From Synergistales bacterium (lineage in GTDB: Bacteria > Synergistota > Synergistia > Synergistales > JAFGMB01): 64,000 nucleotides of DNA. Below are positions 1 through 64,000 of this stretch, one piece after another (positions within the stretch are counted from its first letter, which is position 1; every line of letters begins with the position of its first letter). Both the position numbers and the translations under genes were made by a program. The stretch lies in assembly GCA_963666205.1 (NCBI GenBank), contig OY762654.1, positions 1,792,001 through 1,856,000 of the forward strand, in the 5' to 3' direction. Below the pieces are notes generated by a model. It ran no database searches and was not told where the DNA came from. It saw nothing but the letters and a program-made list of their open reading frames with translations.

Positions 1-165
1 TCCCGGAAATGCCAGGATAGCAATTGGCCTGTTCTGGGTATGATACCCTTCCGCAGGGAAGTTGTAGATGCTGTTTCACAGGCCCGGATCCCGGTGGAGG
101 AACTATCTCCGGAGATCAACGTGATCTGGAGGGCAATAAAAACTCATACAGGTTTAGATATCTGA
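1..165 (+). CDS. 3' end of a probable MinD-superfamily P-loop ATPase (ferredoxin-containing type), truncated by window edge
   Basis: Frame 1 is open from base 1 to TGA at 163-165 (…NWPVLGMIPFRREVVDAVSQARIPVEE…); resembles the C-terminus of these ATPases and precedes a NifB/NifX-type gene. Confidence 0.55.
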   Translation, partial: SRKCQDSNWPVLGMIPFRREVVDAVSQARIPVEELSPEINVIWRAIKTHTGLDI

Positions 166-194
166 CAAATACTTAAAAAGGAGTTGAGGTAATT

Positions 195-527
195 ATGATA
201 GCAGTATCATCCGATGGTAATTCCCTTTCAAGCATGATAGCCTCCCGTTTTGCAAGGGCGGCCTTCTTCCTCATTTTTGACGATGAGGGCAAGCTGCTGG
301 AGGCCATGCCTAACGATACTTCAGATGTGGCTCATGGCGCTGGAGGCAGGGCTGTTCAACTGCTTTCAGCTAAAAAGGTGACATCTGTGGTGGGTCCCAT
401 GTTCGGCCCCAATGCCTGTGTAGCCCTCAAGGCTGCGGGCATAAAGGCCTTTGAGGCCAGGGATATGACTGTTGAAGATGCAGTCAAAAAGGTTCTCCAG
501 GGCGAAATGAAGGAAATGGTTTTTTAG
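195..527 (+). CDS. NifB/NifX family (dinitrogenase Fe-Mo cofactor-binding-like) protein
   Basis: 110 aa; IAVSSDG…SRFARAAFFLI…HGAG…GPNA…LKAAGIK pattern; RBS GAGG upstream. Confidence 0.85.
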   Translation: MIAVSSDGNSLSSMIASRFARAAFFLIFDDEGKLLEAMPNDTSDVAHGAGGRAVQLLSAKKVTSVVGPMFGPNACVALKAAGIKAFEARDMTVEDAVKKVLQGEMKEMVF

Positions 528-565
528 AATAATCCATCATCTCCCATTATATAAATAATCTTCAT

Positions 566-593
566 GGCCCCACTACGGTGGGGTCTTTTTTTT
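566..593 (+). terminator. Rho-independent terminator
   Basis: GGCCCCAC-TACG-GTGGGGTC hairpin followed by T8. Confidence 0.8.
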
Positions 594-604
594 GGGGAAA
601 GTAC

Positions 605-653
605 TTGCTATATACCCCTTAGGAGCATATAATGCTATTGATAATCAATATCA
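605..653 (+). promoter_or_regulatory. Sigma70-type promoter with downstream Fur-box-like site
   Basis: TTGCTA(605-610)-17 bp-TATAAT(628-633); TGATAATCAATATCA at 639-653 is one mismatch from the 7-1-7 Fur consensus TGATAATnATTATCA. Confidence 0.6.
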
Positions 654-705
654 ATATTCAATATCGCTGTTATAGATTTCCTGTAGCAGGTCAGGAGGAT
701 TAGAA

Positions 706-951
706 ATGCCATGGGTGAGAGATGATCTTTGTGTTAATTGTGGTAAGTGTATAGAGTCCTGTTCTTCGGGAGCCATATCCATGAAGGGTGGAAAAGCCTT
801 GGTATCTCAGGAAAAATGTATTAAATGTGGGGCATGTATGCCTGTTTGTCCTGAGGGTGCTATAAGGCCGAATTCAGAAAATCCGGCCTTGGCTGGTAGA
901 TCTGGAGCGGGATATGGTTTTGGCCAGGGAATGAGCCGTTTGAGAAAGTAG
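706..951 (+). CDS. 2x[4Fe-4S] ferredoxin-like protein with Gly-rich tail
   Basis: CVNCGKCIESC and CIKCGACMPVCP motifs; RBS AGGAGG. Confidence 0.9.
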   Translation: MPWVRDDLCVNCGKCIESCSSGAISMKGGKALVSQEKCIKCGACMPVCPEGAIRPNSENPALAGRSGAGYGFGQGMSRLRK

Positions 952-962
952 AGAGGTCTATT

Positions 963-1316
963 ATGCCCTGGATATCCCCTGAAAAATGCGTTGGTTGTGG
1001 AATATGCGTACATAAGTGTCCTGTCGGAGCGATCTCCATCAGGTATAGTGCCGCAGAACTGGATATGGACCAGTGTATTCGCTGTGGAATATGTCATGAC
1101 GTATGTCCCAGAATGGCAATAAGACATGATAGTGAGCGGATTCCACGGGAGATTCAGTCTAATCTTGAAAAAGCGGAAAGATCAATGGCGGAATGTGTAA
1201 GGTTGCTGGGAAATCCCAATGAAAGAATTAAGTGTCATGAAAGGCTGGTAAAACATTTCAACAAGGAAAAGATAGTTATCGAAGAAACCCTTAAAGAACT
1301 TGAGAGAATCAGGTAG
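963..1316 (+). CDS. 2x[4Fe-4S] binding protein with C-terminal helical extension
   Basis: CVGCGICVHKCP and CIRCGICHDVCP motifs. Confidence 0.9.
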   Translation: MPWISPEKCVGCGICVHKCPVGAISIRYSAAELDMDQCIRCGICHDVCPRMAIRHDSERIPREIQSNLEKAERSMAECVRLLGNPNERIKCHERLVKHFNKEKIVIEETLKELERIR

Positions 1317-1467
1317 GGTCCGTTAAATACAGTTTTTATGATGTATAGGGGACTTCTCCAATCGGTCAGCATGAATCCTGTAAGCAGACCAATAATCAAG
1401 GTTGCGCAGGCCTATGTACCTGCTCCGCCTTGTTGTTAACTTTAGAGAAACAGGAGTGTGATGAAGT

Positions 1468-2421
1468 TTGAACAAGGAGCGTATCAGGAATTTCCCCATT
1501 TCCTTTTTTGCGGTTTCCATGGGGATCACCGGAGTTGTTCTTATGGTCGAAAAGATGGAACATCTGATTCTCATTCCCCACATTTTTTCGAGTTTCCTTT
1601 TATTGTTTTCCCTTGCCCTTTTCGTAATCATCAGTGGTTTGTATTTTACAAAGGTCTTTTCCTATCCCCGTGTTGTGGCAGAAGAACTTCTGCATCCCAT
1701 AAAAATGCACTTTCTTCCCACTTTTTCGGTGAGCCTTCTTCTTCTGTCAGTAGCTTTTCTTGGAGAATATCCCGTCCTTTCGAAATCATTCTGGATACCA
1801 GGGACGGTTTTACATTTGATCATTACCCTTTACACATTATCCAGCTGGGTACAGCGCCAGGATTTTGAAATTCAGCATGCCAATCCATCCTGGTTCATAC
1901 CCATCCTTGGAAATCTGATAATTCCGGTTGCGGGAGTGATCCATGCCCCTCTTGAATTGAACTGGTTTTTCTTTAGTGTGGGTTTATTTTTCTGGGTACT
2001 CCTTTTTGCTGTATTGCTCAACAGGATCATATTTCATCATCCCATTCCAGAAAAACTTATCCCAACCTTCTTCATTCTCATGGCTCCGCCTGCAGTTGCT
2101 TTTATCTCCTATGTCAAGCTTACCGGAAGGATAGATCTCTTTGCCCAATCTCTCTATTCCCTTGCTCTTTTCATGTTTCTCTTTGTGATCAGCCAGTTGA
2201 AACTTTTTGCAGGGATCAGGTTTTATCTGTCATGGTGGGCCTATTCCTTTCCCCTCGCAGCCCTGGGACTTGCCTCTTCCCTTATTTTTTCGAAAACGGA
2301 GAGGGTCTATTACCAGTATGGAGCCATATTTTTCTTTATCATCCTTCTGGGGGTGGCCGGCTTTCTCGTATTCCTCACAATAGGACAGATTAAGGCAGGC
2401 AGGATCTGCGTTGAAGAATAA
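1468..2421 (+). CDS. SLAC1/TehA (TDT) family anion channel/transporter
   Basis: About 10 TM segments; FAVSMGITG, NPSWFIP, APPAV and SWWAYSFPLAA motifs. Confidence 0.9.
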   Translation: MNKERIRNFPISFFAVSMGITGVVLMVEKMEHLILIPHIFSSFLLLFSLALFVIISGLYFTKVFSYPRVVAEELLHPIKMHFLPTFSVSLLLLSVAFLGEYPVLSKSFWIPGTVLHLIITLYTLSSWVQRQDFEIQHANPSWFIPILGNLIIPVAGVIHAPLELNWFFFSVGLFFWVLLFAVLLNRIIFHHPIPEKLIPTFFILMAPPAVAFISYVKLTGRIDLFAQSLYSLALFMFLFVISQLKLFAGIRFYLSWWAYSFPLAALGLASSLIFSKTERVYYQYGAIFFFIILLGVAGFLVFLTIGQIKAGRICVEE

Positions 2422-2560
2422 ATCACGGATCTTTCTGGATAGCATATGAGGGTGGAATTTCTTCAGACATGAAAACTAAGGCTTAGATATTCAATGGTAT
2501 TTGTTTGAAAGTTGTCCATGCTCCAGGTTTTCCGGGAGGATGTGGGATCATAAAAGTCAT

Positions 2561-2594
2561 AAAAAGGGGGCCGGAAAAGATCCGGTCCCCTTTT
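2561..2594. terminator. Probable bidirectional terminator
   Basis: AAAAAGGGGGCCGGA-AAAGA-TCCGGTCCCCTTTT between convergent genes. Confidence 0.75.
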
Positions 2595-2611
2595 ATCGTC
2601 CTGCATGTTCT

Positions 2612-3172
2612 TTACAGTATGTTTTTCCCAGCTTCTTTAAGGTCTGCGATGAGTACTTCATCTTCAGATGCTTCATTTTTAGTGTACAGGTCAGGGTAGC
2701 AGAATTCTCCGGTTATCTCCATTTCCAGGAGCTTGCACGATTCCCTGAAAGAAAATAGAAGTCCGTCAAAGCAGCTCTCATGACTATCTCCTGCACTTGC
2801 AACAAGAATGGCCTTTTTCCCTTTAAGTGCCGAAAGAGCTTCATCAGAAACGAAGGGTACCAGTCTGTCAAGAACCGGTTTTATCTGAGAGCTCCATGAG
2901 TACCAGTACAAGGGTGTAGCAAAGATAACAGTATCAGCTTCTGCGAGGGATTCATAGATATTATCCATCTCATCGTCTATTATGCAGGGACGTCCTCCGC
3001 TCCAGCATTTCCGGCAGTCAAGGCATCCATCGATGGTCATGTCTCCCAGGCGGAACCTGTCTATCTCAACATCTCCATCGAACTCTGATACCAGAGCTTC
3101 GGCCATGGTTTCACTGTTCCCGCCCTTTCGGGGACTTCCAAGAAGCAAGCAGATCCTTTTCATAGTTTTCAT
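2612..3172 (-). CDS. Flavodoxin family protein (iron-sulfur flavoprotein / NADPH-dependent FMN reductase-like)
   Basis: GSPRKGGNS, CLDCRKC…PC and ATPLYW motifs. Confidence 0.9.
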   Translation of the reverse strand: MKTMKRICLLLGSPRKGGNSETMAEALVSEFDGDVEIDRFRLGDMTIDGCLDCRKCWSGGRPCIIDDEMDNIYESLAEADTVIFATPLYWYSWSSQIKPVLDRLVPFVSDEALSALKGKKAILVASAGDSHESCFDGLLFSFRESCKLLEMEITGEFCYPDLYTKNEASEDEVLIADLKEAGKNIL

Positions 3173-3576
3173 CTCCTTTTTTCTTTTTTCTCTATCCTCA
3201 GAAAAACGCCTTTCCTGTAACTGTTGTTCTCAAGATCTTTCCTGATATTCTCTGTTGCTTCGATAAGCCTGGCTATGTCTACCTGTCTGAAACAGGGTCC
3301 GTATTGTTGAAGAAGTCCTGTTCCTGAATCAAGCAGGGTCTTCGCACCTCTTGTATTATCTCTGCTGAGATGATACATCGCAACAGCTAAATGGAGCAAT
3401 CCCTGGTAAAAGGATCGTATTTGGGAATCTCCGAACCCCCACAGGTGTTCCATAACATCATGACAACGGTAAAATTCCCCTTTGTTGAAAAGATCTATTC
3501 CGTAATCGAGGATTTCAGTTTCTTTCCACAAGACCAGATCATCAATGGGAGTATTTCCATTTATTCTTTCCAGCAT
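3169..3576 (-). CDS. DUF309 domain protein
   Basis: GIDLFNKGEFYRCHDVMEHLW…FYQGLLHLAVAMYH pattern; start placed at the internal ATG at 3576. Confidence 0.8.
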   Translation of the reverse strand: MLERINGNTPIDDLVLWKETEILDYGIDLFNKGEFYRCHDVMEHLWGFGDSQIRSFYQGLLHLAVAMYHLSRDNTRGAKTLLDSGTGLLQQYGPCFRQVDIARLIEATENIRKDLENNSYRKGVFLRIEKKEKRR

Positions 3577-3702
3577 GGGTTTCACCGTCCCTTTGTAACA
3601 GTTTAGGAAAAATATTTGAAATAGTAAAACTTTTTCTTGACTTATTGAAGAATACATAATACATTATCCTGCATATCGGTATTTATCAAAACAGGCCGTT
3701 TA

Positions 3703-4395
3703 ATGGAGTTGATTTCAATGCAGAATAATCTGGCCAAAAACAGCATGTACAACCTTCCTGAAAGTTTCCTCATGGGTGCAGGAGAAAAACGTGAAAAGAC
3801 GGGCAATATGCCTGGTCTTGTCTATCCCTCCTTCTTCAAGGGTTCCTGGATAGCCGTTGATTTCATAGGTTTCATGAAAGAGGCAGCATCAGTTGGGATT
3901 TCGTGGCCTGCTCTCCTGCTCAGAAAAGTCGTTGTAGATCTGATCAGGGAAAACCCGGCCCCGAACACCCTCGTATGTTACATGAGATTCGCCCACATGC
4001 TTAAAGTTCTTTTTCTCTCGGACGAAGGCTGTCGTGATAATAATTGCGGACATAGTCTTTTCAGGGAATATAAGGGATATCTGGCCGAGGGGAATAAGAT
4101 TTCCAGGCCCGTTATTATAAGACCTGTTGCTTTCTGGGATGGAAAGGGCATGGTAATGGCCCTCTGGCCCGGAGGGAAAGATGGATGTGCCCACTATGCC
4201 AGTGATCCAAGGATCCTTGATGCCGGCAATTTCCTGGACTATTCCAGTTTTCCCAGATCCATGTTCAGTATGCCTTCCAATATTGACCGGCCAGGATCAG
4301 ATCAGACGAGCATTCCCCTGGAACCTGTCTCCATGTTCGAATATGATGGAGTTATATATACACACGGTAACATCTGGTTTTCCTATCCATCCTGA
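3703..4395 (+). CDS. Hypothetical protein
   Basis: 230 aa ORF filling the gap and followed by a strong terminator; no family recognised; start uncertain. Confidence 0.55.
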   Translation: MELISMQNNLAKNSMYNLPESFLMGAGEKREKTGNMPGLVYPSFFKGSWIAVDFIGFMKEAASVGISWPALLLRKVVVDLIRENPAPNTLVCYMRFAHMLKVLFLSDEGCRDNNCGHSLFREYKGYLAEGNKISRPVIIRPVAFWDGKGMVMALWPGGKDGCAHYASDPRILDAGNFLDYSSFPRSMFSMPSNIDRPGSDQTSIPLEPVSMFEYDGVIYTHGNIWFSYPS

Positions 4396-4420
4396 TTCCC
4401 TGTTCTTTCTCCTCCTTTTG

Positions 4421-4450
4421 AAAGGCGCCTCTGTATAGAGGCGCCTTTTT
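4421..4450 (+). terminator. Rho-independent terminator
   Basis: AAAGGCGCCTCT-GTAT-AGAGGCGCCTTTTT. Confidence 0.85.
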
Positions 4451-4464
4451 AATGTTGACAGATA

Positions 4465-4496
4465 TTGACATAACAAACAATATATTATATTGTTTG
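4465..4496 (+). promoter_or_regulatory. Promoter overlapped by a perfect 11-bp inverted repeat (operator)
   Basis: TTGACA(4465-4470)-17 bp-TATTGT; CAAACAATATA-T-TATATTGTTTG at 4474-4496. Confidence 0.6.
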
Positions 4497-4525
4497 CATA
4501 TAAACAAACATAAGGAGGTTATATT

Positions 4526-5281
4526 GTGAATTATTCCGGTGATGTTTTCTGGAGTGCCCAAATAGAAGATATGGTCAGGGGGTATGTTTTCCGTAAGGAA
4601 AATGCTGTTTTCCTCTGCCTGCTCTGTGGTAAGTCCTTTGAACAGGGAGTTATTTATCCCAATGGAACAGAACTTTTGGATGCGGAAAAGGCTATCTGCC
4701 GTCATATTGCGGATGAACATGGAGGAGTTTTCAGATCCCTTGTAGAGATGGATAGAAAGTATACTGGTCTTTCAGAAATCCAGCAATCCATACTTAAAGC
4801 TTTTCATGAAGGCAAGGGAGATAATGAAATTGCCAGGGAAATGGATATAGAAAAGTCTACGGTCAGGAATCATCGCTTTAAAATGAGAGAAAAGACAAAA
4901 CAGGCACGGGTTTTTCTTGCCCTGATGGAGCTCGCCGAAAAAAAGCAGAAAGAGAATGAAAAACTTGTTGAGATGCACAGAAATGCCCGGATGGTGGATG
5001 AGAGATATGCTATTACCATGGAAGAAGAGAAAAAACTTCTGAAAAAATATTTCAGGGAAGATGGAAAACTTGATCGCTATCCCATAAAGGCGAAGGATCA
5101 GATAGTTGTGCTCAGAAGAGTGGTGACTCTTTTTGAGACAGGGGAAAAATATTCCGAAAAACAAGTGAACGCTATTATCGAAGGTATTTTTGAAGATTAC
5201 GCTATTCTCAGGAGAAACCTTATTGAACACGGTTTTATGCAGAGAAGACCTGATGGAAGTGAATACTGGATAGTTTTTTAG
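4526..5281 (+). CDS. DUF2087 domain protein with N-terminal C2H2-like motif and LuxR-type HTH
   Basis: CLLC…H…H; EIAREMDIEKSTVRNH HTH; C-terminal YSEKQVN…DYAILRRNLIEHGFMQR…GSEYW. Confidence 0.85.
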   Translation: MNYSGDVFWSAQIEDMVRGYVFRKENAVFLCLLCGKSFEQGVIYPNGTELLDAEKAICRHIADEHGGVFRSLVEMDRKYTGLSEIQQSILKAFHEGKGDNEIAREMDIEKSTVRNHRFKMREKTKQARVFLALMELAEKKQKENEKLVEMHRNARMVDERYAITMEEEKKLLKKYFREDGKLDRYPIKAKDQIVVLRRVVTLFETGEKYSEKQVNAIIEGIFEDYAILRRNLIEHGFMQRRPDGSEYWIVF

Positions 5282-5380
5282 CACAATATATACAGTTTCT
5301 ACCTGAATATTTCTGAAACCTTGTCCTTTGTGCTAGTGCTGCGTTAAAATATAAAAGCAGAATTCAGGGCCAGGGGGGAT

Positions 5381-6193
5381 GTGGATATGGACAAGTGCAT
5401 AGGTTTTATTGGTGCCGGGCATATAACGGAGATGCTGATCTCAAGGATAATAGAAACTGGAGCAGTTGTTCCTTCAAGGCTGTCTATAAGCGATATAAAC
5501 AAGGACAGAGTCCTTTTTATGGAGGAAAAATTCGGACTCAGCGGAGCAATGAATAACAGGGAGCTTTTCCAGAAGTGCAAACATATTTTTTTCTGTATCC
5601 ATCCGCCAGTTGTCCAGAAAATCCTTGATGATCTCTATGGCCTGGATTTTTCAGATAAGCTTATAGTTTCCATTGCTGCTGGAATACCCATGAAGACCTA
5701 CTGTTACCTGGGGAATATTGCGGTCATAAGGGCTATTCCCAACCCTCCCAGCAAGGCCGGTTATGGCATAGTTCCCTACTCCCTTAACCCTTTTGTCACG
5801 GAAGAGCAGAAAAAGGAGATCCTGGAGCTTCTTTCTTCCCTCGGAGAGAGTTTTCCCATGAATGAGGATGCCATCAGTATTGTAACCTCCCTCAGCAGTC
5901 CCGTCACAACCTTCCTTTTTCTGGATTCCCTTGTTGAAGCGGGAGTTCTTGCAGGACTCAGCAGGAAAGATTCGATAAGGATAGTACATAAAACAGTCCT
6001 GGGTTGTCTTAAGATATGGGAAAAGGAGCCGGAAAAGACCTTTGCCGACCTCCTCTCGGAAGCCTGTACCCCAGGAGGTATTTCAGCAGAAACCCTTTTG
6101 ACTCTGGACCGATACGCCTTCCGTGCAGCAGTCAAGGATGGAATCCTCGAAGGAGTAGAAAAGGCCAGGGGGTTTTCCAGTTCTTATGAGTAA
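5381..6193 (+). CDS. proC: Pyrroline-5-carboxylate reductase family protein (divergent)
   Basis: IGFIGAGH Rossmann motif, VSIAAG, RAIPNPP, CTPGG. Confidence 0.75.
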   Translation: MDMDKCIGFIGAGHITEMLISRIIETGAVVPSRLSISDINKDRVLFMEEKFGLSGAMNNRELFQKCKHIFFCIHPPVVQKILDDLYGLDFSDKLIVSIAAGIPMKTYCYLGNIAVIRAIPNPPSKAGYGIVPYSLNPFVTEEQKKEILELLSSLGESFPMNEDAISIVTSLSSPVTTFLFLDSLVEAGVLAGLSRKDSIRIVHKTVLGCLKIWEKEPEKTFADLLSEACTPGGISAETLLTLDRYAFRAAVKDGILEGVEKARGFSSSYE

Positions 6194-6399
6194 TCACAGA
6201 TCCTGAAAAGGAAGACTGCTGCAATAAGAGCCTTTTAGAATTGACTTGCCAGGTCCTGGGTTAACAAAATCCCCGGGACCTTTATAATGGTTCCTGTTGA
6301 AGCATGAATGCAATGAGATACAGGTGAAGTTATGGCATAACAATAGATTTTATCACATGGATATTTAGCGTATCCCAATAAACCTGGGGGTGTATCATC

Positions 6400-7653
6400 A
6401 TGGAAGTGGAACTTGGTTACGGAAAGGGATCAGTATTGGTTAATGTAGATGAGAGCAGGCTTATGGGAGTGCTTGAACCTGCCTCTATTGAGGGTTCCGG
6501 CCTTTCTGAAAGGCAGGAAATAGAAAGGGCGCTTTTGAACCCCGTCAATTCTCCCCGACTTGAAACCATGGTGAAACCAGGAGAAAAGATCGTCGTAATT
6601 ACCAGCGACATTACCAGACCATGTCCCTCATACAAGGTTCTGCCTCCCCTCATGGAAGAACTGTGTCGTGCCGGAGCAAGGGATAATGACATAACCATCG
6701 TCTTTGCCCTTGGCAGCCACCGGAAACATTCCAAAGAAGAAATGAAAAAACTCGTGGGTGAAAATATTTACAGCAGATATTCCTGTGTAGATCTGGATGT
6801 GGATGATTGCGTGAGCGTGGGAGTGACAAAGAGGGGAACCCCGGTGGATGTGTTCAGGCCGGTTGTCGAAGCGGACAGAAGAATATGTGTCGGCAACATT
6901 GAATACCACTACTTTGCCGGTTACAGTGGAGGAGCCAAGGCTATCCTGCCAGGAGTCTGTACCAAAGAGGCCATACAGGCCAACCATCGGATGATGGTCC
7001 GGGCTGATGCTGTAACGGGAACCCTCGATACTAACCCGCTGAGGTGTGACATAGATGAGGTGAGTGATCTCATATCCATCGATTTCATTCTTAATGTGGT
7101 TCTTGATCCTCACAAGAAGATCCTTAAAGCTGTTGCAGGTCATTACATTGATGCTCATCGTGAAGGCTGTCATTTCCTCGATAGCCTCTACAAGATCAGA
7201 ATAGAGAAAGCGGCGGATATCGTTATTGTGTCGCCTGGAGGTTTTCCCAAGGATATCAATATGTACCAGGCTCAGAAGGCTCTTGACAATGCCCGCCATG
7301 CGGTGAGGGAAGGTGGGGTTATCATCTGGGTTGCTTCCTGTGGTGAAGGATTCGGTTCTGCTGTTTTCGAGAAATGGATAAGGGGAGCAGATTCACCGGA
7401 CCAGATAATTGAAGATATTCAGAAGAACTTTGAACTGGGAGGTCATAAGGCTGCTGCCATTGCCATGACCCTGAAAAAGGCCGGAATTTTTCTTGTTTCC
7501 GATCTCGATGCCGACCTCGTCAGGTCTATATTCCTTAAACCCTTTTCTGATGTAGCGGAAGCCCAGAAAGAGGCTTATCGCCTTCTGGGAAGTGATGCTG
7601 AAACTCTGCTTATGCCCTATGGAGGTTCAACTCTACCGGTTTATAAGGGATAA
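6400..7653 (+). CDS. larA: Nickel-pincer-dependent lactate racemase (LarA) family 2-hydroxyacid racemase/epimerase
   Basis: SDITRP, ALGSHR, HYFAGYSGGAK, ANH and YQAQKA motifs. Confidence 0.85.
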   Translation: MEVELGYGKGSVLVNVDESRLMGVLEPASIEGSGLSERQEIERALLNPVNSPRLETMVKPGEKIVVITSDITRPCPSYKVLPPLMEELCRAGARDNDITIVFALGSHRKHSKEEMKKLVGENIYSRYSCVDLDVDDCVSVGVTKRGTPVDVFRPVVEADRRICVGNIEYHYFAGYSGGAKAILPGVCTKEAIQANHRMMVRADAVTGTLDTNPLRCDIDEVSDLISIDFILNVVLDPHKKILKAVAGHYIDAHREGCHFLDSLYKIRIEKAADIVIVSPGGFPKDINMYQAQKALDNARHAVREGGVIIWVASCGEGFGSAVFEKWIRGADSPDQIIEDIQKNFELGGHKAAAIAMTLKKAGIFLVSDLDADLVRSIFLKPFSDVAEAQKEAYRLLGSDAETLLMPYGGSTLPVYKG

Positions 7654-7673
7654 CAACCCTTAAGTAATTGTAA

Positions 7674-7712
7674 AACGAGCTTTCCCCCGGGTAGCAGAAG
7701 GGAAGGCTCGTT
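7674..7712. terminator. Hairpin between convergent genes
   Basis: AACGAGCTTTCCC…GGGAAGGCTCGTT. Confidence 0.6.
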
Positions 7713-7722
7713 GTTCGTATTC

Positions 7723-8877
7723 CTATTTTCTCCAGAGGTCAGTGTTTTCCAGGTCTGCGGCAACGTCCTTGAGAAGAGATGGTATCTGGAGGTGCTGGGG
7801 GCATACCTCCATACATTTTCCGCAGTTTACACATAGAGAGGCGTGGGCTTTTTTGCCCATTATTCCGCCGAGCCAGAAATAATACTGACGTTTTGGGTCT
7901 TCCTGCCCGAGAAGATGATAGCGGTTATAGAACTCAAAACAGGTGGGAATATCCACTCCTGCCGGACAGGGCATGCAGTAACGGCATCCAGTGCAGCCCA
8001 CTTTTGTAAGGCGGCGGTATTCATCTCCAGCCCTCTTGACCATGTCAAGTTCTGTTTCTGTCATGGATTCAGGTTTAGCCTCGCTGGCTATCCTGATGTT
8101 TTCCTCGATATGTTCTTCTTCATTCATGCCTGACAGGACAACTTTCACCTCTGGATGGTTCCAGAGCCATCTGAGTCCCCACTCTGCCGGTGTTCTCTTT
8201 ATCTCTGATTCATCCCATATTTCCGCTACTGAAGGAGGCACGATCCTGGTCAGACTCCCACCCCGGAGAGGTTCCATTATGATAACTCCAAGTCCCTTTG
8301 AAGCAGCATATCTGAGTCCTTCCGTTCCAGCCTGGAAATCTTTATCCAGGTAGTTATACTGGATCTGGCAGAAGTCCCAGTCAAAGGAATCAACTATTTC
8401 TTTGAATGTTCCCAGGTCATCATGAAAGGAGAACCCTGCATTTCTTACCTTTCCATTTTTTTTAGCTTCAACAAGAAAATCCAGTACTCCCAGATCCCTT
8501 ATGTTTTCCCAGCTTTGTCTTGAAAGGGCATGAAGCAGGTAATAATCTATCCATTCTGTCTGAAGTCTTTCGAGCTGAAGGTCAAGCATTCTCTCAATAT
8601 CATCCGGTTCTTTCATAAGCCAGCAGGGCAGCTTGGTGGCAAGCTTTACCTTCTCCCTGTAACCGTCTTTAAGAGCCTTTCCTACGAAGGGTTCGCCATC
8701 TCCATTGTGGTATGGATAAGCTGTATCAATATAGTTGATTCCCCTATCTATCGCTGATTGGATATGCCGGGTTGCCCGTTCTTCATCGATGGAGCCATCC
8801 TTCTGGGCAAGTCTCATACATCCGAAACCCAGAATAGAAAGCTCATCACCGTTCTTTGGCATTTTTCTGTAAAGCAT
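7723..8877 (-). CDS. Aldo/keto reductase with C-terminal Fe-S domain
   Basis: LGFGCMRL, DTAYPYH, ATKLP, DYYLLH; C-terminal CTGCRYCMPCP and CVNCGKCMEVCP. Confidence 0.9.
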   Translation of the reverse strand: MLYRKMPKNGDELSILGFGCMRLAQKDGSIDEERATRHIQSAIDRGINYIDTAYPYHNGDGEPFVGKALKDGYREKVKLATKLPCWLMKEPDDIERMLDLQLERLQTEWIDYYLLHALSRQSWENIRDLGVLDFLVEAKKNGKVRNAGFSFHDDLGTFKEIVDSFDWDFCQIQYNYLDKDFQAGTEGLRYAASKGLGVIIMEPLRGGSLTRIVPPSVAEIWDESEIKRTPAEWGLRWLWNHPEVKVVLSGMNEEEHIEENIRIASEAKPESMTETELDMVKRAGDEYRRLTKVGCTGCRYCMPCPAGVDIPTCFEFYNRYHLLGQEDPKRQYYFWLGGIMGKKAHASLCVNCGKCMEVCPQHLQIPSLLKDVAADLENTDLWRK

Positions 8878-9136
8878 TTTTCTCCCTCCCTGAAATATAC
8901 GGTAGAAAATTCATTGAAATATCTCGTGAAACATAACCCTTAACATCAGTACATCTCTATTTCTGATACCTTATTTGTTTTCTGTAGAGGATAGATGACA
9001 CTATAACATAAAGTGTAAAAAATCATGAAAATAAAAATGAGAAATATTTCACTAAGGGATGTTATAATAGGTTTAGTAGGTCAGACTGATACTCTTCTAT
9101 TGAGAATTAACCGAAATTAGTCAAGGAGGAATTGTA

Positions 9137-9580
9137 ATGAAAAAAACTGAACTCCTCTCTGCTGTTGCAGCCTGCGGGATCGATTGTATCAACTGCCCCA
9201 TGCACGAAAAAAACATAACTGAAGATCTGAAAAACAGAGTTGCCGCCATGATGGGGAAGGACCCCGATGAAATGATCTGCCATGGCTGCCGCTCGGATAA
9301 GCGGGCGGCCATATGTCCTGCCGACTGTTCCACCCTTACCTGCTCAAGGGAAAAGGGTGTTGACTTCTGTTTTGAATGTCCAGACTTCCCCTGCGAAAAG
9401 CTCAACCCGGCTTCAGACCGGGCTGAAAGACTTCCCCATAATCTTAAGGTATATAATTCCTGCCGAATGAAAAAAATGGGTCCTGAAAAATGGCTGGAGG
9501 AAGATGCCGGACCAACTACTGCCAGGTATTACAAGGGAAAGATGGTCATCGGAAGGGGCCCCGTACTGGAAGGAGAGTAA
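9137..9580 (+). CDS. DUF3795 domain Cys-rich protein
   Basis: CGIDCINC…CHGC…C…C…FCFECPDFPC; RBS AGGAGG. Confidence 0.85.
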   Translation: MKKTELLSAVAACGIDCINCPMHEKNITEDLKNRVAAMMGKDPDEMICHGCRSDKRAAICPADCSTLTCSREKGVDFCFECPDFPCEKLNPASDRAERLPHNLKVYNSCRMKKMGPEKWLEEDAGPTTARYYKGKMVIGRGPVLEGE

Positions 9581-9767
9581 TTCTGCAAAAGAAGTTTCAT
9601 GTATTTCTGTGCTTTCCTGAAAATATTTTATTCCATGATCTGAAGGGTTATGCAGTATAGATAGGATCCATATAGAGGGACTCCTGTTTAGCGGGATGCA
9701 TTTATAATTCTGCAGATGCAGGATATACTGGTATTCTACAGAATATCTCAGGAGGTGCGAATTCATT

Positions 9768-10973
9768 ATGGATACCAGGCTCCAGAAACTTCTTTCCCAT
9801 GTCTCTACAGAAGAACTTGCAGAGTTGACAAGCCGTTTTATCAGGATCCCCAGCCACTGGGATGTGCCGGACAAGGAAGTCGAAATGGTAAAGGCTGTGG
9901 TTGCATTCCTTGATTCGGAAAATATACCCTATGAACTCGATCATGTCGAAGGAGAAAGGTACAATATAATCGCCTGTCTCAAGGGGACTGGCGGAGGCAG
10001 CAGCCTTTCCCTTGCCGGACATCTCGATACGGTACCGCCCTATAATATGAAGGTTGACCCCTTTGGAGGAAAGATCGAGGGGGACCGTGTATGGGGCCGT
10101 GGAACGGTAGACATGAAAGGTGCAGATGCATGTATGCTCCTGACATTGGCTGCATTCAAAAGGTCAGGAATAGAGCTTGCAGGGGACCTCTATTTTGCAG
10201 GTGTTCTTGCTGAAGAGACCAACAGCGATGGAGCCGAGTCCCTTATCGAATCAGGATTCAGAACAGATGGCGTAATAATCGGAGAACCGTCAGGTATCCA
10301 GTATTCCATAGGACACCGTGGCCTGGAATGGATCGAAGTGGAATTCTTCGGAAAAACTGCACATGGCGGAGTTCCGGAAGAAGGAGTCAATGCCATCCTG
10401 CAAGCCACCAGATTTATTACAAGGGTCCAGGAAAAGATAGTACCCATGCTCAAAGAGCGTTACCATCCCCATATGGGCCCCTCAGTAATGAACTTCGGTA
10501 AAATTGAGGGAGGTCTTCAACCGAGTACAGTAGCAGGAAGTTGTACCCTCCAGCTTGATCGGCGATACCTGCCCTGGGAATCGGTAACCAGTCTTATGAA
10601 GGAATACCAGGATGTAATTGATGAACTATCTGCGGAAGATCCCACATTCAAAGCCGAACTCCGTCTTCTCGATATAGGAATTATGAACAAATATGAACAT
10701 GTGGCCCTTGAAACTTCCCCCGACGAACCCATCGTAGATGCCATAAAATATGCACTCTCCGAAGTTCACGGAAAGCCGGCAGAACTCTCCACCAAGCATG
10801 GCTGGACCGATGCCGCTCTTTTCAGACATTACGGAAATATGCCCACAGTAGTCTATGGTCCTGGAGACCTAGTCAGGGCCCACGGACCGGAGGAATATAT
10901 AACTTTCAAAGAACTTGAGGATGGTTTCAGGACATATCTTCTTGCGTCCATGAAGTTTTGTGGAGTCTGCTGA
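9768..10973 (+). CDS. M20 family metallo-deacylase (ArgE/DapE-like)
   Basis: GHLDTVP, GRGTVDMKG, EE, GEP, AHG motifs. Confidence 0.9.
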   Translation: MDTRLQKLLSHVSTEELAELTSRFIRIPSHWDVPDKEVEMVKAVVAFLDSENIPYELDHVEGERYNIIACLKGTGGGSSLSLAGHLDTVPPYNMKVDPFGGKIEGDRVWGRGTVDMKGADACMLLTLAAFKRSGIELAGDLYFAGVLAEETNSDGAESLIESGFRTDGVIIGEPSGIQYSIGHRGLEWIEVEFFGKTAHGGVPEEGVNAILQATRFITRVQEKIVPMLKERYHPHMGPSVMNFGKIEGGLQPSTVAGSCTLQLDRRYLPWESVTSLMKEYQDVIDELSAEDPTFKAELRLLDIGIMNKYEHVALETSPDEPIVDAIKYALSEVHGKPAELSTKHGWTDAALFRHYGNMPTVVYGPGDLVRAHGPEEYITFKELEDGFRTYLLASMKFCGVC

Positions 10974-10993
10974 AAAAAGGGACCATTATTCCA

Positions 10994-12373
10994 ATGAGCA
11001 TTTCCAGTATTTTCGAGATAATAGGGCCTGTCATGATAGGCCCTTCCAGTTCCCATACCGGAGGGGCCTACAGAATGGGAATAAAGGCCAGAACACTCCT
11101 AAAAGAAGAACCGGTCCAGATCAGGATTGTTCTGTATAATTCCTACGCCAGAACATGTCAGGGTCATAAGACACATGTGGCTATCCTTGCCGGCTGCCTC
11201 GGTTTTGGACCAACTGATCATAGAATAATCGGATCCTTCGAGTACGCTTCAAATTCCAATATCAGGGTTATCCTTTCCCACTCCTTTGATGAATCCCTTC
11301 ATCCCAATACAGCCGATATTGAATTGACTTCAACTTCAGGAAGATCCCTTCGGCTAAGAGCAATATCCATCGGAGGAGGGGCTATTCAGGTTCAGGAAGT
11401 TGCGGAATCACATTCATCAGATAGAGGGAGCTTTTATCCTGTTGAACGGGAAAATGAAGATTTTACCGGAATCGAAGATATTCCCGTTATCTGCGGTCTC
11501 GAAAGTTTTTCCGAGCTTCTTGAAGAAGCTGAAAACAAGGGGATCAGTCTTTCGGAAATAATCCTTAACCAGGAATCCAGGGCTGCCGGGGCTCTGGAAG
11601 AAGACATTCTGGCCAAGGTATCAGAGATCCTGAATGTAATGAAAAAAGCGATAAATAGAGGTGTAAAAGGGAATGTGTCTACTCTTGGCGGATTATCAGG
11701 GAAAGATGCATCCCTTATATCAGACAGAAAAGGCAGCAAACAGGTTCTCAGAGATCCTGCTTTTTCGAAAACCCTTGCTTATGCTCTTGCCGTGAATGAG
11801 GTCAATGCTTCCATGGGGGTAGTTGCGGCAGCCCCTACAGGTGGTGCGTGTGGAGTTCTTCCTGCGGTGCTGCTTGCGATGGCAGAATCCCATAACCTGG
11901 AGGAAGAAAATATCATAAGAGCCCTGGTAACAGCAGGAGGTATTGGTGCAAGGATAGCGAAAAAAACCTCACTTTCTGCTTCTGTCGCAGGGTGTCAGGT
12001 TGAGGTAGGTGTGGCCGTGGCGATGGCTTCTGGTGCACTGGTAGAACTTCTCGGAGGAACTCCACGGGAGGCAATTGAAGCTTCAGCAATAGGACTCAAA
12101 AGTTATCTGGGGCTCGCCTGCGATGCCATTGCAGGCCTGGTGGAAGTTCCCTGTATAAAACGGAATGCGATTGGAGGCAGTGCATCTCTTGCAGCAGCCC
12201 AGATGGCTCTCCTGGGGATAAAGAGCCAGGTTCCTATGGATGAAGTGGTCTGGGCCCTGGCTGACATTGGCAGTAAGATGCCCCTCTGTTTCAGGGATAC
12301 CGTCTCTGCAGGCCTTGCCCTTACTGAAACTGGGAAAAAAGTTTACAGTAATATTTATGGTGAAGAACTCTAG
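10994..12373 (+). CDS. Fe-S-dependent L-serine ammonia-lyase-like protein, fused beta and alpha domains
   Basis: N-terminal IGPVMIGPSSSHT (beta); C-terminal GCQVEVG and GLACD…GLVEVPCIKRN with three Cys (alpha); start placed at ATG 10994. Confidence 0.85.
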   Translation: MSISSIFEIIGPVMIGPSSSHTGGAYRMGIKARTLLKEEPVQIRIVLYNSYARTCQGHKTHVAILAGCLGFGPTDHRIIGSFEYASNSNIRVILSHSFDESLHPNTADIELTSTSGRSLRLRAISIGGGAIQVQEVAESHSSDRGSFYPVERENEDFTGIEDIPVICGLESFSELLEEAENKGISLSEIILNQESRAAGALEEDILAKVSEILNVMKKAINRGVKGNVSTLGGLSGKDASLISDRKGSKQVLRDPAFSKTLAYALAVNEVNASMGVVAAAPTGGACGVLPAVLLAMAESHNLEEENIIRALVTAGGIGARIAKKTSLSASVAGCQVEVGVAVAMASGALVELLGGTPREAIEASAIGLKSYLGLACDAIAGLVEVPCIKRNAIGGSASLAAAQMALLGIKSQVPMDEVVWALADIGSKMPLCFRDTVSAGLALTETGKKVYSNIYGEEL

Positions 12374-12467
12374 CTTATAACTTTAACCCTCTATCTACGG
12401 GGTTGTTCCTTTCTGAGAATTGATTTTTCCAAATGAAGAAAATATTTACATTTTGTTTCCTTTCTTG

Positions 12468-12496
12468 TTGACTTAAAACATATTGATATCTATTAT
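12468..12496 (+). promoter_or_regulatory. Sigma70-type promoter for cysteine desulfidase copy 1
   Basis: TTGACT-17 bp-TATTAT. Confidence 0.6.
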
Positions 12497-12618
12497 CATT
12501 AGTGGTCTTTTGGAAAACTTAAAACTGAGAATTTGATATAAAGAAGGGAAAAGTTTTTATAACTGTTCCGGCCTTGAAAATATTTGCAACGCCATTTCTT
12601 TCCTAGGGGGAACGACAA

Positions 12619-13917
12619 ATGTTTACAATCAGGGAATTTTTGAGATCGGAAGTGAAGCCTGCATTGGGATGTACTGAGCCCGGTGCGGTGGCACTGGGCG
12701 TAGCGAGGGCCGTAGAGGAACTTGGAGGAGCCCCCGTTAAAGAGATCGAGGTAGTGGTAAGCGACAGCATATACAAGAACGGCATGTACGTAGGTATTCC
12801 AGGTACAGGAGGCCTCAAGGGCAACGACATAGCAGCAGCCATGGCAGCCCTTCAGGGAAAGTCGGAATACGGCCTTGAAGTTCTCAAGGACTGCGATGCT
12901 GATACTGTGAAAAAGTCCCAGGCCATGGTGGATTCAGGGAAGGTGGTCATAATCCCCGACCTTGACCGCCACGGAGTATATGTGGAATCCAGGGTGAGCA
13001 GTGAAAATGACACAGCAGTGACGGTCATAGAGAGCACCCACACCAATATAACGAAGGTTACCCTCAACGACAGGGTCATATTTGAAACAGAAAAAGGGAC
13101 AGAGGACAAGAACGGCAGTAAGACCCTATCCATCCCCGAGCAGGTGGAAAGGATGAACTACTCGGAGCTGGTCAGTATGGCTGAGGACATGGACGCAGAG
13201 GACGTGGACTACGTCATGAACGGAGTGGACATGAACCTCACCATAGCCGAATACGGATTCACTCACAACGTAGGCATCAACCTCGGATCCACCATAAAGA
13301 AACTGGCAGGTGAGCATTACGACTCCGATGACCTGAGCAGCAGGATCAAGGCAGTGGCGGCGGCAGCCTCCGACGCACGAATGGACGGAGCACCCTATCC
13401 CGTTATGAGCAGTGCCGGAAGCGGCAACCACGGGATCACCGCCATCCTTCCCGTATACGTAGCAGGAGATCATTATGGCAAGAGCAGGGAAGAGATAGCG
13501 AAAGCCATAGCCTTCAGCCACCTCACCACATCCTTCATAAAGAGCAGGATGGGCAGGCTCAGCCCCGTATGCGGATGCAGCGTAGCTGCAGGGGCAGGAG
13601 CGGCATCGGGGATCGTCTATCTTCTGAGTAAAGACATAGCAAAGGCAGAGAAGGCAGTGGAGATGGTGCTTGGCAACCTGGTGGGGATGGTATGTGACGG
13701 AGCGAAGGAGACCTGTGCCCTGAAGGTAGGGACGGGAGCCCTTGAATCCTACCATGCGGCCATGATCGTGATGGGAGGCAATGGCCTGAACGGACCCCAG
13801 GGAGTGGTGGACGATACCATAGAGAAGACCGTGGCAAACGCTGCTTCCATCAATGTGGAAGGAATGACGGAAGTCGACAGTATTATCATTGATTTCATAA
13901 AACAAAGGTTCGCATAA
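12619..13917 (+). CDS. cyuA: L-cysteine desulfidase family protein (CyuA/YhaM/CdsB), copy 1
   Basis: PALGCTEP, SDARMDG, GSGNHG, LSPVCGC and CDGAKETCALK motifs. Confidence 0.85.
   Translation: MFTIREFLRSEVKPALGCTEPGAVALGVARAVEELGGAPVKEIEVVVSDSIYKNGMYVGIPGTGGLKGNDIAAAMAALQGKSEYGLEVLKDCDADTVKKSQAMVDSGKVVIIPDLDRHGVYVESRVSSENDTAVTVIESTHTNITKVTLNDRVIFETEKGTEDKNGSKTLSIPEQVERMNYSELVSMAEDMDAEDVDYVMNGVDMNLTIAEYGFTHNVGINLGSTIKKLAGEHYDSDDLSSRIKAVAAAASDARMDGAPYPVMSSAGSGNHGITAILPVYVAGDHYGKSREEIAKAIAFSHLTTSFIKSRMGRLSPVCGCSVAAGAGAASGIVYLLSKDIAKAEKAVEMVLGNLVGMVCDGAKETCALKVGTGALESYHAAMIVMGGNGLNGPQGVVDDTIEKTVANAASINVEGMTEVDSIIIDFIKQRFA
12619..13917 (+). repeat. 1.3 kb near-identical inverted repeat, partner of 52948-54246
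   Basis: 432-aa products differ at 3 residues; alternative-frame ORFs are also nearly identical; similarity stops at the start and stop codons. Confidence 0.95.
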
Positions 13918-13940
13918 GAGTCTTCCTTTAGCTTGAAATG

Positions 13941-13981
13941 CAAAGTAAGGTCTGTTCCTTCAAGGAGCAGACCTTACTTTG
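13941..13981. terminator. Bidirectional terminator
   Basis: CAAAGTAAGGTCTGTTCCT-TCA-AGGAGCAGACCTTACTTTG between convergent genes. Confidence 0.8.
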
Positions 13982-13994
13982 TTATCAAAGTTAT

Positions 13995-14528
13995 TTAAAT
14001 TCTTGCAATAGAGTTTGCGAAGGGGTGGCCTGCCTCGAGGATCTCTATGGCTATTTCGGCTGCGAATCGGGCAGCTTCTCCGCATACGTCCGGGCAGCCC
14101 TCTTCGGCGTCGACCATGATATCGTGAAGTTCATCCCGCTGTTTTTCATCAGTGAGGTCGAAGACCCTTCCGTAGAGTTTTTCGTGTATTTCCGTACAGA
14201 TAACTGTTCCGTATTTCTCTTCAAACTTATTGAAGAGCTTGTCCATGTAACCCATTCCCCGAACAGCCTGGTCCTTCATCTCCAGGTCATCCCGACCTGC
14301 GAGGAGACCGAGGAACATGAGAGCTCCGGCAAGGGCTCCGCAGATATTGCCGTGTCTTACACAACCGCCGGCAAAGGCGGTTGATGACCGCAGAACGTCG
14401 GGATTGTGAATACCGAATCCTGTCATGAGGGCAGCCAGGGTTCCCTGGCTGCAGAGGTGATATTCAGCCTCATTATGATTTGCCATTTCAGCTACAGCTT
14501 CAATTATCTCATTGTAATATTCGTCCAT
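13995..14528 (-). CDS. C-GCAxxG-C-C family putative redox protein
   Basis: CSQG…FAGG…ICGALAG…VIC…C pattern; RBS GGAGG. Confidence 0.85.
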   Translation of the reverse strand: MDEYYNEIIEAVAEMANHNEAEYHLCSQGTLAALMTGFGIHNPDVLRSSTAFAGGCVRHGNICGALAGALMFLGLLAGRDDLEMKDQAVRGMGYMDKLFNKFEEKYGTVICTEIHEKLYGRVFDLTDEKQRDELHDIMVDAEEGCPDVCGEAARFAAEIAIEILEAGHPFANSIARI

Positions 14529-14736
14529 GGTTGACCTCCAGTGGGTGGAAATAATAATTTGATGGAACCTATTGTAGCAGTATAAACATTCAACTGTAAT
14601 CCTTAAACCATTATCGATCAGTAATTTATTCTTCCTGAATGATAAAACGGGATAACCTTTTTTCTGCTAAAATAGGGTTCTTGTGTTTTTCTCGGGTGTT
14701 ATACAGAATGCTCTGCCCGGAGAATAGGAATATATA

Positions 14737-15906
14737 ATGACAAAAATGCTTAAACCCACTATTCTTTCACTATCGCTCCTCACAGTGATATCCACATCTG
14801 CAATATCGCCTGCCCTTGGAGAAATAGCAGATTATTTCCCATCTGCCGAGAGGTTCATGATACAGCTGATCGCTGTAATGCATGCCCTTGCTATTGTTCC
14901 CTCTCTATTCTTTGCAAGCTGGCTTACTGCAAGATTTCCCAAAAAGAGAGTCCTTCTTGCCGGTCTCCTTGTCTTTGCCTTTGGTGGAATATCAGGAGGG
15001 CTTGCAGAGAATATTTATATGCTCCTTCTATCCAGGATCGTACTGGGGATAGGTCTTGGTATGGTCATTCCCTTTTCCACAGCCCTCATCGCTGATTTTT
15101 TCGAAGGAGAAGAAAAGACCAGAATGATGGGCCTTTCAAGTTCCTTCAATATGCTGGGGGGAATGATAGCATTGACAATATCCGGTCAGTTGGCCATCCT
15201 GTCATGGAAACTTCCATTCCTGATCTATGCCTTGGGAATTCCTGTGCTCCTTCTTAATGCAAGATATCTGCCCCAGGTGCAGAGCAAAAAAAATGAACAG
15301 CATTCATCTGCTGTTGAACCCCTTCCCCGTCGTGTTTACCTGGTCGCCTTCGTAATGTTTCTTTTCTGTATGATGTTCTTTATTCTCACTCCTACCATGG
15401 CCCTTTTCCTGAGAGATAATGCCTTTGGGGATGCAAGAATGGCAGGAACAGCCATATCTTTTGCTTCCCTTGGAGGATTTACATCCGGTTTCGTTCTCCC
15501 ATGGACCAGGAAATTTACAGGGAAATTCTTTCTTGCGGCCATGCTTGCAGTTACCAGTACTGGTTTTCTGTCTCTTTACCTTTCGGATGTAATAGGAATG
15601 GTCTTTGCCGGGGCATTATGTATAGGTTTTGCCAACAGATCTGTCTATCCCCTTTTCTTTCTTAAGGTTACCCAGGGAATTACTCCAGACCAGTCTGTAC
15701 GGGCAACTGCAGTTCTGAGCGCCATGATCTATGTAGGCCAGTTCATGGCACCACCCTTCCAGCGTCTGGTAAGATTTGTTTTCCACCATCCAGAGATCCG
15801 CTTTCTTTATCTTTTTGTAGCTTCAGTGACCATGTCTGTTGCAATTGCACTTTTTCTCCACGCATTTTTCAATAAAAAAGAAGACCTGGGTTATATCAGC
15901 GAGTAG
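14737..15906 (+). CDS. MFS transporter
   Basis: About 12 TM segments; SRIVLGIGLG motif B-like. Confidence 0.9.
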   Translation: MTKMLKPTILSLSLLTVISTSAISPALGEIADYFPSAERFMIQLIAVMHALAIVPSLFFASWLTARFPKKRVLLAGLLVFAFGGISGGLAENIYMLLLSRIVLGIGLGMVIPFSTALIADFFEGEEKTRMMGLSSSFNMLGGMIALTISGQLAILSWKLPFLIYALGIPVLLLNARYLPQVQSKKNEQHSSAVEPLPRRVYLVAFVMFLFCMMFFILTPTMALFLRDNAFGDARMAGTAISFASLGGFTSGFVLPWTRKFTGKFFLAAMLAVTSTGFLSLYLSDVIGMVFAGALCIGFANRSVYPLFFLKVTQGITPDQSVRATAVLSAMIYVGQFMAPPFQRLVRFVFHHPEIRFLYLFVASVTMSVAIALFLHAFFNKKEDLGYISE

Positions 15907-16019
15907 CCTTCTTCTTTAAGTTGTTACCATCCGGGAGATTAATATTCAGTTGCCCCATGTCAGATTTACCGAAATCCTCTCCTTTAAAACCCGATAATAC
16001 CCTCTTGTTGTTCTTTGAG

Positions 16020-16088
16020 TTGACAAATCCGGTTACTGTGCCTATATTTTTAAGTATATTTTGAAGTATACTTAAAAATATACTTAAA
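16020..16088 (+). promoter_or_regulatory. Promoter plus 40-bp palindromic operator
   Basis: TTGACA(16020-16025)-17 bp-TATATT(16043-16048), then TTTAAGTATATTTTGAAGTA|TACTTAAAAATATACTTAAA (19/20 paired). Confidence 0.75.
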
Positions 16089-16102
16089 TTACGGGGGGAG
16101 GA

Positions 16103-17197
16103 GTGATATTTTTGGATAAAGTTACCGTAATTGGTGCGGGAAATGGAGGTCAGGCTGTAAGTGCATTTCTTTCGACTCAGGGTCTGGATGTAGCTCTTTT
16201 TGAACACCCTGATTTTGAGTCAAATCTTGATGGAATAAGAGAAAACGGCGGAGTTCAGTTCGAAGGACCCATAATGCAGAACTTTGCAAGGATACCTCTG
16301 GTTACAGTTGAAATTGAGGAAGCCCTTTCAGATTCTCAGATGATCATTATGATCGTTCCTTCCTATGCCCAGGAAAACATGTTCCGCCTTGCCCTTCCTT
16401 ATCTCAGAGATGGACAGGTAGTTTTTGTTCTTCCAGGGAATTTTGCGTCCCTGTGTTTTGCCAGAATAGCGAAGGAGGCTGGAAAACAGCTTTTCTTTGC
16501 TGAAGGGGCCACTATCCCCTTTGCCTGTCGAATAACGGATCCCGGGAAGATCTATGTGGGCGGTCTTAAAGAAACATTCCCGGTCGGTTGTTTTCCAGGC
16601 GGGTGTAACAATTCCGTAAAATCCTGGATCCACAAATACTTTCCTTTTAACTTCTTTTTTGCAGAAAATGTACTTGAGGCTGCTCTTTCGAACGGGAACA
16701 TGATAGTCCATCCAACCACGGCAGCACTGAACACTGGCTGGATAGAGAGTACTGGGGGAAATTTCTGTTTTTACAGGGAAGGCATGTCAGAATCGGTCTG
16801 CAGGGTAGAAGAAGCCATAGACAGGGAAAGGGTCGCCGTAGGTAAAGCCCTTGGACTGAAAATACCTCCATTTGTAGAACTTATTAACAGGTGGTACAGA
16901 CTTAATGTCAGTTCTATAAGGGAATTTGCATCTACCTCTGCTACCCATAATAATTTCGGTCATGATGCACCTTCATCTCTGAATAACAGGTATGTATCGG
17001 AGGATATCCCCTTTCTTATGGTTCCGGTTATGAGTCTTGGCAGGGTCCTGGAAATAGAGTGTCCCCTGATAGAAAGTTTTGTACGTCTTGGCTCTGTTAT
17101 CAATGGTGTTGATTATCTGCAACAGGGCAGGACCCTGCAGCAAATGGGTCTGGAAGGTATGACAAAAGGAGAAATAATAGATTTTGTAGGTGTTTGA
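16103..17197 (+). CDS. NAD/NADP octopine/nopaline (opine) dehydrogenase family protein
   Basis: VIGAGNGG, PGN, LSNGNMIVHP, FYREG, DRER and RYVSEDIP motifs. Confidence 0.9.
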   Translation: MIFLDKVTVIGAGNGGQAVSAFLSTQGLDVALFEHPDFESNLDGIRENGGVQFEGPIMQNFARIPLVTVEIEEALSDSQMIIMIVPSYAQENMFRLALPYLRDGQVVFVLPGNFASLCFARIAKEAGKQLFFAEGATIPFACRITDPGKIYVGGLKETFPVGCFPGGCNNSVKSWIHKYFPFNFFFAENVLEAALSNGNMIVHPTTAALNTGWIESTGGNFCFYREGMSESVCRVEEAIDRERVAVGKALGLKIPPFVELINRWYRLNVSSIREFASTSATHNNFGHDAPSSLNNRYVSEDIPFLMVPVMSLGRVLEIECPLIESFVRLGSVINGVDYLQQGRTLQQMGLEGMTKGEIIDFVGV

Positions 17198-17247
17198 ACC
17201 TTGATAAGAGAGCAGGAATGGAACATAGTTTAAAAGGAGGTGTCAAC

Positions 17248-18669
17248 TTGAATATTCCGGTAATAGTGGGAGCTCTTGCATTTATGGGACTGATAGTGGG
17301 AATAGGTTTCTGGTCAGGGCTCAATGTTAAATCCAGTAAATCCTTTTTCCTCGGTGGGGGAAGCCAGGGTTTCTTCCCCATAATTGCGACCCAGGCCGCC
17401 ACCAGTATAGGAGGAGGATGCATGATAGGCTGGGCCGGTTTTGGATATACCTTTGGATTCGGTGTCGCCTGGTACGGAATAGTATGTATCATTGGTCTGG
17501 CTATCCTGGTTTTTACGGTAGCTTCCTTTTTTCAGAAGAACGGATTTTATACAATACCTGACTGGATCTGTCATTCCCTCGGAGAAGACAAGTTCTTAAG
17601 AGGTATAGCTGCTCTTCTTGCCATGTGGATGCTTGTTGGAGCCTGGGCGGGGAATGCTGTTGCCACAGGTACCATAGTGAATCAGCTCACTGGATTGCCT
17701 GTAAAAATGGGAGCCCTTATAGGCGGTCTTCTTGTCCTTGGTTATTGTTCCGTTGGTGGTCTTCAGTCAGTAATAAAGGTGGATATGTTCAATTTCGTAA
17801 TACTCTGGCTTGGAGTAATTATCCTGATTCCTGCAACCCTGATCATGGCTGGCGGTTTTTCGAATATCCTTGCTTCAAATCCGGTCGTGAATCATGATAT
17901 CTGGCCTGGAATGAAAGCAGGCCTTGGCTGGTTCATTGCAGTTACACCTGGAATGATGACCATGCAGACGGCCTATCAGAGATTTTCCGCCTCAAAGAAC
18001 GAAAAGGTCGCGAAATGGGGTATTTACGGAACTATAATTTCCATTGTCATTATAGTAGCCTATGCTTCAATAACGGGAATGGCCATTCGCACAATAAACC
18101 CGGAAATAGCAAGGGGACAGATGGCTGTTCCATGGTTTGTTGTCAATAAGCTTAATCCTGTTTTTGCCATATTTATTCTTGGCGGTATCCTGGCCGCGCT
18201 TTTCTCCACCTCCGATTCAGTCCTCAATTCAGCCTCGGCAAATATTGCCAAGGATTTTTATGCAGGCATATTCAACCCTAAAGCCACCGATAAGGATATG
18301 CTCAGGGCAGGAAGGATAGCAACCATTGTTATAGGTATAGTCGGAATAGCAATTGCCCTTTACATTCCCTATATCATGAAACTGCTTATAGCAGGTTACG
18401 GTGTCAGTGCGGGAGGATTGCTTTTCCCCATATTCCTTGCCCATTACTGGAAAAGGACCACCCGAAATGGAGCCCTGGCCGGTATGATAGGCGGTTTTAT
18501 CATCGCGTTTCCCGGGGCATTTATACCATCTGTTGGAAAGGTGCTCAGCAGTTACTTCTATAATCCCATCCTTGCCGCTCTTATGATATCCCTTATCCTG
18601 ACTGTTATAGTAAGTCTTGGGACCAAAAAGGAAAAAGAACCCGTTCCCAGCGAAGCGATCGCTTCCTGA
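17248..18669 (+). CDS. Sodium:solute symporter family protein
   Basis: FFLGG, ATSIGGG, GGLQSVIKVD, QRF, AALFSTSDS; TTG start after AAAGGAGG. Confidence 0.9.
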   Translation: MNIPVIVGALAFMGLIVGIGFWSGLNVKSSKSFFLGGGSQGFFPIIATQAATSIGGGCMIGWAGFGYTFGFGVAWYGIVCIIGLAILVFTVASFFQKNGFYTIPDWICHSLGEDKFLRGIAALLAMWMLVGAWAGNAVATGTIVNQLTGLPVKMGALIGGLLVLGYCSVGGLQSVIKVDMFNFVILWLGVIILIPATLIMAGGFSNILASNPVVNHDIWPGMKAGLGWFIAVTPGMMTMQTAYQRFSASKNEKVAKWGIYGTIISIVIIVAYASITGMAIRTINPEIARGQMAVPWFVVNKLNPVFAIFILGGILAALFSTSDSVLNSASANIAKDFYAGIFNPKATDKDMLRAGRIATIVIGIVGIAIALYIPYIMKLLIAGYGVSAGGLLFPIFLAHYWKRTTRNGALAGMIGGFIIAFPGAFIPSVGKVLSSYFYNPILAALMISLILTVIVSLGTKKEKEPVPSEAIAS

Positions 18670-18691
18670 TACTGATTTTATGTCTGCATCT

Positions 18692-18731
18692 TTCCTGACC
18701 CTGATCATACTGATCGTATCAGGGTCAGGAA
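18692..18731 (+). terminator. Hairpin after symporter gene
   Basis: Perfect 14-bp IR TTCCTGACCCTGAT…ATCAGGGTCAGGAA. Confidence 0.6.
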
Positions 18732-18838
18732 TTGTTATTTCCAGAAGACACGCATTTGACATATCAGGTCCTGATAATGCACTATTATTCCATGTAGTAA
18801 AGTTAATGAAGACCACCATGGGGTGTGGAGGGGAAATA

Positions 18839-19531
18839 ATGAATAAAACCGTTAAGGCAGAGGATAGAGCCCACAGGGAAATACTGAACCTCATCATTCA
18901 ACAGAAATTTGGTCCTGGTGAGGTGATAATGGAAGCGGAGCTCACCCCCATGCTTGAAATGAGCAGAACTCCTGTCAGGGCAGCCCTTGGAAGGCTTGCT
19001 ACAGAAGGTCTGATCGAAAAACATCCTGGGACAAAAAGTTATATTATCCCCCCTGTAACTCCTGAAGACCTCAGACAGGTATTTCACGTAAGAAGCGTGC
19101 TTGAATCTGATGCGGCATCGCAAGCCGCTATTTGCGCTTCAGAAAATGAAAAGAAAAGACTCAAGGAGATACTGGAGCAGGAGAACAGCTATGACTTTTC
19201 CAGGAATTCTTTTGATTATTCTGCTTTCAGCCAGTATTTTGAACCTTCCCAGCGACTTCATTTTGCAATCGCTGATGTCTGTCACAATGCCTATCTCAAA
19301 AGATTTATCCTTCCAGCGTACTGGAGGTCTCAGCTCTATTTCTATTTCTTTGACAGTTTCTCTTTTTTGAGCAGGAAACAGGCAGCAGATCCTATTAATA
19401 TCCATCTTGAAAAAAGTGTGGAAGAACACAATCGTATAGTTGATGCAATTCTTTCCAGAGATAGTGAAGGTGCCCGAAAGGCGATGAAGGAACATCTTGA
19501 AACTACCATGTCCATTCTCAGGCCTTTCTGA
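18839..19531 (+). CDS. GntR family (FadR/FCD) transcriptional regulator
   Basis: MSRTPVRAAL…EGL wHTH; FCD-like LH…N…EH…AI…AMKEHL; start at ATG 18839 after GGAGG. Confidence 0.9.
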   Translation: MNKTVKAEDRAHREILNLIIQQKFGPGEVIMEAELTPMLEMSRTPVRAALGRLATEGLIEKHPGTKSYIIPPVTPEDLRQVFHVRSVLESDAASQAAICASENEKKRLKEILEQENSYDFSRNSFDYSAFSQYFEPSQRLHFAIADVCHNAYLKRFILPAYWRSQLYFYFFDSFSFLSRKQAADPINIHLEKSVEEHNRIVDAILSRDSEGARKAMKEHLETTMSILRPF

Positions 19532-19590
19532 AGGAGGTCCCCAAAAAGCAGATATCAGAATAAGAAACAACCAGGGAAAAAGGAAGGATC

Positions 19591-20169
19591 ATGGCCATGA
19601 ATGAAGTGATAAGTAACATCAAAACCCGAAGGAGTATCCGAAAATATCAGCCTGTCCAGGTGGAGCAGGAAAAGCTGGATGCCATTCTTGACGCTGCCAT
19701 ACATGCTCCAAGCGGGAACAACCAGCAGCCCTGGCACTTCCTGTTAGTTCAGGACAATGGCATTATCGAAGATCTGGACCTCAGGATCAGGAAAAGCATG
19801 GCGGAAAGTGGAATTTCCAGGATGGTTAAATTGGGCGAAGATCCGAAGTATCGTGTCTTTTTCCATGCCCCTATAATCGTAATAGTATCTGGCAATGAGA
19901 TTAATTATGCCCCGGAGGGGCACCTCATTCCCTTTGCTGACTGCTGCGCAGCCATACAGAACATGCTCCTGGCTGCCCACAGCCTGGGAGTAGGGTCCTG
20001 CTGGATCGGCCTCGCCCGTTACCTTTTCCGACATCCTGAAAGAATGAAAGATCTACCTATCCCCGAAGGATTCAAACCATATTATGCCGTCTGCCTCGGT
20101 TATCCGGATCCATCCTTCAGGACAAACTGTCCGAAGAGAAAAGAGGGAGTAGTGGATTATCTGAGATAA
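19591..20169 (+). CDS. Nitroreductase family protein
   Basis: TRRSIRKY, APSGNNQQPW, QNMLLAAHSLGVGSCWIG, LGYP. Confidence 0.92.
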   Translation: MAMNEVISNIKTRRSIRKYQPVQVEQEKLDAILDAAIHAPSGNNQQPWHFLLVQDNGIIEDLDLRIRKSMAESGISRMVKLGEDPKYRVFFHAPIIVIVSGNEINYAPEGHLIPFADCCAAIQNMLLAAHSLGVGSCWIGLARYLFRHPERMKDLPIPEGFKPYYAVCLGYPDPSFRTNCPKRKEGVVDYLR

Positions 20170-20198
20170 TGTCAATCAGTTTGTTTATCAATAAAAAT

Positions 20199-20244
20199 TT
20201 CAGAAGCATACTATAGAATATAAAGTTTCCTGTATGCTTCTGAA
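20199..20244. terminator. 13-bp inverted repeat between convergent genes
   Basis: TTCAGAAGCATAC-20 nt-GTATGCTTCTGAA. Confidence 0.55.
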
Positions 20245-20270
20245 TTCTTATAAGTTTGTGTTTAAATTTA

Positions 20271-21161
20271 TTAATCGACAAATTTGGGGAGAAATTCCTT
20301 TTCCAGTTCTCTGAATTGAGGGAACCCCACAAGATCCTTAAAATCTGAGAATGGAACTACGAGGTCTGTCCTCTCAGGAGCTATTTTATCTCCTTTTATT
20401 ACTTCCAGATAGTTGATCATTCCCTGTACAGCTGCAAAGAGTGGTCCCACTGGCAAGCTTATTCGGGCCACTCCCATCTCGCGAAGTTTTTCTATGGCAA
20501 TTAGTGGGGTTTTACCTCCTACCACAGCATCCATAAGATTGATACTTACAGGGGCATTTATTCCCTTGACTATTTCATTTATCTGTTTAGGGGAGCGGGG
20601 AGCTTCTACAAAAATAAGATCTGCCCCTGCTTCTGCATATGCGTTCCCCCTCCGGATAGCTTCATCAACTCCTGACACAGCTATAGCATCAGTCCTTGCA
20701 TTGATTACAAAGTCCGGATCTAAATTTTTCTTTACGGATTTGCAGGCTTTTATCTTGAGGACCATTTCATCAAGAGAGACTATCTGTTTTCCTTCAAGGT
20801 GCCCACATCGTTTAGGAAAAAACTGGTCCTCAATATTCATTCCCGCTGCACCCGCCCTGATAAGCTTTTCTGTTACATATCTCGCATTGATGGCATTGCC
20901 GAATCCAGTGTCAGCATCAGCCATTACCGGAATATTCACTGCATCGATGATATTTCTTGTAAATTCCAGCATCTCACTGAAACTCAAAAAAGCCATGTCA
21001 GGCATTCCAAGATAGGTTGCAGCAAGGCCAAAACCACTGACTTGAAGGGCTTTAAAACCTGCTTTTTCTATCAATTTGGCGGAGAGGGCATCCTGTGCTC
21101 CAGGACAAACAAGGGCCTGTTTATCCAGGAGCATGTTTTTCAATTGCGTTGTTTTTCTCAT
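20271..21161 (-). CDS. Isocitrate lyase/PEP mutase family lyase (2-methylisocitrate or 2,3-dimethylmalate lyase-like)
   Basis: DADTGFG, IEDQ, PKRCGH, ARTDA, AGADLIF motifs. Confidence 0.9.
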   Translation of the reverse strand: MRKTTQLKNMLLDKQALVCPGAQDALSAKLIEKAGFKALQVSGFGLAATYLGMPDMAFLSFSEMLEFTRNIIDAVNIPVMADADTGFGNAINARYVTEKLIRAGAAGMNIEDQFFPKRCGHLEGKQIVSLDEMVLKIKACKSVKKNLDPDFVINARTDAIAVSGVDEAIRRGNAYAEAGADLIFVEAPRSPKQINEIVKGINAPVSINLMDAVVGGKTPLIAIEKLREMGVARISLPVGPLFAAVQGMINYLEVIKGDKIAPERTDLVVPFSDFKDLVGFPQFRELEKEFLPKFVD

Positions 21162-21232
21162 CCGTTTCCTCCTGTTTATATTGACCGTGATGTATGGTTT
21201 TAAGGTTTAATCCGAGTTTCTGTAATCATAAT

Positions 21233-21733
21233 TTATAGTGAATTTCCATAGCCCTTTCTCTTTCTAAGAAAGCCCACGAGGCCACCTTCTTTAAGGATAT
21301 CAATCATAACGTTGGGCATGGATTCTACTCTTGTTTCAGTTCCCTTTGTAATATTGAAAAGGGTTCCTGACTCTACATTGTATTCCAGTTCATCCTCATC
21401 TGATATGGCAGAAGTATCACATTCCACAATAGACAGTCCAACATTTATTGCGTTCCTGAAAAATATTCTGCCGAAGGAAGAGGCTACAATGCAGCCGACG
21501 CCTGCGTTCTTTAGCGCGAGAGGGGCCTGTTCTCTTGACGAACCGCACCCGAAATTTTCTCCCCCTACAACAAAATCACCTTTACTTAGTCTGCTATGAA
21601 AATCAGGGTCCAGATCTTCCATGGCATGTTCGGCTAGAATGGACATGTTTAGAGTTTTTGTATATTTGCCGGCAATAATAAGGTCTGTATTGATATCATC
21701 ACCGTATTTCAGAGCTTTCCCATATAGTTTCAT
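21233..21733 (-). CDS. LeuD/HacB/DmdB-type hydratase small subunit (1)
   Basis: GDDINTDLII, NFGCGSSREQA, RIFFRNAIN. Confidence 0.9.
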   Translation of the reverse strand: MKLYGKALKYGDDINTDLIIAGKYTKTLNMSILAEHAMEDLDPDFHSRLSKGDFVVGGENFGCGSSREQAPLALKNAGVGCIVASSFGRIFFRNAINVGLSIVECDTSAISDEDELEYNVESGTLFNITKGTETRVESMPNVMIDILKEGGLVGFLRKRKGYGNSL

Positions 21734-21735
21734 TT

Positions 21736-22962
21736 TTAGGCCTCCATCTTGCGGGGATCAGTAATTTTCCCTGTCAGGGAACTTGCTGCTGCTGTAGCCG
21801 GAGAGGCAAGATATATACAGGCTTTATTATTTCCCATCCTTCCCTTGAAGTTTCTGTTCGTTGTTGAGAGAACATTTTCATTGTCTCCAGGAATTCCATT
21901 ATGTGTACCAACGCAGGCTCCACAGCCTATAGGAGCCAGGGTTGCACCGGCATTGAGAAGAGTGGAAATGATTCCTTCTTCAATGGCCTGTAACAATATT
22001 TTTTTTGAAGCTGGAGCGACCAGAAACCTTACAGAGGGGTGGATTTTCCTACCCTCAAGGATTTTTGCCGCAATCCTGAGATCATCGACCCGGGCATTTG
22101 TACAGCTTCCCAGGAATATCTGTTGGATTGGAATCCCTTCAACCTCAGGAATTGAACAAACATTATCTACCGTATGGGGTTTTGCTACCATAGGGGAAAG
22201 TTTTGAGAGATCAACTTCCACATATCTCTCTATCACAGCTCCGGCATCTGATTGAAGGCCTGTCGAGGAATCACAGATAACACCGCATTTCGCTCCCATC
22301 TCTACCACCATATTGCAAATGGTCATTTTTTCAGAAAGAGAGATCGCTTCAAGGAAGTCTCCATGAAATTCTATAGCTTTATATACAGCACCCTGTGCAC
22401 CTAAAGTTCCGACTATTGAAAGAATAAGGTCTTTGGCAAAGACTCCATCTGGTAGATTTCCATTGAGGTTTATCTTGATAGTCTGTGGAATCCTGAACCA
22501 TGATTTACCTGTAAACATGGCTGCAGCGAGATCAGTTGAACCGACACCAATGGAGATAGTCCCGACTGCTCCATAGGTACATGTATGGGAATCAGCACCA
22601 AGGACAAGATCTCCTGCTTTAACGTACTCATTTTCTATAATAAGTTGGTGACATATCCCTTCCCCAATGTCATGAAACAGGCATGCCTGTTTCATGGAGA
22701 ATTCCCGAATGAGACTGTGCAGGTTGGCAATATTCTGATTCGGAGCGGGGGTGGCATGGTCAAGAATAAACACAGTGCCTCGGGGTTTTGCGATATAGAG
22801 ACCTCCCATTTCTTCGAAAGCCTTGATCGCAAGAGGGCCTGTAGTGTCAGAAGCCATAACAAGATCAACATCACATATGTGGTATGACCCCGACCTGGCG
22901 AGGGATCCTGAGTGTTTAGAAAAAACCTGTTCAGTTATTGTAAGGGGAGTAACCTTGTTCAT
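21736..22962 (-). CDS. LeuC/HacA/DmdA-type aconitase-family hydratase large subunit (1)
   Basis: DH, GICHQ, DSHTCT, GSCTN, CGAC, TNRNFKGRMG; three Fe-S Cys present. Confidence 0.9.
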   Translation of the reverse strand: MNKVTPLTITEQVFSKHSGSLARSGSYHICDVDLVMASDTTGPLAIKAFEEMGGLYIAKPRGTVFILDHATPAPNQNIANLHSLIREFSMKQACLFHDIGEGICHQLIIENEYVKAGDLVLGADSHTCTYGAVGTISIGVGSTDLAAAMFTGKSWFRIPQTIKINLNGNLPDGVFAKDLILSIVGTLGAQGAVYKAIEFHGDFLEAISLSEKMTICNMVVEMGAKCGVICDSSTGLQSDAGAVIERYVEVDLSKLSPMVAKPHTVDNVCSIPEVEGIPIQQIFLGSCTNARVDDLRIAAKILEGRKIHPSVRFLVAPASKKILLQAIEEGIISTLLNAGATLAPIGCGACVGTHNGIPGDNENVLSTTNRNFKGRMGNNKACIYLASPATAAASSLTGKITDPRKMEA

Positions 22963-23723
22963 TTGTTCCCATCCTTGTAACCAAGGGATCTTGATATATC
23001 TCCGGTTGCTTTAAGAATGAGATCAACAAATTGATTGACACGTTCAGGGGTAAATCTTATTGTTGCTCCTGAGATGGTTAATCCTGCAACTACAGTTCCA
23101 TCCCACCTTCTGATAGGGGCAGATACGGTTGAGGCCCCAGGTATTCTTTCACCATGTGAAACAGCAAAACCTTTTTTTATGATTTCGTCCAACTGCTTGT
23201 TTATTTCAATCATAGTCTGGTCTAACTCTCCCAGATTGTCTTTAATTATTTTATGAGCGTCCTCTCTATTCATATATGCGAGCAGAAGCTTTCCGGATGC
23301 AGCCGAATATAAGGGGAGTCTTTTCCCTATTGTTGCAGAATATCTCAAGGTATGAGAGCTGTCGATCTTATCTATGCAGAGCCTGGAACCTTCCATCACA
23401 ATATTGATCTCTATGGTTTCCTGGGTAAGCATTGATAGTTCTTCCATGACTGGTCTGGATACTTCCCGGAGTCTTAGTTTGGATTCAGCAACCTTCCCAA
23501 GCTGGAAAAGAGCCATACCTAGAGAATATTCCTGTGTGGCCTGATCTCGTTGGAGGAAGGCTTGATCATGTAGAGATGCTACAAGTCGGATAATTGTTGT
23601 TTTTGGTAATTTTACAGATTCAACTATTTCAGAAAGCTGCATCTGAGGTTTATCAAAACTGAAACACTTAAGGATGCTTAAAGCTCTTTCGACAGATCTT
23701 ACCGGGTTATGAGAGTTTTTCAT
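22959..23723 (-). CDS. IclR family transcriptional regulator
   Basis: SVERALSIL…LPKTT..RL HTH; GKRLPLYSAASGK, VSAPI. Confidence 0.92.
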   Translation of the reverse strand: MKNSHNPVRSVERALSILKCFSFDKPQMQLSEIVESVKLPKTTIIRLVASLHDQAFLQRDQATQEYSLGMALFQLGKVAESKLRLREVSRPVMEELSMLTQETIEINIVMEGSRLCIDKIDSSHTLRYSATIGKRLPLYSAASGKLLLAYMNREDAHKIIKDNLGELDQTMIEINKQLDEIIKKGFAVSHGERIPGASTVSAPIRRWDGTVVAGLTISGATIRFTPERVNQFVDLILKATGDISRSLGYKDGNK

Positions 23724-23784
23724 TTTATATCTCCTCTCTGAGTTAAGTCCATTAAATGGTTTTAAATACCATAATAATAGTTAG

Positions 23785-23814
23785 ATTATAGGTATGTTCC
23801 AGGGCATTTGTCAA
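23785..23814 (-). promoter_or_regulatory. Sigma70-type promoter for the iclR-leuC-leuD-lyase arm
   Basis: Minus strand TTGACA(23814-23809)-18 bp-TATAAT(23790-23785). Confidence 0.65.
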
Positions 23815-24031
23815 ATAGATAGGATTGTAATATTGCTAACATATAGATTTAAAAAGTGCAAACTTGACAAAAACGCTATGCCATAGGATATTATACCCAT
23901 GGTCTATAGAACGGGAACAAAGTCCATCTAATGGACCTAATCCACTTGTAACAAAATTCATCTTGATTTGAGATAAGTTATTAAGGAATGAGAAACATAA
24001 AATTAAAGTATGTCAGGGAGGTAAGTGAAAT

Positions 24032-24967
24032 ATGAGGAAAAGTATTTTGGCGTTCTTGATGATGTCTTTGGCTATTGTGGTTATCTTTCCTCTAACGTCA
24101 GGAGCGGCTCCGTTTCCAGAGAAGGAGATAAATTTTATCGTAGCGTATAATCCTGGTGGGGGTTCTGATACGACTGCAAGAATTTTTGCGAAGTTTGCTA
24201 ACAAATATCTTGCTAAACCCATCATAATTGTCAATTATCCTGGCGGTGGTGGTTCCATAGGTCAGCAGAGGGGTGCTCTTGCCGAGCCCGACGGATATAC
24301 CCTAACCCTTATTACTACGTCTCTTACTATTCATCCTTTAACAAAGAAGCTTCAGTATGATTATTCTTCATTCAAGCCTGTAGTACAGTTAACGAATGTC
24401 CCGGACATTCTCATGGTAAGAGGTAATGACGAGGATCTAAATTCTGCTGAAAAATTCCTTGCATATGCCAAAGAAAAACCTAATGCCATAACTGTATCTA
24501 CTTCCGGCGTAGGAGCCACAGATCATTTTACTGCCCAGGTACTTCAGGAGGAGGCTGATATTAAACTTACTCTTGTTCCATACGGTGCAGATGCAAAGGT
24601 GGGTCTTCTTGGCGGACATGTCAGTGCTGCAGTGGGGGGTCCCGAGGATGTCTTTGATCTTCCCGATCTGAAGGCCATACTTGTTTTTGCTGAGGAGAGG
24701 CTCGATACTCTTCCTGATGTTCCCACTGCCAGGGAATTGGGGATAAAATGGGAAAGCTCAGTATGGAGAGGAATTGCTGTTCCCAAGGATACTAATGCTG
24801 AAGTAATTGAATATCTTGGGAAAATATGTAAACAGACAATGGATGATCCTGAGTATCAGAAAACGATGGCCGATCTTGGACTAGGTTTCCAATATCTCGA
24901 TGGGCCTTCTTTTGCGAATAAAATAAAGAATCAGGCTGACACTTACAAGCGCCTTATGGGCAAGTAG
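24032..24967 (+). CDS. tctC: Tripartite tricarboxylate transporter substrate-binding protein (TctC/Bug)
   Basis: Signal peptide; PGGGSDTTAR, N.PGGGG, PDGYT, LPDVPT. Confidence 0.92.
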   Translation: MRKSILAFLMMSLAIVVIFPLTSGAAPFPEKEINFIVAYNPGGGSDTTARIFAKFANKYLAKPIIIVNYPGGGGSIGQQRGALAEPDGYTLTLITTSLTIHPLTKKLQYDYSSFKPVVQLTNVPDILMVRGNDEDLNSAEKFLAYAKEKPNAITVSTSGVGATDHFTAQVLQEEADIKLTLVPYGADAKVGLLGGHVSAAVGGPEDVFDLPDLKAILVFAEERLDTLPDVPTARELGIKWESSVWRGIAVPKDTNAEVIEYLGKICKQTMDDPEYQKTMADLGLGFQYLDGPSFANKIKNQADTYKRLMGK

Positions 24968-25057
24968 TCGTAGCAATATTATGAAAACATGGGTTGGCGA
25001 AGGTCAAGTAAACTTTGCCAACCTTTTTTCTAGAAAGCGAGGAAGATCTAAAATATT

Positions 25058-25501
25058 ATGTTACGTAAAAATGGAGAATTAATAATATATGGAGTTTGTG
25101 TCATTCTTTGCGTATTTTTTCTTTTTGTTATCAAAGATCTTCCGGCAACGGCACGAAACTTTCCTCAATTCAGTTTAATATCCCTGATTGTTGTAGCCGG
25201 TTTGGGTTTTATCAAAACATTACTGTCTCTGCAAAAATCTGATAAAGAGAAGGCAGCTGCGGATTGTGGAGGAGAAAGGAAATTCCTATTTACCCTTCTA
25301 TTATCAGTTCTTTTTGTTTTTTCAATGAAATATCTTGGGTTTTATACAGCATCTTTACTGTACCTTACATCACTTATGTATCTCTTAAATATCAGGAAGA
25401 TCAAGGTTGTCTTAATGGCGAACATTGTGTTTCTTACAGGGATTTACCTGGTATTTTCTCTTTTTCTCAACGTTCCTGTTGAGAAAGGGATATTTTTTTA
25501 A
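25058..25501 (+). CDS. tctB: TTT small membrane subunit TctB
   Basis: 4-5 TM, LGF motif, C-terminal VPVEKG; lies between tctC and tctA. Confidence 0.85.
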   Translation: MLRKNGELIIYGVCVILCVFFLFVIKDLPATARNFPQFSLISLIVVAGLGFIKTLLSLQKSDKEKAAADCGGERKFLFTLLLSVLFVFSMKYLGFYTASLLYLTSLMYLLNIRKIKVVLMANIVFLTGIYLVFSLFLNVPVEKGIFF

Positions 25502-25516
25502 GAGTCACAGGAGGAA

Positions 25517-26998
25517 ATGATATTGAGTATTCTTTCAGCTTTTGCTACTGCTTTTTCCTTTTGGGGTCTTGTTGCGTCTTTTGGTGGAGTTTTTGGTGGT
25601 ATTGTCATAGGTTCACTCCCGGGCTTATCAGCTACAATGGCAGTAGCTCTCCTGATACCGGTTACCTTTGCCATGTCTCCAGGCATAGCTCTTATCCTTC
25701 TTGTAGGGATTTACTGTGGTTCTGTTTATGGTTCGTCCATTTCTGCCATTCTTATAGGTGTTCCAGGAACACCTTCGGCTGCGGCTACCTGGATGGATGG
25801 TTATCCCATGACAAAGAACGGCGAGGCATCAAAGGCACTGGGTGGTTCAATTATAGGATCTTTTATTGGGGGTATCTTCAGTGCTTTCGCTCTAGCTCTC
25901 CTTGCCCCTGTCCTGGCCAAAGTTGCCCTTAAGTTCGGGCCTCCTGAATATTTCTCTTTGGCCATTTTCGGACTTTCAATAATAGTCAGTCTGGTTTCCA
26001 AATCTTTCCTCAAAGGCCTAGTGTCTGCTTTACTTGGTCTAATCCTTGCATCAGTCGGGATGGATCCGATCTTGGGAGAGGTCCGAATGACCTTTGATAG
26101 CATAAACTTAATGAGTGGTATACCCTTTGCCTGTGCAATAATTGGTATTTTCGGTTTTTCTCAAGTTCTCCAGCTCTGTCAACAGAATATCATTGCAGAA
26201 TCATCAGAAAATGATATTTCAGATAGAAGGCTTCCCAACCTGAAAGAAATATTCAAATTCACCCCAACTATTATCAGATCTTCTATTATTGGCACTATTA
26301 TTGGAATAATACCAGGTGCTGGAACAAGTATGGCTTCTTTTATAGCCTATAACGAAGCTAAACGTTTTTCAAAGAACAGAGAAAAATTTGGCACAGGGTA
26401 TCTGGAAGGAGTAATTGCGCCAGATACAGCAAATAATGCTGTAACAGGTGGATCAATGGTTCCTATGCTTGCTTTAGGTGTTCCCGGGAACGGCGTTTCA
26501 GCCATTTTCATTGGAGCCCTTATGATCCATGGAATAGCCCCAGGTCCATTACTTTTTAAAAATCATGCGGACCTTGTCAATACAATCTTTCTTGGTTTTT
26601 TTGTAGCAAATTTCTTCATGCTCATAATTGGGTTGCTGGTCGCTAAATATATGTCCAGGGTTACTCTTATCCCGACGGGTATTCTTACTCCGATGATATG
26701 TGTACTTTGTGTCATAGGATCCTATGCCATCCGTAATAATCTTTTTGATGTATGGGTAATGCTTTTCTTTGGATTGGGAAGCTATTTCCTTTCAAAGTTT
26801 AAATTTTCTCTCATACCCTTTGTTTTGGCCTTGATATTAGCTCCCATTGCTGAAAAATCATTCTACCAGTCTCTTCTTATTTCTCAGGGTAGTTATTCAA
26901 TCTTTTTCACCAAGCCCATAAGTCTTGTCCTGATTGTACTGGCAGTCCTTTCTGTTGTAATACCACTTTTCAAAAAAGGACTTAAAGAACAGGAATAA
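25517..26998 (+). CDS. tctA: TTT large membrane subunit TctA
   Basis: GSLPGL, PGTP, DGYPM, FGPPEYF, ANNA, LGVPG. Confidence 0.92.
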   Translation: MILSILSAFATAFSFWGLVASFGGVFGGIVIGSLPGLSATMAVALLIPVTFAMSPGIALILLVGIYCGSVYGSSISAILIGVPGTPSAAATWMDGYPMTKNGEASKALGGSIIGSFIGGIFSAFALALLAPVLAKVALKFGPPEYFSLAIFGLSIIVSLVSKSFLKGLVSALLGLILASVGMDPILGEVRMTFDSINLMSGIPFACAIIGIFGFSQVLQLCQQNIIAESSENDISDRRLPNLKEIFKFTPTIIRSSIIGTIIGIIPGAGTSMASFIAYNEAKRFSKNREKFGTGYLEGVIAPDTANNAVTGGSMVPMLALGVPGNGVSAIFIGALMIHGIAPGPLLFKNHADLVNTIFLGFFVANFFMLIIGLLVAKYMSRVTLIPTGILTPMICVLCVIGSYAIRNNLFDVWVMLFFGLGSYFLSKFKFSLIPFVLALILAPIAEKSFYQSLLISQGSYSIFFTKPISLVLIVLAVLSVVIPLFKKGLKEQE

Positions 26999-27034
26999 AC
27001 AATATCTGAATGCAGCCCGAAAGGTAGGGATCAA

Positions 27035-28297
27035 ATGGGTAAGACCTTTGCGGAAAAAGTTTTGGGAAATGCAGCGGGAAAAGATGTTGAACCAGGTGAG
27101 ATAGTAAATGTCTACCCTCACTTTTGCATGAGTCATGACAATGCTGCTGCTGTAAGAAAAATATTCAGCAGGATAAATACTGCAAAAGTCTGGGACCCTG
27201 AGAGGCTAGTATTTATCCTGGATCATGCCATACCTGCACCAAGTGACAAACATGCATTGAACCACCAACAGATCAGAGAATTTGTAATGCAACAGAATCT
27301 TGTCCATTTCTATGATGTTACCAGTGAGGGTGGAGTATGCCATCAGGTGATGTGTGAAGAAGGGTATGCTCTTCCGGGGTTGATAAATGTGGGAACTGAT
27401 AGTCATACTTGTACCCATGGTGCCTTTGGGACATTTTCTACCGGAATTGGCAGAACTGAAATGGCAGCAGTCTGGGCAACAGGGCATATATGGTTCAGAG
27501 TGCCAGAATCGATCAAGATAATTCTTGAAGGATCTTTTGCTCCAGGGGTAGTGGTTAAAGATCTTATTCTCCGGATCATTGGTGATATAAAAGCTGATGG
27601 AGCCGATTATCGTTCTCTGGAGTTCCATGGTTCTGCCGTAGAAAAGATGAGCCTTGCAGAGAGAATGACCCTGTGCAATATGGGTATCGAAATGGGTGCC
27701 AAAAATGCTGCTTGTCCTCCAGATAAAAAGGTTCTAACACATATAGAAATATGTGCCAAGAGGAATGACTGGAAGGTTCTTTGGGCGGATGACAATGCAA
27801 AATATGCCCGAATACTTAATTATGATCTTGGAACAGTCGAACCAGGGGTAGCTAAACCCCATACGGTAGATAATTACTCTCAAGTTTCTGTGTTGTTTGG
27901 AACTCCAATCCACCAGGCATTCATAGGAACCTGTACCAACGGTAGATTCGAAGATCTTTACGCTGCTGCTCAGATCCTTAAAGGTCAGAGAGTATCAGTA
28001 AGAACTATCGTTATACCTGCCTCATGGAAGGTATACAGAAAAGCTATGAAGGAAGGGCTCCTTGACATATTCCTGGATTCAGGTTGTGTTATCGCAAATC
28101 CCGGATGTGGGCCCTGCCTAGGAAATCATGAAGGAGTATTGGCTCCTGGAGAGGTATGTGTATCTACTGCCAATCGCAATTTCAGAGGTCGAATGGGCAA
28201 CAGAGACAGCTATATATACCTGGCAAGTCCGTTAACTGTAGCCGCGTCTGCACTGAAGGGAGAAATTGCTGACCCAAGAGAGGTGCATAAGGGATGA
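27035..28297 (+). CDS. LeuC/HacA/DmdA-type hydratase large subunit (2)
   Basis: SHDN, GVCHQ, DSHTCT, GTCTNGR, CGPC, NRNFRGRMG. Confidence 0.9.
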   Translation: MGKTFAEKVLGNAAGKDVEPGEIVNVYPHFCMSHDNAAAVRKIFSRINTAKVWDPERLVFILDHAIPAPSDKHALNHQQIREFVMQQNLVHFYDVTSEGGVCHQVMCEEGYALPGLINVGTDSHTCTHGAFGTFSTGIGRTEMAAVWATGHIWFRVPESIKIILEGSFAPGVVVKDLILRIIGDIKADGADYRSLEFHGSAVEKMSLAERMTLCNMGIEMGAKNAACPPDKKVLTHIEICAKRNDWKVLWADDNAKYARILNYDLGTVEPGVAKPHTVDNYSQVSVLFGTPIHQAFIGTCTNGRFEDLYAAAQILKGQRVSVRTIVIPASWKVYRKAMKEGLLDIFLDSGCVIANPGCGPCLGNHEGVLAPGEVCVSTANRNFRGRMGNRDSYIYLASPLTVAASALKGEIADPREVHKG

Positions 28298-28788
28298 ATA
28301 TAACCGGTAAGGTGTGGAAATATGGTGACAATGTAGATACTGACGTGATTTTTCCCGGGAAATATACGTATACAATTACCGATGAAAAGGAAATGGGAAA
28401 ACATGCACTTGAAGACCTTGATCCTGACTTTGTTTCCAATGTGCAGCCCGGAGATATTATTGTTGGAGGGAGAAACTGGGGGTGCGGATCTTCCAGACAG
28501 CAAGCCGTAACTTGTTTAAAAGTGAATGGGATTGCTGCTATTGTTGTTAAGGGAGTTTCCAGAATCCATTACAGGAACGCTATCAATGAAGCTCTTCCTG
28601 TCATAGTCTGTCCTGAAGCTGTAGATTCTATAGAGCAGGGAGATACTATTAGTATCGATCTTTCTAACGGAAAAGTCTACACGAGAAAAGGTGAATTTTC
28701 ATTTAAACCCTTTCCTCCTGTAATTACTGGTCTTATTGAAAGTGGCGGACTCATCCCTTTTGTTAATGAGAACCTTGGTAAAAGATAG
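28294..28788 (+). CDS. LeuD/HacB/DmdB-type hydratase small subunit (2)
   Basis: GDNVDTDVIFPG, NWGCGSSRQQA, RIHYRNAIN. Confidence 0.9.
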   Translation: MNITGKVWKYGDNVDTDVIFPGKYTYTITDEKEMGKHALEDLDPDFVSNVQPGDIIVGGRNWGCGSSRQQAVTCLKVNGIAAIVVKGVSRIHYRNAINEALPVIVCPEAVDSIEQGDTISIDLSNGKVYTRKGEFSFKPFPPVITGLIESGGLIPFVNENLGKR

Positions 28789-28820
28789 ATTAAGAATTCT
28801 ATATCATCCTGGCGATTGAA

Positions 28821-28860
28821 TAAAGAAGGGCGAAGCCTGTAACTGCTTCGCCCTTCTTTA
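28821..28860. terminator. Bidirectional terminator
   Basis: Perfect 16-bp IR TAAAGAAGGGCGAAGC…GCTTCGCCCTTCTTTA. Confidence 0.85.
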
Positions 28861-28899
28861 TTCTGTAGTTTCTGTCTTCAATTATTTGAAACATAAATA

Positions 28900-30012
28900 T
28901 TATTTCAATGTTTCCCTTGCGGCCCTGGTAAGATTGGCAAGACCTTCCTTCAGGTCCGGGATATGAGGCCATCCGTAACCCACCCTCATGAAGCGGCGGG
29001 GCATCTCGAACCAGTGTCCCGGTCCGACGTAGGTTCCGTATTTTTCGTTGAGGATCCGGTAAAAGTCGTCCATGTCCATATTCAGTCCTGAAGATATCCT
29101 CGGGAAACATACGACCCCGCCCGAAGGTTCCACCCATTCGAATTCAGTCTGGTTTTTCATCCAGTCCCTGATAATCGAGAAGGCTTCAGAAATGTGAAGG
29201 TTGTTCGATTTGAGCCATTCTTCCCGGCCCAGAAGGGCTCTGTAGGCAATCTCCTCGTCCACTACGCTGCCGCAGATACCGATCTGCTCCTTCGCGGAAA
29301 GCAGGGTTTCCATAAGTTCACGATCCCTGCAGACTATCCATCCTGTCCTTATTCCCGGTATCCCATAGGTTTTTGAAAGGGATGATACACTTATGGCCTT
29401 TTTTGACAGGGATGCAGCCACCGGCAGTGGTTCTCCGAAGGTCATTTCCCTGTATGTCTCGTCCACAAGCAGACGACATCCTTTATGTTCCACCAGATCA
29501 ATGGTGTTTTCCAGGTCATTTATCGTCATTAACGTACCTGTGGGGTTATGGGGAGAGGTCAGGCTCACATACTTTGTTTCGGGTCGGATCATGGAAGCTA
29601 TGCGGCTGGTATCAAGGGCAAAACCTTCTTCAAAGACCAGGTCCAGAAAACTGATATCTGCCCCTATGGCCCGGGGAGTTTCTATATTGGTGGAGTAGTT
29701 GGGTCTCTCCACAACCAGATGATCCCCCTTTTCGAGAAGGGACGTTGCAATGATGAATAGGGCCCCGGCAGCCCCTGCTGTTATCAGTACATCATCTGGA
29801 GTAATGTTTTCACCGGATATGCTGGCTATTTTTTCCCTGAGCCCGGGATGGCCCGCGTGGTCACCGTAGAACAGGGTCATATCCTCCAGGGTAAATCCAA
29901 GGTCAGATATCTTTCTGTCTCTGACGGAACTCTCAGTAAGGTTGTAACGGATGAGATCATATCCGAGCTGTTCAGGTGATTCCTTTTCAATAGGCATGCG
30001 AAGGTATTTCAA
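28900..30012 (-). CDS. PLP-dependent aminotransferase class I/II
   Basis: PHNPTG, VDETY, SLSKTYGIPGIRTGW; TTG start. Confidence 0.9.
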   Translation of the reverse strand: MKYLRMPIEKESPEQLGYDLIRYNLTESSVRDRKISDLGFTLEDMTLFYGDHAGHPGLREKIASISGENITPDDVLITAGAAGALFIIATSLLEKGDHLVVERPNYSTNIETPRAIGADISFLDLVFEEGFALDTSRIASMIRPETKYVSLTSPHNPTGTLMTINDLENTIDLVEHKGCRLLVDETYREMTFGEPLPVAASLSKKAISVSSLSKTYGIPGIRTGWIVCRDRELMETLLSAKEQIGICGSVVDEEIAYRALLGREEWLKSNNLHISEAFSIIRDWMKNQTEFEWVEPSGGVVCFPRISSGLNMDMDDFYRILNEKYGTYVGPGHWFEMPRRFMRVGYGWPHIPDLKEGLANLTRAARETLK

Positions 30013-30041
30013 AGTGAGTCCCCCTTTTCTGTACTGCTATA

Positions 30042-31091
30042 TCAGTATCCGCAGGTCAATGTCATGAGATCGCTCAGCACTCCATAAGCCGTATCATACA
30101 AACTGGGGTCTTCCTGGGTTATCAGTACGGGGCCCATGAGGTCCGTTTCTATACGTATCACGGCCCCTCCACCCGTGACGGAATTATAATGGTGTCCGCC
30201 AGGAATCTCTTCAACTTTTACGCTTGCCCTGACCTCTTCCTCTTCTCTCCATGCCCTGCAGATAAGCTTGAGCCTTTTTCCTGAATCGACAGCTTTTCTC
30301 ACATCATCAGTGCTCAGGCCGGTAATACCCTTCCTGTCGACGTCGAAAGGTGTAATTGATGCATCCATGAGGGCATTTGCAAGAACGGATATTTTTGCAG
30401 AGGGGTCCCAGCCTTCCAGATCGTGGCGGGGGTCTGCTTCAGCAACTCCTATTTCCTGGGCTTCCTTAACAGCACTCTCAAGATCCTGCCCTTCTTCCAT
30501 CCTGGTGAGGATGTAGTTGGTGGTTGAATTAAGGATCCCGTCAATTCCTTTAACGGTACATCCTTTCAGGGAACAGCGGGCCATGTTGAAGACGGGAGCG
30601 CCATCCATTACGGTGGTCTCGTAGAGAAAGACAGAGCCCTTATTTTCAGCCAGGGTATTCAGTTCACGAAAGGCGAAGGCCACTGGCCCCTTGTTGGCCG
30701 TTATGGCATGGCTGCCTCGCTCCAGGGCTGTCCTTATGTGACTTATGGCTGGTTCTCCCTTTTTTTCAATGCTAAGGGTAGAAAGTTCAACAAGAACGTC
30801 ATAGTCAAGGGTACGGGCGGCCTCTATCCCGGTCATGGAAGTGATGTCCGGGTTTGAAGGAGAAAAGTTTCCCAACTCTTCCACTTCCTCAAGGGCTTTC
30901 TGTAGATCGACACCACTCTTTTCATTAACCAGGCTCCCTTTGGATCTCCCTATAATACCCACTACTTTGAGATCCAGAGGTGCAAGCCCGGGAAAACTGT
31001 TCTTTTCTCTGGTCAGTATACGGGCTACCTGTTGACCCACGTTACCGAAACCAATAAACAGGGCTTTAAGGGTTTTTGTGTGTTTATCCAT
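30042..31091 (-). CDS. hom: Homoserine dehydrogenase (short form, no ACT domain)
   Basis: GFGNVG, TANKGP, GILNSTTNYIL, GVAEADP..DLEGWD. Confidence 0.85.
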   Translation of the reverse strand: MDKHTKTLKALFIGFGNVGQQVARILTREKNSFPGLAPLDLKVVGIIGRSKGSLVNEKSGVDLQKALEEVEELGNFSPSNPDITSMTGIEAARTLDYDVLVELSTLSIEKKGEPAISHIRTALERGSHAITANKGPVAFAFRELNTLAENKGSVFLYETTVMDGAPVFNMARCSLKGCTVKGIDGILNSTTNYILTRMEEGQDLESAVKEAQEIGVAEADPRHDLEGWDPSAKISVLANALMDASITPFDVDRKGITGLSTDDVRKAVDSGKRLKLICRAWREEEEVRASVKVEEIPGGHHYNSVTGGGAVIRIETDLMGPVLITQEDPSLYDTAYGVLSDLMTLTCGY

Positions 31092-31093
31092 CT

Positions 31094-32338
31094 TTATTCT
31101 GATCCTGCAATTTCTTTAACGGTGTTTACCAGGCGTTCCACTTCCTCCATGGTGTTGTAAAGGGAAACGCCCACCCTTGTCACTCCACCCCTTTCCATAA
31201 GGCCGAGGACCTCTATGGGACGCATGGCGTAGAAATGACCGTCCCAGGCACAGATACCCTTTTCATTAAGGGCCCTGCACACATCTATGGGATCCATGCC
31301 TTCCAGGGTAAAGGAAACGGTAGGAGCCCTTCTCTCTGTTTCGAAGGAAGGCCCGATGAGGGTAAGGCCCGGAATTTTGCCGAGTCCTGTATATATCTCC
31401 CGGGCAAGAAGATGTTCATATTTCCTTATTCGTTCCATCCCGGTTATTATTTTTTCCCTAAGGGATCCACCCATACCGAAGGTGGCAATATACTCAACTG
31501 CTGCCTTGACCCCTTCGATGGCGGCATGATTGAGGGTTCCTGTCTCTATACAGTATGGAGCATGCTGTTCCTGGCTTCGGAGGGTATAGACGGGAAGCTG
31601 GCCAAGAACACCGTCTTTCGCGTAAAGAATGCCCACGTGGGGGCCATAGAATTTATAAGCAGAGCAGACCAGGAAATCCACGCCCAGGGATGTTACGTCA
31701 ATGGGGAAGTGTGGGGCATAATGAACTGCATCCACCAGAAGCCATGCTCCTACTTCATAGGTCAGTTTTCTTATTAGGGCAATATCGTTTACTGTACCAA
31801 TCGCATTGGACGAAAAACCAACCGCCACCAGGCGGGTGTTCTCGTTGATCTTTTCCCGAAGATCGTCATAATCCAGAGTACCTTCGGGGGTGATCCCTAT
31901 CTCTCTAACCTCAATGTCCAGCTCTCGAAGGGCAAGCCAGGGACCCCTGTTAGCCTCATGATCCAGCTGGGTTACCAGTATTTCGTCGCCAGGCTGAAAA
32001 AATCTTCCCATGGCCCGGCTCAGGGTGAAATTAAGGGTGGTCATGTTGTGTCCGAAGGAAATGTTCTTCCCGCTTCCAGCTCCTAGAAAAGCTGCTACAA
32101 CTTCCCGGGTATCCTCGATCATCTGGTCTGATTCATTTGTGGTTACAAAAAAACCATGGGTGTTCGAATTATGGGTGGTGTAATAATGGCTCACTCCGTC
32201 GATCACTGCCTGTGGGACCTGTGTGCCTCCCGGACCGTCAAAATAGGCCAGGGGATAATCGTTGTGGGTCCTTGCCAGGGATGGAAATTCCTCTCTTCTT
32301 CCCCATACGTCCTTGTAATCCTGAAACCAGTTATCCAT
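31094..32338 (-). CDS. Cysteine desulfurase-like class V PLP enzyme (VC1184 type)
   Basis: YFDGPGGTQVP, DHEAN, VDAVHYAPH, SAYKFYGPH; GHFYA where desulfurases carry the catalytic Cys. Confidence 0.85.
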   Translation of the reverse strand: MDNWFQDYKDVWGRREEFPSLARTHNDYPLAYFDGPGGTQVPQAVIDGVSHYYTTHNSNTHGFFVTTNESDQMIEDTREVVAAFLGAGSGKNISFGHNMTTLNFTLSRAMGRFFQPGDEILVTQLDHEANRGPWLALRELDIEVREIGITPEGTLDYDDLREKINENTRLVAVGFSSNAIGTVNDIALIRKLTYEVGAWLLVDAVHYAPHFPIDVTSLGVDFLVCSAYKFYGPHVGILYAKDGVLGQLPVYTLRSQEQHAPYCIETGTLNHAAIEGVKAAVEYIATFGMGGSLREKIITGMERIRKYEHLLAREIYTGLGKIPGLTLIGPSFETERRAPTVSFTLEGMDPIDVCRALNEKGICAWDGHFYAMRPIEVLGLMERGGVTRVGVSLYNTMEEVERLVNTVKEIAGSE

Positions 32339-32436
32339 TCAGATTCCTCCCCGTAGAATAGTGTTTGAAAAAAGCGATAATTCAGATGCCTCTACTTTTA
32401 TAACACATCAGGGGAATTATGAGGGTAAATCTCATT

Positions 32437-32483
32437 AAAAAAGGGCTGGAACAGTGGTAACTTCAATGCCCACTTTCCAGCCC
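32437..32483 (-). terminator. Rho-independent terminator of aldolase operon
   Basis: Minus strand GGGCTGGAAAGTGG…CCACTGTTCCAGCCC then T6. Confidence 0.7.
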
Positions 32484-32535
32484 CGCTTAATTACTGGATT
32501 GATGAAGTCCACACCTGATATTTCCAGGAAGGATA

Positions 32536-33519
32536 TCAATTCAATTTTTTTGCAGAGGATCGGATCAGTTCCTCTGAAGGATTGCTTTTTTCTTTTTTTG
32601 AAACTTCTACGATCAGTTGTTTAAGATCCACCTTTTCTTCTTCAGCTATTGATCTGAAAAGAGGTAAAAAATTTGAATGAAATCCTGCAAATCCAAAGGT
32701 CAGATCAAGGGGCGTAATTCCGCTTTTGGGCGCAAAAACCGGTAAGAGGTCTTTTTCTATGAACCTGAACAGGGTATAAATATCAACATTCTCCAGATGG
32801 CCTGTTCTTTTCAAAGCTGCTACCAGCACTTCTGTCGGAGCATTTCCTGCACTTCGTGCAAGTCCCATAAGACTGCAGTCAAGGGAGAAGGCTCCTTCCC
32901 GGTATGCAGCAAGGGCGTTGGCAACAGAAAGCCCCATATTATTGTGGCCATGGAATCCTACCGGAATTGTAACGGCATTCACCATGGTCTTTACGTAGGA
33001 TCCTGTTTCTTCAGGAAGCATGTATCCTGCAGAGTCCATAATTGTTACACCCTGGGCACCGTAGGATTCCACTTTTCTTGCATCCTCCGCAAGTTTCCGG
33101 CTGTCAAGGGCATAAGCTTTCATAAGGCTGTAGCGTACTTCCAAACCCAGGTTTCGGGCCTTGTTTATGACCTCTTCAGACTGTTCAACTTCGCCTGCGT
33201 TCGTTCCAATCCGCAGGAAACCCAGTTTGTATCCGGCAGCCAGTTCAAGATCTTCATCTCTTACAAATCTTGGCTGACAGAACATTCCCAGGTTTGCCTC
33301 GGAAAGATATGGTGATATGCATTCCAGGTATTCAGTATCAGAGGCCGAAGCCATTTTAGGACTTGTGAAATTGCCCCCTATACTGGAACTGTGTCCAAGT
33401 TCTATGGTTTTGATTCCAGAGGAGATAAGGCCTTTTACTACCTTTTCTGTTATCTCAAGGTCAAATCCAGCTCCAATAATATTTGCGCCATCACGAAGAG
33501 TACAATCGAGTAACTCCAT
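32536..33519 (-). CDS. DRE-TIM metallolyase, 4-hydroxy-2-oxovalerate aldolase-like
   Basis: DCTLRDG, DSAG, GFHGHNN, AGNAPTE, DmpG-like C-terminal domain. Confidence 0.85.
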   Translation of the reverse strand: MELLDCTLRDGANIIGAGFDLEITEKVVKGLISSGIKTIELGHSSSIGGNFTSPKMASASDTEYLECISPYLSEANLGMFCQPRFVRDEDLELAAGYKLGFLRIGTNAGEVEQSEEVINKARNLGLEVRYSLMKAYALDSRKLAEDARKVESYGAQGVTIMDSAGYMLPEETGSYVKTMVNAVTIPVGFHGHNNMGLSVANALAAYREGAFSLDCSLMGLARSAGNAPTEVLVAALKRTGHLENVDIYTLFRFIEKDLLPVFAPKSGITPLDLTFGFAGFHSNFLPLFRSIAEEEKVDLKQLIVEVSKKEKSNPSEELIRSSAKKLN

Positions 33520-33555
33520 CTGATAAATGTCAACTCCTTCAAATAACCGGTGATC

Positions 33556-35073
33556 TTAAGTTTTCATGTTACGTGCCTGATCTGATGTTCTTATCCTTGA
33601 CTTTTTAATCTCCTTGTAAAGAGGAAAGAAGACGGATAGCACGATAAGCACTATTATTGCCAGAGACAAAGGTCTCTGGAAAAAGGGAATAAAACTTCCA
33701 TGGAACAGGATAAGAGACCGCCTCAGTTCGGCTTCAGCCATGGGGCCAAGAATAAGGGCAAGGACTATTGGTGCTGGGGAGAAATCGTACCTTTCCATAA
33801 GGTATCCCAGGATGCCGAATCCGAACAAAAGCCCGACATCAAACAGATTGTTCCTGATAGCAAAGGATCCTATCACGCTCAATACACAGATAACCGGTGC
33901 CAGGATCCTTGTGGGGGTCTTTATGACCTTTACAAAATATTTAGCAAAGGCTATTCCGATGATAAAGAACATGATGTTGGCAATAAAAAGAGAAAGTATA
34001 AGGGTATAGGTTATGTCTGCATATTTTATAAAAAGGTTTGGCCCTGGGATCAGGCCATGAATGGTAAGGCCCCCTATGAAAACTGCAGTTACCGCATTGC
34101 CAGGGATCCCCAGGGTAAGAGCAGGCACAAGAGAGCCTCCAGTGACAGCGTTATTTGCCGCTTCTGAGGCGGCAACTCCTTCGGGGTTTCCCTTGCCGAA
34201 ACTCTCAGGTTCTTTAGAAGCTCTTCTGGCTTCGTTATAACTTATGAAAGAAGCTATGCTTGTGCCGGCTCCAGGCATTATTCCCACAATGGTACCTATA
34301 ACTGACGATCTGATGGTAGTAACCCAGGTTCTGGACATATCAGCCAGGGTAGGTAGGACCCTGTCTGAAAAGGAGACATCTTTTTTTACGATGGAGGACT
34401 CCTTTGAGATGGCAATTTTTATAGCCTGGGAAAGGGAAAAAAGACCTATTAATGCTGGAAGGATCGGAATTCCATCAAGCAGGGAATCAGAATTGAAGAT
34501 AAACCTTGGATAGCCGGTAAAACTGTCCATCCCTACTGTTGCTATCAGGAGTCCGAAAACTCCTGAAATGAGTCCGTTAAGATAGGAATTGGATGAAACG
34601 CTGATAATGATTGAAAGACCGAAAATGGCCACCAGGAAATATTCGGGGGGGCCGAACTTCAACGCTATCTTTGCCAGGAGGGGTGCTATCAGGAGAAGAG
34701 CGACGGTACTTATAATTCCTCCGATAAAGGAAGCTGTTGTTGATATCCCGATGGCCTTACCTCCAAGCCCCTGCTGTGTCATTGGGAAACCGTCAAAAGT
34801 TGTAGCGATAGAGGCATCGGTTCCAGGGGTTCGGAGAAGAATGGCTGTAATAGATCCGCCGTAGACAGAACTGCAATATATGGCTCCAAGAAGGATCAAT
34901 CCGGTTTTTGGATCCATCCCGAAGGTAAGGGGAATAGCAAGGGCAACCCCCATGGTTGAAGAAAGGCCTGGTAGTGCTCCTATAACAAGCCCTGCTACCG
35001 TACCAAGAAACAGGACTAGGAAGGAATGGGGGGTAAAAACATATCCGAGAGCTATTGCTAAATGGTCAAGCAT
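33556..35073 (-). CDS. tctA: TTT large membrane subunit TctA
   Basis: GALPGL, DGFPM, FGPPEYF, EAANNA, LGIPG. Confidence 0.92.
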   Translation of the reverse strand: MLDHLAIALGYVFTPHSFLVLFLGTVAGLVIGALPGLSSTMGVALAIPLTFGMDPKTGLILLGAIYCSSVYGGSITAILLRTPGTDASIATTFDGFPMTQQGLGGKAIGISTTASFIGGIISTVALLLIAPLLAKIALKFGPPEYFLVAIFGLSIIISVSSNSYLNGLISGVFGLLIATVGMDSFTGYPRFIFNSDSLLDGIPILPALIGLFSLSQAIKIAISKESSIVKKDVSFSDRVLPTLADMSRTWVTTIRSSVIGTIVGIMPGAGTSIASFISYNEARRASKEPESFGKGNPEGVAASEAANNAVTGGSLVPALTLGIPGNAVTAVFIGGLTIHGLIPGPNLFIKYADITYTLILSLFIANIMFFIIGIAFAKYFVKVIKTPTRILAPVICVLSVIGSFAIRNNLFDVGLLFGFGILGYLMERYDFSPAPIVLALILGPMAEAELRRSLILFHGSFIPFFQRPLSLAIIVLIVLSVFFPLYKEIKKSRIRTSDQARNMKT

Positions 35074-35097
35074 GGTAGTTCACCTCTAAATCCACCT

Positions 35098-35526
35098 TTA
35101 GAAAAGTAGTCCTCTGGGGATGGGTATATGGAGCATAAGGTCGAAGAAAGTGTATATCAATCCCGTTGTTGAAAGGGAAATTATAATGACAGTTATGGTT
35201 TTGGCTGCTTTAAGCATAAACATGAATGACAGCAGGAAAATCAGTGTGGAACTGTAAAATCCCAGAAAACGTACAAGTATTATGTAAAGAAGAATAGAAG
35301 CAGTGACCATGAAAAACTTGCTGTAAGACGCATGTTCACCGGTCTCTTTTTCTGTCTTGTTGTTTTTCAATGATCTCTTAATGAGGAACATTGAAAGAAA
35401 GATCAGCAGGGCGGAATAAACAGTTGGCATTACCCTGGATTCCTTCGGATATTCCTGGGCTGCTACTATTGCTGCAACACCGCATATAATCAAAATGGCC
35501 GCTATCAATAAATCCCGTTTCTTCAT
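35098..35526 (-). CDS. tctB: TTT small membrane subunit TctB
   Basis: Hydrophobic, LGFY motif, C-terminal IPIPRG. Confidence 0.85.
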   Translation of the reverse strand: MKKRDLLIAAILIICGVAAIVAAQEYPKESRVMPTVYSALLIFLSMFLIKRSLKNNKTEKETGEHASYSKFFMVTASILLYIILVRFLGFYSSTLIFLLSFMFMLKAAKTITVIIISLSTTGLIYTFFDLMLHIPIPRGLLF

Positions 35527-35585
35527 CCTTAAAACCCCTTTTGTATCAGAGGGGCAGGGGAATACCCCCTGCCCGCTGTTAATAG

Positions 35586-36566
35586 CTATTTCTTGATCCA
35601 GGGATCTGCTTCCCAGAGACCCTTCCAGAATTCATGCTGTTCCAGAAGGAATTTGCCGTAATCGTCACCGGCCATGAAATCGAGAGGCATGTTAAGTTTT
35701 TTAAGCTCCGCGAGGTATGTCGGGTCACTGGCGATCTTTGTCATTGCATTGATAAGAACTTCAAGCTGTTCCTTTGCCATATCCTTAGGGGCCGCAAATC
35801 CCCTGGAGGAAGCCTGAAGGACGGTGAAACCAAGTTCCGGGAAGGTGGGTACATCGGCAACTTCAGGAGACCTCTTGCTGTTCTCTACTGCCAGTCCGCG
35901 AAGCTGACCGTTCTGTATCATGTCTGCTACTTCGGAGACGTTTACTGCCATTGCGTCAATATGACCTCCCATCAAAGCTGCCTTTGCAGGAGCATCACCA
36001 TCGAAGGGCACGCCGTTCAGGGTTATGCCAGCTTCCTTTTCGAAAGCAAGGATTCCCAGATGATCGCCGCCGCCTTTGCCTTCATGGGAGATGGATATCT
36101 TGCCAGGATTCTTTTTTGCATCATCGATAAGGTCCTGAAGTGTTTTGTAAGGGCTGTCAGCTCCGACACAGATTATGCCGGGGTCTGTAACTACATTTGC
36201 AATGGGGGCAAAATCAGTGATCCTGTACCTTACGACTTTAGGTCTTGTGATAGGATTAACCACTACCGGAGATACATTGATAAGTCCAATGGTGTAGCCA
36301 TCCGCTTTTGCTTTGGCAAGGGCAGTGAAACCTATATCTCCGCCTGAACCGTCCTTATTTACTACGACAAAGGGCTGACCCAGTTCTGCTTCAAGATATT
36401 TGGCGGTAATTCGTGCGAGTGTATCAGTGCTGCCGCCTGGAGCGTAAGCCACTACCATTGTTACTGCTTTGGAGGGATAGTCACCTGCGAAAGATATTCC
36501 AAAGGCCAATGCAAGGCAAACAAGGGCCATCATGGTTATCATGCAAAACTTTCTGGATCTGGACAT
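35586..36566 (-). CDS. tctC: TTT substrate-binding protein TctC
   Basis: Signal peptide; PGGSTDTLAR, ADGYT, DVPT; start ATG 36566 after AGGAGGT. Confidence 0.92.
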   Translation of the reverse strand: MSRSRKFCMITMMALVCLALAFGISFAGDYPSKAVTMVVAYAPGGSTDTLARITAKYLEAELGQPFVVVNKDGSGGDIGFTALAKAKADGYTIGLINVSPVVVNPITRPKVVRYRITDFAPIANVVTDPGIICVGADSPYKTLQDLIDDAKKNPGKISISHEGKGGGDHLGILAFEKEAGITLNGVPFDGDAPAKAALMGGHIDAMAVNVSEVADMIQNGQLRGLAVENSKRSPEVADVPTFPELGFTVLQASSRGFAAPKDMAKEQLEVLINAMTKIASDPTYLAELKKLNMPLDFMAGDDYGKFLLEQHEFWKGLWEADPWIKK

Positions 36567-36743
36567 TCTTTTACACCTCCTGAGAATTATTACAAAAATC
36601 TTTTTCATACAGGAATCTGATCAGACCATTCCTCATTGGCCAGCCGTTCCTGCGATAAAACCGCTTCTCCTCTATGATTCTGCAACAAATAAAGCACCTT
36701 TACTCACTACCACCTCCTAAACGCTATATGGACTCCAATTGTT

Positions 36744-37946
36744 TCAATTTTCCATTTCTGAAAGGAATTCCTTCAGTCGTGACATCCCTTCAATAATATT
36801 TTCATCTGATACAGAGTAGGCGATCCTGAAAAACCCCGGCATAAGAAAAGCGGTACCCGGTACGAGGGCTATGTTTTTTGAATCCAGCAGTATCTCGCAG
36901 AATGCTATATCGTCGGTGATCTTCGCGTCTTTGAATTTCATTCCCTGGCATTTCTTTATGTTTACAAATACATAAAAGGCACCATCCGGAGGGGTATAAC
37001 TGATCAAAGGCATTTCATCCAGTAGTCCAAGGATAAGATGTCTTCTTCGCTCAAAATTCTGTCTCATCCATTCAACATCGGACTGAGCTTCTTTTAGAGC
37101 TCCAAGGGCTGCCCATTGAGATATGGTGCTGGTATTGGATGTCAGGTGGCTCTGGAATGAGACGATCTTTTCCATAAGTTCTTTCGGACCCAGGGCAAAA
37201 CCAAGTCTCCAGCCTGTCATTGCATAGCTCTTGCTGGCTCCGTTGATATTGATGACATGTTCCCGGGCTTCAGGTGCAGCCTGCAGGATCTGACAATATT
37301 TTCTATTGCCGAAAACCAGTCTTTCATAGACTTCATCGTTGATAATCAGGAGATCCCTATCCATTGCCAGGTGGGCAAGATCTTTGAGAAAATTGGCGGT
37401 GTAGACAACCCCTGTAGGGTTATTGGGCGAGTTTATTATGATGGCCACTGTATTGATGTTTATTTTTTCATTTATGGCTTCTATTGTGGGAACAAAGTCA
37501 GTATTTTCTGTATTCACTATTACGGGAATGCCGTCGAAAAGTCTGATCTGTTCAACATAGCTTACCCATGCCGGAGCAATAACTATTACTTCTTTTGCCT
37601 CTTCCACAATACATCCCAGTGCCTCATAAAGAAGTTGCTTTGCTCCTGTTCCTATAACTACTTCCGAGACAGGATAGGATATGTCGAAACGGGATCTGTA
37701 ATAATCTGCAACAGCCTGTTTAAGTTCATTAATTCCGCTTGTAGAGGTATAGTGGGTATGTCCGTCATCCATAGCCTTCTTTGCATATTCAAGAGCTGGT
37801 TTGGGAGAAGTGTAGTCAGGTTCCCCCGTAGAAAAAGAGATTACCGGGTAACCCTGTTCCTTTTTAAGCCGTGCCTTACTTGCCATGGCCGTTGTGGCTG
37901 ATGGTTCCATCCTTTCGATCCTTGAAGTGAACTTCAATAAAGACAC
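36744..37946 (-). CDS. Class I PLP aminotransferase (aspartate aminotransferase-like)
   Basis: GEPD, GAKQ, NSPNNPTG, DEVY, SKSYAMTGWRLG. Confidence 0.9.
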   Translation of the reverse strand: MSLLKFTSRIERMEPSATTAMASKARLKKEQGYPVISFSTGEPDYTSPKPALEYAKKAMDDGHTHYTSTSGINELKQAVADYYRSRFDISYPVSEVVIGTGAKQLLYEALGCIVEEAKEVIVIAPAWVSYVEQIRLFDGIPVIVNTENTDFVPTIEAINEKININTVAIIINSPNNPTGVVYTANFLKDLAHLAMDRDLLIINDEVYERLVFGNRKYCQILQAAPEAREHVININGASKSYAMTGWRLGFALGPKELMEKIVSFQSHLTSNTSTISQWAALGALKEAQSDVEWMRQNFERRRHLILGLLDEMPLISYTPPDGAFYVFVNIKKCQGMKFKDAKITDDIAFCEILLDSKNIALVPGTAFLMPGFFRIAYSVSDENIIEGMSRLKEFLSEMEN

Positions 37947-37971
37947 GCTCCTTTAACTGACTGTTAAAATC

Positions 37972-38817
37972 TTATTCATCTGTGTCCATAAGTATGTTCC
38001 AGCGTTTACATATCTCGCTATTTTTCCCTACCCGTTGAAGAGCTTCTGTTTTATTGGCCAGGGCCACCCCTGTAGCCAGGGCGTTCAGTACAGCATTTGC
38101 TGCAACGGTGGAATTAAAGAAACTCTGACTTTCATATTCTGTGGGTATTACAACATCGGCCATAAGGCCCACCGGAGAAAGAGCTCCATCGGTAATGGCT
38201 ATGATCCTGCATCCCAGCCTTTCTGCTTCTTCCACGATTGATACGGTAAACTTTGCATATCGGGGGAAGCAGATAGCAACCATTACATCCGCGGAGGTCA
38301 TTCTCAGGAGTTGTTCGGGATATCTTCCTTCATTCAGTGTTATAAGGTTTACACCTCCCCGGACCTGTTCAAGGACAAGGCTGAAAAACGATGCAGCACC
38401 GTATTGAGTCCTCATGCCTGCTACATTAACCTCTCTGGCCTCGCAGAGGAGTTTTACTGCCTGGTTGAAGGTTTTTTCGGAGATCCTCTCTGCAGTCATC
38501 TTTATATTCTCAATATCTTTAGAAAGGGATTCCCTGAAGCCAAAACTTCCCTCTGATATGGATGCCCTCTCGAGTCTTTCACTGGGAAGAAGGCGTTGTT
38601 TCAGAAACACCCTGACTTCTTCCTGCATTTCAGGAAAACCCCTGTATCCCATTTCCGCTGCTGCCCTGGATACTGTCGAAGCGCTCACTCCCACGCTGCT
38701 GGCAAGTTCATCAATAGTCATAAAAGCCACCGTATCCGGATTGGAAAGAGTGAAAACAGCAACTTCCTGTTTGGCCCCACTCAGGTTTTTGCAGGCTTTC
38801 TTGATTTTATTCAGCAT
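37972..38817 (-). CDS. MurR/RpiR family transcriptional regulator
   Basis: ELA…GVSASTVSR…GYRGF HTH plus SIS domain (FPRY, ITD…SP). Confidence 0.92.
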   Translation of the reverse strand: MLNKIKKACKNLSGAKQEVAVFTLSNPDTVAFMTIDELASSVGVSASTVSRAAAEMGYRGFPEMQEEVRVFLKQRLLPSERLERASISEGSFGFRESLSKDIENIKMTAERISEKTFNQAVKLLCEAREVNVAGMRTQYGAASFFSLVLEQVRGGVNLITLNEGRYPEQLLRMTSADVMVAICFPRYAKFTVSIVEEAERLGCRIIAITDGALSPVGLMADVVIPTEYESQSFFNSTVAANAVLNALATGVALANKTEALQRVGKNSEICKRWNILMDTDE

Positions 38818-38840
38818 CTACGGTATCCCCCTTGAAGAGT

Positions 38841-38887
38841 TGGAAATATTGTACCAAGTATAAAGATATGTTGCAAATATTTTTTCA
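38841..38887. promoter_or_regulatory. Pair of RpiR-type operator candidates
   Basis: TGGAAATATTGTACCA (38841-38856) and TGCAAATATTTTTTCA (38872-38887) just upstream of the regulator. Confidence 0.4.
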
Positions 38888-38985
38888 TTTGTATATACAA
38901 TTACCAAATTGCCAGTATAGAAAAGGGGGGCATTACGCCCCGCCAGGAAAAGTTCCTGTTACTTAAGCTCAAAATAGTCTTGTTT

Positions 38986-39549
38986 CTAGAGTTCTCCCTT
39001 TTCCAGTCCTTTAAGAATATCCTCTGTTGAAAGGACCTGTGCGAAGGTTCCGTTGAGGGCTGACATGAAAGAGAAATGAACATTTGCAGCGGACAGTTTC
39101 TGATCCCTGAAGATAAGATCCCTGGTGGTGCATCCATCATCTGCAACGATGCATGGAAAACCTATATCGAAGGCAGCCCTTACAGTTGAATCTATGCACA
39201 TATGTGACATGGCGCCGCAGATCACGAGCTGAACAATATTTTTTTCAAAGATCAGGTCCACCAGGCTTGTAGCTCGGAAACTGTTGGGAAAATGTTTTTC
39301 GATAACCGGTTCTGATCCCTCTGGTTTTACACGATCATGTATTTCTGCTCCGGCGCTTCCAGGGAGAAAGAAGGTCGAACCAGGATAGGTGGATATGTGC
39401 TGAACATGGAAGCGGGACATATCTCTTTTTCGAAAATAATCCAGCAGCTTTCGGGCATTATCTGCCGCTTTTTCCATTTCAACCAGTTCCATGGATCCTC
39501 CCTCGAAATAATCTTTCTGGATATCTACGAGAACAAGACCAGTCTTCAT
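38986..39549 (-). CDS. Isochorismatase family cysteine hydrolase
   Basis: LVDIQKDYF, EKHFPNSF, GAMSHMCIDST (D-K-C triad); start after GGAGG. Confidence 0.92.
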   Translation of the reverse strand: MKTGLVLVDIQKDYFEGGSMELVEMEKAADNARKLLDYFRKRDMSRFHVQHISTYPGSTFFLPGSAGAEIHDRVKPEGSEPVIEKHFPNSFRATSLVDLIFEKNIVQLVICGAMSHMCIDSTVRAAFDIGFPCIVADDGCTTRDLIFRDQKLSAANVHFSFMSALNGTFAQVLSTEDILKGLEKGEL

Positions 39550-39613
39550 GTTATTACCTCCAGTCATTTATCTTTTCCCGATGATTTCCATATCCGGGAA
39601 AGGACGAATCTTC

Positions 39614-41050
39614 TCAGAGTATTGGACTCAGGAGTTTTGCTATGCCCTGGACCGTCTTTACCCGGATGGGTCGTTTCTCCCATTGTTCGATATCGACCTT
39701 CGTGGCTCTTGATAGATATTTCTCCTGAGCCTTCCTGAGTTCTGATATCTCTTCCTTACCGTATAGCAGCATGTTCAGTTCAAAGTTGAGGGCAAAGGAG
39801 CGGATATCAAAATTACTTGACCCGAAAAAGGCAAGATCATCATCTACAGTCATTGTCTTTGCATGTAAAAGGTCTGGCTGGTAGAGGTATATATCTATAC
39901 CTATCTCCATCAGTTTTGAGTAGTAGGCTCTGGCAGCATTACCCACCAGAAACTGGTCAGACTTTTCAGGAACTATAAGGTCTACCTTTGCGCCATTAAG
40001 GCAGGCAACTTCCAGGGCCTGGAGAAGGCCTTCATCGGGTATCAGGTATGGAGTAGTTATGGTTACCCTTTCTCTCGCCTGGAACAGCGCAGAAGCAACA
40101 AGTCTCTGGTAGTTCTGGGTTTCATAGGCTGGACCGCTGGGAACCATCTGCAGGGGATATGTGCCACTCTCTTCTTTCGTAATATCCGCCAGGCATTGTG
40201 TCAATACCTGGTCAGTTTCCACATACCAGTCCTCAATAAAAACCCCCTGGATCTGCTCTACGATGGGTCCGGTAACTCTCATAGTAAGATCTTTCCATTC
40301 CCTCCCCTTTCCTTTTCCTCCGTAGGAAGGTTCGATCATATTGTGAGATCCCATGTAACCTGTGGTGCAGTCGATGACGGCAAGTTTACGGTGGTTCCTG
40401 AGGTCAAACCTTGCGGTCAGGGGAGTCCTCCTCAATCGTGACAGGGGAAGGGTTCTCTGCAGATTTATTCCTGCCTTCAGAAGATCAGGTCCTTCCTTCT
40501 TCAGAAACTTTTTTGAGCCCAGTTCGTCTAAAAGAAGATAACAGTTTATGCCCCTTCCTGCGGCGTTTTTAAGTGCATCGATGAGTGGGGCGGTCACATG
40601 GTCTTTCATAAATATGTAATAGAGAAGGGTCACATTCTTCCTGGCATTATCAATATCTTTAACCAGTTTCTCAACCAGCACCTCTGTGGAATCAATAAGT
40701 TCCATCTCCCTGGCATACTGAACAGGCCAGTGACCTAATTTCTCTCCCATGTTACTTATGGATTCAAGTTTTTCTGTAAAAACAGGTTTTCGAGGGGAAG
40801 GCCACATTTTAAGGGTTTCCTTCAGTCTGTTCACTGCATTTTCGTGACGCTCCCTTCGCTTCTGGGGAAGTCTTGTGGACCCAAGGGAAAGATAAAGCAG
40901 GCCTCCGGGAAGGGGCCAGAAAAGAATTACCATCAGCCAGGTCATTGCCACAGAAGGATTGTGTCTCAAGGGCAATACGCATATTGCTGCCAGGCGAACG
41001 GTGAAAAAGAAGATGTTGTAAAAACCAAGAACAAGAACGTTTAAAGTCAT
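39614..41050 (-). CDS. cls: Cardiolipin synthase
   Basis: N-terminal TMs; two HKD motifs RNHRKLAVID and LHAKTMTVD; GSSNFDIRSF. Confidence 0.92.
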   Translation of the reverse strand: MTLNVLVLGFYNIFFFTVRLAAICVLPLRHNPSVAMTWLMVILFWPLPGGLLYLSLGSTRLPQKRRERHENAVNRLKETLKMWPSPRKPVFTEKLESISNMGEKLGHWPVQYAREMELIDSTEVLVEKLVKDIDNARKNVTLLYYIFMKDHVTAPLIDALKNAAGRGINCYLLLDELGSKKFLKKEGPDLLKAGINLQRTLPLSRLRRTPLTARFDLRNHRKLAVIDCTTGYMGSHNMIEPSYGGKGKGREWKDLTMRVTGPIVEQIQGVFIEDWYVETDQVLTQCLADITKEESGTYPLQMVPSGPAYETQNYQRLVASALFQARERVTITTPYLIPDEGLLQALEVACLNGAKVDLIVPEKSDQFLVGNAARAYYSKLMEIGIDIYLYQPDLLHAKTMTVDDDLAFFGSSNFDIRSFALNFELNMLLYGKEEISELRKAQEKYLSRATKVDIEQWEKRPIRVKTVQGIAKLLSPIL

Positions 41051-41060
41051 ATTAACTATC

Positions 41061-41807
41061 TCATCCTCTCCGTTTTTCAATGTTGAAATCACATACCAGG
41101 GGCAGATGATCCGAGAGATGCACCCTTGGGATCTCCATAGTCTCTATCTTCACCTCTTTACTGGTAAGGAGGTAATCCAGCCTCAGTTTAGGCATGCGGC
41201 TCGGGAAAGTTGGTCTGGCAATGGTATCAGCATCCCTTAATCCTGTGGTTATTGTCAGAGGGTTGAGTTCGGAATGACCATGGAGAAGGTTGAAGTCTCC
41301 CCCGAGAAGGACAGGTTTTGATAAGACCTTACATCGGCCTGCTATTTCCTGAAGCTGGGTCTTTCGTGCCCTTTTCCCGAGGGAGAGATGGGCAAGAATA
41401 ACATGAAATTCGGTAAATTCAACCTCAAGGTATGTGTTCTTGATACCCCTGGAAAAGTGATGCTCTTTCGATGAAAGAATGGGCAGTCCGGAAAGAACTG
41501 CATTTCCATGAGAAGAGAGTATAGGCAGATAGTTCAGAGGAGATTTAGTCCCGTACTTATTGGAGAAGGTGTGTTCCCATCCTTTAAGAGAAGCCAGGTG
41601 ACGGGCCTGGCAGTGTTTTCTGTGACGATATGATCCCCCGTCCACCTCCAGAAGACATACGATATCTGCTTGCAGGGAATCGAGAAACTCGGCTATTCGC
41701 CTTATTCTTGTGGTCGAAAAACGGAAGAAACCGGAGAAAGGAAAGGGGAAGTGGTAATTCCAGTCGCTCCCCGTGCCATAACGGATATTATAAAAAACGA
41801 TCCTCAT
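41061..41807 (-). CDS. Endonuclease/exonuclease/phosphatase family protein (YbhP-like)
   Basis: YNI, EVD, GNAVLS, HLS, GDFN, LDY, SDHLP. Confidence 0.9.
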   Translation of the reverse strand: MRIVFYNIRYGTGSDWNYHFPFPFSGFFRFSTTRIRRIAEFLDSLQADIVCLLEVDGGSYRHRKHCQARHLASLKGWEHTFSNKYGTKSPLNYLPILSSHGNAVLSGLPILSSKEHHFSRGIKNTYLEVEFTEFHVILAHLSLGKRARKTQLQEIAGRCKVLSKPVLLGGDFNLLHGHSELNPLTITTGLRDADTIARPTFPSRMPKLRLDYLLTSKEVKIETMEIPRVHLSDHLPLVCDFNIEKRRG

Positions 41808-41949
41808 ATTATTTGCCCTTTCCACATCTACAGATATGCATCCAGGTCATTCGTCATCTTTGTAAAGTATGCAGTCTTATCTGTAATATGACAAGATATT
41901 TGTCTTGAGAAAGGACAGATTCTCCCCGGAATTGAATAAAATTAAGAAT

Positions 41950-43137
41950 TTATTCGTTTCCCCATCTTCGAAGGATAATAATAACGTTAAAAAAAGGAAA
42001 GATCAGTACAATAGAAAAGGCATAAAGAAGCCCCTGGCGGTCTACTACCATCCCCACAAGGGTCATCATCAACCCGCTGAGACCGAAGGCGACTCCCATT
42101 AGAAGAGATGTAGCTGTACTTTTTGATCCGGGAGCAAGTTCCTGTGCCCTGGCAACTAAAAGAGGAGAAGATGAAACCAGTAGTGCGTTTCCAAGCATGA
42201 ACAGAATAAAGGGAATCCAGCCTTCGTAGAACAGCTCAGGGAAAAGCAGCAGGGGTGACATACCCTGGGCGAAGAGTAATACCCTTCTTTTGCCGTAGAT
42301 AAGGGCGGCCTTACCGGCCAGAAGAGGAGACATAACCTTTGCCAGCTGAACGAAAAAAAGTGTTAAACCTACCTTTTCTATACCTCCGCCTCTGAGCACG
42401 ACCAGGAGGGGCAGAAGGAACTTTATTCCGTGATTGGTTATGTCCCTGAGAAATGTAACGGTCCATACGGGCCAGATATCATGAAGGATATCCCTCACTA
42501 TTTTCAGGAAGTTTTTGGATTTTCCAGGTTTATCGATCTTGCCTTTGATAGAGGGGATCAGTATCCAGAACAGAATACCAGTTGCGGTTACAGGTATTAT
42601 CGGGAAAAGATTCAAAGGCAGATCTCTGAAGTGCTTGAAAAGAAAAGCTGCATATAGGGGGCTTAGGGAGCTTCCGAGTATTCCCACCATGCTGAAAAAG
42701 GCCAGTTGCAGGGGTATCTTCTCAATATTTCCAATATATCCTACAGACCCGTGTCCCTGGGGATGAAAAACAGCGCTTCCCAGCCCCCAGATGGAGACAA
42801 GAAGCAGGGCTGTCCCATAGGATGGAGAAGATGGGATAAGCGAAGCACCAAGGGCCGTCAGGACAGGACCCCAGACTATCATAAAAGGGCGGGAACTTGC
42901 ATCCGAAATAAAGCCCAATAATGGTTGAAGGAACATATTGAACAGCCCTGGCAGGGATGTAAGGATACCCGCTTGAGTTACTGAAATACCAAGGTTTTCG
43001 ATCAGAAAGGGTAGAAAGGTCTGCAGAAAAGCTGTATGCAGGTCATTCAGAAAATGCTGAAGGTAAATTAATGAAAGTTTTCTTTGAGTGCCAGGGATAA
43101 CGTTTTGAGAACTGATCAATATGGTCTCCTTGTTCAT
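41950..43137 (-). CDS. MFS transporter (Fsr-like)
   Basis: HFLND, QPLLGFISD, GSAVFHP; about 12 TM. Confidence 0.88.
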   Translation of the reverse strand: MNKETILISSQNVIPGTQRKLSLIYLQHFLNDLHTAFLQTFLPFLIENLGISVTQAGILTSLPGLFNMFLQPLLGFISDASSRPFMIVWGPVLTALGASLIPSSPSYGTALLLVSIWGLGSAVFHPQGHGSVGYIGNIEKIPLQLAFFSMVGILGSSLSPLYAAFLFKHFRDLPLNLFPIIPVTATGILFWILIPSIKGKIDKPGKSKNFLKIVRDILHDIWPVWTVTFLRDITNHGIKFLLPLLVVLRGGGIEKVGLTLFFVQLAKVMSPLLAGKAALIYGKRRVLLFAQGMSPLLLFPELFYEGWIPFILFMLGNALLVSSSPLLVARAQELAPGSKSTATSLLMGVAFGLSGLMMTLVGMVVDRQGLLYAFSIVLIFPFFNVIIILRRWGNE

Positions 43138-43161
43138 AGGTTTTCAGAAGGTGTTGTGAAA

Positions 43162-44346
43162 TTAACTAATGCAGTCCTTTTTAATGGCTTTACTGATCCT
43201 TGTGAGACCTTCTGTTAACGTCGACCTGGGAGTTGCAATGGTCAACCTGGCAAATCCCTCTGTTACCTTGCCGAATTCTGCTCCTCTATTCATTCCTACC
43301 CTTGCTTCATGGACCAGAAAGTCCTGCAGTTTTTCTGAAGACAATCCCAGTTTTCTGAAATCTATAAGAGGGACATATGTGCCTTCAGGTTTTATGAGGT
43401 TTATCCCGGGCATATTCTTTTTCAGAAATTTTTCGGTAAAATTCAGGTTTTCTTCCAGATATTCAATCAATTCTTTCAGCCACTCTTCACCGGAACCGTA
43501 GGCAGCAGCAATTGCTTCCGAACCAAAGACGGTGACCCCTGCAAGGTGCATGCCCGAGATAAGGCTGTTGTATCGTTCCCGGAGATGTTCATCAGGGATA
43601 ACTACTATGGCCGACCGAAATCCGGCAAGGTTGAAAGTCTTGCTGGGTGAAAAACTTGTTATCGTTCTATTTCCGATATCCTCTGAAAGACTTGCTATTG
43701 GGATATGTTTATTCCCTCCATATATGATATCGGAATGAACCTCATCCGATACAATGATGATGTTCTTTTCAAGGCAGATTTCAGCCAGTTCTGTCAGTTC
43801 TTTTTCCCGCCAGACCCTGCCTGAAGGATTATGGGGATTACAGAGGAATAACATCCTTACCCCGGAATCCAGTTTATCTCTCAGGTCATCGAGGTCCATG
43901 GTAAAACGTCCATCATTGAGAACCAAGGTATTATCAACGATCCTTCGGCCATTCTCTTCAATGATATGGTAGAAAGGAGAGTAGATCGGAGACTGTATCA
44001 TGATCCTGTCTCCCGGTCTTGTAAGAGCAAGCATGGAAAAGACAAGGGAAGGTGTTACTCCTGGAGAGTGGCAGATCCATTCTTTCTCTATCTTCCAGCC
44101 ATGGCGGCGCATCATCCAGGAGATTATTACATCATAAAAATCGTCCGGCCTGTTAGGATACCCGAAAATACCATGATCAAGCCTTTTCTGGAGCCGTTCT
44201 ATCACCTCAGGGGGAGCCTGAAAATCCATATCCGCCTTCCACAGGGCCAGAATATCAGGATCACCGAACACTTTTCCGAGATTATCCCATTTCTGACAGG
44301 CCGTATTCTTTCTGTTTATAATCCTGTCAAAGTTGTATTTCCTCAT
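43162..44346 (-). CDS. patB: MalY/PatB family PLP-dependent C-S lyase
   Basis: KWD, ADMDF, HGIFGY, LCNPHNPSGRVW, SDEVHSD, SPSKTFNLAG. Confidence 0.9.
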   Translation of the reverse strand: MRKYNFDRIINRKNTACQKWDNLGKVFGDPDILALWKADMDFQAPPEVIERLQKRLDHGIFGYPNRPDDFYDVIISWMMRRHGWKIEKEWICHSPGVTPSLVFSMLALTRPGDRIMIQSPIYSPFYHIIEENGRRIVDNTLVLNDGRFTMDLDDLRDKLDSGVRMLFLCNPHNPSGRVWREKELTELAEICLEKNIIIVSDEVHSDIIYGGNKHIPIASLSEDIGNRTITSFSPSKTFNLAGFRSAIVVIPDEHLRERYNSLISGMHLAGVTVFGSEAIAAAYGSGEEWLKELIEYLEENLNFTEKFLKKNMPGINLIKPEGTYVPLIDFRKLGLSSEKLQDFLVHEARVGMNRGAEFGKVTEGFARLTIATPRSTLTEGLTRISKAIKKDCIS

Positions 44347-44385
44347 AAACGGTGTCCCCCTTTCACAGTAATATCAATTTCTATA

Positions 44386-45762
44386 TCAATTTAAGAATTC
44401 AGTATCGCTGACACACTGTTTCCTGGAAAGAGCTATGACCGCATCAACCTGTTCAGCTGATTTGCCTATATGCTTGGTGTAGTCCATAACTGAATCAAGT
44501 TCTTCTTTTGTTAAATTTGCGCCTATTTCGGGATCTTCCAGAAGGAGTTCTCTGAATGTCTTATTGCCGGTGTTGGCCGCAAGTATGGCATCCCGGATCA
44601 GGTGATGGGCAGTCTGCTTTCCCATTTTTTCCCCGAGATGGAACATTAGGGCTTCTGAAAAGAGCATTCCGTGGAGCATGTCCAGATTCTCGCTTATCCT
44701 GGGTTCATTAATATCGAGACCTTCAACGACAACAGTACATGCCTGCAGGGCTTTTGCCATCATGATGCTGCTTTCGGGGATGGAATGCCAGTCAAGTCTC
44801 CAGCTCCGGGTGTCCCTCTCGTGTTCAGCTATCATTCCCTGAAGGCCAAGGCTGGCATTATTCATTATCACCCTGGTCATGGCTACTACGAATTCAGATG
44901 TTTCGGCATTCCTCTTATGGGGCATGGTGCTGCTGCCGACATAGTGTTTGCCCAGAGGTTCCTGAAGTTCAAGGATCTCTGTTCTGCTCAACTGGTAGAT
45001 CTCATTCGCAATTCTCCCTATAGTTCCGGCAATAATGCCGAGGAGGGACTGGTATTCTGCAAAGTTATCCCTGGAACTTCCCCATCCGGTAACGGGGACT
45101 TCAAGGGCTAATCTCTCCATGACACCCTCTATAATTGGGTAGGCCTTTTCTCCCAGACCGGCCATGGTTCCTGTTCCGCCATGAAGCATTCCCACGAACA
45201 GCCTTTGACTGGTATCCTTCATCCGTTCAATATCCCGTCTGACCTCTGCGGCCCAGCCGGCGAACTTGAGTCCGAGTGTTATGGGCAGACCCTGCTGGTT
45301 ATGGGTCCTGCCTGCCATGGGGAAGGCCTTGTATCGATCTGCCAGTTCCAGAATTGCCTTTTCAAGTCTGCAGAGATCTCTGAAAATGATACGGAAGGCA
45401 TCCTTTATCTCAAGGACCATTCCTGTATCCTCTATATCCTGGGTAGTTGGTCCGTAATGAATATATTCACCTAGGGAACCATCGCATATCTTCTGTACTG
45501 CACGAAGAAGGGGGACCAGGGAGTGTCCTGTCTGGGCGAGACCTTCCTTCACAAAATCCAGGTCCAGAAGTTCCACTTTGGCTTTTTTTGCGATCTCATC
45601 AGCTGCTTCTGAAGGAATTATTCCAAGCCCTGCCTGGACTTCTGCCAGTACGATCTCGATATCCAGCCATCTCTGGTATCTTTTCCTGTCGGAAAAGACA
45701 TTGCGCATCTCCTCCGTGCCCCATCCATTTTTATAAAATTCCGAATCAATAATATGTGCCAT
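44386..45762 (-). CDS. Adenylosuccinate lyase-family (aspartase/fumarase superfamily) lyase, probably not housekeeping PurB
   Basis: HYGPTTQDI, GRTH, GSSTMPHKRN signature loop; embedded in a catabolic operon. Confidence 0.85.
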   Translation of the reverse strand: MAHIIDSEFYKNGWGTEEMRNVFSDRKRYQRWLDIEIVLAEVQAGLGIIPSEAADEIAKKAKVELLDLDFVKEGLAQTGHSLVPLLRAVQKICDGSLGEYIHYGPTTQDIEDTGMVLEIKDAFRIIFRDLCRLEKAILELADRYKAFPMAGRTHNQQGLPITLGLKFAGWAAEVRRDIERMKDTSQRLFVGMLHGGTGTMAGLGEKAYPIIEGVMERLALEVPVTGWGSSRDNFAEYQSLLGIIAGTIGRIANEIYQLSRTEILELQEPLGKHYVGSSTMPHKRNAETSEFVVAMTRVIMNNASLGLQGMIAEHERDTRSWRLDWHSIPESSIMMAKALQACTVVVEGLDINEPRISENLDMLHGMLFSEALMFHLGEKMGKQTAHHLIRDAILAANTGNKTFRELLLEDPEIGANLTKEELDSVMDYTKHIGKSAEQVDAVIALSRKQCVSDTEFLN

Positions 45763-45795
45763 TTTTACAACTCCTCCATGTACTTGTTTTTCTTT

Positions 45796-47160
45796 TTACA
45801 GGATGCCTGAAACTTCAGGCATGTATAGTCCTTTGTAGGTTCTCATCTGATCCAGGGTGTAGATCCGGTTCAGGATCCTTTCCCTTTCTTCTTTTTCAAG
45901 GATTTGAGAGGTGAGTTCCGTAAACTTGTCAGTCATGGAAGTCTTGTCCATTGGGTTCTCGGGGTCACCTTTCCTGAATCGGTTCTCAGCGCTCAGGACA
46001 GTTCCATCCTTGAGAGTTACCGAGATACCACAGGGTCTGCAGGCGGGGAAGAGTCTGTCCAGCTCCGGATCGAATATGAGTTCTATTTTTGACATAAGAT
46101 CCCTGATAACAGGGTCCTGGAGATCCTTCTCCGAAAGATTGGTAAAGGTTATATCCTTTTTTGTAATAAGGGCGGCCATGCAGAAGGGATTGCTGAATTT
46201 AGCCTCTTCAAAGGAAGAGGGGTCTGTAATTCCAGCTACATCGATGGCTTTCTGGTAAACCCTTGCTTCGATCTTTTCTATTTCTTCGGGTATCAGGTCA
46301 TGGGTTTCCATGATCTTTTTCACTGCATCTATCATGCTATGGGTCTGGCCGCAGGTGGGATATCCCTTGAAATTAACTTCATCGACCTTGAAATGCGAAC
46401 CCAGTCTGTCTGCCAGGTATAAAAGGTCATAACTTGGAGATACTGACCTGCAGAATCCTTTTTCGCCTTCAAAAATATGTTCCGGCCCCTCGATTCCCTG
46501 GGAAGCAAGTTCAGCGGCGATAATACCGTTAAAAACCGCTTTGCCCGGATGGAAGGCTTTTGCCATAACTGCACCATCAAGAAGAAACTGCCAGAGACCG
46601 GCAGCCTGGGTCCCGGTATGTCCAAGGGTCCAGACGATCTCCTCTTCGCTCAGTTTCAGCATTTTTGCAGCAGCAGCAGCAGCGCCGAAAGTTCCGGCTG
46701 TCGCCGTAGTGTGCCATATGGAGTAATGGTCCTTGCCAAGACATTCTCCTACCCTGATGGCCAGATCATACGCGCAGACAGCGGCCTCGATCATCTCTTT
46801 TCCGGAGGAAGAGAGTTTTTCCGCATAGGCAAAAACCACAGGAAGGACAACTGTTCCAATGTGCATTATGGACATCCTGTGACCGTCATCAACTTCGGTT
46901 ATATGGCCCAGGCATGCATTCGCAAAGGCTGCCCAGGGAAGGGTGGTCTTTTTCCCGGAACCGATGATGGTGCTGTATCCTTCCCCGCCCATTCTGGAAG
47001 CAAAATCCAGGTATGATGTGGAAAGGTCATTCGTATATGAATTGTAGACTGCAGCAAGCCAGTCGGTAAAACAGTGCTCTGTTTTAAGTATTGTATTTTC
47101 AGGTAGTTTATCTAATTCCAGGCTTGAAATATATCTTGCAAACTGTCGGGAATAACTCAT
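45796..47160 (-). CDS. MmgE/PrpD family protein
   Basis: HITEVDDGH, WHTT, KAFHPG, EGEKGF, KGYPTC…H, AKFS, KGDPENP. Confidence 0.9.
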   Translation of the reverse strand: MSYSRQFARYISSLELDKLPENTILKTEHCFTDWLAAVYNSYTNDLSTSYLDFASRMGGEGYSTIIGSGKKTTLPWAAFANACLGHITEVDDGHRMSIMHIGTVVLPVVFAYAEKLSSSGKEMIEAAVCAYDLAIRVGECLGKDHYSIWHTTATAGTFGAAAAAAKMLKLSEEEIVWTLGHTGTQAAGLWQFLLDGAVMAKAFHPGKAVFNGIIAAELASQGIEGPEHIFEGEKGFCRSVSPSYDLLYLADRLGSHFKVDEVNFKGYPTCGQTHSMIDAVKKIMETHDLIPEEIEKIEARVYQKAIDVAGITDPSSFEEAKFSNPFCMAALITKKDITFTNLSEKDLQDPVIRDLMSKIELIFDPELDRLFPACRPCGISVTLKDGTVLSAENRFRKGDPENPMDKTSMTDKFTELTSQILEKEERERILNRIYTLDQMRTYKGLYMPEVSGIL

Positions 47161-47176
47161 TTTGATCTCTATCCCT

Positions 47177-48559
47177 TTAACCTGGAAAGACCATTTTTTC
47201 GGGCTTCAGGTATTTATTGAATTCTTCTTCCGTCATATAGCCAAGGGCCATAGCAGATTCCTTCAGGGTGGAACCTTCCTTATGGGCTTTTTTGGCAATC
47301 TCTGCTGCCCTGTCATAGCCGATGTGAGGGGTCAGTGCAGTTACGAGCATGAGTGATTCATTAAGGTATTTCTCAATTCTGTTCCTGTCAGCTTCTATTC
47401 CCCTGACTGCATTTTTCTCGAAGGAAGCCATTACATCAGTGAGCAGGCGACATGACTGAAGGAAGTTGTAAATGATCACAGGCATGAATACATTGAGCTC
47501 GAAGTTGCCCTGGCTGGCAGCCATACCGATAGCTGCATCGTTACCCATTACCTGGACCGAAACCATTGTTACGGCTTCGCACTGGGTGGGATTTACCTTT
47601 CCAGGCATGATGGAACTGCCCGGTTCGTTGGCTGGTATGGTTATCTCCCCAAGTCCGCAGCGGGGTCCGGAGGCAAGCCAGCGGACATCGTTAGCGATCT
47701 TCATGAGGTCAGCAGCGAGTGCCTTCAGGGCTCCATGGGCAAAGACCATCTCATCCTTGCTTGTCAGGGAATGGAACTTGTTGGGAGCCGTTCGGAACTG
47801 TTTCCCAGTCAGTTCAGAAATTTCTCCGGCTACGGATGTACCGAATTCAGGATGGGAATTCAGACCGGTTCCCACGGCTGTTCCACCAAGGGCAAGATCT
47901 TTCAGGAAATCCACACTGTTAAGGATCATTTCCCTGCTTCTCTCCAGCATCCTTACCCAGCCGCTGATCTCCTGACCAAGGGTCAGAGGGGTCGCATCCT
48001 GCAGGTGTGTCCTTCCTGTCTTTATGATGTCCGAAAATTCCAGGGACTTGTCCTGAAATGTTTTCAGGAGCCTGTCAAGAGAGGGGAGCAGTTCATCCTC
48101 AATCACCATTACAGCGGCCAGGTGCATGGCTGTTGGAAAGGTATCGTTGGAACTCTGGGATCTGTTCACATGATCATTCGGATGGATCTGGAGATCATTT
48201 TCACATATTTCCGAAGCTCTTCTGGAAAGGACTTCGTTCATGTTCATGTTTGACTGGGTACCGCTGCCCGTCTGCCATACTGCCAGGGGGAAATTGCCAT
48301 CCAGCTTTCCTTCCAGAACTTCATCAGCAGCCCTGCATATGGCATCAGCCCTTGCCTCATCGACAAGACCAAGGGACGCATTAGCTTTTGCCGCAGCTTT
48401 TTTTAGAATTGCAAAGGCCCGGATGACCTCATGAGGCATTTTTTCAATACCTATTTCGAAATTCTGCAGACTTCTCTGGGTCTGGGCTCCCCATAATTTA
48501 TCCGAAGGTACCCTGATTTCTCCCATGGAATCCTTCTCAATTCTGTAATTACCTTCCAA
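47177..48559 (-). CDS. fumC: Fumarate hydratase class II
   Basis: [49 protein letters not shown]. Confidence 0.97.
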
Positions 48560-48586
48560 AATAAGTCCCTCCTTCAGATATTATCT

Positions 48587-49774
48587 TCAGATCCGTGCTG
48601 TACCAGTTTTTCTTGCGGCTTCCGCAACAGCTCTGGCAACGGCAGGGACAACCCTTTCGTCAAGGGCTCCCGGAATAATATATTCGGCATTGAGTTCTTC
48701 ATCAGAGACGAGTTCGGCAAGGGCCTTTGATGCAGCAAGTTTCATTTCCTCGTTTATATCAGAAGCTCTGACATCGAGGGTTCCCCTGAAAATACCCGGG
48801 AATCCGAGGCAGTTGTTGATCTGATTGGGGAAATCGCTTCTTCCGGTCGCAATAACCGCAGCTCCGGCTTCCTTTGCATCTTCAGGGAAAATCTCTGGTG
48901 TGGGATTAGCCATGGCGAAGATAATCGGTTTTTCTGCCATTTCTTTGACCATTTCTGTTGTCAGAAGACCGGGGGCAGAAATTCCGAGGAACACATCCGC
49001 TCCCTTCAGAACATCGGCAAGAGAACCTTTAAGCCTGTGGGGGTTCGTTTCCCGGGCGATTTCTTCCTTTGCCCAGTTCATGTTCTCTTCTCTTCCATCG
49101 TAAAGGGCTCCGGCCCTGTCACAGAGAACGACATCCTTCGCACCGGCGGACATGAGGAATTTACAGATGGCAGTACCGGCAGCTCCAGCCCCGCTCATTA
49201 TGATCCTGCAGTCCTCGATCTTCTTGCCAACTATTTTCAGAGCATTCCACAAGCCTGCCAGGACGATAACCGCTGTGCCATGCTGGTCATCATGAAAAAC
49301 AGGAATATTGGAAATTTCCTTGAGTTTCCTCTCTATCTCGAAACATCTTGGTGCTGCAATATCCTCCAGGTTTATTCCGCCGAAGGAAGAAGTAATAAGG
49401 CTGGAGATCTCCACGATCTTGTCTGGTTCCTGTGAGTCAATACATATCGGGAAGGCATCTATTCCTGCAAAACGCTTGAATAGGACGCACTTGCCCTCCA
49501 TTACAGGCAGAGAGGCGTCTGCTCCTATATTGCCCAGTCCCAGGACTGCGCTTCCATCGCTTATTACTGCCACCATGTTGGCCTTTGATGTAACTTCGTA
49601 AACTGCTTCAGGCCGGTTATGTATCTCCCGGCATGGCTCTGCCACTCCCGGAGTGTAGGCTATTGAAAGATCGTGCATGGTTTCAACGGACATTCTGGAT
49701 TCAACTGAAAGTTTACCCTTACTTTTCACATGAGCTTCAAGAGCTTCCTTGAAGATGGCTTCTTTTTTAGCCAA
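48587..49774 (-). CDS. NAD(P)-dependent malic enzyme
   Basis: AYTPGVAEPC, PVMEGK, NLEDI, FHDDQHGTA, GAGAAG, ATGRSDFPNQINN. Confidence 0.95.
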   Translation of the reverse strand: MAKKEAIFKEALEAHVKSKGKLSVESRMSVETMHDLSIAYTPGVAEPCREIHNRPEAVYEVTSKANMVAVISDGSAVLGLGNIGADASLPVMEGKCVLFKRFAGIDAFPICIDSQEPDKIVEISSLITSSFGGINLEDIAAPRCFEIERKLKEISNIPVFHDDQHGTAVIVLAGLWNALKIVGKKIEDCRIIMSGAGAAGTAICKFLMSAGAKDVVLCDRAGALYDGREENMNWAKEEIARETNPHRLKGSLADVLKGADVFLGISAPGLLTTEMVKEMAEKPIIFAMANPTPEIFPEDAKEAGAAVIATGRSDFPNQINNCLGFPGIFRGTLDVRASDINEEMKLAASKALAELVSDEELNAEYIIPGALDERVVPAVARAVAEAARKTGTARI

Positions 49775-49797
49775 GGTATTTCATCTCCCTTATATAT

Positions 49798-51291
49798 TTA
49801 TCGAACCCTGTGCCACACGAATTTGATCACGGGTGCAAGGGCAAAAAGCGCTGCTGCGACAAGCATAACCAGGCTTATGGGTCTCTGCAGAAAGATAAGG
49901 AAAGATCCCTTCGAAAGGACCAGACTCTGGTAGAGACCTCTTTCCATCATTGAACCAAGGACCATGGCCAGGATGAGGGGTGAATGGGGCAGATCCAGTT
50001 TATTGAAAATGTAACCCACCACACCAAAGAAAAGCATAACCCAGATATTGAAAATGCTGTTTCCTACAGCAAAGGCTCCGGTAACGCAAAGAAGGGCTAT
50101 GACTCCTGACAGTACAGCTCGAGGGATTTTGAAAATAACTCCGGAAAGGAATTTCCCGAGCATAATTCCGAGGGGTCCCATTATCAGGTTAGCAACAAAA
50201 AAGCCCACAATGATCAGGTAGGCTATATCTGGAGAATTCTGGAAAAGAGAAGGTCCTGGCCTTAATCCCTGTATCATAAGGGCACCAAGGAAAAGAGCCG
50301 ATGTGGAATTGCCGGGAACACCCAGGGAGAGCAGTGGTACCATGGAACTTGCTACAACAGCATTATTGGCGGCTTCTGGAGCAGCCACACCCTCGGGAAT
50401 TCCCGTTCCGAATTTCTTGTCTTTGTTGGAACGGACAGCCTGGTCGTAGGCAAAATAGATGGCCATGATCATTCCTGCACCTGGTATGACTCCAATGATA
50501 TTGCCTATGGCTGAAGATTTGATCCAGGTGGGCATAAGCCTTTTCACCATCTGTCTGTTCGGGAGGACCCTTGTGATCTTTGGAATAGGTCCTTCTGCGG
50601 CAAGGTTTGCTCCAACGGTTTTGATGGATTCAGCCACTTCAAGGACAGAGGTAACGCCAAAAAGGCCTATAAGCATGGGGATGAAGGGTATCCCTTCAAG
50701 GAGATAGGGGTTCTCGAAGTAGAAACGGGGGTATCCCGTCTGGGGGCTCATTCCTATGGTGGAGATCAGAAGGCCGATGGCGCAGACGATAAGACTTTTT
50801 AGAACCTTGTTGCCCGACATCCCTGCTACTGTACTGAGGCCAAGAATTGCCAGGGCAAAATATTCGGGAGGGCCGAATTTAAGGGCATAACTTGCAAGAA
50901 CAGGAGCAAGGAACATTAATATGAGAGAGCTTGTCAAACCTCCGAATACAGAACTGGTGGTTGATATGCCAAGGGCCAGTCCTGCTTCACCCTTCTGAGT
51001 CATGGGATAACCATCCAGAGTCGTTACGACGGAAGAAGCGGTACCTGGTATCTTTAATAGTATGGCCGGTATCGACCCCCCGTAACAGGCGGAACAATAA
51101 ACACCTACCAGCAGAGCGAAGGCCTGCTGAGGCTCCATGGAAAAGGTTACAGGAATGAGAACGGCCAGGGTGATAGTGTCATTGAGGCCTGGCAGTGAAC
51201 CTACTATCAGGCCGAGGACCACCCCGAAGAATAGAAAAGCGAACACTGATGGATGCAAAAGATCCAGAAATGCGCCGAGGATGTGCTCCAT
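49798..51291 (-). CDS. tctA: TTT large membrane subunit TctA
   Basis: GSLPGL, DGYPM, FGPPEYF, PEAANNA, LGVPG. Confidence 0.92.
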   Translation of the reverse strand: MEHILGAFLDLLHPSVFAFLFFGVVLGLIVGSLPGLNDTITLAVLIPVTFSMEPQQAFALLVGVYCSACYGGSIPAILLKIPGTASSVVTTLDGYPMTQKGEAGLALGISTTSSVFGGLTSSLILMFLAPVLASYALKFGPPEYFALAILGLSTVAGMSGNKVLKSLIVCAIGLLISTIGMSPQTGYPRFYFENPYLLEGIPFIPMLIGLFGVTSVLEVAESIKTVGANLAAEGPIPKITRVLPNRQMVKRLMPTWIKSSAIGNIIGVIPGAGMIMAIYFAYDQAVRSNKDKKFGTGIPEGVAAPEAANNAVVASSMVPLLSLGVPGNSTSALFLGALMIQGLRPGPSLFQNSPDIAYLIIVGFFVANLIMGPLGIMLGKFLSGVIFKIPRAVLSGVIALLCVTGAFAVGNSIFNIWVMLFFGVVGYIFNKLDLPHSPLILAMVLGSMMERGLYQSLVLSKGSFLIFLQRPISLVMLVAAALFALAPVIKFVWHRVR

Positions 51292-51389
51292 TTATAAATC
51301 CTCCTAGAGATCAGAATTAATTCGTAAAATCTTTTTCCCGAATATGGAGAAAAAGTAATTCTCTCGATTATTAAAGGTTTGCTTAAGAG

Positions 51390-51836
51390 CTAACCTTCCA
51401 GGAACAGACCTGGAGGCAAAGGAACCCCCAGCACTATTTTGAATGCAACATAAACTGCCAGTACACATCCTGCTGTGGTAAGAACCAGCGCCACTTTTTT
51501 TGAAAAACCGAGAAAGGATATAAGGAATAAAAGAAGTAAGAAAGACGAAACAAGATATCCTGCATATTTTAATGCAATGGTGTATACTCCTATCCCTGCC
51601 ACCACAATAAATACACCCTTCATTGAGGAAAAATCAGTTTCCTTTTCAGCATCTGTAACTCTCGTTACTACTATCGATTTGATAAGCAGAGCAAGAGAAA
51701 GCCCCCCAAGAACCAAAGCAAGTCTTGTGGGGAAATGTGACGCTATATCTGGATATTCCTTGGAAACAATAAATGTAGAAAGACTTATAACCAGTAACGT
51801 TACTGCTAAAATAGAATCTTTCAGCCAGTTTTTCAT
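51390..51836 (-). CDS. tctB: TTT small membrane subunit TctB
   Basis: Hydrophobic, FP and GY motifs, C-terminal LGVPLPPG. Confidence 0.85.
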   Translation of the reverse strand: MKNWLKDSILAVTLLVISLSTFIVSKEYPDIASHFPTRLALVLGGLSLALLIKSIVVTRVTDAEKETDFSSMKGVFIVVAGIGVYTIALKYAGYLVSSFLLLLFLISFLGFSKKVALVLTTAGCVLAVYVAFKIVLGVPLPPGLFLEG

Positions 51837-51920
51837 CTCTAAACCCCCGAAAAATCAAAAGATCACAAAAAAGAGAAGTGGACCCTGAATTTTCAAGGTC
51901 CACAATATTAAATACTGGAA

Positions 51921-52874
51921 CTAGTTCTTATTCAGAGTTGGGATTACTTTCTGCAGGTCTTCGGCTACAATCTCTACGTATGCAGCGAAATCAGCACCAT
52001 TACGGTAAACGACGGGGAATCCTGCCTTTTCCATACTGGCTGCATAGTCAGGGTCAGCTATTATGTCCTTGAATATTTTATCAAGGGCCTGAACTGTTTC
52101 ATCGGGGGTGTCGCCAGGAACGGCAAGACCTCTGAAGGCGCCCCATTCAAGATCAAAACCAGCTTCCTTGAAAGTGGGGACTTCTGGTACATTGGGATCT
52201 CTTTCAGCAACTGCAACTGCGAGTGCCCTTAGAGTACCATCTTTCACATAACTTGTAGCTTCTCCCATTGCCATCATACCCGCATCCACATGTCCGCCAA
52301 GGAGCTGCTGAAGCTGCATGGCGGCACTCTCGTTGTGGACATAGCCGAATTTGACTCCAAGTTTGGATTCCATAATAAGAGATGCAATGTGATGGGAGGT
52401 GGAATATCCTGGAGTAGCTACACTGAGTTCCTTTTCTTTTGCCGCATTGATCAGATCCTCCAGAGTTTTGTAGGGGGAATCGGCCGGAACCATAAGGATC
52501 TCGGGGTCGAAACAGTACATGGCTATGGTCTTGAAGGACTTATGGGTATAGGTTGTTTTTTTGGTCATAGGATTGGAAACAACGGAAGAAGTATACGCAA
52601 GGATAGTGTATCCGTCCGGTTTGGCCTTTGATACAAAAGTGTGGCCGATGACTGCTCCGCCTCCGGGCATATTCTCAACGATGATCTTCTTGTCTCCAAG
52701 ATATTTAGGAGCCACTTCTGCGAGCATCCTGCATGTTGTGTCAACTCCGCCGCCTGGTGCAAAGGGAACGATTATTTTAAGGTTCTTTTCCGGGAAAGTA
52801 CCCGCAAAAGCTCCTGCAGTACCAACTAACACCAGACACATAACCGCGATAATACCGATAACTGTTTTCCTCAT
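51921..52874 (-). CDS. tctC: TTT substrate-binding protein TctC
   Basis: Signal peptide; VPFAPGGGVD, ENMPGGG, PDGYT, PEVPT; start ATG 52874 after AGGAG. Confidence 0.92.
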   Translation of the reverse strand: MRKTVIGIIAVMCLVLVGTAGAFAGTFPEKNLKIIVPFAPGGGVDTTCRMLAEVAPKYLGDKKIIVENMPGGGAVIGHTFVSKAKPDGYTILAYTSSVVSNPMTKKTTYTHKSFKTIAMYCFDPEILMVPADSPYKTLEDLINAAKEKELSVATPGYSTSHHIASLIMESKLGVKFGYVHNESAAMQLQQLLGGHVDAGMMAMGEATSYVKDGTLRALAVAVAERDPNVPEVPTFKEAGFDLEWGAFRGLAVPGDTPDETVQALDKIFKDIIADPDYAASMEKAGFPVVYRNGADFAAYVEIVAEDLQKVIPTLNKN

Positions 52875-52947
52875 TTTTCTATCTCCTCTCGATTTTGTCT
52901 TTATTTTTTGTAACTTATTGCACATCTGAATAGAATTACAAAGGATC

Positions 52948-54246
52948 CTATTCGAACCTTTTCTTTATGAAATCAATGATGATACTGTCAACCCCGGTCA
53001 TTCCTTCCACATTGATGGAAGCAGCGTTTGCCACGGTCTTCTCTATGGTATCGTCCACCACTCCCTGGGGTCCGTTCAGGCCATTGCCTCCCATCACGAT
53101 CATGGCCGCATGGTAGGATTCAAGGGCTCCCGTCCCTACCTTCAGGGCACAGGTCTCCTTCGCTCCGTCACATACCATCCCTACAAGGTTCCCCAGTACC
53201 ATCTCCACTGCCTTCTCTGCCTTTGCTATGTCTTTACTCAGAAGATAGACGATCCCCGATGCCGCTCCTGCTCCTGCAGCTACGCTGCATCCGCATACGG
53301 GGCTGAGTCTGCCCATCCTGCTCTTTATGAAGGATGTGGTGAGGTGGCTGAAGGCTATGGCTTTCGCTATCTCTTCCCTGCTCTTGCCATAATGATCTCC
53401 TGCTACGTATACGGGAAGGATGGCGGTGATCCCGTGGTTGCCGCTTCCGGCACTGCTCATAACGGGATAGGGTGCTCCGTCCATTCGTGCGTCGGAGGCT
53501 GCCGCCGCCACTGCCTTGATCCTGCTGCTCAGGTCATCGGAGTCGTAATGCTCACCTGCCAGTTTCTTTATGGTGGATCCGAGGTTGATGCCTACGTTGT
53601 GAGTGAATCCGTATTCGGCTATGGTGAGGTTCATGTCCACTCCGTTCATGACGTAGTCCACGTCCTCTGCGTCCATGTCCTCAGCCATACTGACCAGCTC
53701 CGAGTAGTTCATCCTTTCCACCTGCTCGGGGATGGATAGGGTCTTACTGCCGTTCTTGTCCTCTGTCCCTTTTTCTGTTTCAAATATGACCCTGTCGTTG
53801 AGGGTAACCTTCGTTATATTGGTGTGGGTGCTCTCTATGACCGTCACTGCTGTGTCATTTTCACTGCTCACCCTGGATTCCACATATACTCCGTGGCGGT
53901 CAAGGTCGGGGATTATGACCACCTTCCCTGAATCCACCATGGCCTGGGACTTTTTCACAGTATCGGCATCGCAGTCCTTGAGAACTTCAAGGCCGTATTC
54001 CGACTTTCCCTGAAGGGCTGCCATGGCTGCTGCTATGTCGTTGCCCTTGAGGCCTCCTGTACCTGGAATACCTACGTACATGCCGTTCTTGTATATGCTG
54101 TCGCTTACCACTACCTCGATCTCTTTAACGGGGGCCCCTCCAAGTTCCTCTACGGCCCTCGCTACGCCCAGTGCCACCGCACCGGGCTCAGTACATCCCA
54201 ATGCAGGCTTCACTTCCGATCTCAAAAATTCCCTGATTGTAAACAA
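52948..54246 (-). CDS. cyuA: L-cysteine desulfidase family protein (CyuA/YhaM/CdsB), copy 2
   Basis: Same motifs as copy 1; TTG start after GGAGG. Confidence 0.85.
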   Translation of the reverse strand: MFTIREFLRSEVKPALGCTEPGAVALGVARAVEELGGAPVKEIEVVVSDSIYKNGMYVGIPGTGGLKGNDIAAAMAALQGKSEYGLEVLKDCDADTVKKSQAMVDSGKVVIIPDLDRHGVYVESRVSSENDTAVTVIESTHTNITKVTLNDRVIFETEKGTEDKNGSKTLSIPEQVERMNYSELVSMAEDMDAEDVDYVMNGVDMNLTIAEYGFTHNVGINLGSTIKKLAGEHYDSDDLSSRIKAVAAAASDARMDGAPYPVMSSAGSGNHGITAILPVYVAGDHYGKSREEIAKAIAFSHLTTSFIKSRMGRLSPVCGCSVAAGAGAASGIVYLLSKDIAKAEKAVEMVLGNLVGMVCDGAKETCALKVGTGALESYHAAMIVMGGNGLNGPQGVVDDTIEKTVANAASINVEGMTGVDSIIIDFIKKRFE

Positions 54247-54279
54247 GATATATACCTCCAGTATCTATTCATATGTTGA

Positions 54280-54957
54280 TCAGTTTCCGTTATTTGTTAT
54301 CTTGTTCAGGTATCTGTAGATGGAGTTCTCTGAAGTTTCAAGAAGACTTGCCACTTCGCCCAGTGCACCTCGGAGAAGGAAGACTCCCCTTGAATTAAGT
54401 TTCTCTACAATATCCATTTTTTCGTCGGGAGTCATTCTTGAAGGAGGAACAGGGGAACCATGGATAGTATCCTTGATGATGGAATGGGTCAGGTCCTCTA
54501 TGGAATTATCTTCTTCCTCGGCAAGGATGACCGGCTGTGGTTCCTGCTGAATCCTTACTCCAGGTCCGAGAACGTATTCGTCCAGAAGTTCTTTGAGTTC
54601 TGAAAATCTGGTCAGGTCCATGTTCAGGCAGAGAAGACCGATAAGATCTCCATCTTCATCTTTAATCAGGTAAGACGCAGTTTTACGCTTTCTTCCCTTC
54701 TCATCGGATACTATCCTAGATTTAATGAAATCTGCAGAAGGGTTTTCCTGTTCACGAAAAAATCTCCCCAGATTCTTTAAGGGATCTCCTATGGTTCTTC
54801 CACTGATGTGATTGTTCTCTATGGCGACTATGGATTTCTCTATATTTCTCACATCGTGGAGGACTACTTCACAGTTATAACCAAGGAAACGGGCTAGAAA
54901 TTTCACCAGGGGAACATATGCCTGAAGTTTTTTATTAATTTCCTGGTCAGTCTTCAT
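54280..54957 (-). CDS. YheO/DauR-like regulator (PAS-like plus HTH)
   Basis: CEVVLHD…SIVAI.N.HISGR..G, LCLNMD, GVFLLRGA..VA..L…SIYRYL. Confidence 0.9.
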   Translation of the reverse strand: MKTDQEINKKLQAYVPLVKFLARFLGYNCEVVLHDVRNIEKSIVAIENNHISGRTIGDPLKNLGRFFREQENPSADFIKSRIVSDEKGRKRKTASYLIKDEDGDLIGLLCLNMDLTRFSELKELLDEYVLGPGVRIQQEPQPVILAEEEDNSIEDLTHSIIKDTIHGSPVPPSRMTPDEKMDIVEKLNSRGVFLLRGALGEVASLLETSENSIYRYLNKITNNGN

Positions 54958-55185
54958 GAGCATTCCTCCAAAAATTAGAATTATTGCAAACGTAGAGATA
55001 AAAATATATTTTTATGGTAATAAGAAATTTTTATAACCTTGATAATAAACTTTTACCACAAAAAAATATTTTTACAAGGGGAAAATATTTGTATTATGTA
55101 TTCGACTATTAGAAATGGAGAAAAATCAGGTTGATCTTGTGAGAGTGCAAATCCCAACCCGGTATAGAAGGGGGTACATATTTCC

Positions 55186-55222
55186 AAAGGAGCTGTGAAG
55201 AATGATTTATCTTCACAGCTCC
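55186..55222 (-). terminator. Terminator of TRAP operon
   Basis: Perfect 13-bp IR GGAGCTGTGAAGA…TCTTCACAGCTCC with short T tail on minus strand. Confidence 0.7.
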
Positions 55223-55278
55223 AGAAAGAATGTTGGACAGATTCAGCGTTCAGGCAGTAATAGAAGGATGTTGTCCCT

Positions 55279-56562
55279 TTACTTGACCATTTCCGGGAGA
55301 TACATGATTACAGAAGGGAATATAATAGCCATAAACAGGGAGATAACAGCTATAAGAACGATTGGAAGTACTGCCCTGCTGCTTTTAGCCAGATCCACAT
55401 TTCCAACTCCCGAGGCAACGAAAAGACAGGTTCCCACGGGAGGAGTGAGGGCTCCAATACAGATATTAAGAACCAGGAGCACTCCAAAATAGATAGGATC
55501 GATCCCCGCTATTTTTATCAGGGGAAGAGCTACCGGACTTATTAGAACCAGAATAGAAACTGCGTCGATAAAGCAGCCGAGGAAAAGGATGAAAATATTC
55601 AACAGGATCAGGATGATTAGGGGATTCTTTGAAACAGACAACAGTGATCTCGTTATGGTCTGAGGTATCTGCTGACTTGTCAGAACCCAGCTTAGAAATG
55701 AAGCAACCGCTATTATGAACATTACCGAGGAAGTATTTCGAGCAGCTCGGGCAAAAACTTCAGGGATGTCTTTCCATTTCAACTCACCATAGATAAATTT
55801 ACCTACCAGAAAAGCATAGACAGCAGCAACCACAGAAGATTCGGTTGCAGTGAAAATTCCGCTCAGGATGCCGCCAAGTATTATCACTGGCATTAGAAAT
55901 GCAAGGAAGCCTTTCTGAAAAGTCCTTAGGAGCTTTTCAAAACTGAAGGATGATGTTTCCCTGGGATAATCGTGACGAAGGGCTTCGTAATATGAGTATG
56001 CCATCAGGAAGAGCCCGAAGGTTATACCTGGAATAACCCCCCCAAGAAATAGTTTGGCTACAGAAACATTTGCTATCACGGCATAAATAACCATGGGGAT
56101 ACTCGGCGGAATTATGGGGCCGATTGCCCCTCCTGCCGCAATAAGTGCTGCGGCGAAACCTTCCCTGTATCCTTTTTCCCTCATGGAAGGTATCAGAAGA
56201 GAACCCACTGCAGCAGTATCTGCGACAGCCGAACCACTCAAGCCCGCAAAAAGCATGGATAAGACAACAGCAACCTGGGCAAGACCGCCTCTCATCCGGC
56301 CAACCAGGGCAAATGAAAATTCCATGAGTCTTCTGGAAATACCTCCTGCTTCCATGAGTGTTCCCGCAAGCATAAAGAAAGGAACAGCAAGAAGGGAGAA
56401 ATGGTCTACTCCCTGGTACATAACGTGGCCAAGAAGTACGGGATTGAAAATGCCCTGTACTGATGCGATGAGAACACCTGTCAGTCCGAGGGCTATGGCA
56501 ATTGGCATCCCGAAAATTACAGTAAGAAAAAACAGGATGAAATACAGGATGATCTGGAGCAT
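55279..56562 (-). CDS. dctM: TRAP transporter large permease DctM
   Basis: LLAVPFF, SGSAVAD, GPIIPPSIP, TATES, LTPPVG. Confidence 0.93.
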   Translation of the reverse strand: MLQIILYFILFFLTVIFGMPIAIALGLTGVLIASVQGIFNPVLLGHVMYQGVDHFSLLAVPFFMLAGTLMEAGGISRRLMEFSFALVGRMRGGLAQVAVVLSMLFAGLSGSAVADTAAVGSLLIPSMREKGYREGFAAALIAAGGAIGPIIPPSIPMVIYAVIANVSVAKLFLGGVIPGITFGLFLMAYSYYEALRHDYPRETSSFSFEKLLRTFQKGFLAFLMPVIILGGILSGIFTATESSVVAAVYAFLVGKFIYGELKWKDIPEVFARAARNTSSVMFIIAVASFLSWVLTSQQIPQTITRSLLSVSKNPLIILILLNIFILFLGCFIDAVSILVLISPVALPLIKIAGIDPIYFGVLLVLNICIGALTPPVGTCLFVASGVGNVDLAKSSRAVLPIVLIAVISLFMAIIFPSVIMYLPEMVK

Positions 56563-57060
56563 TTAGGCATCCTCCGCTGTTCTAGTCCAGTTGTGAATAA
56601 GGCGTTCAATAATAACGATAATAGCAAGTATTCCTGATACAGGGATCACCATGTAGATCATGCCCATGGGTACATTTATGGAAGTGGCCATCTGCATCAT
56701 CTGTCTTTTAACCAGGGGTATGCTTCCCTTGGACAGGTAATAAAAAAACAGTATGTAGCTTGCTGAAATAAATAAAGACATGAACCTGGATCTCCAGCCT
56801 TTTAGTCTTGAAAGAAACAGATTGAAGGATGTCATTCCTGATCTGTATATCAGGGTTGGTACTCCGGCAAAAACGACCCATGTAAAGAGAAAGCGCGAAA
56901 GTTCCTCGCTCCATGGAATGGAAAAATCAAGCAGATATCGGCAGAAAACCTGGGCAAAGGTGGCTGTGGTCATGATCAGAAGAAAAAAGAAAAGCATGTA
57001 TGTGGATATCTTGTCTATTGCAAAAGCTGTCCTGGAAAGGGCTTTTTGAAAAAATTGCAT
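56563..57060 (-). CDS. dctQ: TRAP transporter small permease DctQ
   Basis: QVFCRY…WSEELSR…W; 4 TM. Confidence 0.9.
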   Translation of the reverse strand: MQFFQKALSRTAFAIDKISTYMLFFFLLIMTTATFAQVFCRYLLDFSIPWSEELSRFLFTWVVFAGVPTLIYRSGMTSFNLFLSRLKGWRSRFMSLFISASYILFFYYLSKGSIPLVKRQMMQMATSINVPMGMIYMVIPVSGILAIIVIIERLIHNWTRTAEDA

Positions 57061-57145
57061 TGATGAAGGTCCTCCCATATCAGAAAACTGACAGGGGAAA
57101 GAAAGAACTTCTTTCCCCTGTATATCTTCATTTTAGCTGTTAAGT

Positions 57146-58138
57146 TTATTTTACAGTTTTGATCCTCTCGATGTACTCTCCGGCAGTCTTGCCGTTAGCC
57201 TTGGTAAATTCATCATAAATTGAGCCCATGTATTCAGCGAACTCACTTTTATCTACTTCATTTATCTCCATGCCCTGGTTTTTGAGATTTTCCAGCAGTT
57301 TCTGTTCCTGATCCTCAACCATTTTACGGACTTCTGGTCTTACCTCCTCAAAGGCCTCGACAACGATCTTCTGGAGGTCTTCCGGAAGGCTGTTGTAGAA
57401 CTGGTCAGAGATCATTATAGTGACGGGAGAATAGATGTGGCCGGTAAGAGAAAGATACTTCTGGACCTCGTAAAGTTTGGATGCCCAGATTATGGAAAGA
57501 GGATTTTCCTGACCGTCAATAACTCCCTGCTGCAGAGAAGTGTACACATCGCCGAAGGGCATTGGGACAGGGCTTGCTCCAAGAGCAGCGATAGTATCCA
57601 TTACCGTTTTTGTTTCAGGAACGCGTATCTTCAGACCCTTGAAATCCTCCGGTTTTACAATTGCTTTTTTGGAGTTGGTAGTATTTCTATAAAGATTCAT
57701 CCAGTAACCCAGTATCCTTATACCTGTTTTTTCCCTGAACAGCTCGTTAAGTTCCTGACCGATCTCTCCGTCCACTGTGTTGTAGACATGCTGGTTATCA
57801 CGGTAAAGATAGGGAAGTTCAAGAACTCCAAGGAGGGGCATGAAGGATGCCAGTCCGCCGGGGCTCTGGGTACCTATTTCGATGGTTCCCAACTGAAGAC
57901 CTTCAGAAATTGCTCTCAGGTTTCCCAACTGTCCGCTTGGATAGGCAGTAGCCTCGATCCGACCGCCGGATTTCTCGTTCATTATTGAAGCCATTTTTTC
58001 GAAACCAACGTGAAGTGGATGTTCAGGTGCTGTTACGTTCGCGATCTTGATGACATACTTGTCAGCCGCTGAAGCAGTCAACGCGAACAGAGACAGGGCT
58101 AGAACTACTACAACTGATAATATGAAGCACTTTTTCAT
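57146..58138 (-). CDS. dctP: TRAP transporter substrate-binding protein DctP
   Basis: Signal peptide; QLG, DFKGLKIRV (conserved Arg), DVYTSLQQGVIDGQENP. Confidence 0.93.
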   Translation of the reverse strand: MKKCFILSVVVVLALSLFALTASAADKYVIKIANVTAPEHPLHVGFEKMASIMNEKSGGRIEATAYPSGQLGNLRAISEGLQLGTIEIGTQSPGGLASFMPLLGVLELPYLYRDNQHVYNTVDGEIGQELNELFREKTGIRILGYWMNLYRNTTNSKKAIVKPEDFKGLKIRVPETKTVMDTIAALGASPVPMPFGDVYTSLQQGVIDGQENPLSIIWASKLYEVQKYLSLTGHIYSPVTIMISDQFYNSLPEDLQKIVVEAFEEVRPEVRKMVEDQEQKLLENLKNQGMEINEVDKSEFAEYMGSIYDEFTKANGKTAGEYIERIKTVK

Positions 58139-58170
58139 GAAAAACACCCCTTTGGAAAATATTGTTTTCT

Positions 58171-58213
58171 TATAATAATCAGATATCGTATCCGATATCT
58201 GATTATTATATCA
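58171..58213 (-). promoter_or_regulatory. Perfect 18-bp inverted repeat overlapping an extended -10 upstream of dctP
   Basis: TATAATAATCAGATATCG-TATC-CGATATCTGATTATTATA; the minus strand reads TGATATAAT. Confidence 0.7.
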
Positions 58214-58497
58214 TTTGTTCCAGATTATTTAATACCCCTTCAGGATAATGACTAAGCTAATTCAAGACGAAATAGTTCCATATTTCTCTCCAGAAATAAT
58301 ATGAGATCCTGGTGGTATGCAGGATAAGTAATGAGAATATCTGTAAATGTGCACTCCTGATTTCAGAATGTATCTCTGGAGCCTGGTCGATGCAGAATCG
58401 CAGATCAGGAATGGTTCAGGTTTGCCCTTTTTTCGATGTAGAGGCATAATTAACGATTGTGTTCACTATTGTATTGCGTGGATGGGGAGGTTTTTAT

Positions 58498-59286
58498 TTG
58501 CAGTTAGTGATAATTTCAATTGCTACATTTCTGGTTGCAGTTTTCATGACCATGGCAGGCCGGGGTGGAGGAAACTTTTATGTGCTTCTTCAGGTTGCAG
58601 CGGGTGCTTCAATGGGTATGGCCGCCAGTACCGGTCAGTTCCTCATGTTCGCCACTTCTCTTGCAGCCATGTTCATTTTCAATAAACACAAGACAGTTTC
58701 CTGGTCTATGGCGATATTCATTGGCCTTACCACAAGCCTTATGGCTTTTGTAGGAGGGTTTTCGGCCAGCTATTTTTCAGGCACATGCCTGAAACTGGTT
58801 TTCTCAGTCATGCTTGTAATAGCATCCATATTCATGCTTTTCCCTGTGCGGGAAAGAGAAGGAGAATTACCCTCCGGTTTTGGACTATGGAAGATATCCT
58901 TTGATGGAGAAGAGTATGTCATTAACTTCTGGATAGCCCTTCCTGTAGCTCTTGCTACAGGATTTGTTGCCGGTATGGTGGGTGTTTCAGGAGGATCTTT
59001 TCTGATCCCTCTCATGGTTCTGGGCTGCCGCCTGCCCATGCACGTAGCAGTCGGAACTGCTTCCGTAATGGTTGCAGCTACGGCTGGAATGGGTTTTCTC
59101 GGCCACCTTGCCAGCGGTGGAGTAGACTTTGCCTGGGTATTGCCCCAGGCGGGTGTGGCTATACTTGGCGGGGTTATTGGCAGCAGGCTTGCCCTTAAAA
59201 CCAGGCCAAAGTCTCTGAAAATGGTCTTTGCCCTGACAACTTTCATCGCTGCAGGTCTCATGTTCTTCAACGCCATTACAGGGTAA
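58498..59286 (+). CDS. Sulfite exporter TauE/SafE family protein
   Basis: Two repeats, AGRGGG and GMVGVSGG…P…AVGT; about 8 TM; TTG start after GGAGG. Confidence 0.88.
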   Translation: MQLVIISIATFLVAVFMTMAGRGGGNFYVLLQVAAGASMGMAASTGQFLMFATSLAAMFIFNKHKTVSWSMAIFIGLTTSLMAFVGGFSASYFSGTCLKLVFSVMLVIASIFMLFPVREREGELPSGFGLWKISFDGEEYVINFWIALPVALATGFVAGMVGVSGGSFLIPLMVLGCRLPMHVAVGTASVMVAATAGMGFLGHLASGGVDFAWVLPQAGVAILGGVIGSRLALKTRPKSLKMVFALTTFIAAGLMFFNAITG

Positions 59287-59418
59287 GTCAATTTTAGATT
59301 GCCGATTTTAGATTTTGGATTTGAAACCATCAACAGCTGAAAACAGGATCGAGGATCTTTTCCATGGGATAAAAGTCATATTCTCTGTAGATTCCCTGTT
59401 ACTATCTTAACTACCCCA

Positions 59419-59889
59419 TCATTTCTTTATTACGTTTCTGTCCAGTATGAAGTCTACGGGAGTGGGTTCATTCACGCTGTCTACCACGGGGCAGAGAGAT
59501 GCCACCTTTTCAATAAATGCTTTCTTTTTAAGGTCATCAAGGGGAGAATCCAGGTTCACAATGACCTTCATAACAGGAAAACCTACCCTGTTTACTGAAT
59601 CTTCACCCATGGTTTTCCTTACGTCTATTTCGCCTTCCACCTTTGCAGAGATCGAATTTATAGGTACTCCAGCCTTGGCTGCAACCCTCCGGGCTGTGCT
59701 GAGGAAACATGCTCCAACAGAAAAGGCAAAGGTTTCAAAAGGAGTTGGTGCCGTGTCTCCGCCTCCCAGGCTTTCGAGGAGATCTGTCTTAAGGGAATAC
59801 TTTCTTGCTTTTCCCACAACGGTATTACCCTTCCCTTCCTGGAGCGAAACACTTACAGGCAGCATAACAGGTTTTCCTATCTCTACCAT
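59419..59889 (-). CDS. OsmC family protein
   Basis: GGGDTAPTPFE…GAC and LCPV; two Cys. Confidence 0.85.
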   Translation of the reverse strand: MVEIGKPVMLPVSVSLQEGKGNTVVGKARKYSLKTDLLESLGGGDTAPTPFETFAFSVGACFLSTARRVAAKAGVPINSISAKVEGEIDVRKTMGEDSVNRVGFPVMKVIVNLDSPLDDLKKKAFIEKVASLCPVVDSVNEPTPVDFILDRNVIKK

Positions 59890-60201
59890 GTCTTGAGACT
59901 CCTTCCATAATCTGAATAGATTCATGTATTTCAGTTTAACAGCCCTTGTGATAACGAGTCAACCAGATAAATAGATATTATAAGATCAAAGACAGGGTCA
60001 TTAATTTACCCTGAATTTATTACCTCTTGATCCTGAAACCAGTTTTCTGTTTATAATATTAATTATTTTTCTGAATGATATAATCTTTTCAATAACTCCT
60101 CCAAATTACGATAATTCAATCCGCAACTGGTATGCACAGAATACAGGCCTGCGATCATTCTCTTTTCATTCATGATCATTTAGAGATAAGGATCATTTCA
60201 G

Positions 60202-61860
60202 ATGATGACAAAGATAAGGAGTATTTCCGGAGATCTTGTAACAGGTTTAAGCATGGCGACTATCATTATCCCCTTTTCAATGGCCTATTCCGTGAATGCA
60301 GGGCTTCCTGTATCTTACGGACTGTCTGCTGCTGCCATACCGCCGCTGATGTACCTCTTTTTCGGCACTTCTCCCTATCTTTCTGTTGGTCCGGTGGCCA
60401 TGCTTTCCCTTATCATATTTCAGGGGTGTTCTCCCTTTGCTGTACCCGGCACGTCTGAGTATATTTCATTGGTACTCATGGTCACCTTCATGGTAGGAGC
60501 CATACAGCTTCTGGCTGGTTTTATCCGGGCCGGTTTTATAATGTCCTTTCTTTCCCAGGCCGTGATAAACGGATTTACTTATGGTGCAGCCCTGGTCATT
60601 TTTACCAGCCAGTTTCGACATGTTCTTGGTATTGATATTAACCCCGTAGGTTCCATGGCCCAGATCATCTACAGGGTATTTCTGAATATAAGGCAGCTGA
60701 ATGTTTTGTCCCTGAGCCTGGCTGTCACTTCCATTGTTCTTATTCTGACCCTTGAGAAAAAATACCCCCGTTTTCCAGCACCTCTACTGGTTATAGTAAC
60801 GGGGAGCATAATGACCTGTCTGCTGAGACTGGATAATTTCGGAGTGAGGGTGGTGGGTGATATAGGAACCAGTTTCCCTGCCATTGTCCTTCCCCTGGGA
60901 AACCTTCCCATGATACCCCATCTTCTTCCCGTTACATTTACTCTTCTGGTGGTGGGAATGATGGAATCAGTTCCCATATCCCGCCACCTGGCCTCCCGGT
61001 CCAGGAAAAAGTTCCATATCGACGCGGAGTTGAAGGGCTTAGGTCTTGCAAACCTGGTGTCTTCATTCCTGAGTGGATATGTAGTTACTGGAGGTCTCGC
61101 GAGAACTCTTTTCAACTATCGGTCAGGAGCGCGGACCAAAGTATCATCGAGCATAACCTCTGTGCTGGTGATCATAAGCCTTGTAATGTTCAGGAAGATC
61201 TTTTATTACATTCCACAGCCTGTCCTTTCTTCCCTTATCATGTGCTCGGCTATTTCCCTCTATATGACAGAAGATGTCAGGTATCTTTACAGAGTTGAAA
61301 AGAAAGATGGAACAGTTCTGCTCCTGACTTTCGTAACTACCATTTTCGTGGGTGTGCAGTGGGGTCTAGTGCTGGGGATATTGCTTTCCCTGGTATTACT
61401 CCTTCATAAACATATAGAACCATGTACCGAGGAACTTGGTTACTCAAGGCAGGAGGATCAGTTTATGGAGCTATGTAAATGCGGTGAAAAGGGTTCTTTT
61501 GACGAGGGTGCTATCCTCAGGGCAAAAGGAGATCTTCATTTTGCCAATATCCATCATCTTGAAGACCTTGTCCATCAGAAGATCCTTGAAAAGTCATCCC
61601 TGGTATGGATACTTATGGATCTGAAGGATGTTGACGATATGGACGGAGTGGCAGTTATGAAGATGGAAGAGCTTATGGACCGATGCATGAGCAATAACAT
61701 ATCCCTGCATATATCTGGGGTGCAGGGCGAAGTTAAGATAAGGCTCGATATGCTTGGATGGCCGGAAAAATATAAAAACTCAATTCATACTGATCTTAAG
61801 AGTGCCCTCGATAAAATCGATTCGGGACACAAGTGCGATCCCTTTATCCGTTTCATTTAG
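60202..61860 (+). CDS. SulP family anion transporter with STAS domain
   Basis: DLVTGL…P.SMAY, FGTS..LSVGP, GLAN, STAS LHFAN…DMDG. Confidence 0.9.
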   Translation: MMTKIRSISGDLVTGLSMATIIIPFSMAYSVNAGLPVSYGLSAAAIPPLMYLFFGTSPYLSVGPVAMLSLIIFQGCSPFAVPGTSEYISLVLMVTFMVGAIQLLAGFIRAGFIMSFLSQAVINGFTYGAALVIFTSQFRHVLGIDINPVGSMAQIIYRVFLNIRQLNVLSLSLAVTSIVLILTLEKKYPRFPAPLLVIVTGSIMTCLLRLDNFGVRVVGDIGTSFPAIVLPLGNLPMIPHLLPVTFTLLVVGMMESVPISRHLASRSRKKFHIDAELKGLGLANLVSSFLSGYVVTGGLARTLFNYRSGARTKVSSSITSVLVIISLVMFRKIFYYIPQPVLSSLIMCSAISLYMTEDVRYLYRVEKKDGTVLLLTFVTTIFVGVQWGLVLGILLSLVLLLHKHIEPCTEELGYSRQEDQFMELCKCGEKGSFDEGAILRAKGDLHFANIHHLEDLVHQKILEKSSLVWILMDLKDVDDMDGVAVMKMEELMDRCMSNNISLHISGVQGEVKIRLDMLGWPEKYKNSIHTDLKSALDKIDSGHKCDPFIRFI

Positions 61861-61998
61861 CTGTTTGTTTATACATCTGTTCTTCTGATTTTTTATCTTC
61901 AGGTCCAATTGAGACGCTATTGAACCTGGGAAAATATGCCAGCCTTCTGCTACTGCTCGTCAGAGTGGGATCTACACTTCCTCCCCAAAAGAGTATTG

Positions 61999-63681
61999 TT
62001 AAAATACCCTGTCCTCAAGCATGGCTCCTTCATCGGCCTGGAGTGCCATTTTGGCGCATATACCCAGGATCCCCCCCTTTACCTTGGGAGGCGGAGGGGT
62101 CCATGCTTCAAGTCTTTTTTTAATAATTTCATCAGGAATGTCGAGATCAACCCTTCTGTCGTCGATATCTATAGTTACAGGATCACCATCCTCAACTATT
62201 GACAGAGGTCCGCCTGTCGCTGCTTCCGGAGTTATATGACCCACTGCGGCACCTTCTGTGAAACCCGAAAATCTTCCATCCGTAAGGACATACACATCCT
62301 GGCCAAGTCCCAAGCCAACCAGGGCATCGGTGGTCATCATCATTTCCCTCATCCCGGGTGCTCCCCTGGGGCCTTCATAACGAATTACCACTACATCACC
62401 TTTTTGGATTTTTCCTCCTATAACGGCTTCATGAGCCTTGTCATCCGAAGAGAAAACTCTGGCTAAACCCTTGAACCTGCGGCTCTTCTGCCCGATGGTG
62501 GTGGTTCGGCATATGGCACCTCCAGGCATGAGGTTTCCCCGGATAACAGCGATGCCTCCATTCTCAAAGACGGGGTCGTCTGTTGTGGTAAGAACATCCC
62601 TGTTGAGAGATCTTGCCGTCTTCATGATATCTCCAGCAGTTTTGCCGGAAACCGAGGCGGCGGAACTGTCAAGATAATCTCTTAGTTCCCCCATGATTGC
62701 AGGGACCCCTCCAGCATGATGCAGGTCCATTACAGTCGCCTTTCCGGTAGGAATGACTCTGGATATTACAGGGACTTCCCTGGAGAGTCTGTCAAAATCG
62801 TCAAGGGTCAGGTCGATTCCCAGTTCACGGGCATAGCTGAGAAGGTGGAGTACCCCATTGGTGGACCCCGCAATTCCCAGGAGGAGGGTCACAGCATTTA
62901 TGATATTTTCTTTTTTGATTAGTTGGGAAGGGGTGATTCCCTCTCTGGTAAGTTCAACAGCTCTTCTGCCGGTCTGGGTGGCATAACGGAGTTTTTCTGC
63001 ATAGACAGCGGGAACAGTGGAGGAACCCGGAAGGGCCATTCCCATCCCTTCCATCAAAATCTGCATGGTGTTGGCTGTTCCCATTAGAGCACATGCTCCT
63101 GCACCGGGGCAGACATGATCTTCCAGGTATTTCAGTTTTTCCGATACATCCTTTTCACCATACTGGGAACCGAAGACAAGCTGGTCAAGCTCGGACATGA
63201 CAGCCTGTCTTCCCTCGCAGGTGCATGTAAGCTGGGGGCCGCCTGAGAGGAAAATGGTCGGAAGTCCCGACCTTATAGCCCCTATGAATACACCGGGGAT
63301 GATGCTGTCGCAGGAGGCGAGGATAACAAGACCGTCAAGAAGCTGGACATTGGCCATTATCTCCACGGAAGAAGCGATGACGTCCCGTATCACAAGCTCG
63401 TATCTCATGTGAGGGGTCCCTATGGGAACGGCTCCGCAGGTGGCAATGGTACGGAATTCAAAAGGGGTACCTCCAGCCTGCCAGATCCCGGCTTTGACAT
63501 GTCTGGTGAGATGGTCAAGATGGACATGTCCCAGAGCGGCATCATTGGCTGGATTAACCACACCTATAAGAGGTTTCGAGAGATCTATATCATCATAACC
63601 CGCACCTTTATATATGGCTCTTCTGGAAGCCGCGGCACTTGTTGAAAAAAGTTTATCTTTCGCAGAACGGTAATTCTCCAT
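61999..63681 (-). CDS. IlvD/Edd family dehydratase (divergent)
   Basis: KPLIGV, TANTM, GSTN..LHL, RYEGPRGAPGMREM, TDGRFSG, GHITPEA; start placed at ATG 63681. Confidence 0.85.
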   Translation of the reverse strand: MENYRSAKDKLFSTSAAASRRAIYKGAGYDDIDLSKPLIGVVNPANDAALGHVHLDHLTRHVKAGIWQAGGTPFEFRTIATCGAVPIGTPHMRYELVIRDVIASSVEIMANVQLLDGLVILASCDSIIPGVFIGAIRSGLPTIFLSGGPQLTCTCEGRQAVMSELDQLVFGSQYGEKDVSEKLKYLEDHVCPGAGACALMGTANTMQILMEGMGMALPGSSTVPAVYAEKLRYATQTGRRAVELTREGITPSQLIKKENIINAVTLLLGIAGSTNGVLHLLSYARELGIDLTLDDFDRLSREVPVISRVIPTGKATVMDLHHAGGVPAIMGELRDYLDSSAASVSGKTAGDIMKTARSLNRDVLTTTDDPVFENGGIAVIRGNLMPGGAICRTTTIGQKSRRFKGLARVFSSDDKAHEAVIGGKIQKGDVVVIRYEGPRGAPGMREMMMTTDALVGLGLGQDVYVLTDGRFSGFTEGAAVGHITPEAATGGPLSIVEDGDPVTIDIDDRRVDLDIPDEIIKKRLEAWTPPPPKVKGGILGICAKMALQADEGAMLEDRVF

Positions 63682-64000
63682 TTTCAAACCACCAGCTTTC
63701 TCCAAAATAGAGTATTTACAGGTATAAGTTCCGTCAAAATATTGAGACAATTCAATTCTAAAGGAAAAAGGGTTTCCGTATAGGGGGTAATACTCTGAAA
63801 TCCTGAGATCAAAGGAACGCATACCTTATAACATAAAGGATGTTTGAAGGAATTGAACACGCAACAAACAGTATGGTGGATAGAAGAGGCGCCTTTATTT
63901 TGTTGAATGATGGTTTACGGCCTATTTCAACGTACCGTAAATGGCCATAATATATTTCACTTCAGAATCCGGAATTGATTTACTGCTGAGGTTAATACCT

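What the first reader, a model, noticed from the sequence alone, without database searches (positions are those of the whole stretch)
20271..28788. Divergent IclR locus with two different LeuCD-type hydratases, an ICL-family lyase and a TTT: unknown branched di/tricarboxylate catabolism
Seen: iclR-large-small-lyase on the minus strand and tctCBA-large-small on the plus strand, closed by hairpins on both sides. Both large subunits keep three Fe-S Cys. No LeuA/LeuB-type synthase or dehydrogenase is in the locus, and the DNA looks more AT-rich than its neighbours by eye. Established: one DmdAB hydratase plus 2,3-dimethylmalate lyase acts in nicotinate fermentation, and converting 2-methylcitrate to 2-methylisocitrate needs two stereochemically distinct (de)hydration steps before the PrpB lyase. 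Inference: an imported acid such as 2-methylcitrate, homocitrate or dimethylmaleate is isomerised by two sequential hydratases and cleaved to a 2-oxo-acid plus an acid.
Basis: partly seen in the sequence, partly recalled or inferred. Interest (0 to 1): 0.7.

Follow-up and report, generated by a model that had tools for sequence, protein, structure and literature searches.

The report
Two-hydratase, one-lyase acid catabolism locus
A regulated gene cluster that appears to import a branched organic acid, reposition its hydroxyl group with two iron-sulfur hydratases and split it with a lyase; the same gene kit recurs in unrelated anaerobes, but its substrate is still unknown.

Summary
The minus strand carries iclR, large and small hydratase subunits (L1, S1) and a lyase. 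The plus strand carries tctCBA and a second pair (L2, S2), with hairpins at both ends. The true leuCDBA operon lies elsewhere, so this locus is catabolic.

The gene set recurs: an Oscillospiraceae genome has IclR-L1-S1-lyase-L2-S2 with a TRAP transporter, and two further loci join L1S1 with L2S2.

- **S1:** all 15 orthologues found share the loop motif GKYTKTL.
- **L2/S2:** a copy of a housekeeping pair (L4/S4) that sits with an IDH-like gene across the order.
- **Lyase:** keeps all catalytic residues but scores below the PrpB cutoff. It has Q, F, M, S and F where E. coli PrpB has Y43, G47, T212, L234 and R241. Its nearest solved structure is the petal death protein.

Best reading (0.45): a split isomerase (3-substituted malate, then substituted maleate, then (R)-2-substituted malate) followed by CoA-independent cleavage to a 2-oxo acid plus acetate or another short acid. 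Candidate substrates are the citraconate/citramalate or aconitate/citrate families.

The AT-richness is not significant. The substrate is unproven. This is a new variant of known enzyme kinds, of moderate interest.

The parts
20194..20249 (.). Inverted repeat (18-nt arms, 20-nt spacer) between the converging nitroreductase gene and the lyase gene. It is the likely end of the minus-strand operon.
   Evidence: 89% complementary arms. Not flagged by the terminator scan.
20271..21161 (-). PEP-mutase/isocitrate-lyase-superfamily C-C lyase (296 aa) with a KRCGH catalytic loop. It belongs to a distinct, non-PrpB clade.
   Evidence: Pfam PF13714 at 200.7 bits. prpB equivalog 242 bits against a cutoff of 354.4. 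Best solved match is petal death protein 1zlp; aligned to E. coli PrpB 1mum. Pocket signature.
21233..21733 (-). Hydratase small subunit S1 (166 aa), LeuD/DmdB subfamily, recognition loop AGKYTKTL, GSSRE motif.
   Evidence: TIGR02087 at 194 bits against a cutoff of 109; the leuD equivalog is below its cutoff. Loop aligned to 3vba, 2pkp and 1v7l. Loop conserved in orthologues.
21736..22962 (-). Hydratase large subunit L1 (408 aa), an archaeal-type LeuC/HacA-subfamily [4Fe-4S] hydro-lyase.
   Evidence: NF001614 at 514 bits, above its cutoff; the LEU2 equivalog at 409 against 610.65 is not met. Cysteines C287/C347/C350. Tree position.
22959..23723 (-). IclR-family regulator (254 aa), first gene of the minus-strand operon. 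Its stop overlaps the L1 start by 4 bases.
   Evidence: PF09339 and PF01614. 49% identical to the IclR gene between the lyase and L1 in L061.
23724..24031 (.). Divergent control region (30.8% GC). Minus-strand promoter-like site at 23814..23785 (TTGACA-18-TATAAT, 12 of 12). Plus-strand site at 23864..23892 (10 of 12). Perfect palindrome GTCCATCTAATGGAC at 23922-23936, plus a degenerate copy at 23747-23761. These are candidate IclR operators.
   Evidence: The palindrome count at up to 2 mismatches is not above chance (4 found, 3.35 expected), so the operator role is inference only.
24032..24967 (+). TctC-type periplasmic solute-binding protein with an N-terminal signal-like segment.
   Evidence: PF03401 at 142 bits. 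Solved relatives are TTT binding proteins with various ligands.
25058..25501 (+). TctB small membrane subunit.
   Evidence: PF07331.
25517..26998 (+). TctA large membrane subunit.
   Evidence: PF01970 at 526.8 bits.
27035..28297 (+). Hydratase large subunit L2 (420 aa). It is a paralogue (71-73% identity) of the housekeeping L4 that sits in the conserved L3S3-L4S4-IDH-like cluster of the order.
   Evidence: Cysteines C300/C358/C361.
28294..28788 (+). Hydratase small subunit S2 (164 aa), recognition loop PGKYTYT shared with S4, GSSRQ motif.
28818..28863 (.). Perfect 19-bp stem, 8-nt loop hairpin between the plus-strand operon and the converging aminotransferase operon. Terminator-like.

Best explanation
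This is an IclR-controlled, probably substrate-inducible catabolic module for a substituted maleate/malate-type di- or tricarboxylate.

Proposed steps:
1. The TTT transporter (TctCBA) imports the acid.
2. The two LeuCD-type [4Fe-4S] hydro-lyases act as a split isomerase. L2/S2 shares its recognition loop with the housekeeping pair L4/S4, which sits beside an IDH-like dehydrogenase. L2/S2 would interconvert the 3-substituted malate (secondary alcohol) and the cis-unsaturated acid.
3. L1/S1, with its invariant YTKT loop, would hydrate the unsaturated acid to the (R)-2-substituted malate (tertiary alcohol).
4. The PEP-mutase/ICL-family Cys-lyase would cleave that alcohol without CoA into a 2-oxo acid plus acetate or another short monocarboxylate. 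Its pocket resembles the petal death protein rather than PrpB.

The most likely concrete substrates are:
- the C5 family: 3-methylmalate, citraconate, (R)-citramalate, giving pyruvate + acetate;
- the tricarboxylate family: isocitrate-like, cis-aconitate-like, citrate-like, giving oxaloacetate + acetate.

What is shown: gene content, family membership, catalytic residues, recurrence of the gene set, loop and pocket signatures. What is inferred: the order of steps, which hydratase does which half-reaction, and the identity of the substrate.
For: (1) The anatomy is that of a catabolic operon pair: back-to-back promoter-like sites, a regulator, a transporter and terminal hairpins. A separate leuCDBA operon exists.
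(2) The gene set recurs in other lineages with a different transporter or C-C-cleaving enzyme. L073 has IclR-L1-S1-lyase-L2-S2-TAXI-TRAP between unrelated genes. L082 has L2-S2, IclR-L1-S1-lyase and TctC-TctB. L110 has TctCBA, L1-S1-L2-S2.
(3) The lyase travels with a LeuCD-type hydratase across phyla (Synergistota, Armatimonadota, Bacillota, Ignavibacteriota, WOR-3/Stahlbacteria, Planctomycetota).
(4) The S1 loop (A/P)GKYTKTL is present in 15 of the 16 small subunits whose best match is S1. This indicates one conserved specificity.
(5) L2/S2 carries the same loop as L4/S4. The L3S3-L4S4-IDH-like cluster is present in all 6 relatives sampled, by gene labels in 4 of 6 and by both loop types in 6 of 6. 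It holds the only aconitase-family proteins besides LeuCD, L1, L2 and L5 in this 100%-complete genome. Sequential paired hydratases are therefore a standing habit of this lineage.
(6) The lyase keeps all metal-binding and catalytic residues (56 of 56 aligned sequences for D55, D82, D84, E111, K117, C119, R156). Relative to E. coli PrpB it has Q for Y43, F for G47, M/F for T212, S for L234 and F for R241. This signature is near-invariant in the 31 relatives at 56% identity or above. By recalled structural work, those positions line the succinate and methyl pockets, so the changes argue for a small or hydrophobic C3 substituent and a roomier C2 pocket.
(7) In L112, L114 and L124 the S1-type hydratase is flanked by an HMG-CoA-lyase-like enzyme and a family-III CoA-transferase. 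This is the CoA-dependent way of cleaving a 2-substituted malate with release of an acetyl unit, as recalled for (R)-citramalyl-CoA lyase. It fits a tertiary alcohol as the L1/S1 product.
(8) The same-genus genome has the lyase with only a transporter and an IclR, as expected if the lyase substrate is itself an importable hydroxy acid.
Against: No substrate was tested.
- The roles of the lyase pocket residues and of the small-subunit loop are recalled from papers I could not open. Only the residue differences themselves are shown.
- The S1 loop has Lys where methanogen homoaconitase has Arg (YLRT in 2pkp). That favours an anionic side chain (tricarboxylate). The hydrophobic lyase pocket favours an alkyl or absent C3 group. 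The two hints fit together only if the extra carboxylate sits on C2.
- A single LeuCD or aconitase normally catalyses both half-reactions, so the need for two enzymes is unexplained.
- Only 3 of 34 S1-type loci carry L2-type genes.
- L061 and L071 have L1S1 plus the lyase without any second hydratase.
- L110 has both hydratases but an RraA-type aldolase and no PEPM lyase within the 17.8 kb held.
- In L082 the L2-type pair sits next to a second, different lyase.
Confidence: 0.45

Rival explanations
1. One reading: an imported 2-methylcitrate (or homocitrate) is dehydrated and rehydrated by the two hydratases to 2-methylisocitrate. A PrpB-type lyase then cleaves it to pyruvate + succinate.
For: The transporter belongs to the tricarboxylate family. 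In 20 of 34 S1-type loci, MmgE/PrpD-family genes (the 2-methylcitrate dehydratase family) accompany L1S1 and the lyase. The best NCBIfam hit of the lyase is prpB. Lys in the S1 loop sits at the position of the Arg of homoaconitase HacB.
Against: The lyase scores 242 and 206.7 bits against the prpB cutoffs of 354.4 and 353. It has F at R241, M at T212 and Q at Y43 of solved E. coli PrpB, a signature conserved in its clade. There is no prpC or prpE nearby. PrpD-family proteins also include isomerases that are not dehydratases (PMC12290011, passages). As recalled, two anti-specific aconitase-type enzymes cannot replace the syn-specific PrpD step on the natural (2S,3S) isomer.
Confidence: 0.12
2. 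A DmdAB/Dml-like dialkylmaleate route. L1/S1 hydrates dimethylmaleate (or ethylmethylmaleate) to the 2,3-dialkylmalate. The lyase cleaves it to pyruvate (or 2-oxobutyrate) + propionate. L2/S2 only broadens the substrate range.
For: The enzyme families match the last two steps of nicotinate fermentation (recalled). The nearest solved lyase is the petal death protein, recalled to prefer 2-ethyl-3-methylmalate. The pocket is hydrophobic. One public source names an orthologue '2,3-dimethylmalate lyase'. A ~480-500 aa amidohydrolase recurs next to the module in L061, L069, L071, L112 and L114, with an isochorismatase-family protein in L061. These could feed maleamate- or maleimide-type precursors into the pathway.
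Against: No mutase, isomerase or other nicotinate-pathway gene accompanies the module; my guess that the two extra genes in relatives were Mgm and Mii was disproved by Pfam, which shows a TAXI/TRAP transporter. The HMGL-like/CoA-transferase variant suggests an unsubstituted C3. The polar Lys/Thr loop of S1 is unexpected for a purely dialkyl substrate. The E. barkeri sequences could not be compared.
Confidence: 0.15
3. The two arms are separate modules that merely share a promoter region. TctCBA-L2S2 would import a tricarboxylate and feed it to the housekeeping L3S3/L4S4/IDH-like route. IclR-L1S1-lyase would degrade a different acid.
For: L2/S2 is a copy of the housekeeping L4/S4. L1S1 plus lyase occur without L2S2 in most loci. 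The lyase occurs alone with a transporter in the same genus. In L082 the L2-type pair adjoins a different lyase.
Against: Under this reading the minus arm would have no transporter of its own. L1S1 and L2S2 are directly adjacent in one orientation in L073 and L110, and within 3 kb in L082, in different lineages. That is far more than chance for genes each present once or twice per genome.
Confidence: 0.2
4. The pairs are biosynthetic isomerases (leucine, isoleucine, lysine or coenzyme B type chain elongation), or the 'lyase' is really an oxaloacetate decarboxylase/hydrolase, as some database names say.
For: Subfamily models for IPMI/homoaconitase are met. Public names include '3-isopropylmalate dehydratase' and 'oxaloacetate decarboxylase'.
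Against: The equivalog models for LeuC, LeuD, HacA and HacB are all below cutoff. A complete leuCDBA exists elsewhere. There is no synthase or dehydrogenase in the locus. The transporter, IclR and patchy distribution fit catabolism. The catalytic Cys loop KRCGH of C-C lyases is intact.
Confidence: 0.04

Closest known systems
2,3-Dimethylmalate dehydratase DmdAB plus 2,3-dimethylmalate lyase Dml of Eubacterium barkeri nicotinate fermentation (recalled; the paper could not be opened)
   Same: A catabolic LeuCD-type two-subunit Fe-S hydratase makes a tertiary 2-substituted malate. A PEP-mutase/ICL-family lyase then cleaves it without CoA.
   Different: Here there are no nicotinate-pathway genes. 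There is a dedicated transporter and an IclR, plus a second hydratase pair (or PrpD-family genes in relatives). Sequence relationship to DmdA/DmdB/Dml was not testable.
2-Methylcitrate cycle lower part: PrpD (or AcnD/PrpF), AcnB and PrpB
   Same: Dehydration, then rehydration, then ICL-family lyase. Relatives even carry MmgE/PrpD-family genes beside L1S1 and the lyase.
   Different: The lyase fails the PrpB equivalog cutoffs and differs at PrpB positions Y43, G47, T212, L234 and R241. The hydratases are LeuCD-type, not AcnB/AcnD. There is no PrpC or PrpE. An importer takes the place of an internal cycle.
Petal death protein of carnation (PDB 1zlp), a broad (2R)-alkylmalate lyase/oxaloacetate hydrolase
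   Same: It is the best solved match to the lyase (208 bits, full length). Both share the GGKTP segment and hydrophobic residues at the PrpB T212 and R241 positions.
   Different: It is a plant enzyme with no hydratase partner. The window's clade has its own signature (Q40, F44, S235, F242 and a 3-residue insertion at 212-214).
Methanocaldococcus jannaschii isopropylmalate/citramalate isomerase (small subunit 3vba) and homoaconitase (small subunit 2pkp)
   Same: These are the closest solved small subunits. Both share the archaeal-type architecture. The substrate-recognition loop of the small subunit sets specificity (PMC7308503, passages citing Jeyakanthan 2010).
   Different: The loops are YTKT (S1) and YTYT (S2), against YLVY and YLRT. 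The context is catabolic, not biosynthetic.
Thermus/yeast lysine pathway, where homoaconitase performs only one half-reaction and an aconitase the other (recalled)
   Same: It is a precedent for splitting a hydroxy-acid isomerisation between two aconitase-superfamily enzymes.
   Different: It is biosynthetic and followed by a dehydrogenase, not a lyase.
Glutamate fermentation via mesaconate and (S)-citramalate with CitDEF-type citramalate lyase (PMC4682846, passages)
   Same: C5-branched dicarboxylate is split to pyruvate + acetate in anaerobes. Class I fumarase, citE/citF and DUF1446 genes appear next to the module in some loci.
   Different: That route uses a fumarase-type mesaconase and an ACP-dependent lyase on the (S) enantiomer. 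This module would take the cis (maleate-type) and (R) branch without CoA or ACP.

Membership tests
Methylisocitrate lyase PrpB (NCBIfam TIGR02317 / NF008455 equivalogs) | Whole-protein score above the curated cutoff | tested here: not met
   242.0 against 354.4 and 206.7 against 353. Relatives from L018, L042, L061, L073 and L132 also score below cutoff.
Methylisocitrate lyase PrpB | Pocket residues of solved E. coli PrpB (Y43, G47, T212, L234, R241); their roles are recalled | tested here: not met
   The alignment to 1mum gives Q, F, M, S and F. Conserved in the 31 relatives at 56% identity or above: Q 31, F 30, M/F 29, S 31, F 31.
PEP mutase / isocitrate lyase superfamily C-C lyases | Family model above cutoff, Mg-binding Asp/Glu, and the K(R/K)CGH loop with catalytic Cys | tested here: met
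   PF13714 at 200.7 against 31.5. D55, D82, D84, E111, K117-R-C119-G-H121, R156 and E186 are all present.
Biosynthetic LeuC/LeuD (TIGR02083, TIGR02084 equivalogs) | Score above the equivalog cutoff, and genomic association with leuA/leuB | tested here: not met
   L1 scores 409 and L2 452.5 against 610.65. S1 scores 179.5 and S2 170.9 against 245.85. The pair beside leuB and leuA lies elsewhere and scores 597 and 231, the highest of the six pairs but itself just under these cutoffs.
Archaeal-type IPMI/homoaconitase subfamily (NF001614, TIGR01343, TIGR02086; TIGR02087 LeuD/DmdB) | Score above the subfamily cutoff | tested here: met
   L1 scores 514/485/496 and L2 545/528/520, against cutoffs 385/385.7/410. 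S1 scores 194 and S2 171, against 108.95.
Aconitase superfamily Fe-S hydro-lyases | Three Cys cluster ligands in the large subunit and the GSSR(E) substrate motif in the small subunit | tested here: met
   GSCTN/CGAC in L1 and GTCTN/CGPC in L2. GSSRE in S1 and GSSRQ in S2.
Methanogen homoaconitase HacB / IPMI LeuD specificity classes | Recognition-loop motif YLRT (HacB) or YLVY (LeuD) | tested here: not met
   S1 has YTKT and S2 has YTYT at the aligned positions. Neither class applies.
E. barkeri DmdAB/Dml nicotinate-fermentation module | Neighbouring mutase, isomerase, enamidase and other pathway genes | tested here: not met
   None is in the window locus or in the relatives' clusters, where the extra genes are a TAXI/TRAP transporter.
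E. barkeri DmdAB/Dml nicotinate-fermentation module | Orthology to the characterised DmdA, DmdB and Dml sequences | not testable with these tools
Tripartite tricarboxylate transporter (TTT) | TctC, TctB and TctA all present, adjacent and above Pfam cutoffs | tested here: met
   142.2, 44.3 and 526.8 bits.
IclR-family regulator | HTH_IclR plus the IclR_C effector domain | tested here: met
   41.2 and 117 bits. No equivalog (KdgR, BhcR, PcaR and others) reaches its cutoff.

The most novel reading that the evidence does not exclude
The module is a previously undescribed, CoA- and ACP-independent route that splits the cis/(R) branch of branched acids. A dedicated pair of half-reaction hydratases (an obligately split isomerase) would deliver (R)-citramalate, or citrate itself, to a new subfamily of ICL-superfamily lyase, giving pyruvate (or oxaloacetate) + acetate. 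That would supply the missing genes for bacterial citraconate/(R)-citramalate catabolism, or a thioester-free citrate lyase. It would also identify the conserved L3S3-L4S4 pairs of Synergistales as a two-enzyme aconitase.
Probability: 0.3. Interest if true: 0.7.

Novelty: new variant of a known kind. Interest (0 to 1): 0.5.

Why it matters
Hundreds of public proteins in these clades carry only automatic names: '3-isopropylmalate dehydratase', 'isocitrate lyase/PEP mutase family', 'oxaloacetate decarboxylase', 'methylisocitrate lyase'. Metabolic reconstructions of anaerobic digesters, subsurface communities and gut communities therefore probably miscount them as leucine biosynthesis or propionate metabolism.

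The recurring kit of importer, one or two LeuCD-type hydratases and a distinct lyase marks an organic-acid fermentation route whose substrate nobody has named. The route for citraconate and (R)-citramalate is not covered by the characterised Pseudomonas itaconate cluster (PMC9875883, passages).

The S1 loop (YTKT) and the lyase pocket signature give simple sequence markers for finding members and designing assays. The paired-hydratase habit of this lineage bears on how aconitase-type isomerisations can be divided between enzymes.

Tried and rejected
1. I guessed that the ~350 and ~640 aa genes between S1 and the lyase in relatives were methylitaconate isomerase and methyleneglutarate mutase. 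Pfam and NCBIfam show a TAXI binding protein and a fused TRAP permease, so the guess was rejected.

2. The palindrome GTCCAT-N3-ATGGAC as an IclR operator: there is one perfect copy in the control region. At up to 2 mismatches the window has 4 matches against 3.35 expected, with 39 of 100 shuffles reaching 4. This is suggestive only.

3. AT-richness as a sign of transfer: z = -1.13, not significant.

4. I tested whether paralogous lyases with the Y...R pocket are bona fide PrpB, to serve as an in-session reference. None of the 13 lyases tested reaches the cutoff; the five Y...R ones score 256-296 against 354.4. The contrast therefore rests on the alignment to solved E. coli PrpB.

5. The HMGL-like gene 3.7 kb right of the locus is only 21% identical to the HMGL-like lyases that flank L1S1 in L112 and L124. 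There is no link.

6. AtuA family in the own genome: no match, but the control genomes were silent too, so this is uninformative.

7. Searching the rest of the L110 record for a lyase: the record is not held.

8. Expression: no RNA holder is listed for the locus, and I laid no reads.

9. The careful maximum-likelihood tree did not finish in 300 s. I used the quick tree with SH-aLRT support only.

10. Papers I could not open: Jeyakanthan 2010, Narayanan 2008, Alhapel 2006. Liu 2005 and Narayanan 2009 were seen only as reference-list entries.

11. One literature search was wasted on a prefix clash.

12. Searches turned up no paper describing this gene kit. This covers only the held open-access library.

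13. The scan's own notes hold nothing like it by sequence or by words.

Full report
**Observation**

On the minus strand:
- an IclR regulator, 22959-23723;
- a LeuC-type large subunit, L1, 21736-22962;
- a LeuD-type small subunit, S1, 21233-21733;
- a PEP-mutase/isocitrate-lyase-family protein, 20271-21161.

On the plus strand:
- TctC, TctB and TctA, 24032-26998;
- a second large subunit, L2, 27035-28297;
- a second small subunit, S2, 28294-28788.

All of them match their families above Pfam's cutoffs. The two hydratase pairs are old paralogues, 43% and 40% identical. Both large subunits keep the three cluster cysteines. S1 has GSSRE and S2 has GSSRQ.

The 308-bp intergenic region has a 12-of-12 promoter-like site pointing left and a 10-of-12 site pointing right. 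It also holds one perfect palindrome, which is not statistically compelling. Inverted repeats close both ends, at 20194-20249 and 28818-28863.

The locus is only mildly AT-rich: 41.8% GC against 44.5% for the genome, z = -1.13.

**Not biosynthesis**

The genome is a single 2.95-Mb contig, scored 100% complete. It encodes six LeuC-type large subunits and five PEP-mutase-family lyases. No other aconitase-family protein and no PF00285 citrate synthase was found.

One pair sits in a leuC-leuD-leuB-leuA operon. It scores highest on the LeuC and LeuD equivalog models, though just under their cutoffs. L1, L2, S1 and S2 pass only the broad archaeal-type IPMI/homoaconitase subfamily models. They fail every equivalog model.

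**A genome rich in such modules**

- Another locus, L012, reads IclR-citE-citF-citG-HD-L3-S3-L4-S4-IDH-like-NhaC.
- Another has TctCBA-L5-S5 and a KHG/KDPG-aldolase-like gene.
- Others have TRAP transporters with one or two lyases.
- The window itself holds three TTT systems. It also holds the genome's only PrpD-family gene, in an operon with malic enzyme, a class II fumarase/aspartase-type lyase, an adenylosuccinate-lyase-like gene and an aminotransferase.

Earlier notes of this scan call the genome Acetomicrobium (Synergistota). The named relatives of the lyase are indeed mostly Synergistota.

**Conservation**

L1 has no close orthologue in the same-genus genome G001. The best match there, at 47%, is the L4 orthologue.

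The best matches in the order, at 51-53%, lie in a conserved cluster: AtuA-PrpD-DUF4387-PrpD-PrpD, divergent from L1-S1-TAXI-TRAP-lyase-NrpR-like. In that cluster the lyase is 74-75% identical to the window's.

A scan of the species collection with the lyase gave 80 loci, which I annotated by script and by Pfam:
- The PrpD-type cluster is in Synergistota and Armatimonadota.
- A bare lyase-L-S unit, sometimes with an IDH-like gene, sits among unrelated genes in WOR-3, Stahlbacteria, Planctomycetales and others.
- IclR-linked versions are in Ignavibacteriales (L061: lyase-IclR-L1-S1, with IclR 49%, L1 58% and S1 62% identical), in Sedimentibacter (L071) and in Oscillospiraceae (L073, L082).
- L073 carries the window's whole gene set in one direction, IclR-L1-S1-lyase-L2-S2-TAXI-TRAP, between unrelated genes.
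- L082 has an L2-type gene (split into two ORFs), an S2-type gene, IclR-L1-S1-lyase and TctC-TctB, plus a second, different lyase.

A metagenome scan with L1 gave 21 loci:
- L110 has TctCBA, a dehydrogenase and an RraA-type aldolase, then L1-S1-L2-S2.
- L105 and L106 have TctA, the lyase (68%), L1-S1 and citE-citF.
- L112, L114 and L124 have an HMG-CoA-lyase-like gene, L1-S1 and a family-III CoA-transferase.

**Census of S1-type loci**

A tblastn census with the S1 loop as marker listed 38 rows, which reduce to 34 distinct loci after removing four duplicates (L019=L025, L021=L026, L022=L029, L024=L039). Within 10 kb of the loop:
- 28 of 34 have the lyase. Twenty-three of those 28 (the rows L025-L082) were fetched with the lyase as query. 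Among the 15 rows fetched with L1 as query (duplicates included), 9 have it.
- 20 of 34 have PrpD-family genes.
- 3 of 34 have a second LeuCD-type large subunit (L073, L082, L110).
- 5 of 34 have TTT genes.

G001 has the lyase (70%) with an IclR-like gene, an unscanned 318-aa ORF and a TRAP permease, and no hydratase.

**Signatures**

Aligned to solved small subunits, S1 reads YTKT and S2 reads YTYT. At the same place homoaconitase HacB has YLRT and the isopropylmalate/citramalate isomerase subunit has YLVY. That this loop sets specificity I take from passages of PMC7308503, which cite work I could not open.

(A/P)GKYTKTL is present in 15 of the 16 small subunits whose best match is S1, across three phyla. 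The exception is a distant betaproteobacterial protein.

S2 shares PGKYTYT with S4. S4-type loops reading (P/A)GKYTYT occur in all six relatives sampled, inside an L3S3-L4S4-IDH-like cluster that usually has citE/citF beside it.

L2 and S2 are 73% and 67% identical to the L4 and S4 of another family of the order. They are 71% and 58% identical to their own genome's copies, so they are not a recent local duplicate.

In the quick tree:
- G000 L1 groups with the IclR-linked L1s of Ignavibacteriales and Bacillota (SH-aLRT 99).
- That group is sister to the PrpD-linked L1s (91).
- L2 groups with L4 and with the L2 of L073 (100).

The lyase, by contrast, is of the Synergistota/WOR-3 type. It has a three-residue insertion that the Bacillota and Ignavibacteriales lyases lack. 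The locus is therefore a mosaic.

**The lyase**

Its best solved match is the carnation petal death protein, 1zlp. E. coli PrpB and A. niger dimethylmalate lyase score lower.

Against E. coli PrpB it keeps D58, D85, D87, E115, KRCGH, R158, F186, E188, N210 and P236. It has Q for Y43, F for G47, M for T212, S for L234 and F for R241, plus the insertion after N210.

In 31 relatives at 56% identity or above the counts are: Q 31, F 30, M/F 29, insertion 29, S 31, F 31. The five most distant paralogues have Y and R instead. None of the 13 lyases tested reaches the PrpB cutoff.

From recalled structural papers, these positions line the succinate-binding and methyl-binding pockets. If that is right, the C3 substituent is small or hydrophobic and the C2 pocket is roomier than in PrpB.

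**Reading**

The simplest scheme that fits all contexts is this:
1. L1/S1 makes an (R)-2-substituted malate from a substituted maleate.
2. The lyase cleaves it. Where the lyase is absent, an HMGL-like lyase with a CoA-transferase, or an RraA-type aldolase with a dehydrogenase, would do the cleavage.
3. L2/S2 supplies the unsaturated acid from another isomer. PrpD-family proteins would do this in most Synergistota; that family includes isomerases as well as dehydratases (PMC12290011).

The transporter, the citE/citF and PrpD neighbours, and the Lys in the S1 loop lean towards tricarboxylates. The lyase pocket, the HMGL-like variant, the class I fumarase neighbours and the DUF1446 link to methylaspartate clusters (PMC4682846) lean towards the C5 citraconate/citramalate family. 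I cannot decide between the two.

An amidohydrolase of about 480-500 aa recurs beside the module in five loci. This hints that in some organisms the acid comes from an amide or imide.

**Verdict**

This is a real, conserved, regulated catabolic module built from known enzyme families in a combination and specificity class that I did not find described. The substrate is unknown.

Noticed in passing
G000:C1:6000-24000 (locus L012); relatives L126-L131: The cluster IclR-citE-citF-citG-HD-L3-S3-L4-S4-IDH-like-NhaC is conserved across families of the order, with both small-subunit loop types found in 6 of 6 relatives sampled. The genome has no other aconitase-family protein and no PF00285 citrate synthase. 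The two pairs may together be a split aconitase feeding an isocitrate-type dehydrogenase.
   Followed up: partly
window 43162-52925 (minus strand): An operon of TctC-TctB-TctA, malic enzyme, a class II fumarase/aspartase-type lyase, the genome's only MmgE/PrpD-family gene (45796-47160), an adenylosuccinate-lyase-like gene, an aminotransferase and possibly an MFS carrier. The metagenomic locus L110 has fumarase, malic enzyme, PrpD, TTT and L1S1-L2S2 all contiguous.
   Followed up: partly
window 28900-38817 (minus strand): A third TTT system (33556-36608) sits in an operon with an HMGL-like lyase (32536-33519), two aminotransferases, a homoserine-dehydrogenase-like gene and an RpiR regulator. 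It converges on the locus. The HMGL-like protein is unrelated (21% identity) to those flanking L1S1 elsewhere.
   Followed up: partly
L061, L069, L071, L112, L114: An amidohydrolase of about 480-500 aa (Amidohydro_1/3) lies directly beside the lyase or the L1S1 pair in five loci from different lineages. L061 also has an isochorismatase-family protein there. This suggests amide or cyclic-imide precursors such as maleamate- or maleimide-type compounds.
   Followed up: no
L018 and about 20 related loci (for example L025-L035): A conserved divergent set of AtuA/DUF1446, DUF4387 and three MmgE/PrpD paralogues lies next to L1-S1-TAXI-TRAP-lyase, followed by an NrpR-like regulator, in Synergistota and Armatimonadota. 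The function of the AtuA/DUF4387 pair is unknown.
   Followed up: partly
G000:C1:588000-603000 (locus L016): TctCBA is followed by a hydratase pair L5/S5 and a 326-aa KHG/KDPG-aldolase-like gene. S5 lacks the GSSR motif, and its loop is unlike all the others.
   Followed up: no
G000:C1:1746000-1762000 (locus L013): A GntR regulator, DctPQM and two tandem PEP-mutase-family lyases (301 and 320 aa, 40-43% identical to the window's lyase).
   Followed up: no
L041, L042, L051-L057, L060, L063, L064, L074: In WOR-3, Stahlbacteria, Planctomycetales and Aminicenantes genomes, a lyase of this clade (52-71% identical) is followed directly by a LeuCD-type pair. Twice it is preceded by an IDH-like gene. 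These units sit among unrelated housekeeping genes, with no transporter or regulator. There the unit may serve central metabolism.
   Followed up: partly
window 16103-20169: The left flank holds an octopine/nopaline-dehydrogenase-family gene, a sodium:solute symporter, a GntR/FCD regulator and a nitroreductase-family gene. This looks like another small catabolic unit.
   Followed up: no

Follow-up and report, generated by a model that had tools for sequence, protein, structure and literature searches.

Eleven consecutive co-oriented open reading frames (ORFs) occupy positions 41950-54963 on the minus strand of the window, the 64-kb stretch of Synergistota DNA that was analysed. The intergenic gaps, taken from the ends of the listed ORFs, measure 33, 22, 84, 98, 23, 27, 16, 33, 39 and 24 nt in gene order. 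An earlier sequence-only reading had described 11 co-oriented genes with gaps of ~16-100 bp and no GNAT or oxygenase gene at the locus. The layout was confirmed (gaps of 16-98 nt), all 11 of its family assignments agreed with Pfam and NCBIfam searches, and the same searches detected no GNAT or oxygenase among the 11 genes.

The first gene (54280-54963) encodes a YheO-family transcription regulator (PF08348, PAS_6, 115.4 bits; PF13309, HTH_22, 67.8 bits), which is proposed to be an effector-responsive regulator of the operon. It is followed by a gene for a CyuA-type [4Fe-4S] L-cysteine desulfidase (52948-54246; Pfam SDH_alpha, with similarity to CyuA of E. coli K-12) and by those for a TTT system, comprising the solute-binding protein TctC (51921-52925; PF03401, 172.7 bits), the small membrane subunit TctB (51390-51836; PF07331, 59.2 bits) and the large membrane subunit TctA (49798-51291; PF01970, 497.2 bits). 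Next come a short NAD(P) malic enzyme (48587-49774; PF00390 and PF03949), the class II fumarase FumC (47177-48559; TIGR00979, 764.6 bits against a cut-off of 664.75) and an IDS-epimerase-like protein of the MmgE/PrpD family with both domains (45796-47160; PF03972 and PF19305). The last three genes encode an adenylosuccinate-lyase (ASL)-family lyase (44386-45762; Lyase_1 and ADSL_C), a PatB-family PLP C-S beta-lyase (43162-44346; TIGR04350, 477.9 bits against a cut-off of 340) and an MFS transporter (41950-43137; PF07690, 80.1 bits).

Genes for an EEP nuclease/phosphatase and a cardiolipin synthase flank the operon downstream; upstream, on the same strand, a DctPQM TRAP system is separated from it by a gap of 315 nt (Pfam). 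A hairpin is located at 51903-51878, 3' of tctC, and a promoter scan found 17 sites against 26.5 expected. Metatranscriptomic RNA contigs from four libraries of two studies were 90-100% identical to parts of nine operon genes (MFS, lyase, PrpD, FumC, malic enzyme, TctA, TctC, CyuA and YheO), these contigs being short and none of them bridging two genes, with DNA in the libraries possible and cyuA duplicated.

Conservation of the gene neighbourhood

Both trees place the lyase in a clade of 18 loci with an SH-aLRT of 99. A PrpD gene lies beside the lyase in 17 of the 18 loci, a TTT is present in 12, and CyuA and YheO in 10 each; three of the eight loci without CyuA (L001, L003 and L014) are contigs cut off upstream. 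The TctC homologs that accompany the lyase in these 12 loci are 38-90% identical, and TctA identity in related loci is 49-98%. In L091, from a complete genome of a different Synergistota family, the order is YheO-RidA-TctCBA-malic enzyme-FumC-PrpD-lyase-CyuA. Loci from Desulfovibrionaceae, Desulfohalobiaceae and Spirochaetaceae combine the lyase with CyuA and YheO, and with PrpD except in L007. L002 is without CyuA. As the core genes are found together in other phyla as well, the arrangement of the operon is more than chance.

The genes that could act on the products of the lyase are less uniform. The CyuA homologs of the clade loci are 62%, 39-42% or 32% identical and differ in locus position, RidA was found in L004, L008, L012 and L091, and in L009 a PALP enzyme gene follows the lyase. 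FumC occupies the same position in L001 and L091 and is replaced by a class I fumarase in L031, L069 and L021, and malic enzyme is also part of the operon in L014, L091 and, partially, L001. Sinks for cysteine/2-aminoacrylate and for fumarate were recruited in differing forms and positions. PatB is an operon gene solely in the window, L001 and L014, whereas L002, L091 and L011 have it close by or in divergent orientation; the MFS gene was found among related loci just in L001 and L014. FumC, malic enzyme, PatB and MFS are restricted to Synergistota, save for a PatB gene near the NC10 locus, and are accessory, not part of the conserved core. Of the combination lyase, PrpD, CyuA and FumC named in the earlier reading, the first three recur in other phyla, but FumC does not.

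The desulfidase is 34% identical to E. coli K-12 CyuA over its full length (144/424; E 2e-76), against merely 23% local similarity to TdcG, and its Cys18, 318, 359 and 366 align with cysteines of E. coli CyuA. A second cyuA copy, 98.7% identical, is located at 12620-13916 beside genes for an L-serine dehydratase and an ArgE/DapE deacylase, which argues that the CyuA of the operon is a general cysteine desulfidase. The malic enzyme matches just positions 10-407 of the 764-position NADP-malic-enzyme model NF009501, and so is without a PTA domain. Searches of the genome with FumC and class I fumarases as queries detected no fumarase other than FumC, which could therefore be a housekeeping gene. 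This finding favours a composite operon with no single substrate, in which an orphan lyase-PrpD pair is co-transcribed by chance with a module for C4-dicarboxylate/tricarboxylate fermentation (TTT, malic enzyme and FumC) and one for cysteine or cysteine conjugates (CyuA, PatB and MFS). A malic enzyme paralog of 79% identity adjoining a TRAP system elsewhere in the genome, a PatB paralog adjoined by MFS paralogs (43%) elsewhere in the genome, the recent duplication of cyuA and the density of organic-acid transporters in the region, with three TTT systems in the window, point the same way. However, lyase, PrpD, TTT, CyuA and YheO persist together, across three phyla, in loci that are without malic enzyme, FumC, PatB and MFS, and non-orthologous fumarases have been recruited into the same cluster. 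A composite operon was considered distinctly unlikely.

Substrate of the lyase and the MmgE/PrpD protein

The lyase matched the NCBIfam models NF006500 (484 bits) and XcbD (481.7 bits) at scores under both cut-offs. It is 40% identical to a Pectobacterium member of the gamma 2SL-type clade, 37.9% to XcbD of pXAUT01 and 30% to the PurB-like gene of the same genome. The catalytic loop, GSSTMPHKRNAE, includes Glu287. Glutamate directly after the KRN[AP] motif was present in 18/18 anaerobic-type lyases compared and in XcbD, which acts with free cysteine, whereas lyases of acetylation-type loci have Val or Ala: position 287 is Val in 3/3 alphaproteobacterial yxe-like lyases and in four named Alphaproteobacteria of the database homolog set, and Ala in 8/8 gamma 2SL-type lyases and all 120 gamma-type database homologs. 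CMLE, Tad1, 3c8t and the PurB of this genome have Val or Ile. When the comparison is extended to more uncharacterised lyases, Actinomycetota included, 68 of 95 have Glu at this position, so that Glu287 represents the ancestral state and does not set this clade apart; as a marker it is based on two independent losses and one characterised free-cysteine enzyme, XcbD.

The alphaproteobacterial lyases (L080, L009 and L010) form their own clade nested inside the CyuA-linked clade. The Chelativorans locus, L080 (lyase 54% identical), is arranged TctCBA-lyase-M20 amidohydrolase (TIGR01891)-PrpD-GNAT-rhodanese-Sulf_transp, and L009 and L010 share the order PrpD-M20-TctCBA-lyase. These are yxe/scm-like loci with M20, PrpD and TTT, GNAT occurring in L080 alone, and a Pasteurellaceae locus (L064; lyase 41%) has the published layout, lyase-GNAT-ABC transporter-PrpD-M20. 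Because its alphaproteobacterial members sit in yxe-like loci, the clade is tied to the published route for S-(2-succino)cysteine (2SC), one of those described in PMC9706529. In contrast to the yxe/scm-like loci, the contiguous anaerobic clusters contained no GNAT or M20 gene in gene maps and Pfam searches, and have CyuA, RidA, fumarase (class I or II) and malic enzyme instead. From this gene context the lyase is proposed to be a candidate S-(2-succino)cysteine lyase with fumarate and L-cysteine as products.

The characterised 2SLs, as presented in the available text of PMC9706529, strongly prefer N-acetyl-2SC and have minor activity on 2SC. The two characterised enzymes, E0SKP1 and E6LDH5, probably belong to the gamma 2SL-type clade. 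This preference would suit a true substrate that is N-acylated or peptide-bound, such as N-acetyl-2SC (mercapturate) or succinated Cys-Gly/glutathione fragments; the products of the lyase would then include N-acetylcysteine or a peptide, from which unlinked amidohydrolases would supply cysteine to CyuA. At least 15 M20 amidohydrolase paralogs, 32-41% identical to the L080 enzyme, are encoded in the genome, and the ArgE/DapE deacylase gene, which the window contains 40 kb from the operon, is the immediate upstream neighbour of sdaA and the second cyuA copy. The cluster of one anaerobic relative, L006, has an AstE/AspA-type deacylase. Dpp/Opp-type peptide ABC components replace the TTT in L011 and L012. 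However, the anaerobic clusters other than L006 are without deacylase or GNAT, and their orthologous TTT is shared with the alphaproteobacterial loci, where the compound imported by L080 is presumably unacetylated since acetylation by GNAT would come after import. Glu287, shared with the free-cysteine enzyme XcbD, has moreover been lost in both acetylation-linked clades. An N-acylated or peptide-bound substrate appears unlikely.

The MmgE/PrpD gene is present in single copy in the genome. Among solved structures, its product is closest to IDS epimerase (2hp3/2hp0; E 1.2e-36) and next closest to B. subtilis 'IRG1' (7bra). His86, Glu89, His100, Tyr146, His150, Lys201 and Lys265 occupy positions like those of the dicarboxylate and acid-base set in PMC12290011, this being a positional match and not a direct alignment. 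The available text of that paper places two C2 epimerases of 2-substituted succinates among the MmgE/PrpD enzymes, and the PrpD protein may be an epimerase acting at C2 of the succino group of 2SC. IDS epimerase is the partner of a C-N lyase, N-succino bonds are the main cleavage target of the ASL family, and 2SLs are promiscuous toward small thiols (the last two points from PMC9706529, in part). All three would accord with a lyase-PrpD pair that uses some other 2-substituted succinate (an iminodisuccinate-type N-succino amino acid, mercaptosuccinate or the adduct of another thiol), with CyuA and RidA handling whichever amino acid is set free, or cysteine from a separate pool. Sulfur-specific partners nevertheless recur, namely CyuA in 10/18 loci, PatB, the rhodanese and Sulf_transp of L080 and a weak ATC_hydrolase-like match (36 bits) in L005, and the alphaproteobacterial sister loci fit the published 2SC layout. 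EDDS lyase, whose structure is presumably contained in the PDB, was absent among the PDB matches of the lyase at E <= 1e-20. A substrate other than a cysteine adduct was thought improbable.

A candidate pathway for free 2SC

If 2SC is the substrate, TctCBA would import this tricarboxylate amino acid, with TctC as the putative 2SC receptor. The PrpD protein would interconvert the two succinyl-C2 diastereomers that arise from non-enzymatic Michael addition, and the lyase would eliminate L-cysteine from 2SC, freeing fumarate. FumC would convert fumarate to malate and malic enzyme would convert malate to pyruvate and CO2, while CyuA would yield pyruvate, NH3 and H2S from cysteine. PatB may be an additional C-S lyase alongside CyuA, as an accessory enzyme that either provides a second sink for cysteine or cysteine conjugates or cleaves 2SC directly to mercaptosuccinate, pyruvate and NH3. 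The MFS transporter is an accessory gene.

The same genes could be imagined to operate in the synthetic direction, as XcbD/XcbE do in bacterial coenzyme M synthesis, with cysteine and fumarate joined to an adduct that PLP-dependent cleavage would convert to mercaptosuccinate. The match to the XcbD model (481.7 bits) is full-length, and XcbD joins free cysteine to sulfoacrylate before a PLP enzyme acts on the adduct, according to the available text of PMC9457059. In the window, L001, L014 and L011, the lyase has a gene of the PLP C-S lyase/aminotransferase class as its immediate neighbour, and the lyase equilibrium lies far toward the adduct (PMC9706529, in part). However, the importer, CyuA, RidA, fumarase and malic enzyme of the window and related loci are all catabolic, PatB is missing from most clade loci, and no xcbB- or xcbC-like gene was detected with Pfam and NCBIfam among the 11 genes of the operon and its flanks. 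Synthesis is highly improbable. Should the operon break down 2SC, its sinks for cysteine and fumarate would draw off both products and so drive a cleavage whose published equilibrium favours the adduct.

The proposed route would skip the acetylation step of the two known 2SC pathways, and no description of an acetylation-free breakdown of 2SC was found in the literature searched. The interpretation given in the sequence-only reading is backed by comparative genomics, which falls short of proof. On balance, the data lean toward a catabolic operon, inducible by its substrate, through which this anaerobic Synergistota bacterium, an amino-acid fermenter of the genus of Acetomicrobium, would degrade free 2SC. 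[quoted passage not shown]

Gene content and setting of the operon

The operon runs from 54963 down to 41950 on the minus strand and consists of 11 co-oriented genes separated by gaps of 16-98 nt in the ORF listing, the layout claimed from the sequence alone. Pfam and NCBIfam recovered the claimed family for all 11 genes and in the claimed order: a YheO-type regulator (PAS_6 and HTH_22), an SDH_alpha-fold, CyuA-like protein, TctC, TctB and TctA of a tripartite tricarboxylate transporter (TTT; PF03401, PF07331 and PF01970, all three encoded together), a short-form malic enzyme, the class II fumarase FumC (TIGR00979, 764.6 bits against a cut-off of 664.75), an MmgE/PrpD protein (45796-47160, the PrpD protein), an adenylosuccinate-lyase-family lyase (44386-45762), a PatB C-S lyase (TIGR04350, 477.9 bits against a cut-off of 340) and, last, an MFS transporter. 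The stated absence of GNAT acetyltransferase and oxygenase genes was upheld by Pfam for the 11 genes and those flanking them, and the same search found no M20 deacetylase, a feature of S-(2-succino) lyase (2SL) loci. From the set of acetylation, breakdown and deacetylation, only the breakdown step, together with a YxeQ-type gene, is encoded in the operon (Pfam, NCBIfam); the nearest match in the genome to the M20 enzyme of the alphaproteobacterial locus L080 lies 40 kb beyond the window.

Between 41000 and 59000, a promoter scan returned 17 sites against 26.5 expected, which gives no signal, and a terminator scan returned no clear terminator at the end of the operon. Contigs from four metatranscriptomic RNA libraries (two studies) matched parts of nine of the 11 genes at 90-100% identity; these contigs are short, none bridges two genes, they may include DNA and several stretches are uncovered in one or more runs. 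They give at most a hint that close relatives transcribe the operon region.

The window is part of a single contig of 2,948,783 bp. Lyase, PrpD and FumC each occur once in the genome, the PurB-like gene of which is 30% identical to the operon lyase, and no class I fumarase was found there with the queries used. Pyruvate could yield ATP in this organism, whose genome encodes an acetate kinase and has a PFOR-type frame of 1188 aa. Two MFS paralogs (43%) follow another PatB-like gene (51% over 232 residues), which may be broken, at ∼987,600-992,200 of the genome contig, and a malic-enzyme paralog (79%) lies beside a TRAP system at ∼1,105,100-1,109,200; the accessory genes of the operon thus have modular paralogs elsewhere in the genome.

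The operon CyuA is 34% identical to CyuA of E. coli K-12 (E 2e-76, residues 8-430, full length), and its Cys18, Cys318, Cys359 and Cys366 align with cysteines of the E. coli protein; the serine deaminase TdcG gave a local match only (23%). A second cyuA copy at 12620-13916 is 98.7% identical to the operon gene over exactly 1297 nt, with a deacylase of the ArgE/DapE family and an L-serine dehydratase in front of it. The presence of a near-identical copy in a serine/cysteine context argues that the operon CyuA is an ordinary cysteine desulfidase rather than a specialised paralog, and the degree of identity suggests that the gene was duplicated or converted recently. The deacylase (TIGR01910, 249.5 bits against a cut-off of 217.6), the fused L-serine dehydratase and the second cyuA lie together at 9768-13917 on the plus strand, possibly as a catabolic cluster for N-acyl-serine or N-acyl-cysteine.

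A DctPQM TRAP transporter (55279-58147, minus strand) immediately precedes the operon in the same orientation, separated from it by 315 nt, and has a strong hairpin after dctP (57121-57091). Between dctP (57146-58147, minus strand) and a TauE/SafE sulfite-exporter-family gene (58459-59286, plus strand) there is a 40-nt palindrome at 58171-58210 with an 18-bp stem and a 4-nt loop, which looks like a candidate operator. The TRAP system and TauE were considered as operon members and dropped, as they are not conserved beside the cluster in related loci. Two more TTT systems, at 24032-26998 (plus strand) and 33556-36608 (minus strand), have TctC 35-36% and TctA 47-49% identical to those of the operon; genes for organic-acid uptake form an island here. 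At 16103-19531 (plus strand) there is a row made up of a gene of the octopine/nopaline-dehydrogenase family, a sodium:solute symporter and a GntR/FCD regulator, which may form an opine-type catabolic unit in an anaerobe.

Affinities of the lyase and the PrpD protein

The lyase has the class I lyase/adenylosuccinate-lyase fold (PF00206, 145.3 bits; PF10397, 68.6 bits), and its catalytic loop, GSSTMPHKRNAE from residue 276, is of the GSSxMPxKxN type. An alignment of lyase homologs was scanned against one genome per species; of the 101 stretches that matched, 90 could be confirmed and 80 were retained as loci, and L091, from a complete Synergistota genome, was added separately. Trees of 95 lyases and of 45 rows (the latter by quick PMSF search) place the window lyase in a clade comprising 19 rows, drawn from 18 loci (SH-aLRT 99, both trees).

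Nested within this CyuA-linked clade are three alphaproteobacterial lyases 54-57% identical to that of the window, those of L009, L010 and L080. L080 reads TctCBA-lyase-M20 amidohydrolase (TIGR01891)-PrpD-GNAT-rhodanese-sulfur transporter, and L009 and L010 read PrpD-M20-TctCBA-lyase, with a PALP enzyme after the lyase in L009. A GNAT gene was not found in L009 or L010 by tblastn with the L080 GNAT, or by Pfam on four L009 ORFs, one of which (156 aa) had no Pfam match. All three correspond to the yxe/scm arrangement on which Hillmann et al. based their definition of 2SL (PMC9706529, available text), except for a TTT instead of an ABC importer. The clade of the window lyase therefore includes members in loci of the type devoted to S-(2-succino)cysteine (2SC), with sulfur-related neighbours.

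The fully canonical order (lyase-GNAT-ABC transporter-PrpD-M20) was found in a Pasteurellaceae locus, L064, the lyase of which is 41% identical to that of the window and 77-78% identical to those of Pectobacteriaceae (Pectobacterium, Brenneria, Samsonia) among the 120 matches listed, none of them from Dickeya. The assayed Dickeya 2SL presumably belongs with this group, and the canonical-locus clade of Pectobacteriaceae and Pasteurellaceae was used as a stand-in for the characterised enzymes of D. dadantii (E0SKP1) and E. italicus (E6LDH5). The window lyase is 40-41% identical to this proxy clade and is placed outside the gamma 2SL-type clade, on a separate branch, by both trees. In the available text of PMC9706529, 2SL releases fumarate from N-acetyl-2SC and has minor activity on 2SC.

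A possible marker of the substrate was found on comparing 18 anaerobic-type lyases, three alphaproteobacterial yxe-like and eight gamma 2SL-type lyases, plus XcbD of coenzyme M synthesis. At ten positions the anaerobic type is invariant and both acetylation-linked groups differ from it; one of these positions lies in the catalytic loop, where the anaerobic type reads GSSTMPHKRN[AP]E, the alphaproteobacterial type KRNAV, the gamma type KRNPA and XcbD KRNPE; the marker residue is thus Glu, Val, Ala and Glu respectively. XcbD is described as using free L-cysteine (PMC9457059, in the part available). Database homologs of the gamma type carry Ala at the marker in 120/120 cases among the matches listed; among homologs of the window lyase, named Alphaproteobacteria carry Val (4/4) and named anaerobes Glu. 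CMLE, Tad1 and the PurB of this genome, the substrates of which have no free amino group at that place, carry Val or Ile, as does the uncharacterised 3c8t protein (Val). Glu is the commonest residue in a wider, mostly uncharacterised set (68/95) and is on that ground ancestral. The signal consists of two independent losses of Glu in the acetylation-linked clades and weakly suggests a substrate with a free amino group. Evidence against such a substrate comes from an AstE/AspA-type deacylase in one Desulfovibrionaceae locus (L006) and from the deacylase beside the second cyuA copy.

The PrpD protein carries both MmgE/PrpD domains (Pfam), and its best PDB match is an iminodisuccinate (IDS) epimerase (E 1.2e-36). 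Residues H86, E89, H100, Y146, H150, K201 and K265 resemble the set in PMC12290011 by position, not by alignment. It was rejected as a 2-methylcitrate dehydratase, scoring 59 bits against a cut-off of 950 with the PrpD equivalog model. According to the available part of PMC12290011, two epimerases that act on C2 of 2-substituted succinates have been characterised in the family, its known substrates all share a 1,4-dicarboxylate unit, and the function of the B. subtilis homolog is undetermined. A PrpD gene accompanies the lyase with or without acetylation genes, and also the B. subtilis monooxygenase, which argues that the protein would act on the succino part of the adduct. Non-enzymatic addition of thiols to fumarate is expected to give a mixture of 2SC diastereomers, and the PrpD protein would epimerise this mixture. 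Stereoisomers of 2SC are not mentioned in PMC9706529, and a search of the literature for diastereomers gave only an unrelated paper.

Recurrence of the cluster and of putative product sinks in anaerobes

The operon stands as a real unit, with a core that is conserved in several phyla. A survey of gene neighbourhoods had been proposed in the sequence-only reading, and the 18 clade loci were searched by tblastn with the window proteins. PrpD was present in 17 of the 18 loci, the exception being L007, where a transposase comes after the cluster; TctA/TctC were present in 12/18, CyuA in 10/18 and YheO in 10/18. Three of the eight loci that lack CyuA (L001, L003 and L014) are on contigs ending short of the cyuA position. 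The order in L091 is YheO-RidA-TctC-TctB-TctA-malic enzyme-FumC-PrpD-lyase-CyuA-DUF1847, with PatB divergent. Lyase and CyuA are kept together in Desulfovibrionaceae (L004-L008), Desulfohalobiaceae (L012, L013) and Spirochaetaceae (L031), with PrpD in all of these but L007 and with YheO and the TTT in most. The TTT is substituted by TAXI-TRAP in L006 and by Dpp/Opp-type ABC parts in L012.

The lyase is rare within Synergistota, where it was found at E <= 1e-100 in 9/268 genomes, six of these nine (the genome of the window included) at identities of at least 74%. The copies in Desulfovibrionaceae and Spirochaetaceae are 69-72% identical to that of the window, a level of similarity suggestive of horizontal transfer of the cluster between anaerobes.

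Three loci showed further variation. In L008 (Desulfovibrionaceae) two tandem lyase paralogs (7292-10013; 60% and 52% identical to the window lyase) follow YheO-CyuA-RidA-TctCBA-PrpD and may represent two substrate or stereoisomer specificities. In L014 (9821-13451), from the same genus as the window, the operon has no FumC and is followed by an enolase-superfamily (MR/MLE) gene, an argininosuccinate-lyase-like gene and a GntR/UTRA regulator, all absent from the window. A lyase-family gene on an E. coli plasmid (NZ_CP069439.1, 8201-9522) is 45.9% identical to the window lyase with the match in four pieces, and may be disrupted.

In the anaerobic-type loci, GNAT and M20 are absent and sinks for the predicted products are carried. 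On the side of cysteine, or of its 2-aminoacrylate intermediate, these are CyuA homologs 62%, 39-42% and 32% identical to that of the window, at varied positions within the loci; RidA in L004, L008, L012 and L091; and PatB in Synergistota. The NC10 locus L011 also has a PatB-like gene, and a more distant aminotransferase-fold gene (class I/II) adjoins its lyase. On the fumarate side, the window, L001 and L091 carry FumC; L031 and a partial Treponema locus (L069) carry class I fumarase subunits. Malic enzyme occurs in the window as well as in L014 and L091, and L001 has part of it. L021, a Bacillota locus that falls outside the clade (lyase 44%), combines PrpD and lyase with a class I fumarase and malic enzyme. 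That non-orthologous enzymes for the same two products were recruited repeatedly is the strongest argument for fumarate and cysteine as the predicted products of the lyase. The equilibrium of 2SL is reported to lie far toward the adduct (PMC9706529, available text), and product sinks within the operon would therefore make mechanistic sense.

A predicted route for succinated cysteine

That some form of succinated cysteine is the substrate seems probable to us, and we lean slightly towards free 2SC, the substrate named in the sequence-only reading, as the best available explanation; substrate, direction of flux and epimerase role are all what we infer. The operon would accordingly be best explained at present as a dissimilatory version of known 2SC breakdown, independent of O2 and of acetylation.

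The closest counterpart is the 2SL pathway of Enterococcus italicus and Dickeya dadantii (Hillmann 2022; PMC9706529, available text), which likewise combines an ASL-family lyase, a YxeQ-type MmgE/PrpD protein and a dedicated importer, with predicted beta-elimination of the cysteine thiol from the succino adduct to give fumarate; alphaproteobacterial members of the window lyase clade sit in 2SL-type loci. The operon differs in having no GNAT acetyltransferase or M20 deacetylase and a TTT for the ABC importer. The lyases are ∼40% identical and apart in the trees, with Glu after KRN in the operon and Ala or Val in the others. In the 2SL pathway the products are salvaged as a sulfur source, whereas here they would be burned via CyuA, FumC and malic enzyme. 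The yxe/scm route of B. subtilis (YxeK/ScmK monooxygenase; PMC9706529 and PMC12757645, each in the part available) shares the 2SC target, the MmgE/PrpD protein YxeQ and an importer of its own, but is O2-dependent, yields oxaloacetate and N-acetylcysteine and needs acetylation and deacetylation; genes for such steps are absent from the operon.

Degradation of IDS by Agrobacterium tumefaciens BY6 (2HP0/2HP3) also pairs an MmgE/PrpD epimerase with a fumarate-releasing lyase, making all stereoisomers of a 2-substituted succinate usable. The IDS epimerase was reportedly paired with a C-N lyase in work of 2004 by Cokesa et al. The bond in that case is C-N, the compound a synthetic chelator and the organism an aerobe, whereas the partners in the operon point to a C-S adduct.

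In the XcbD/XcbE pair, an ASL-family enzyme joins free L-cysteine to an activated acrylate through a C-S bond, and a PLP enzyme acts next (PMC9457059, in the part available). XcbD of pXAUT01 is 37.9% identical to the window lyase and shares Glu after KRNP, but is biosynthetic, acts on sulfoacrylate and has xcbB and xcbC as neighbours. The window lyase was rejected as XcbD (481.7 bits against a cut-off of 600), and no phosphosulfolactate synthase is encoded in the operon (Pfam, NCBIfam). E. coli CyuA belongs to the same Fe-S cysteine desulfidase family as that of the operon; its partner is the cysteine importer gene cyuP, whereas in the operon cysteine would arise inside the cell from the lyase.

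In the literature on 2SC lyases, YxeQ and succino/cysteine desulfidase, supplements aside, no CyuA-linked, anaerobic or acetylation-free route was found; Fig. 1C and the tables of PMC9706529 may list such loci. The titles listed for mercaptosuccinate, fumarate and lyase include no anaerobic lyase route. Acetylation, breakdown and deacetylation were called a conserved strategy in 2025 (PMC12757645), and a 2026 preprint counts two 2SC pathways. In the available text of these sources both routes are framed as damage control or sulfur salvage and need all three steps.

It is a tentative proposal, and one we hold with some doubt, that anaerobes of at least three phyla grow on 2SC independently of acetylation, with PrpD as a 2SC epimerase, a lyase clade in which Glu after KRN would select for the free alpha-amino group and which would cleave 2SC directly, and CyuA with fumarase and malic enzyme pulling an unfavourable equilibrium through removal of both products. 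If true, this would be a third route, O2-independent and acetylation-free, in which both halves of the adduct are converted to pyruvate, and the loci would be a source of enzymes cleaving or making free 2SC. Glu versus Val or Ala after KRN[PA] would mark free versus N-acetylated substrates and could guide the annotation of hundreds of 'adenylosuccinate lyase family' genes. Epimerisation at the succinyl C2 would be a testable role for YxeQ-type MmgE/PrpD proteins, the companions of every version of the pathway, and would assign the long-unknown function of B. subtilis YxeQ. For anoxic habitats, 2SC would then be a nutrient and not merely a lesion.
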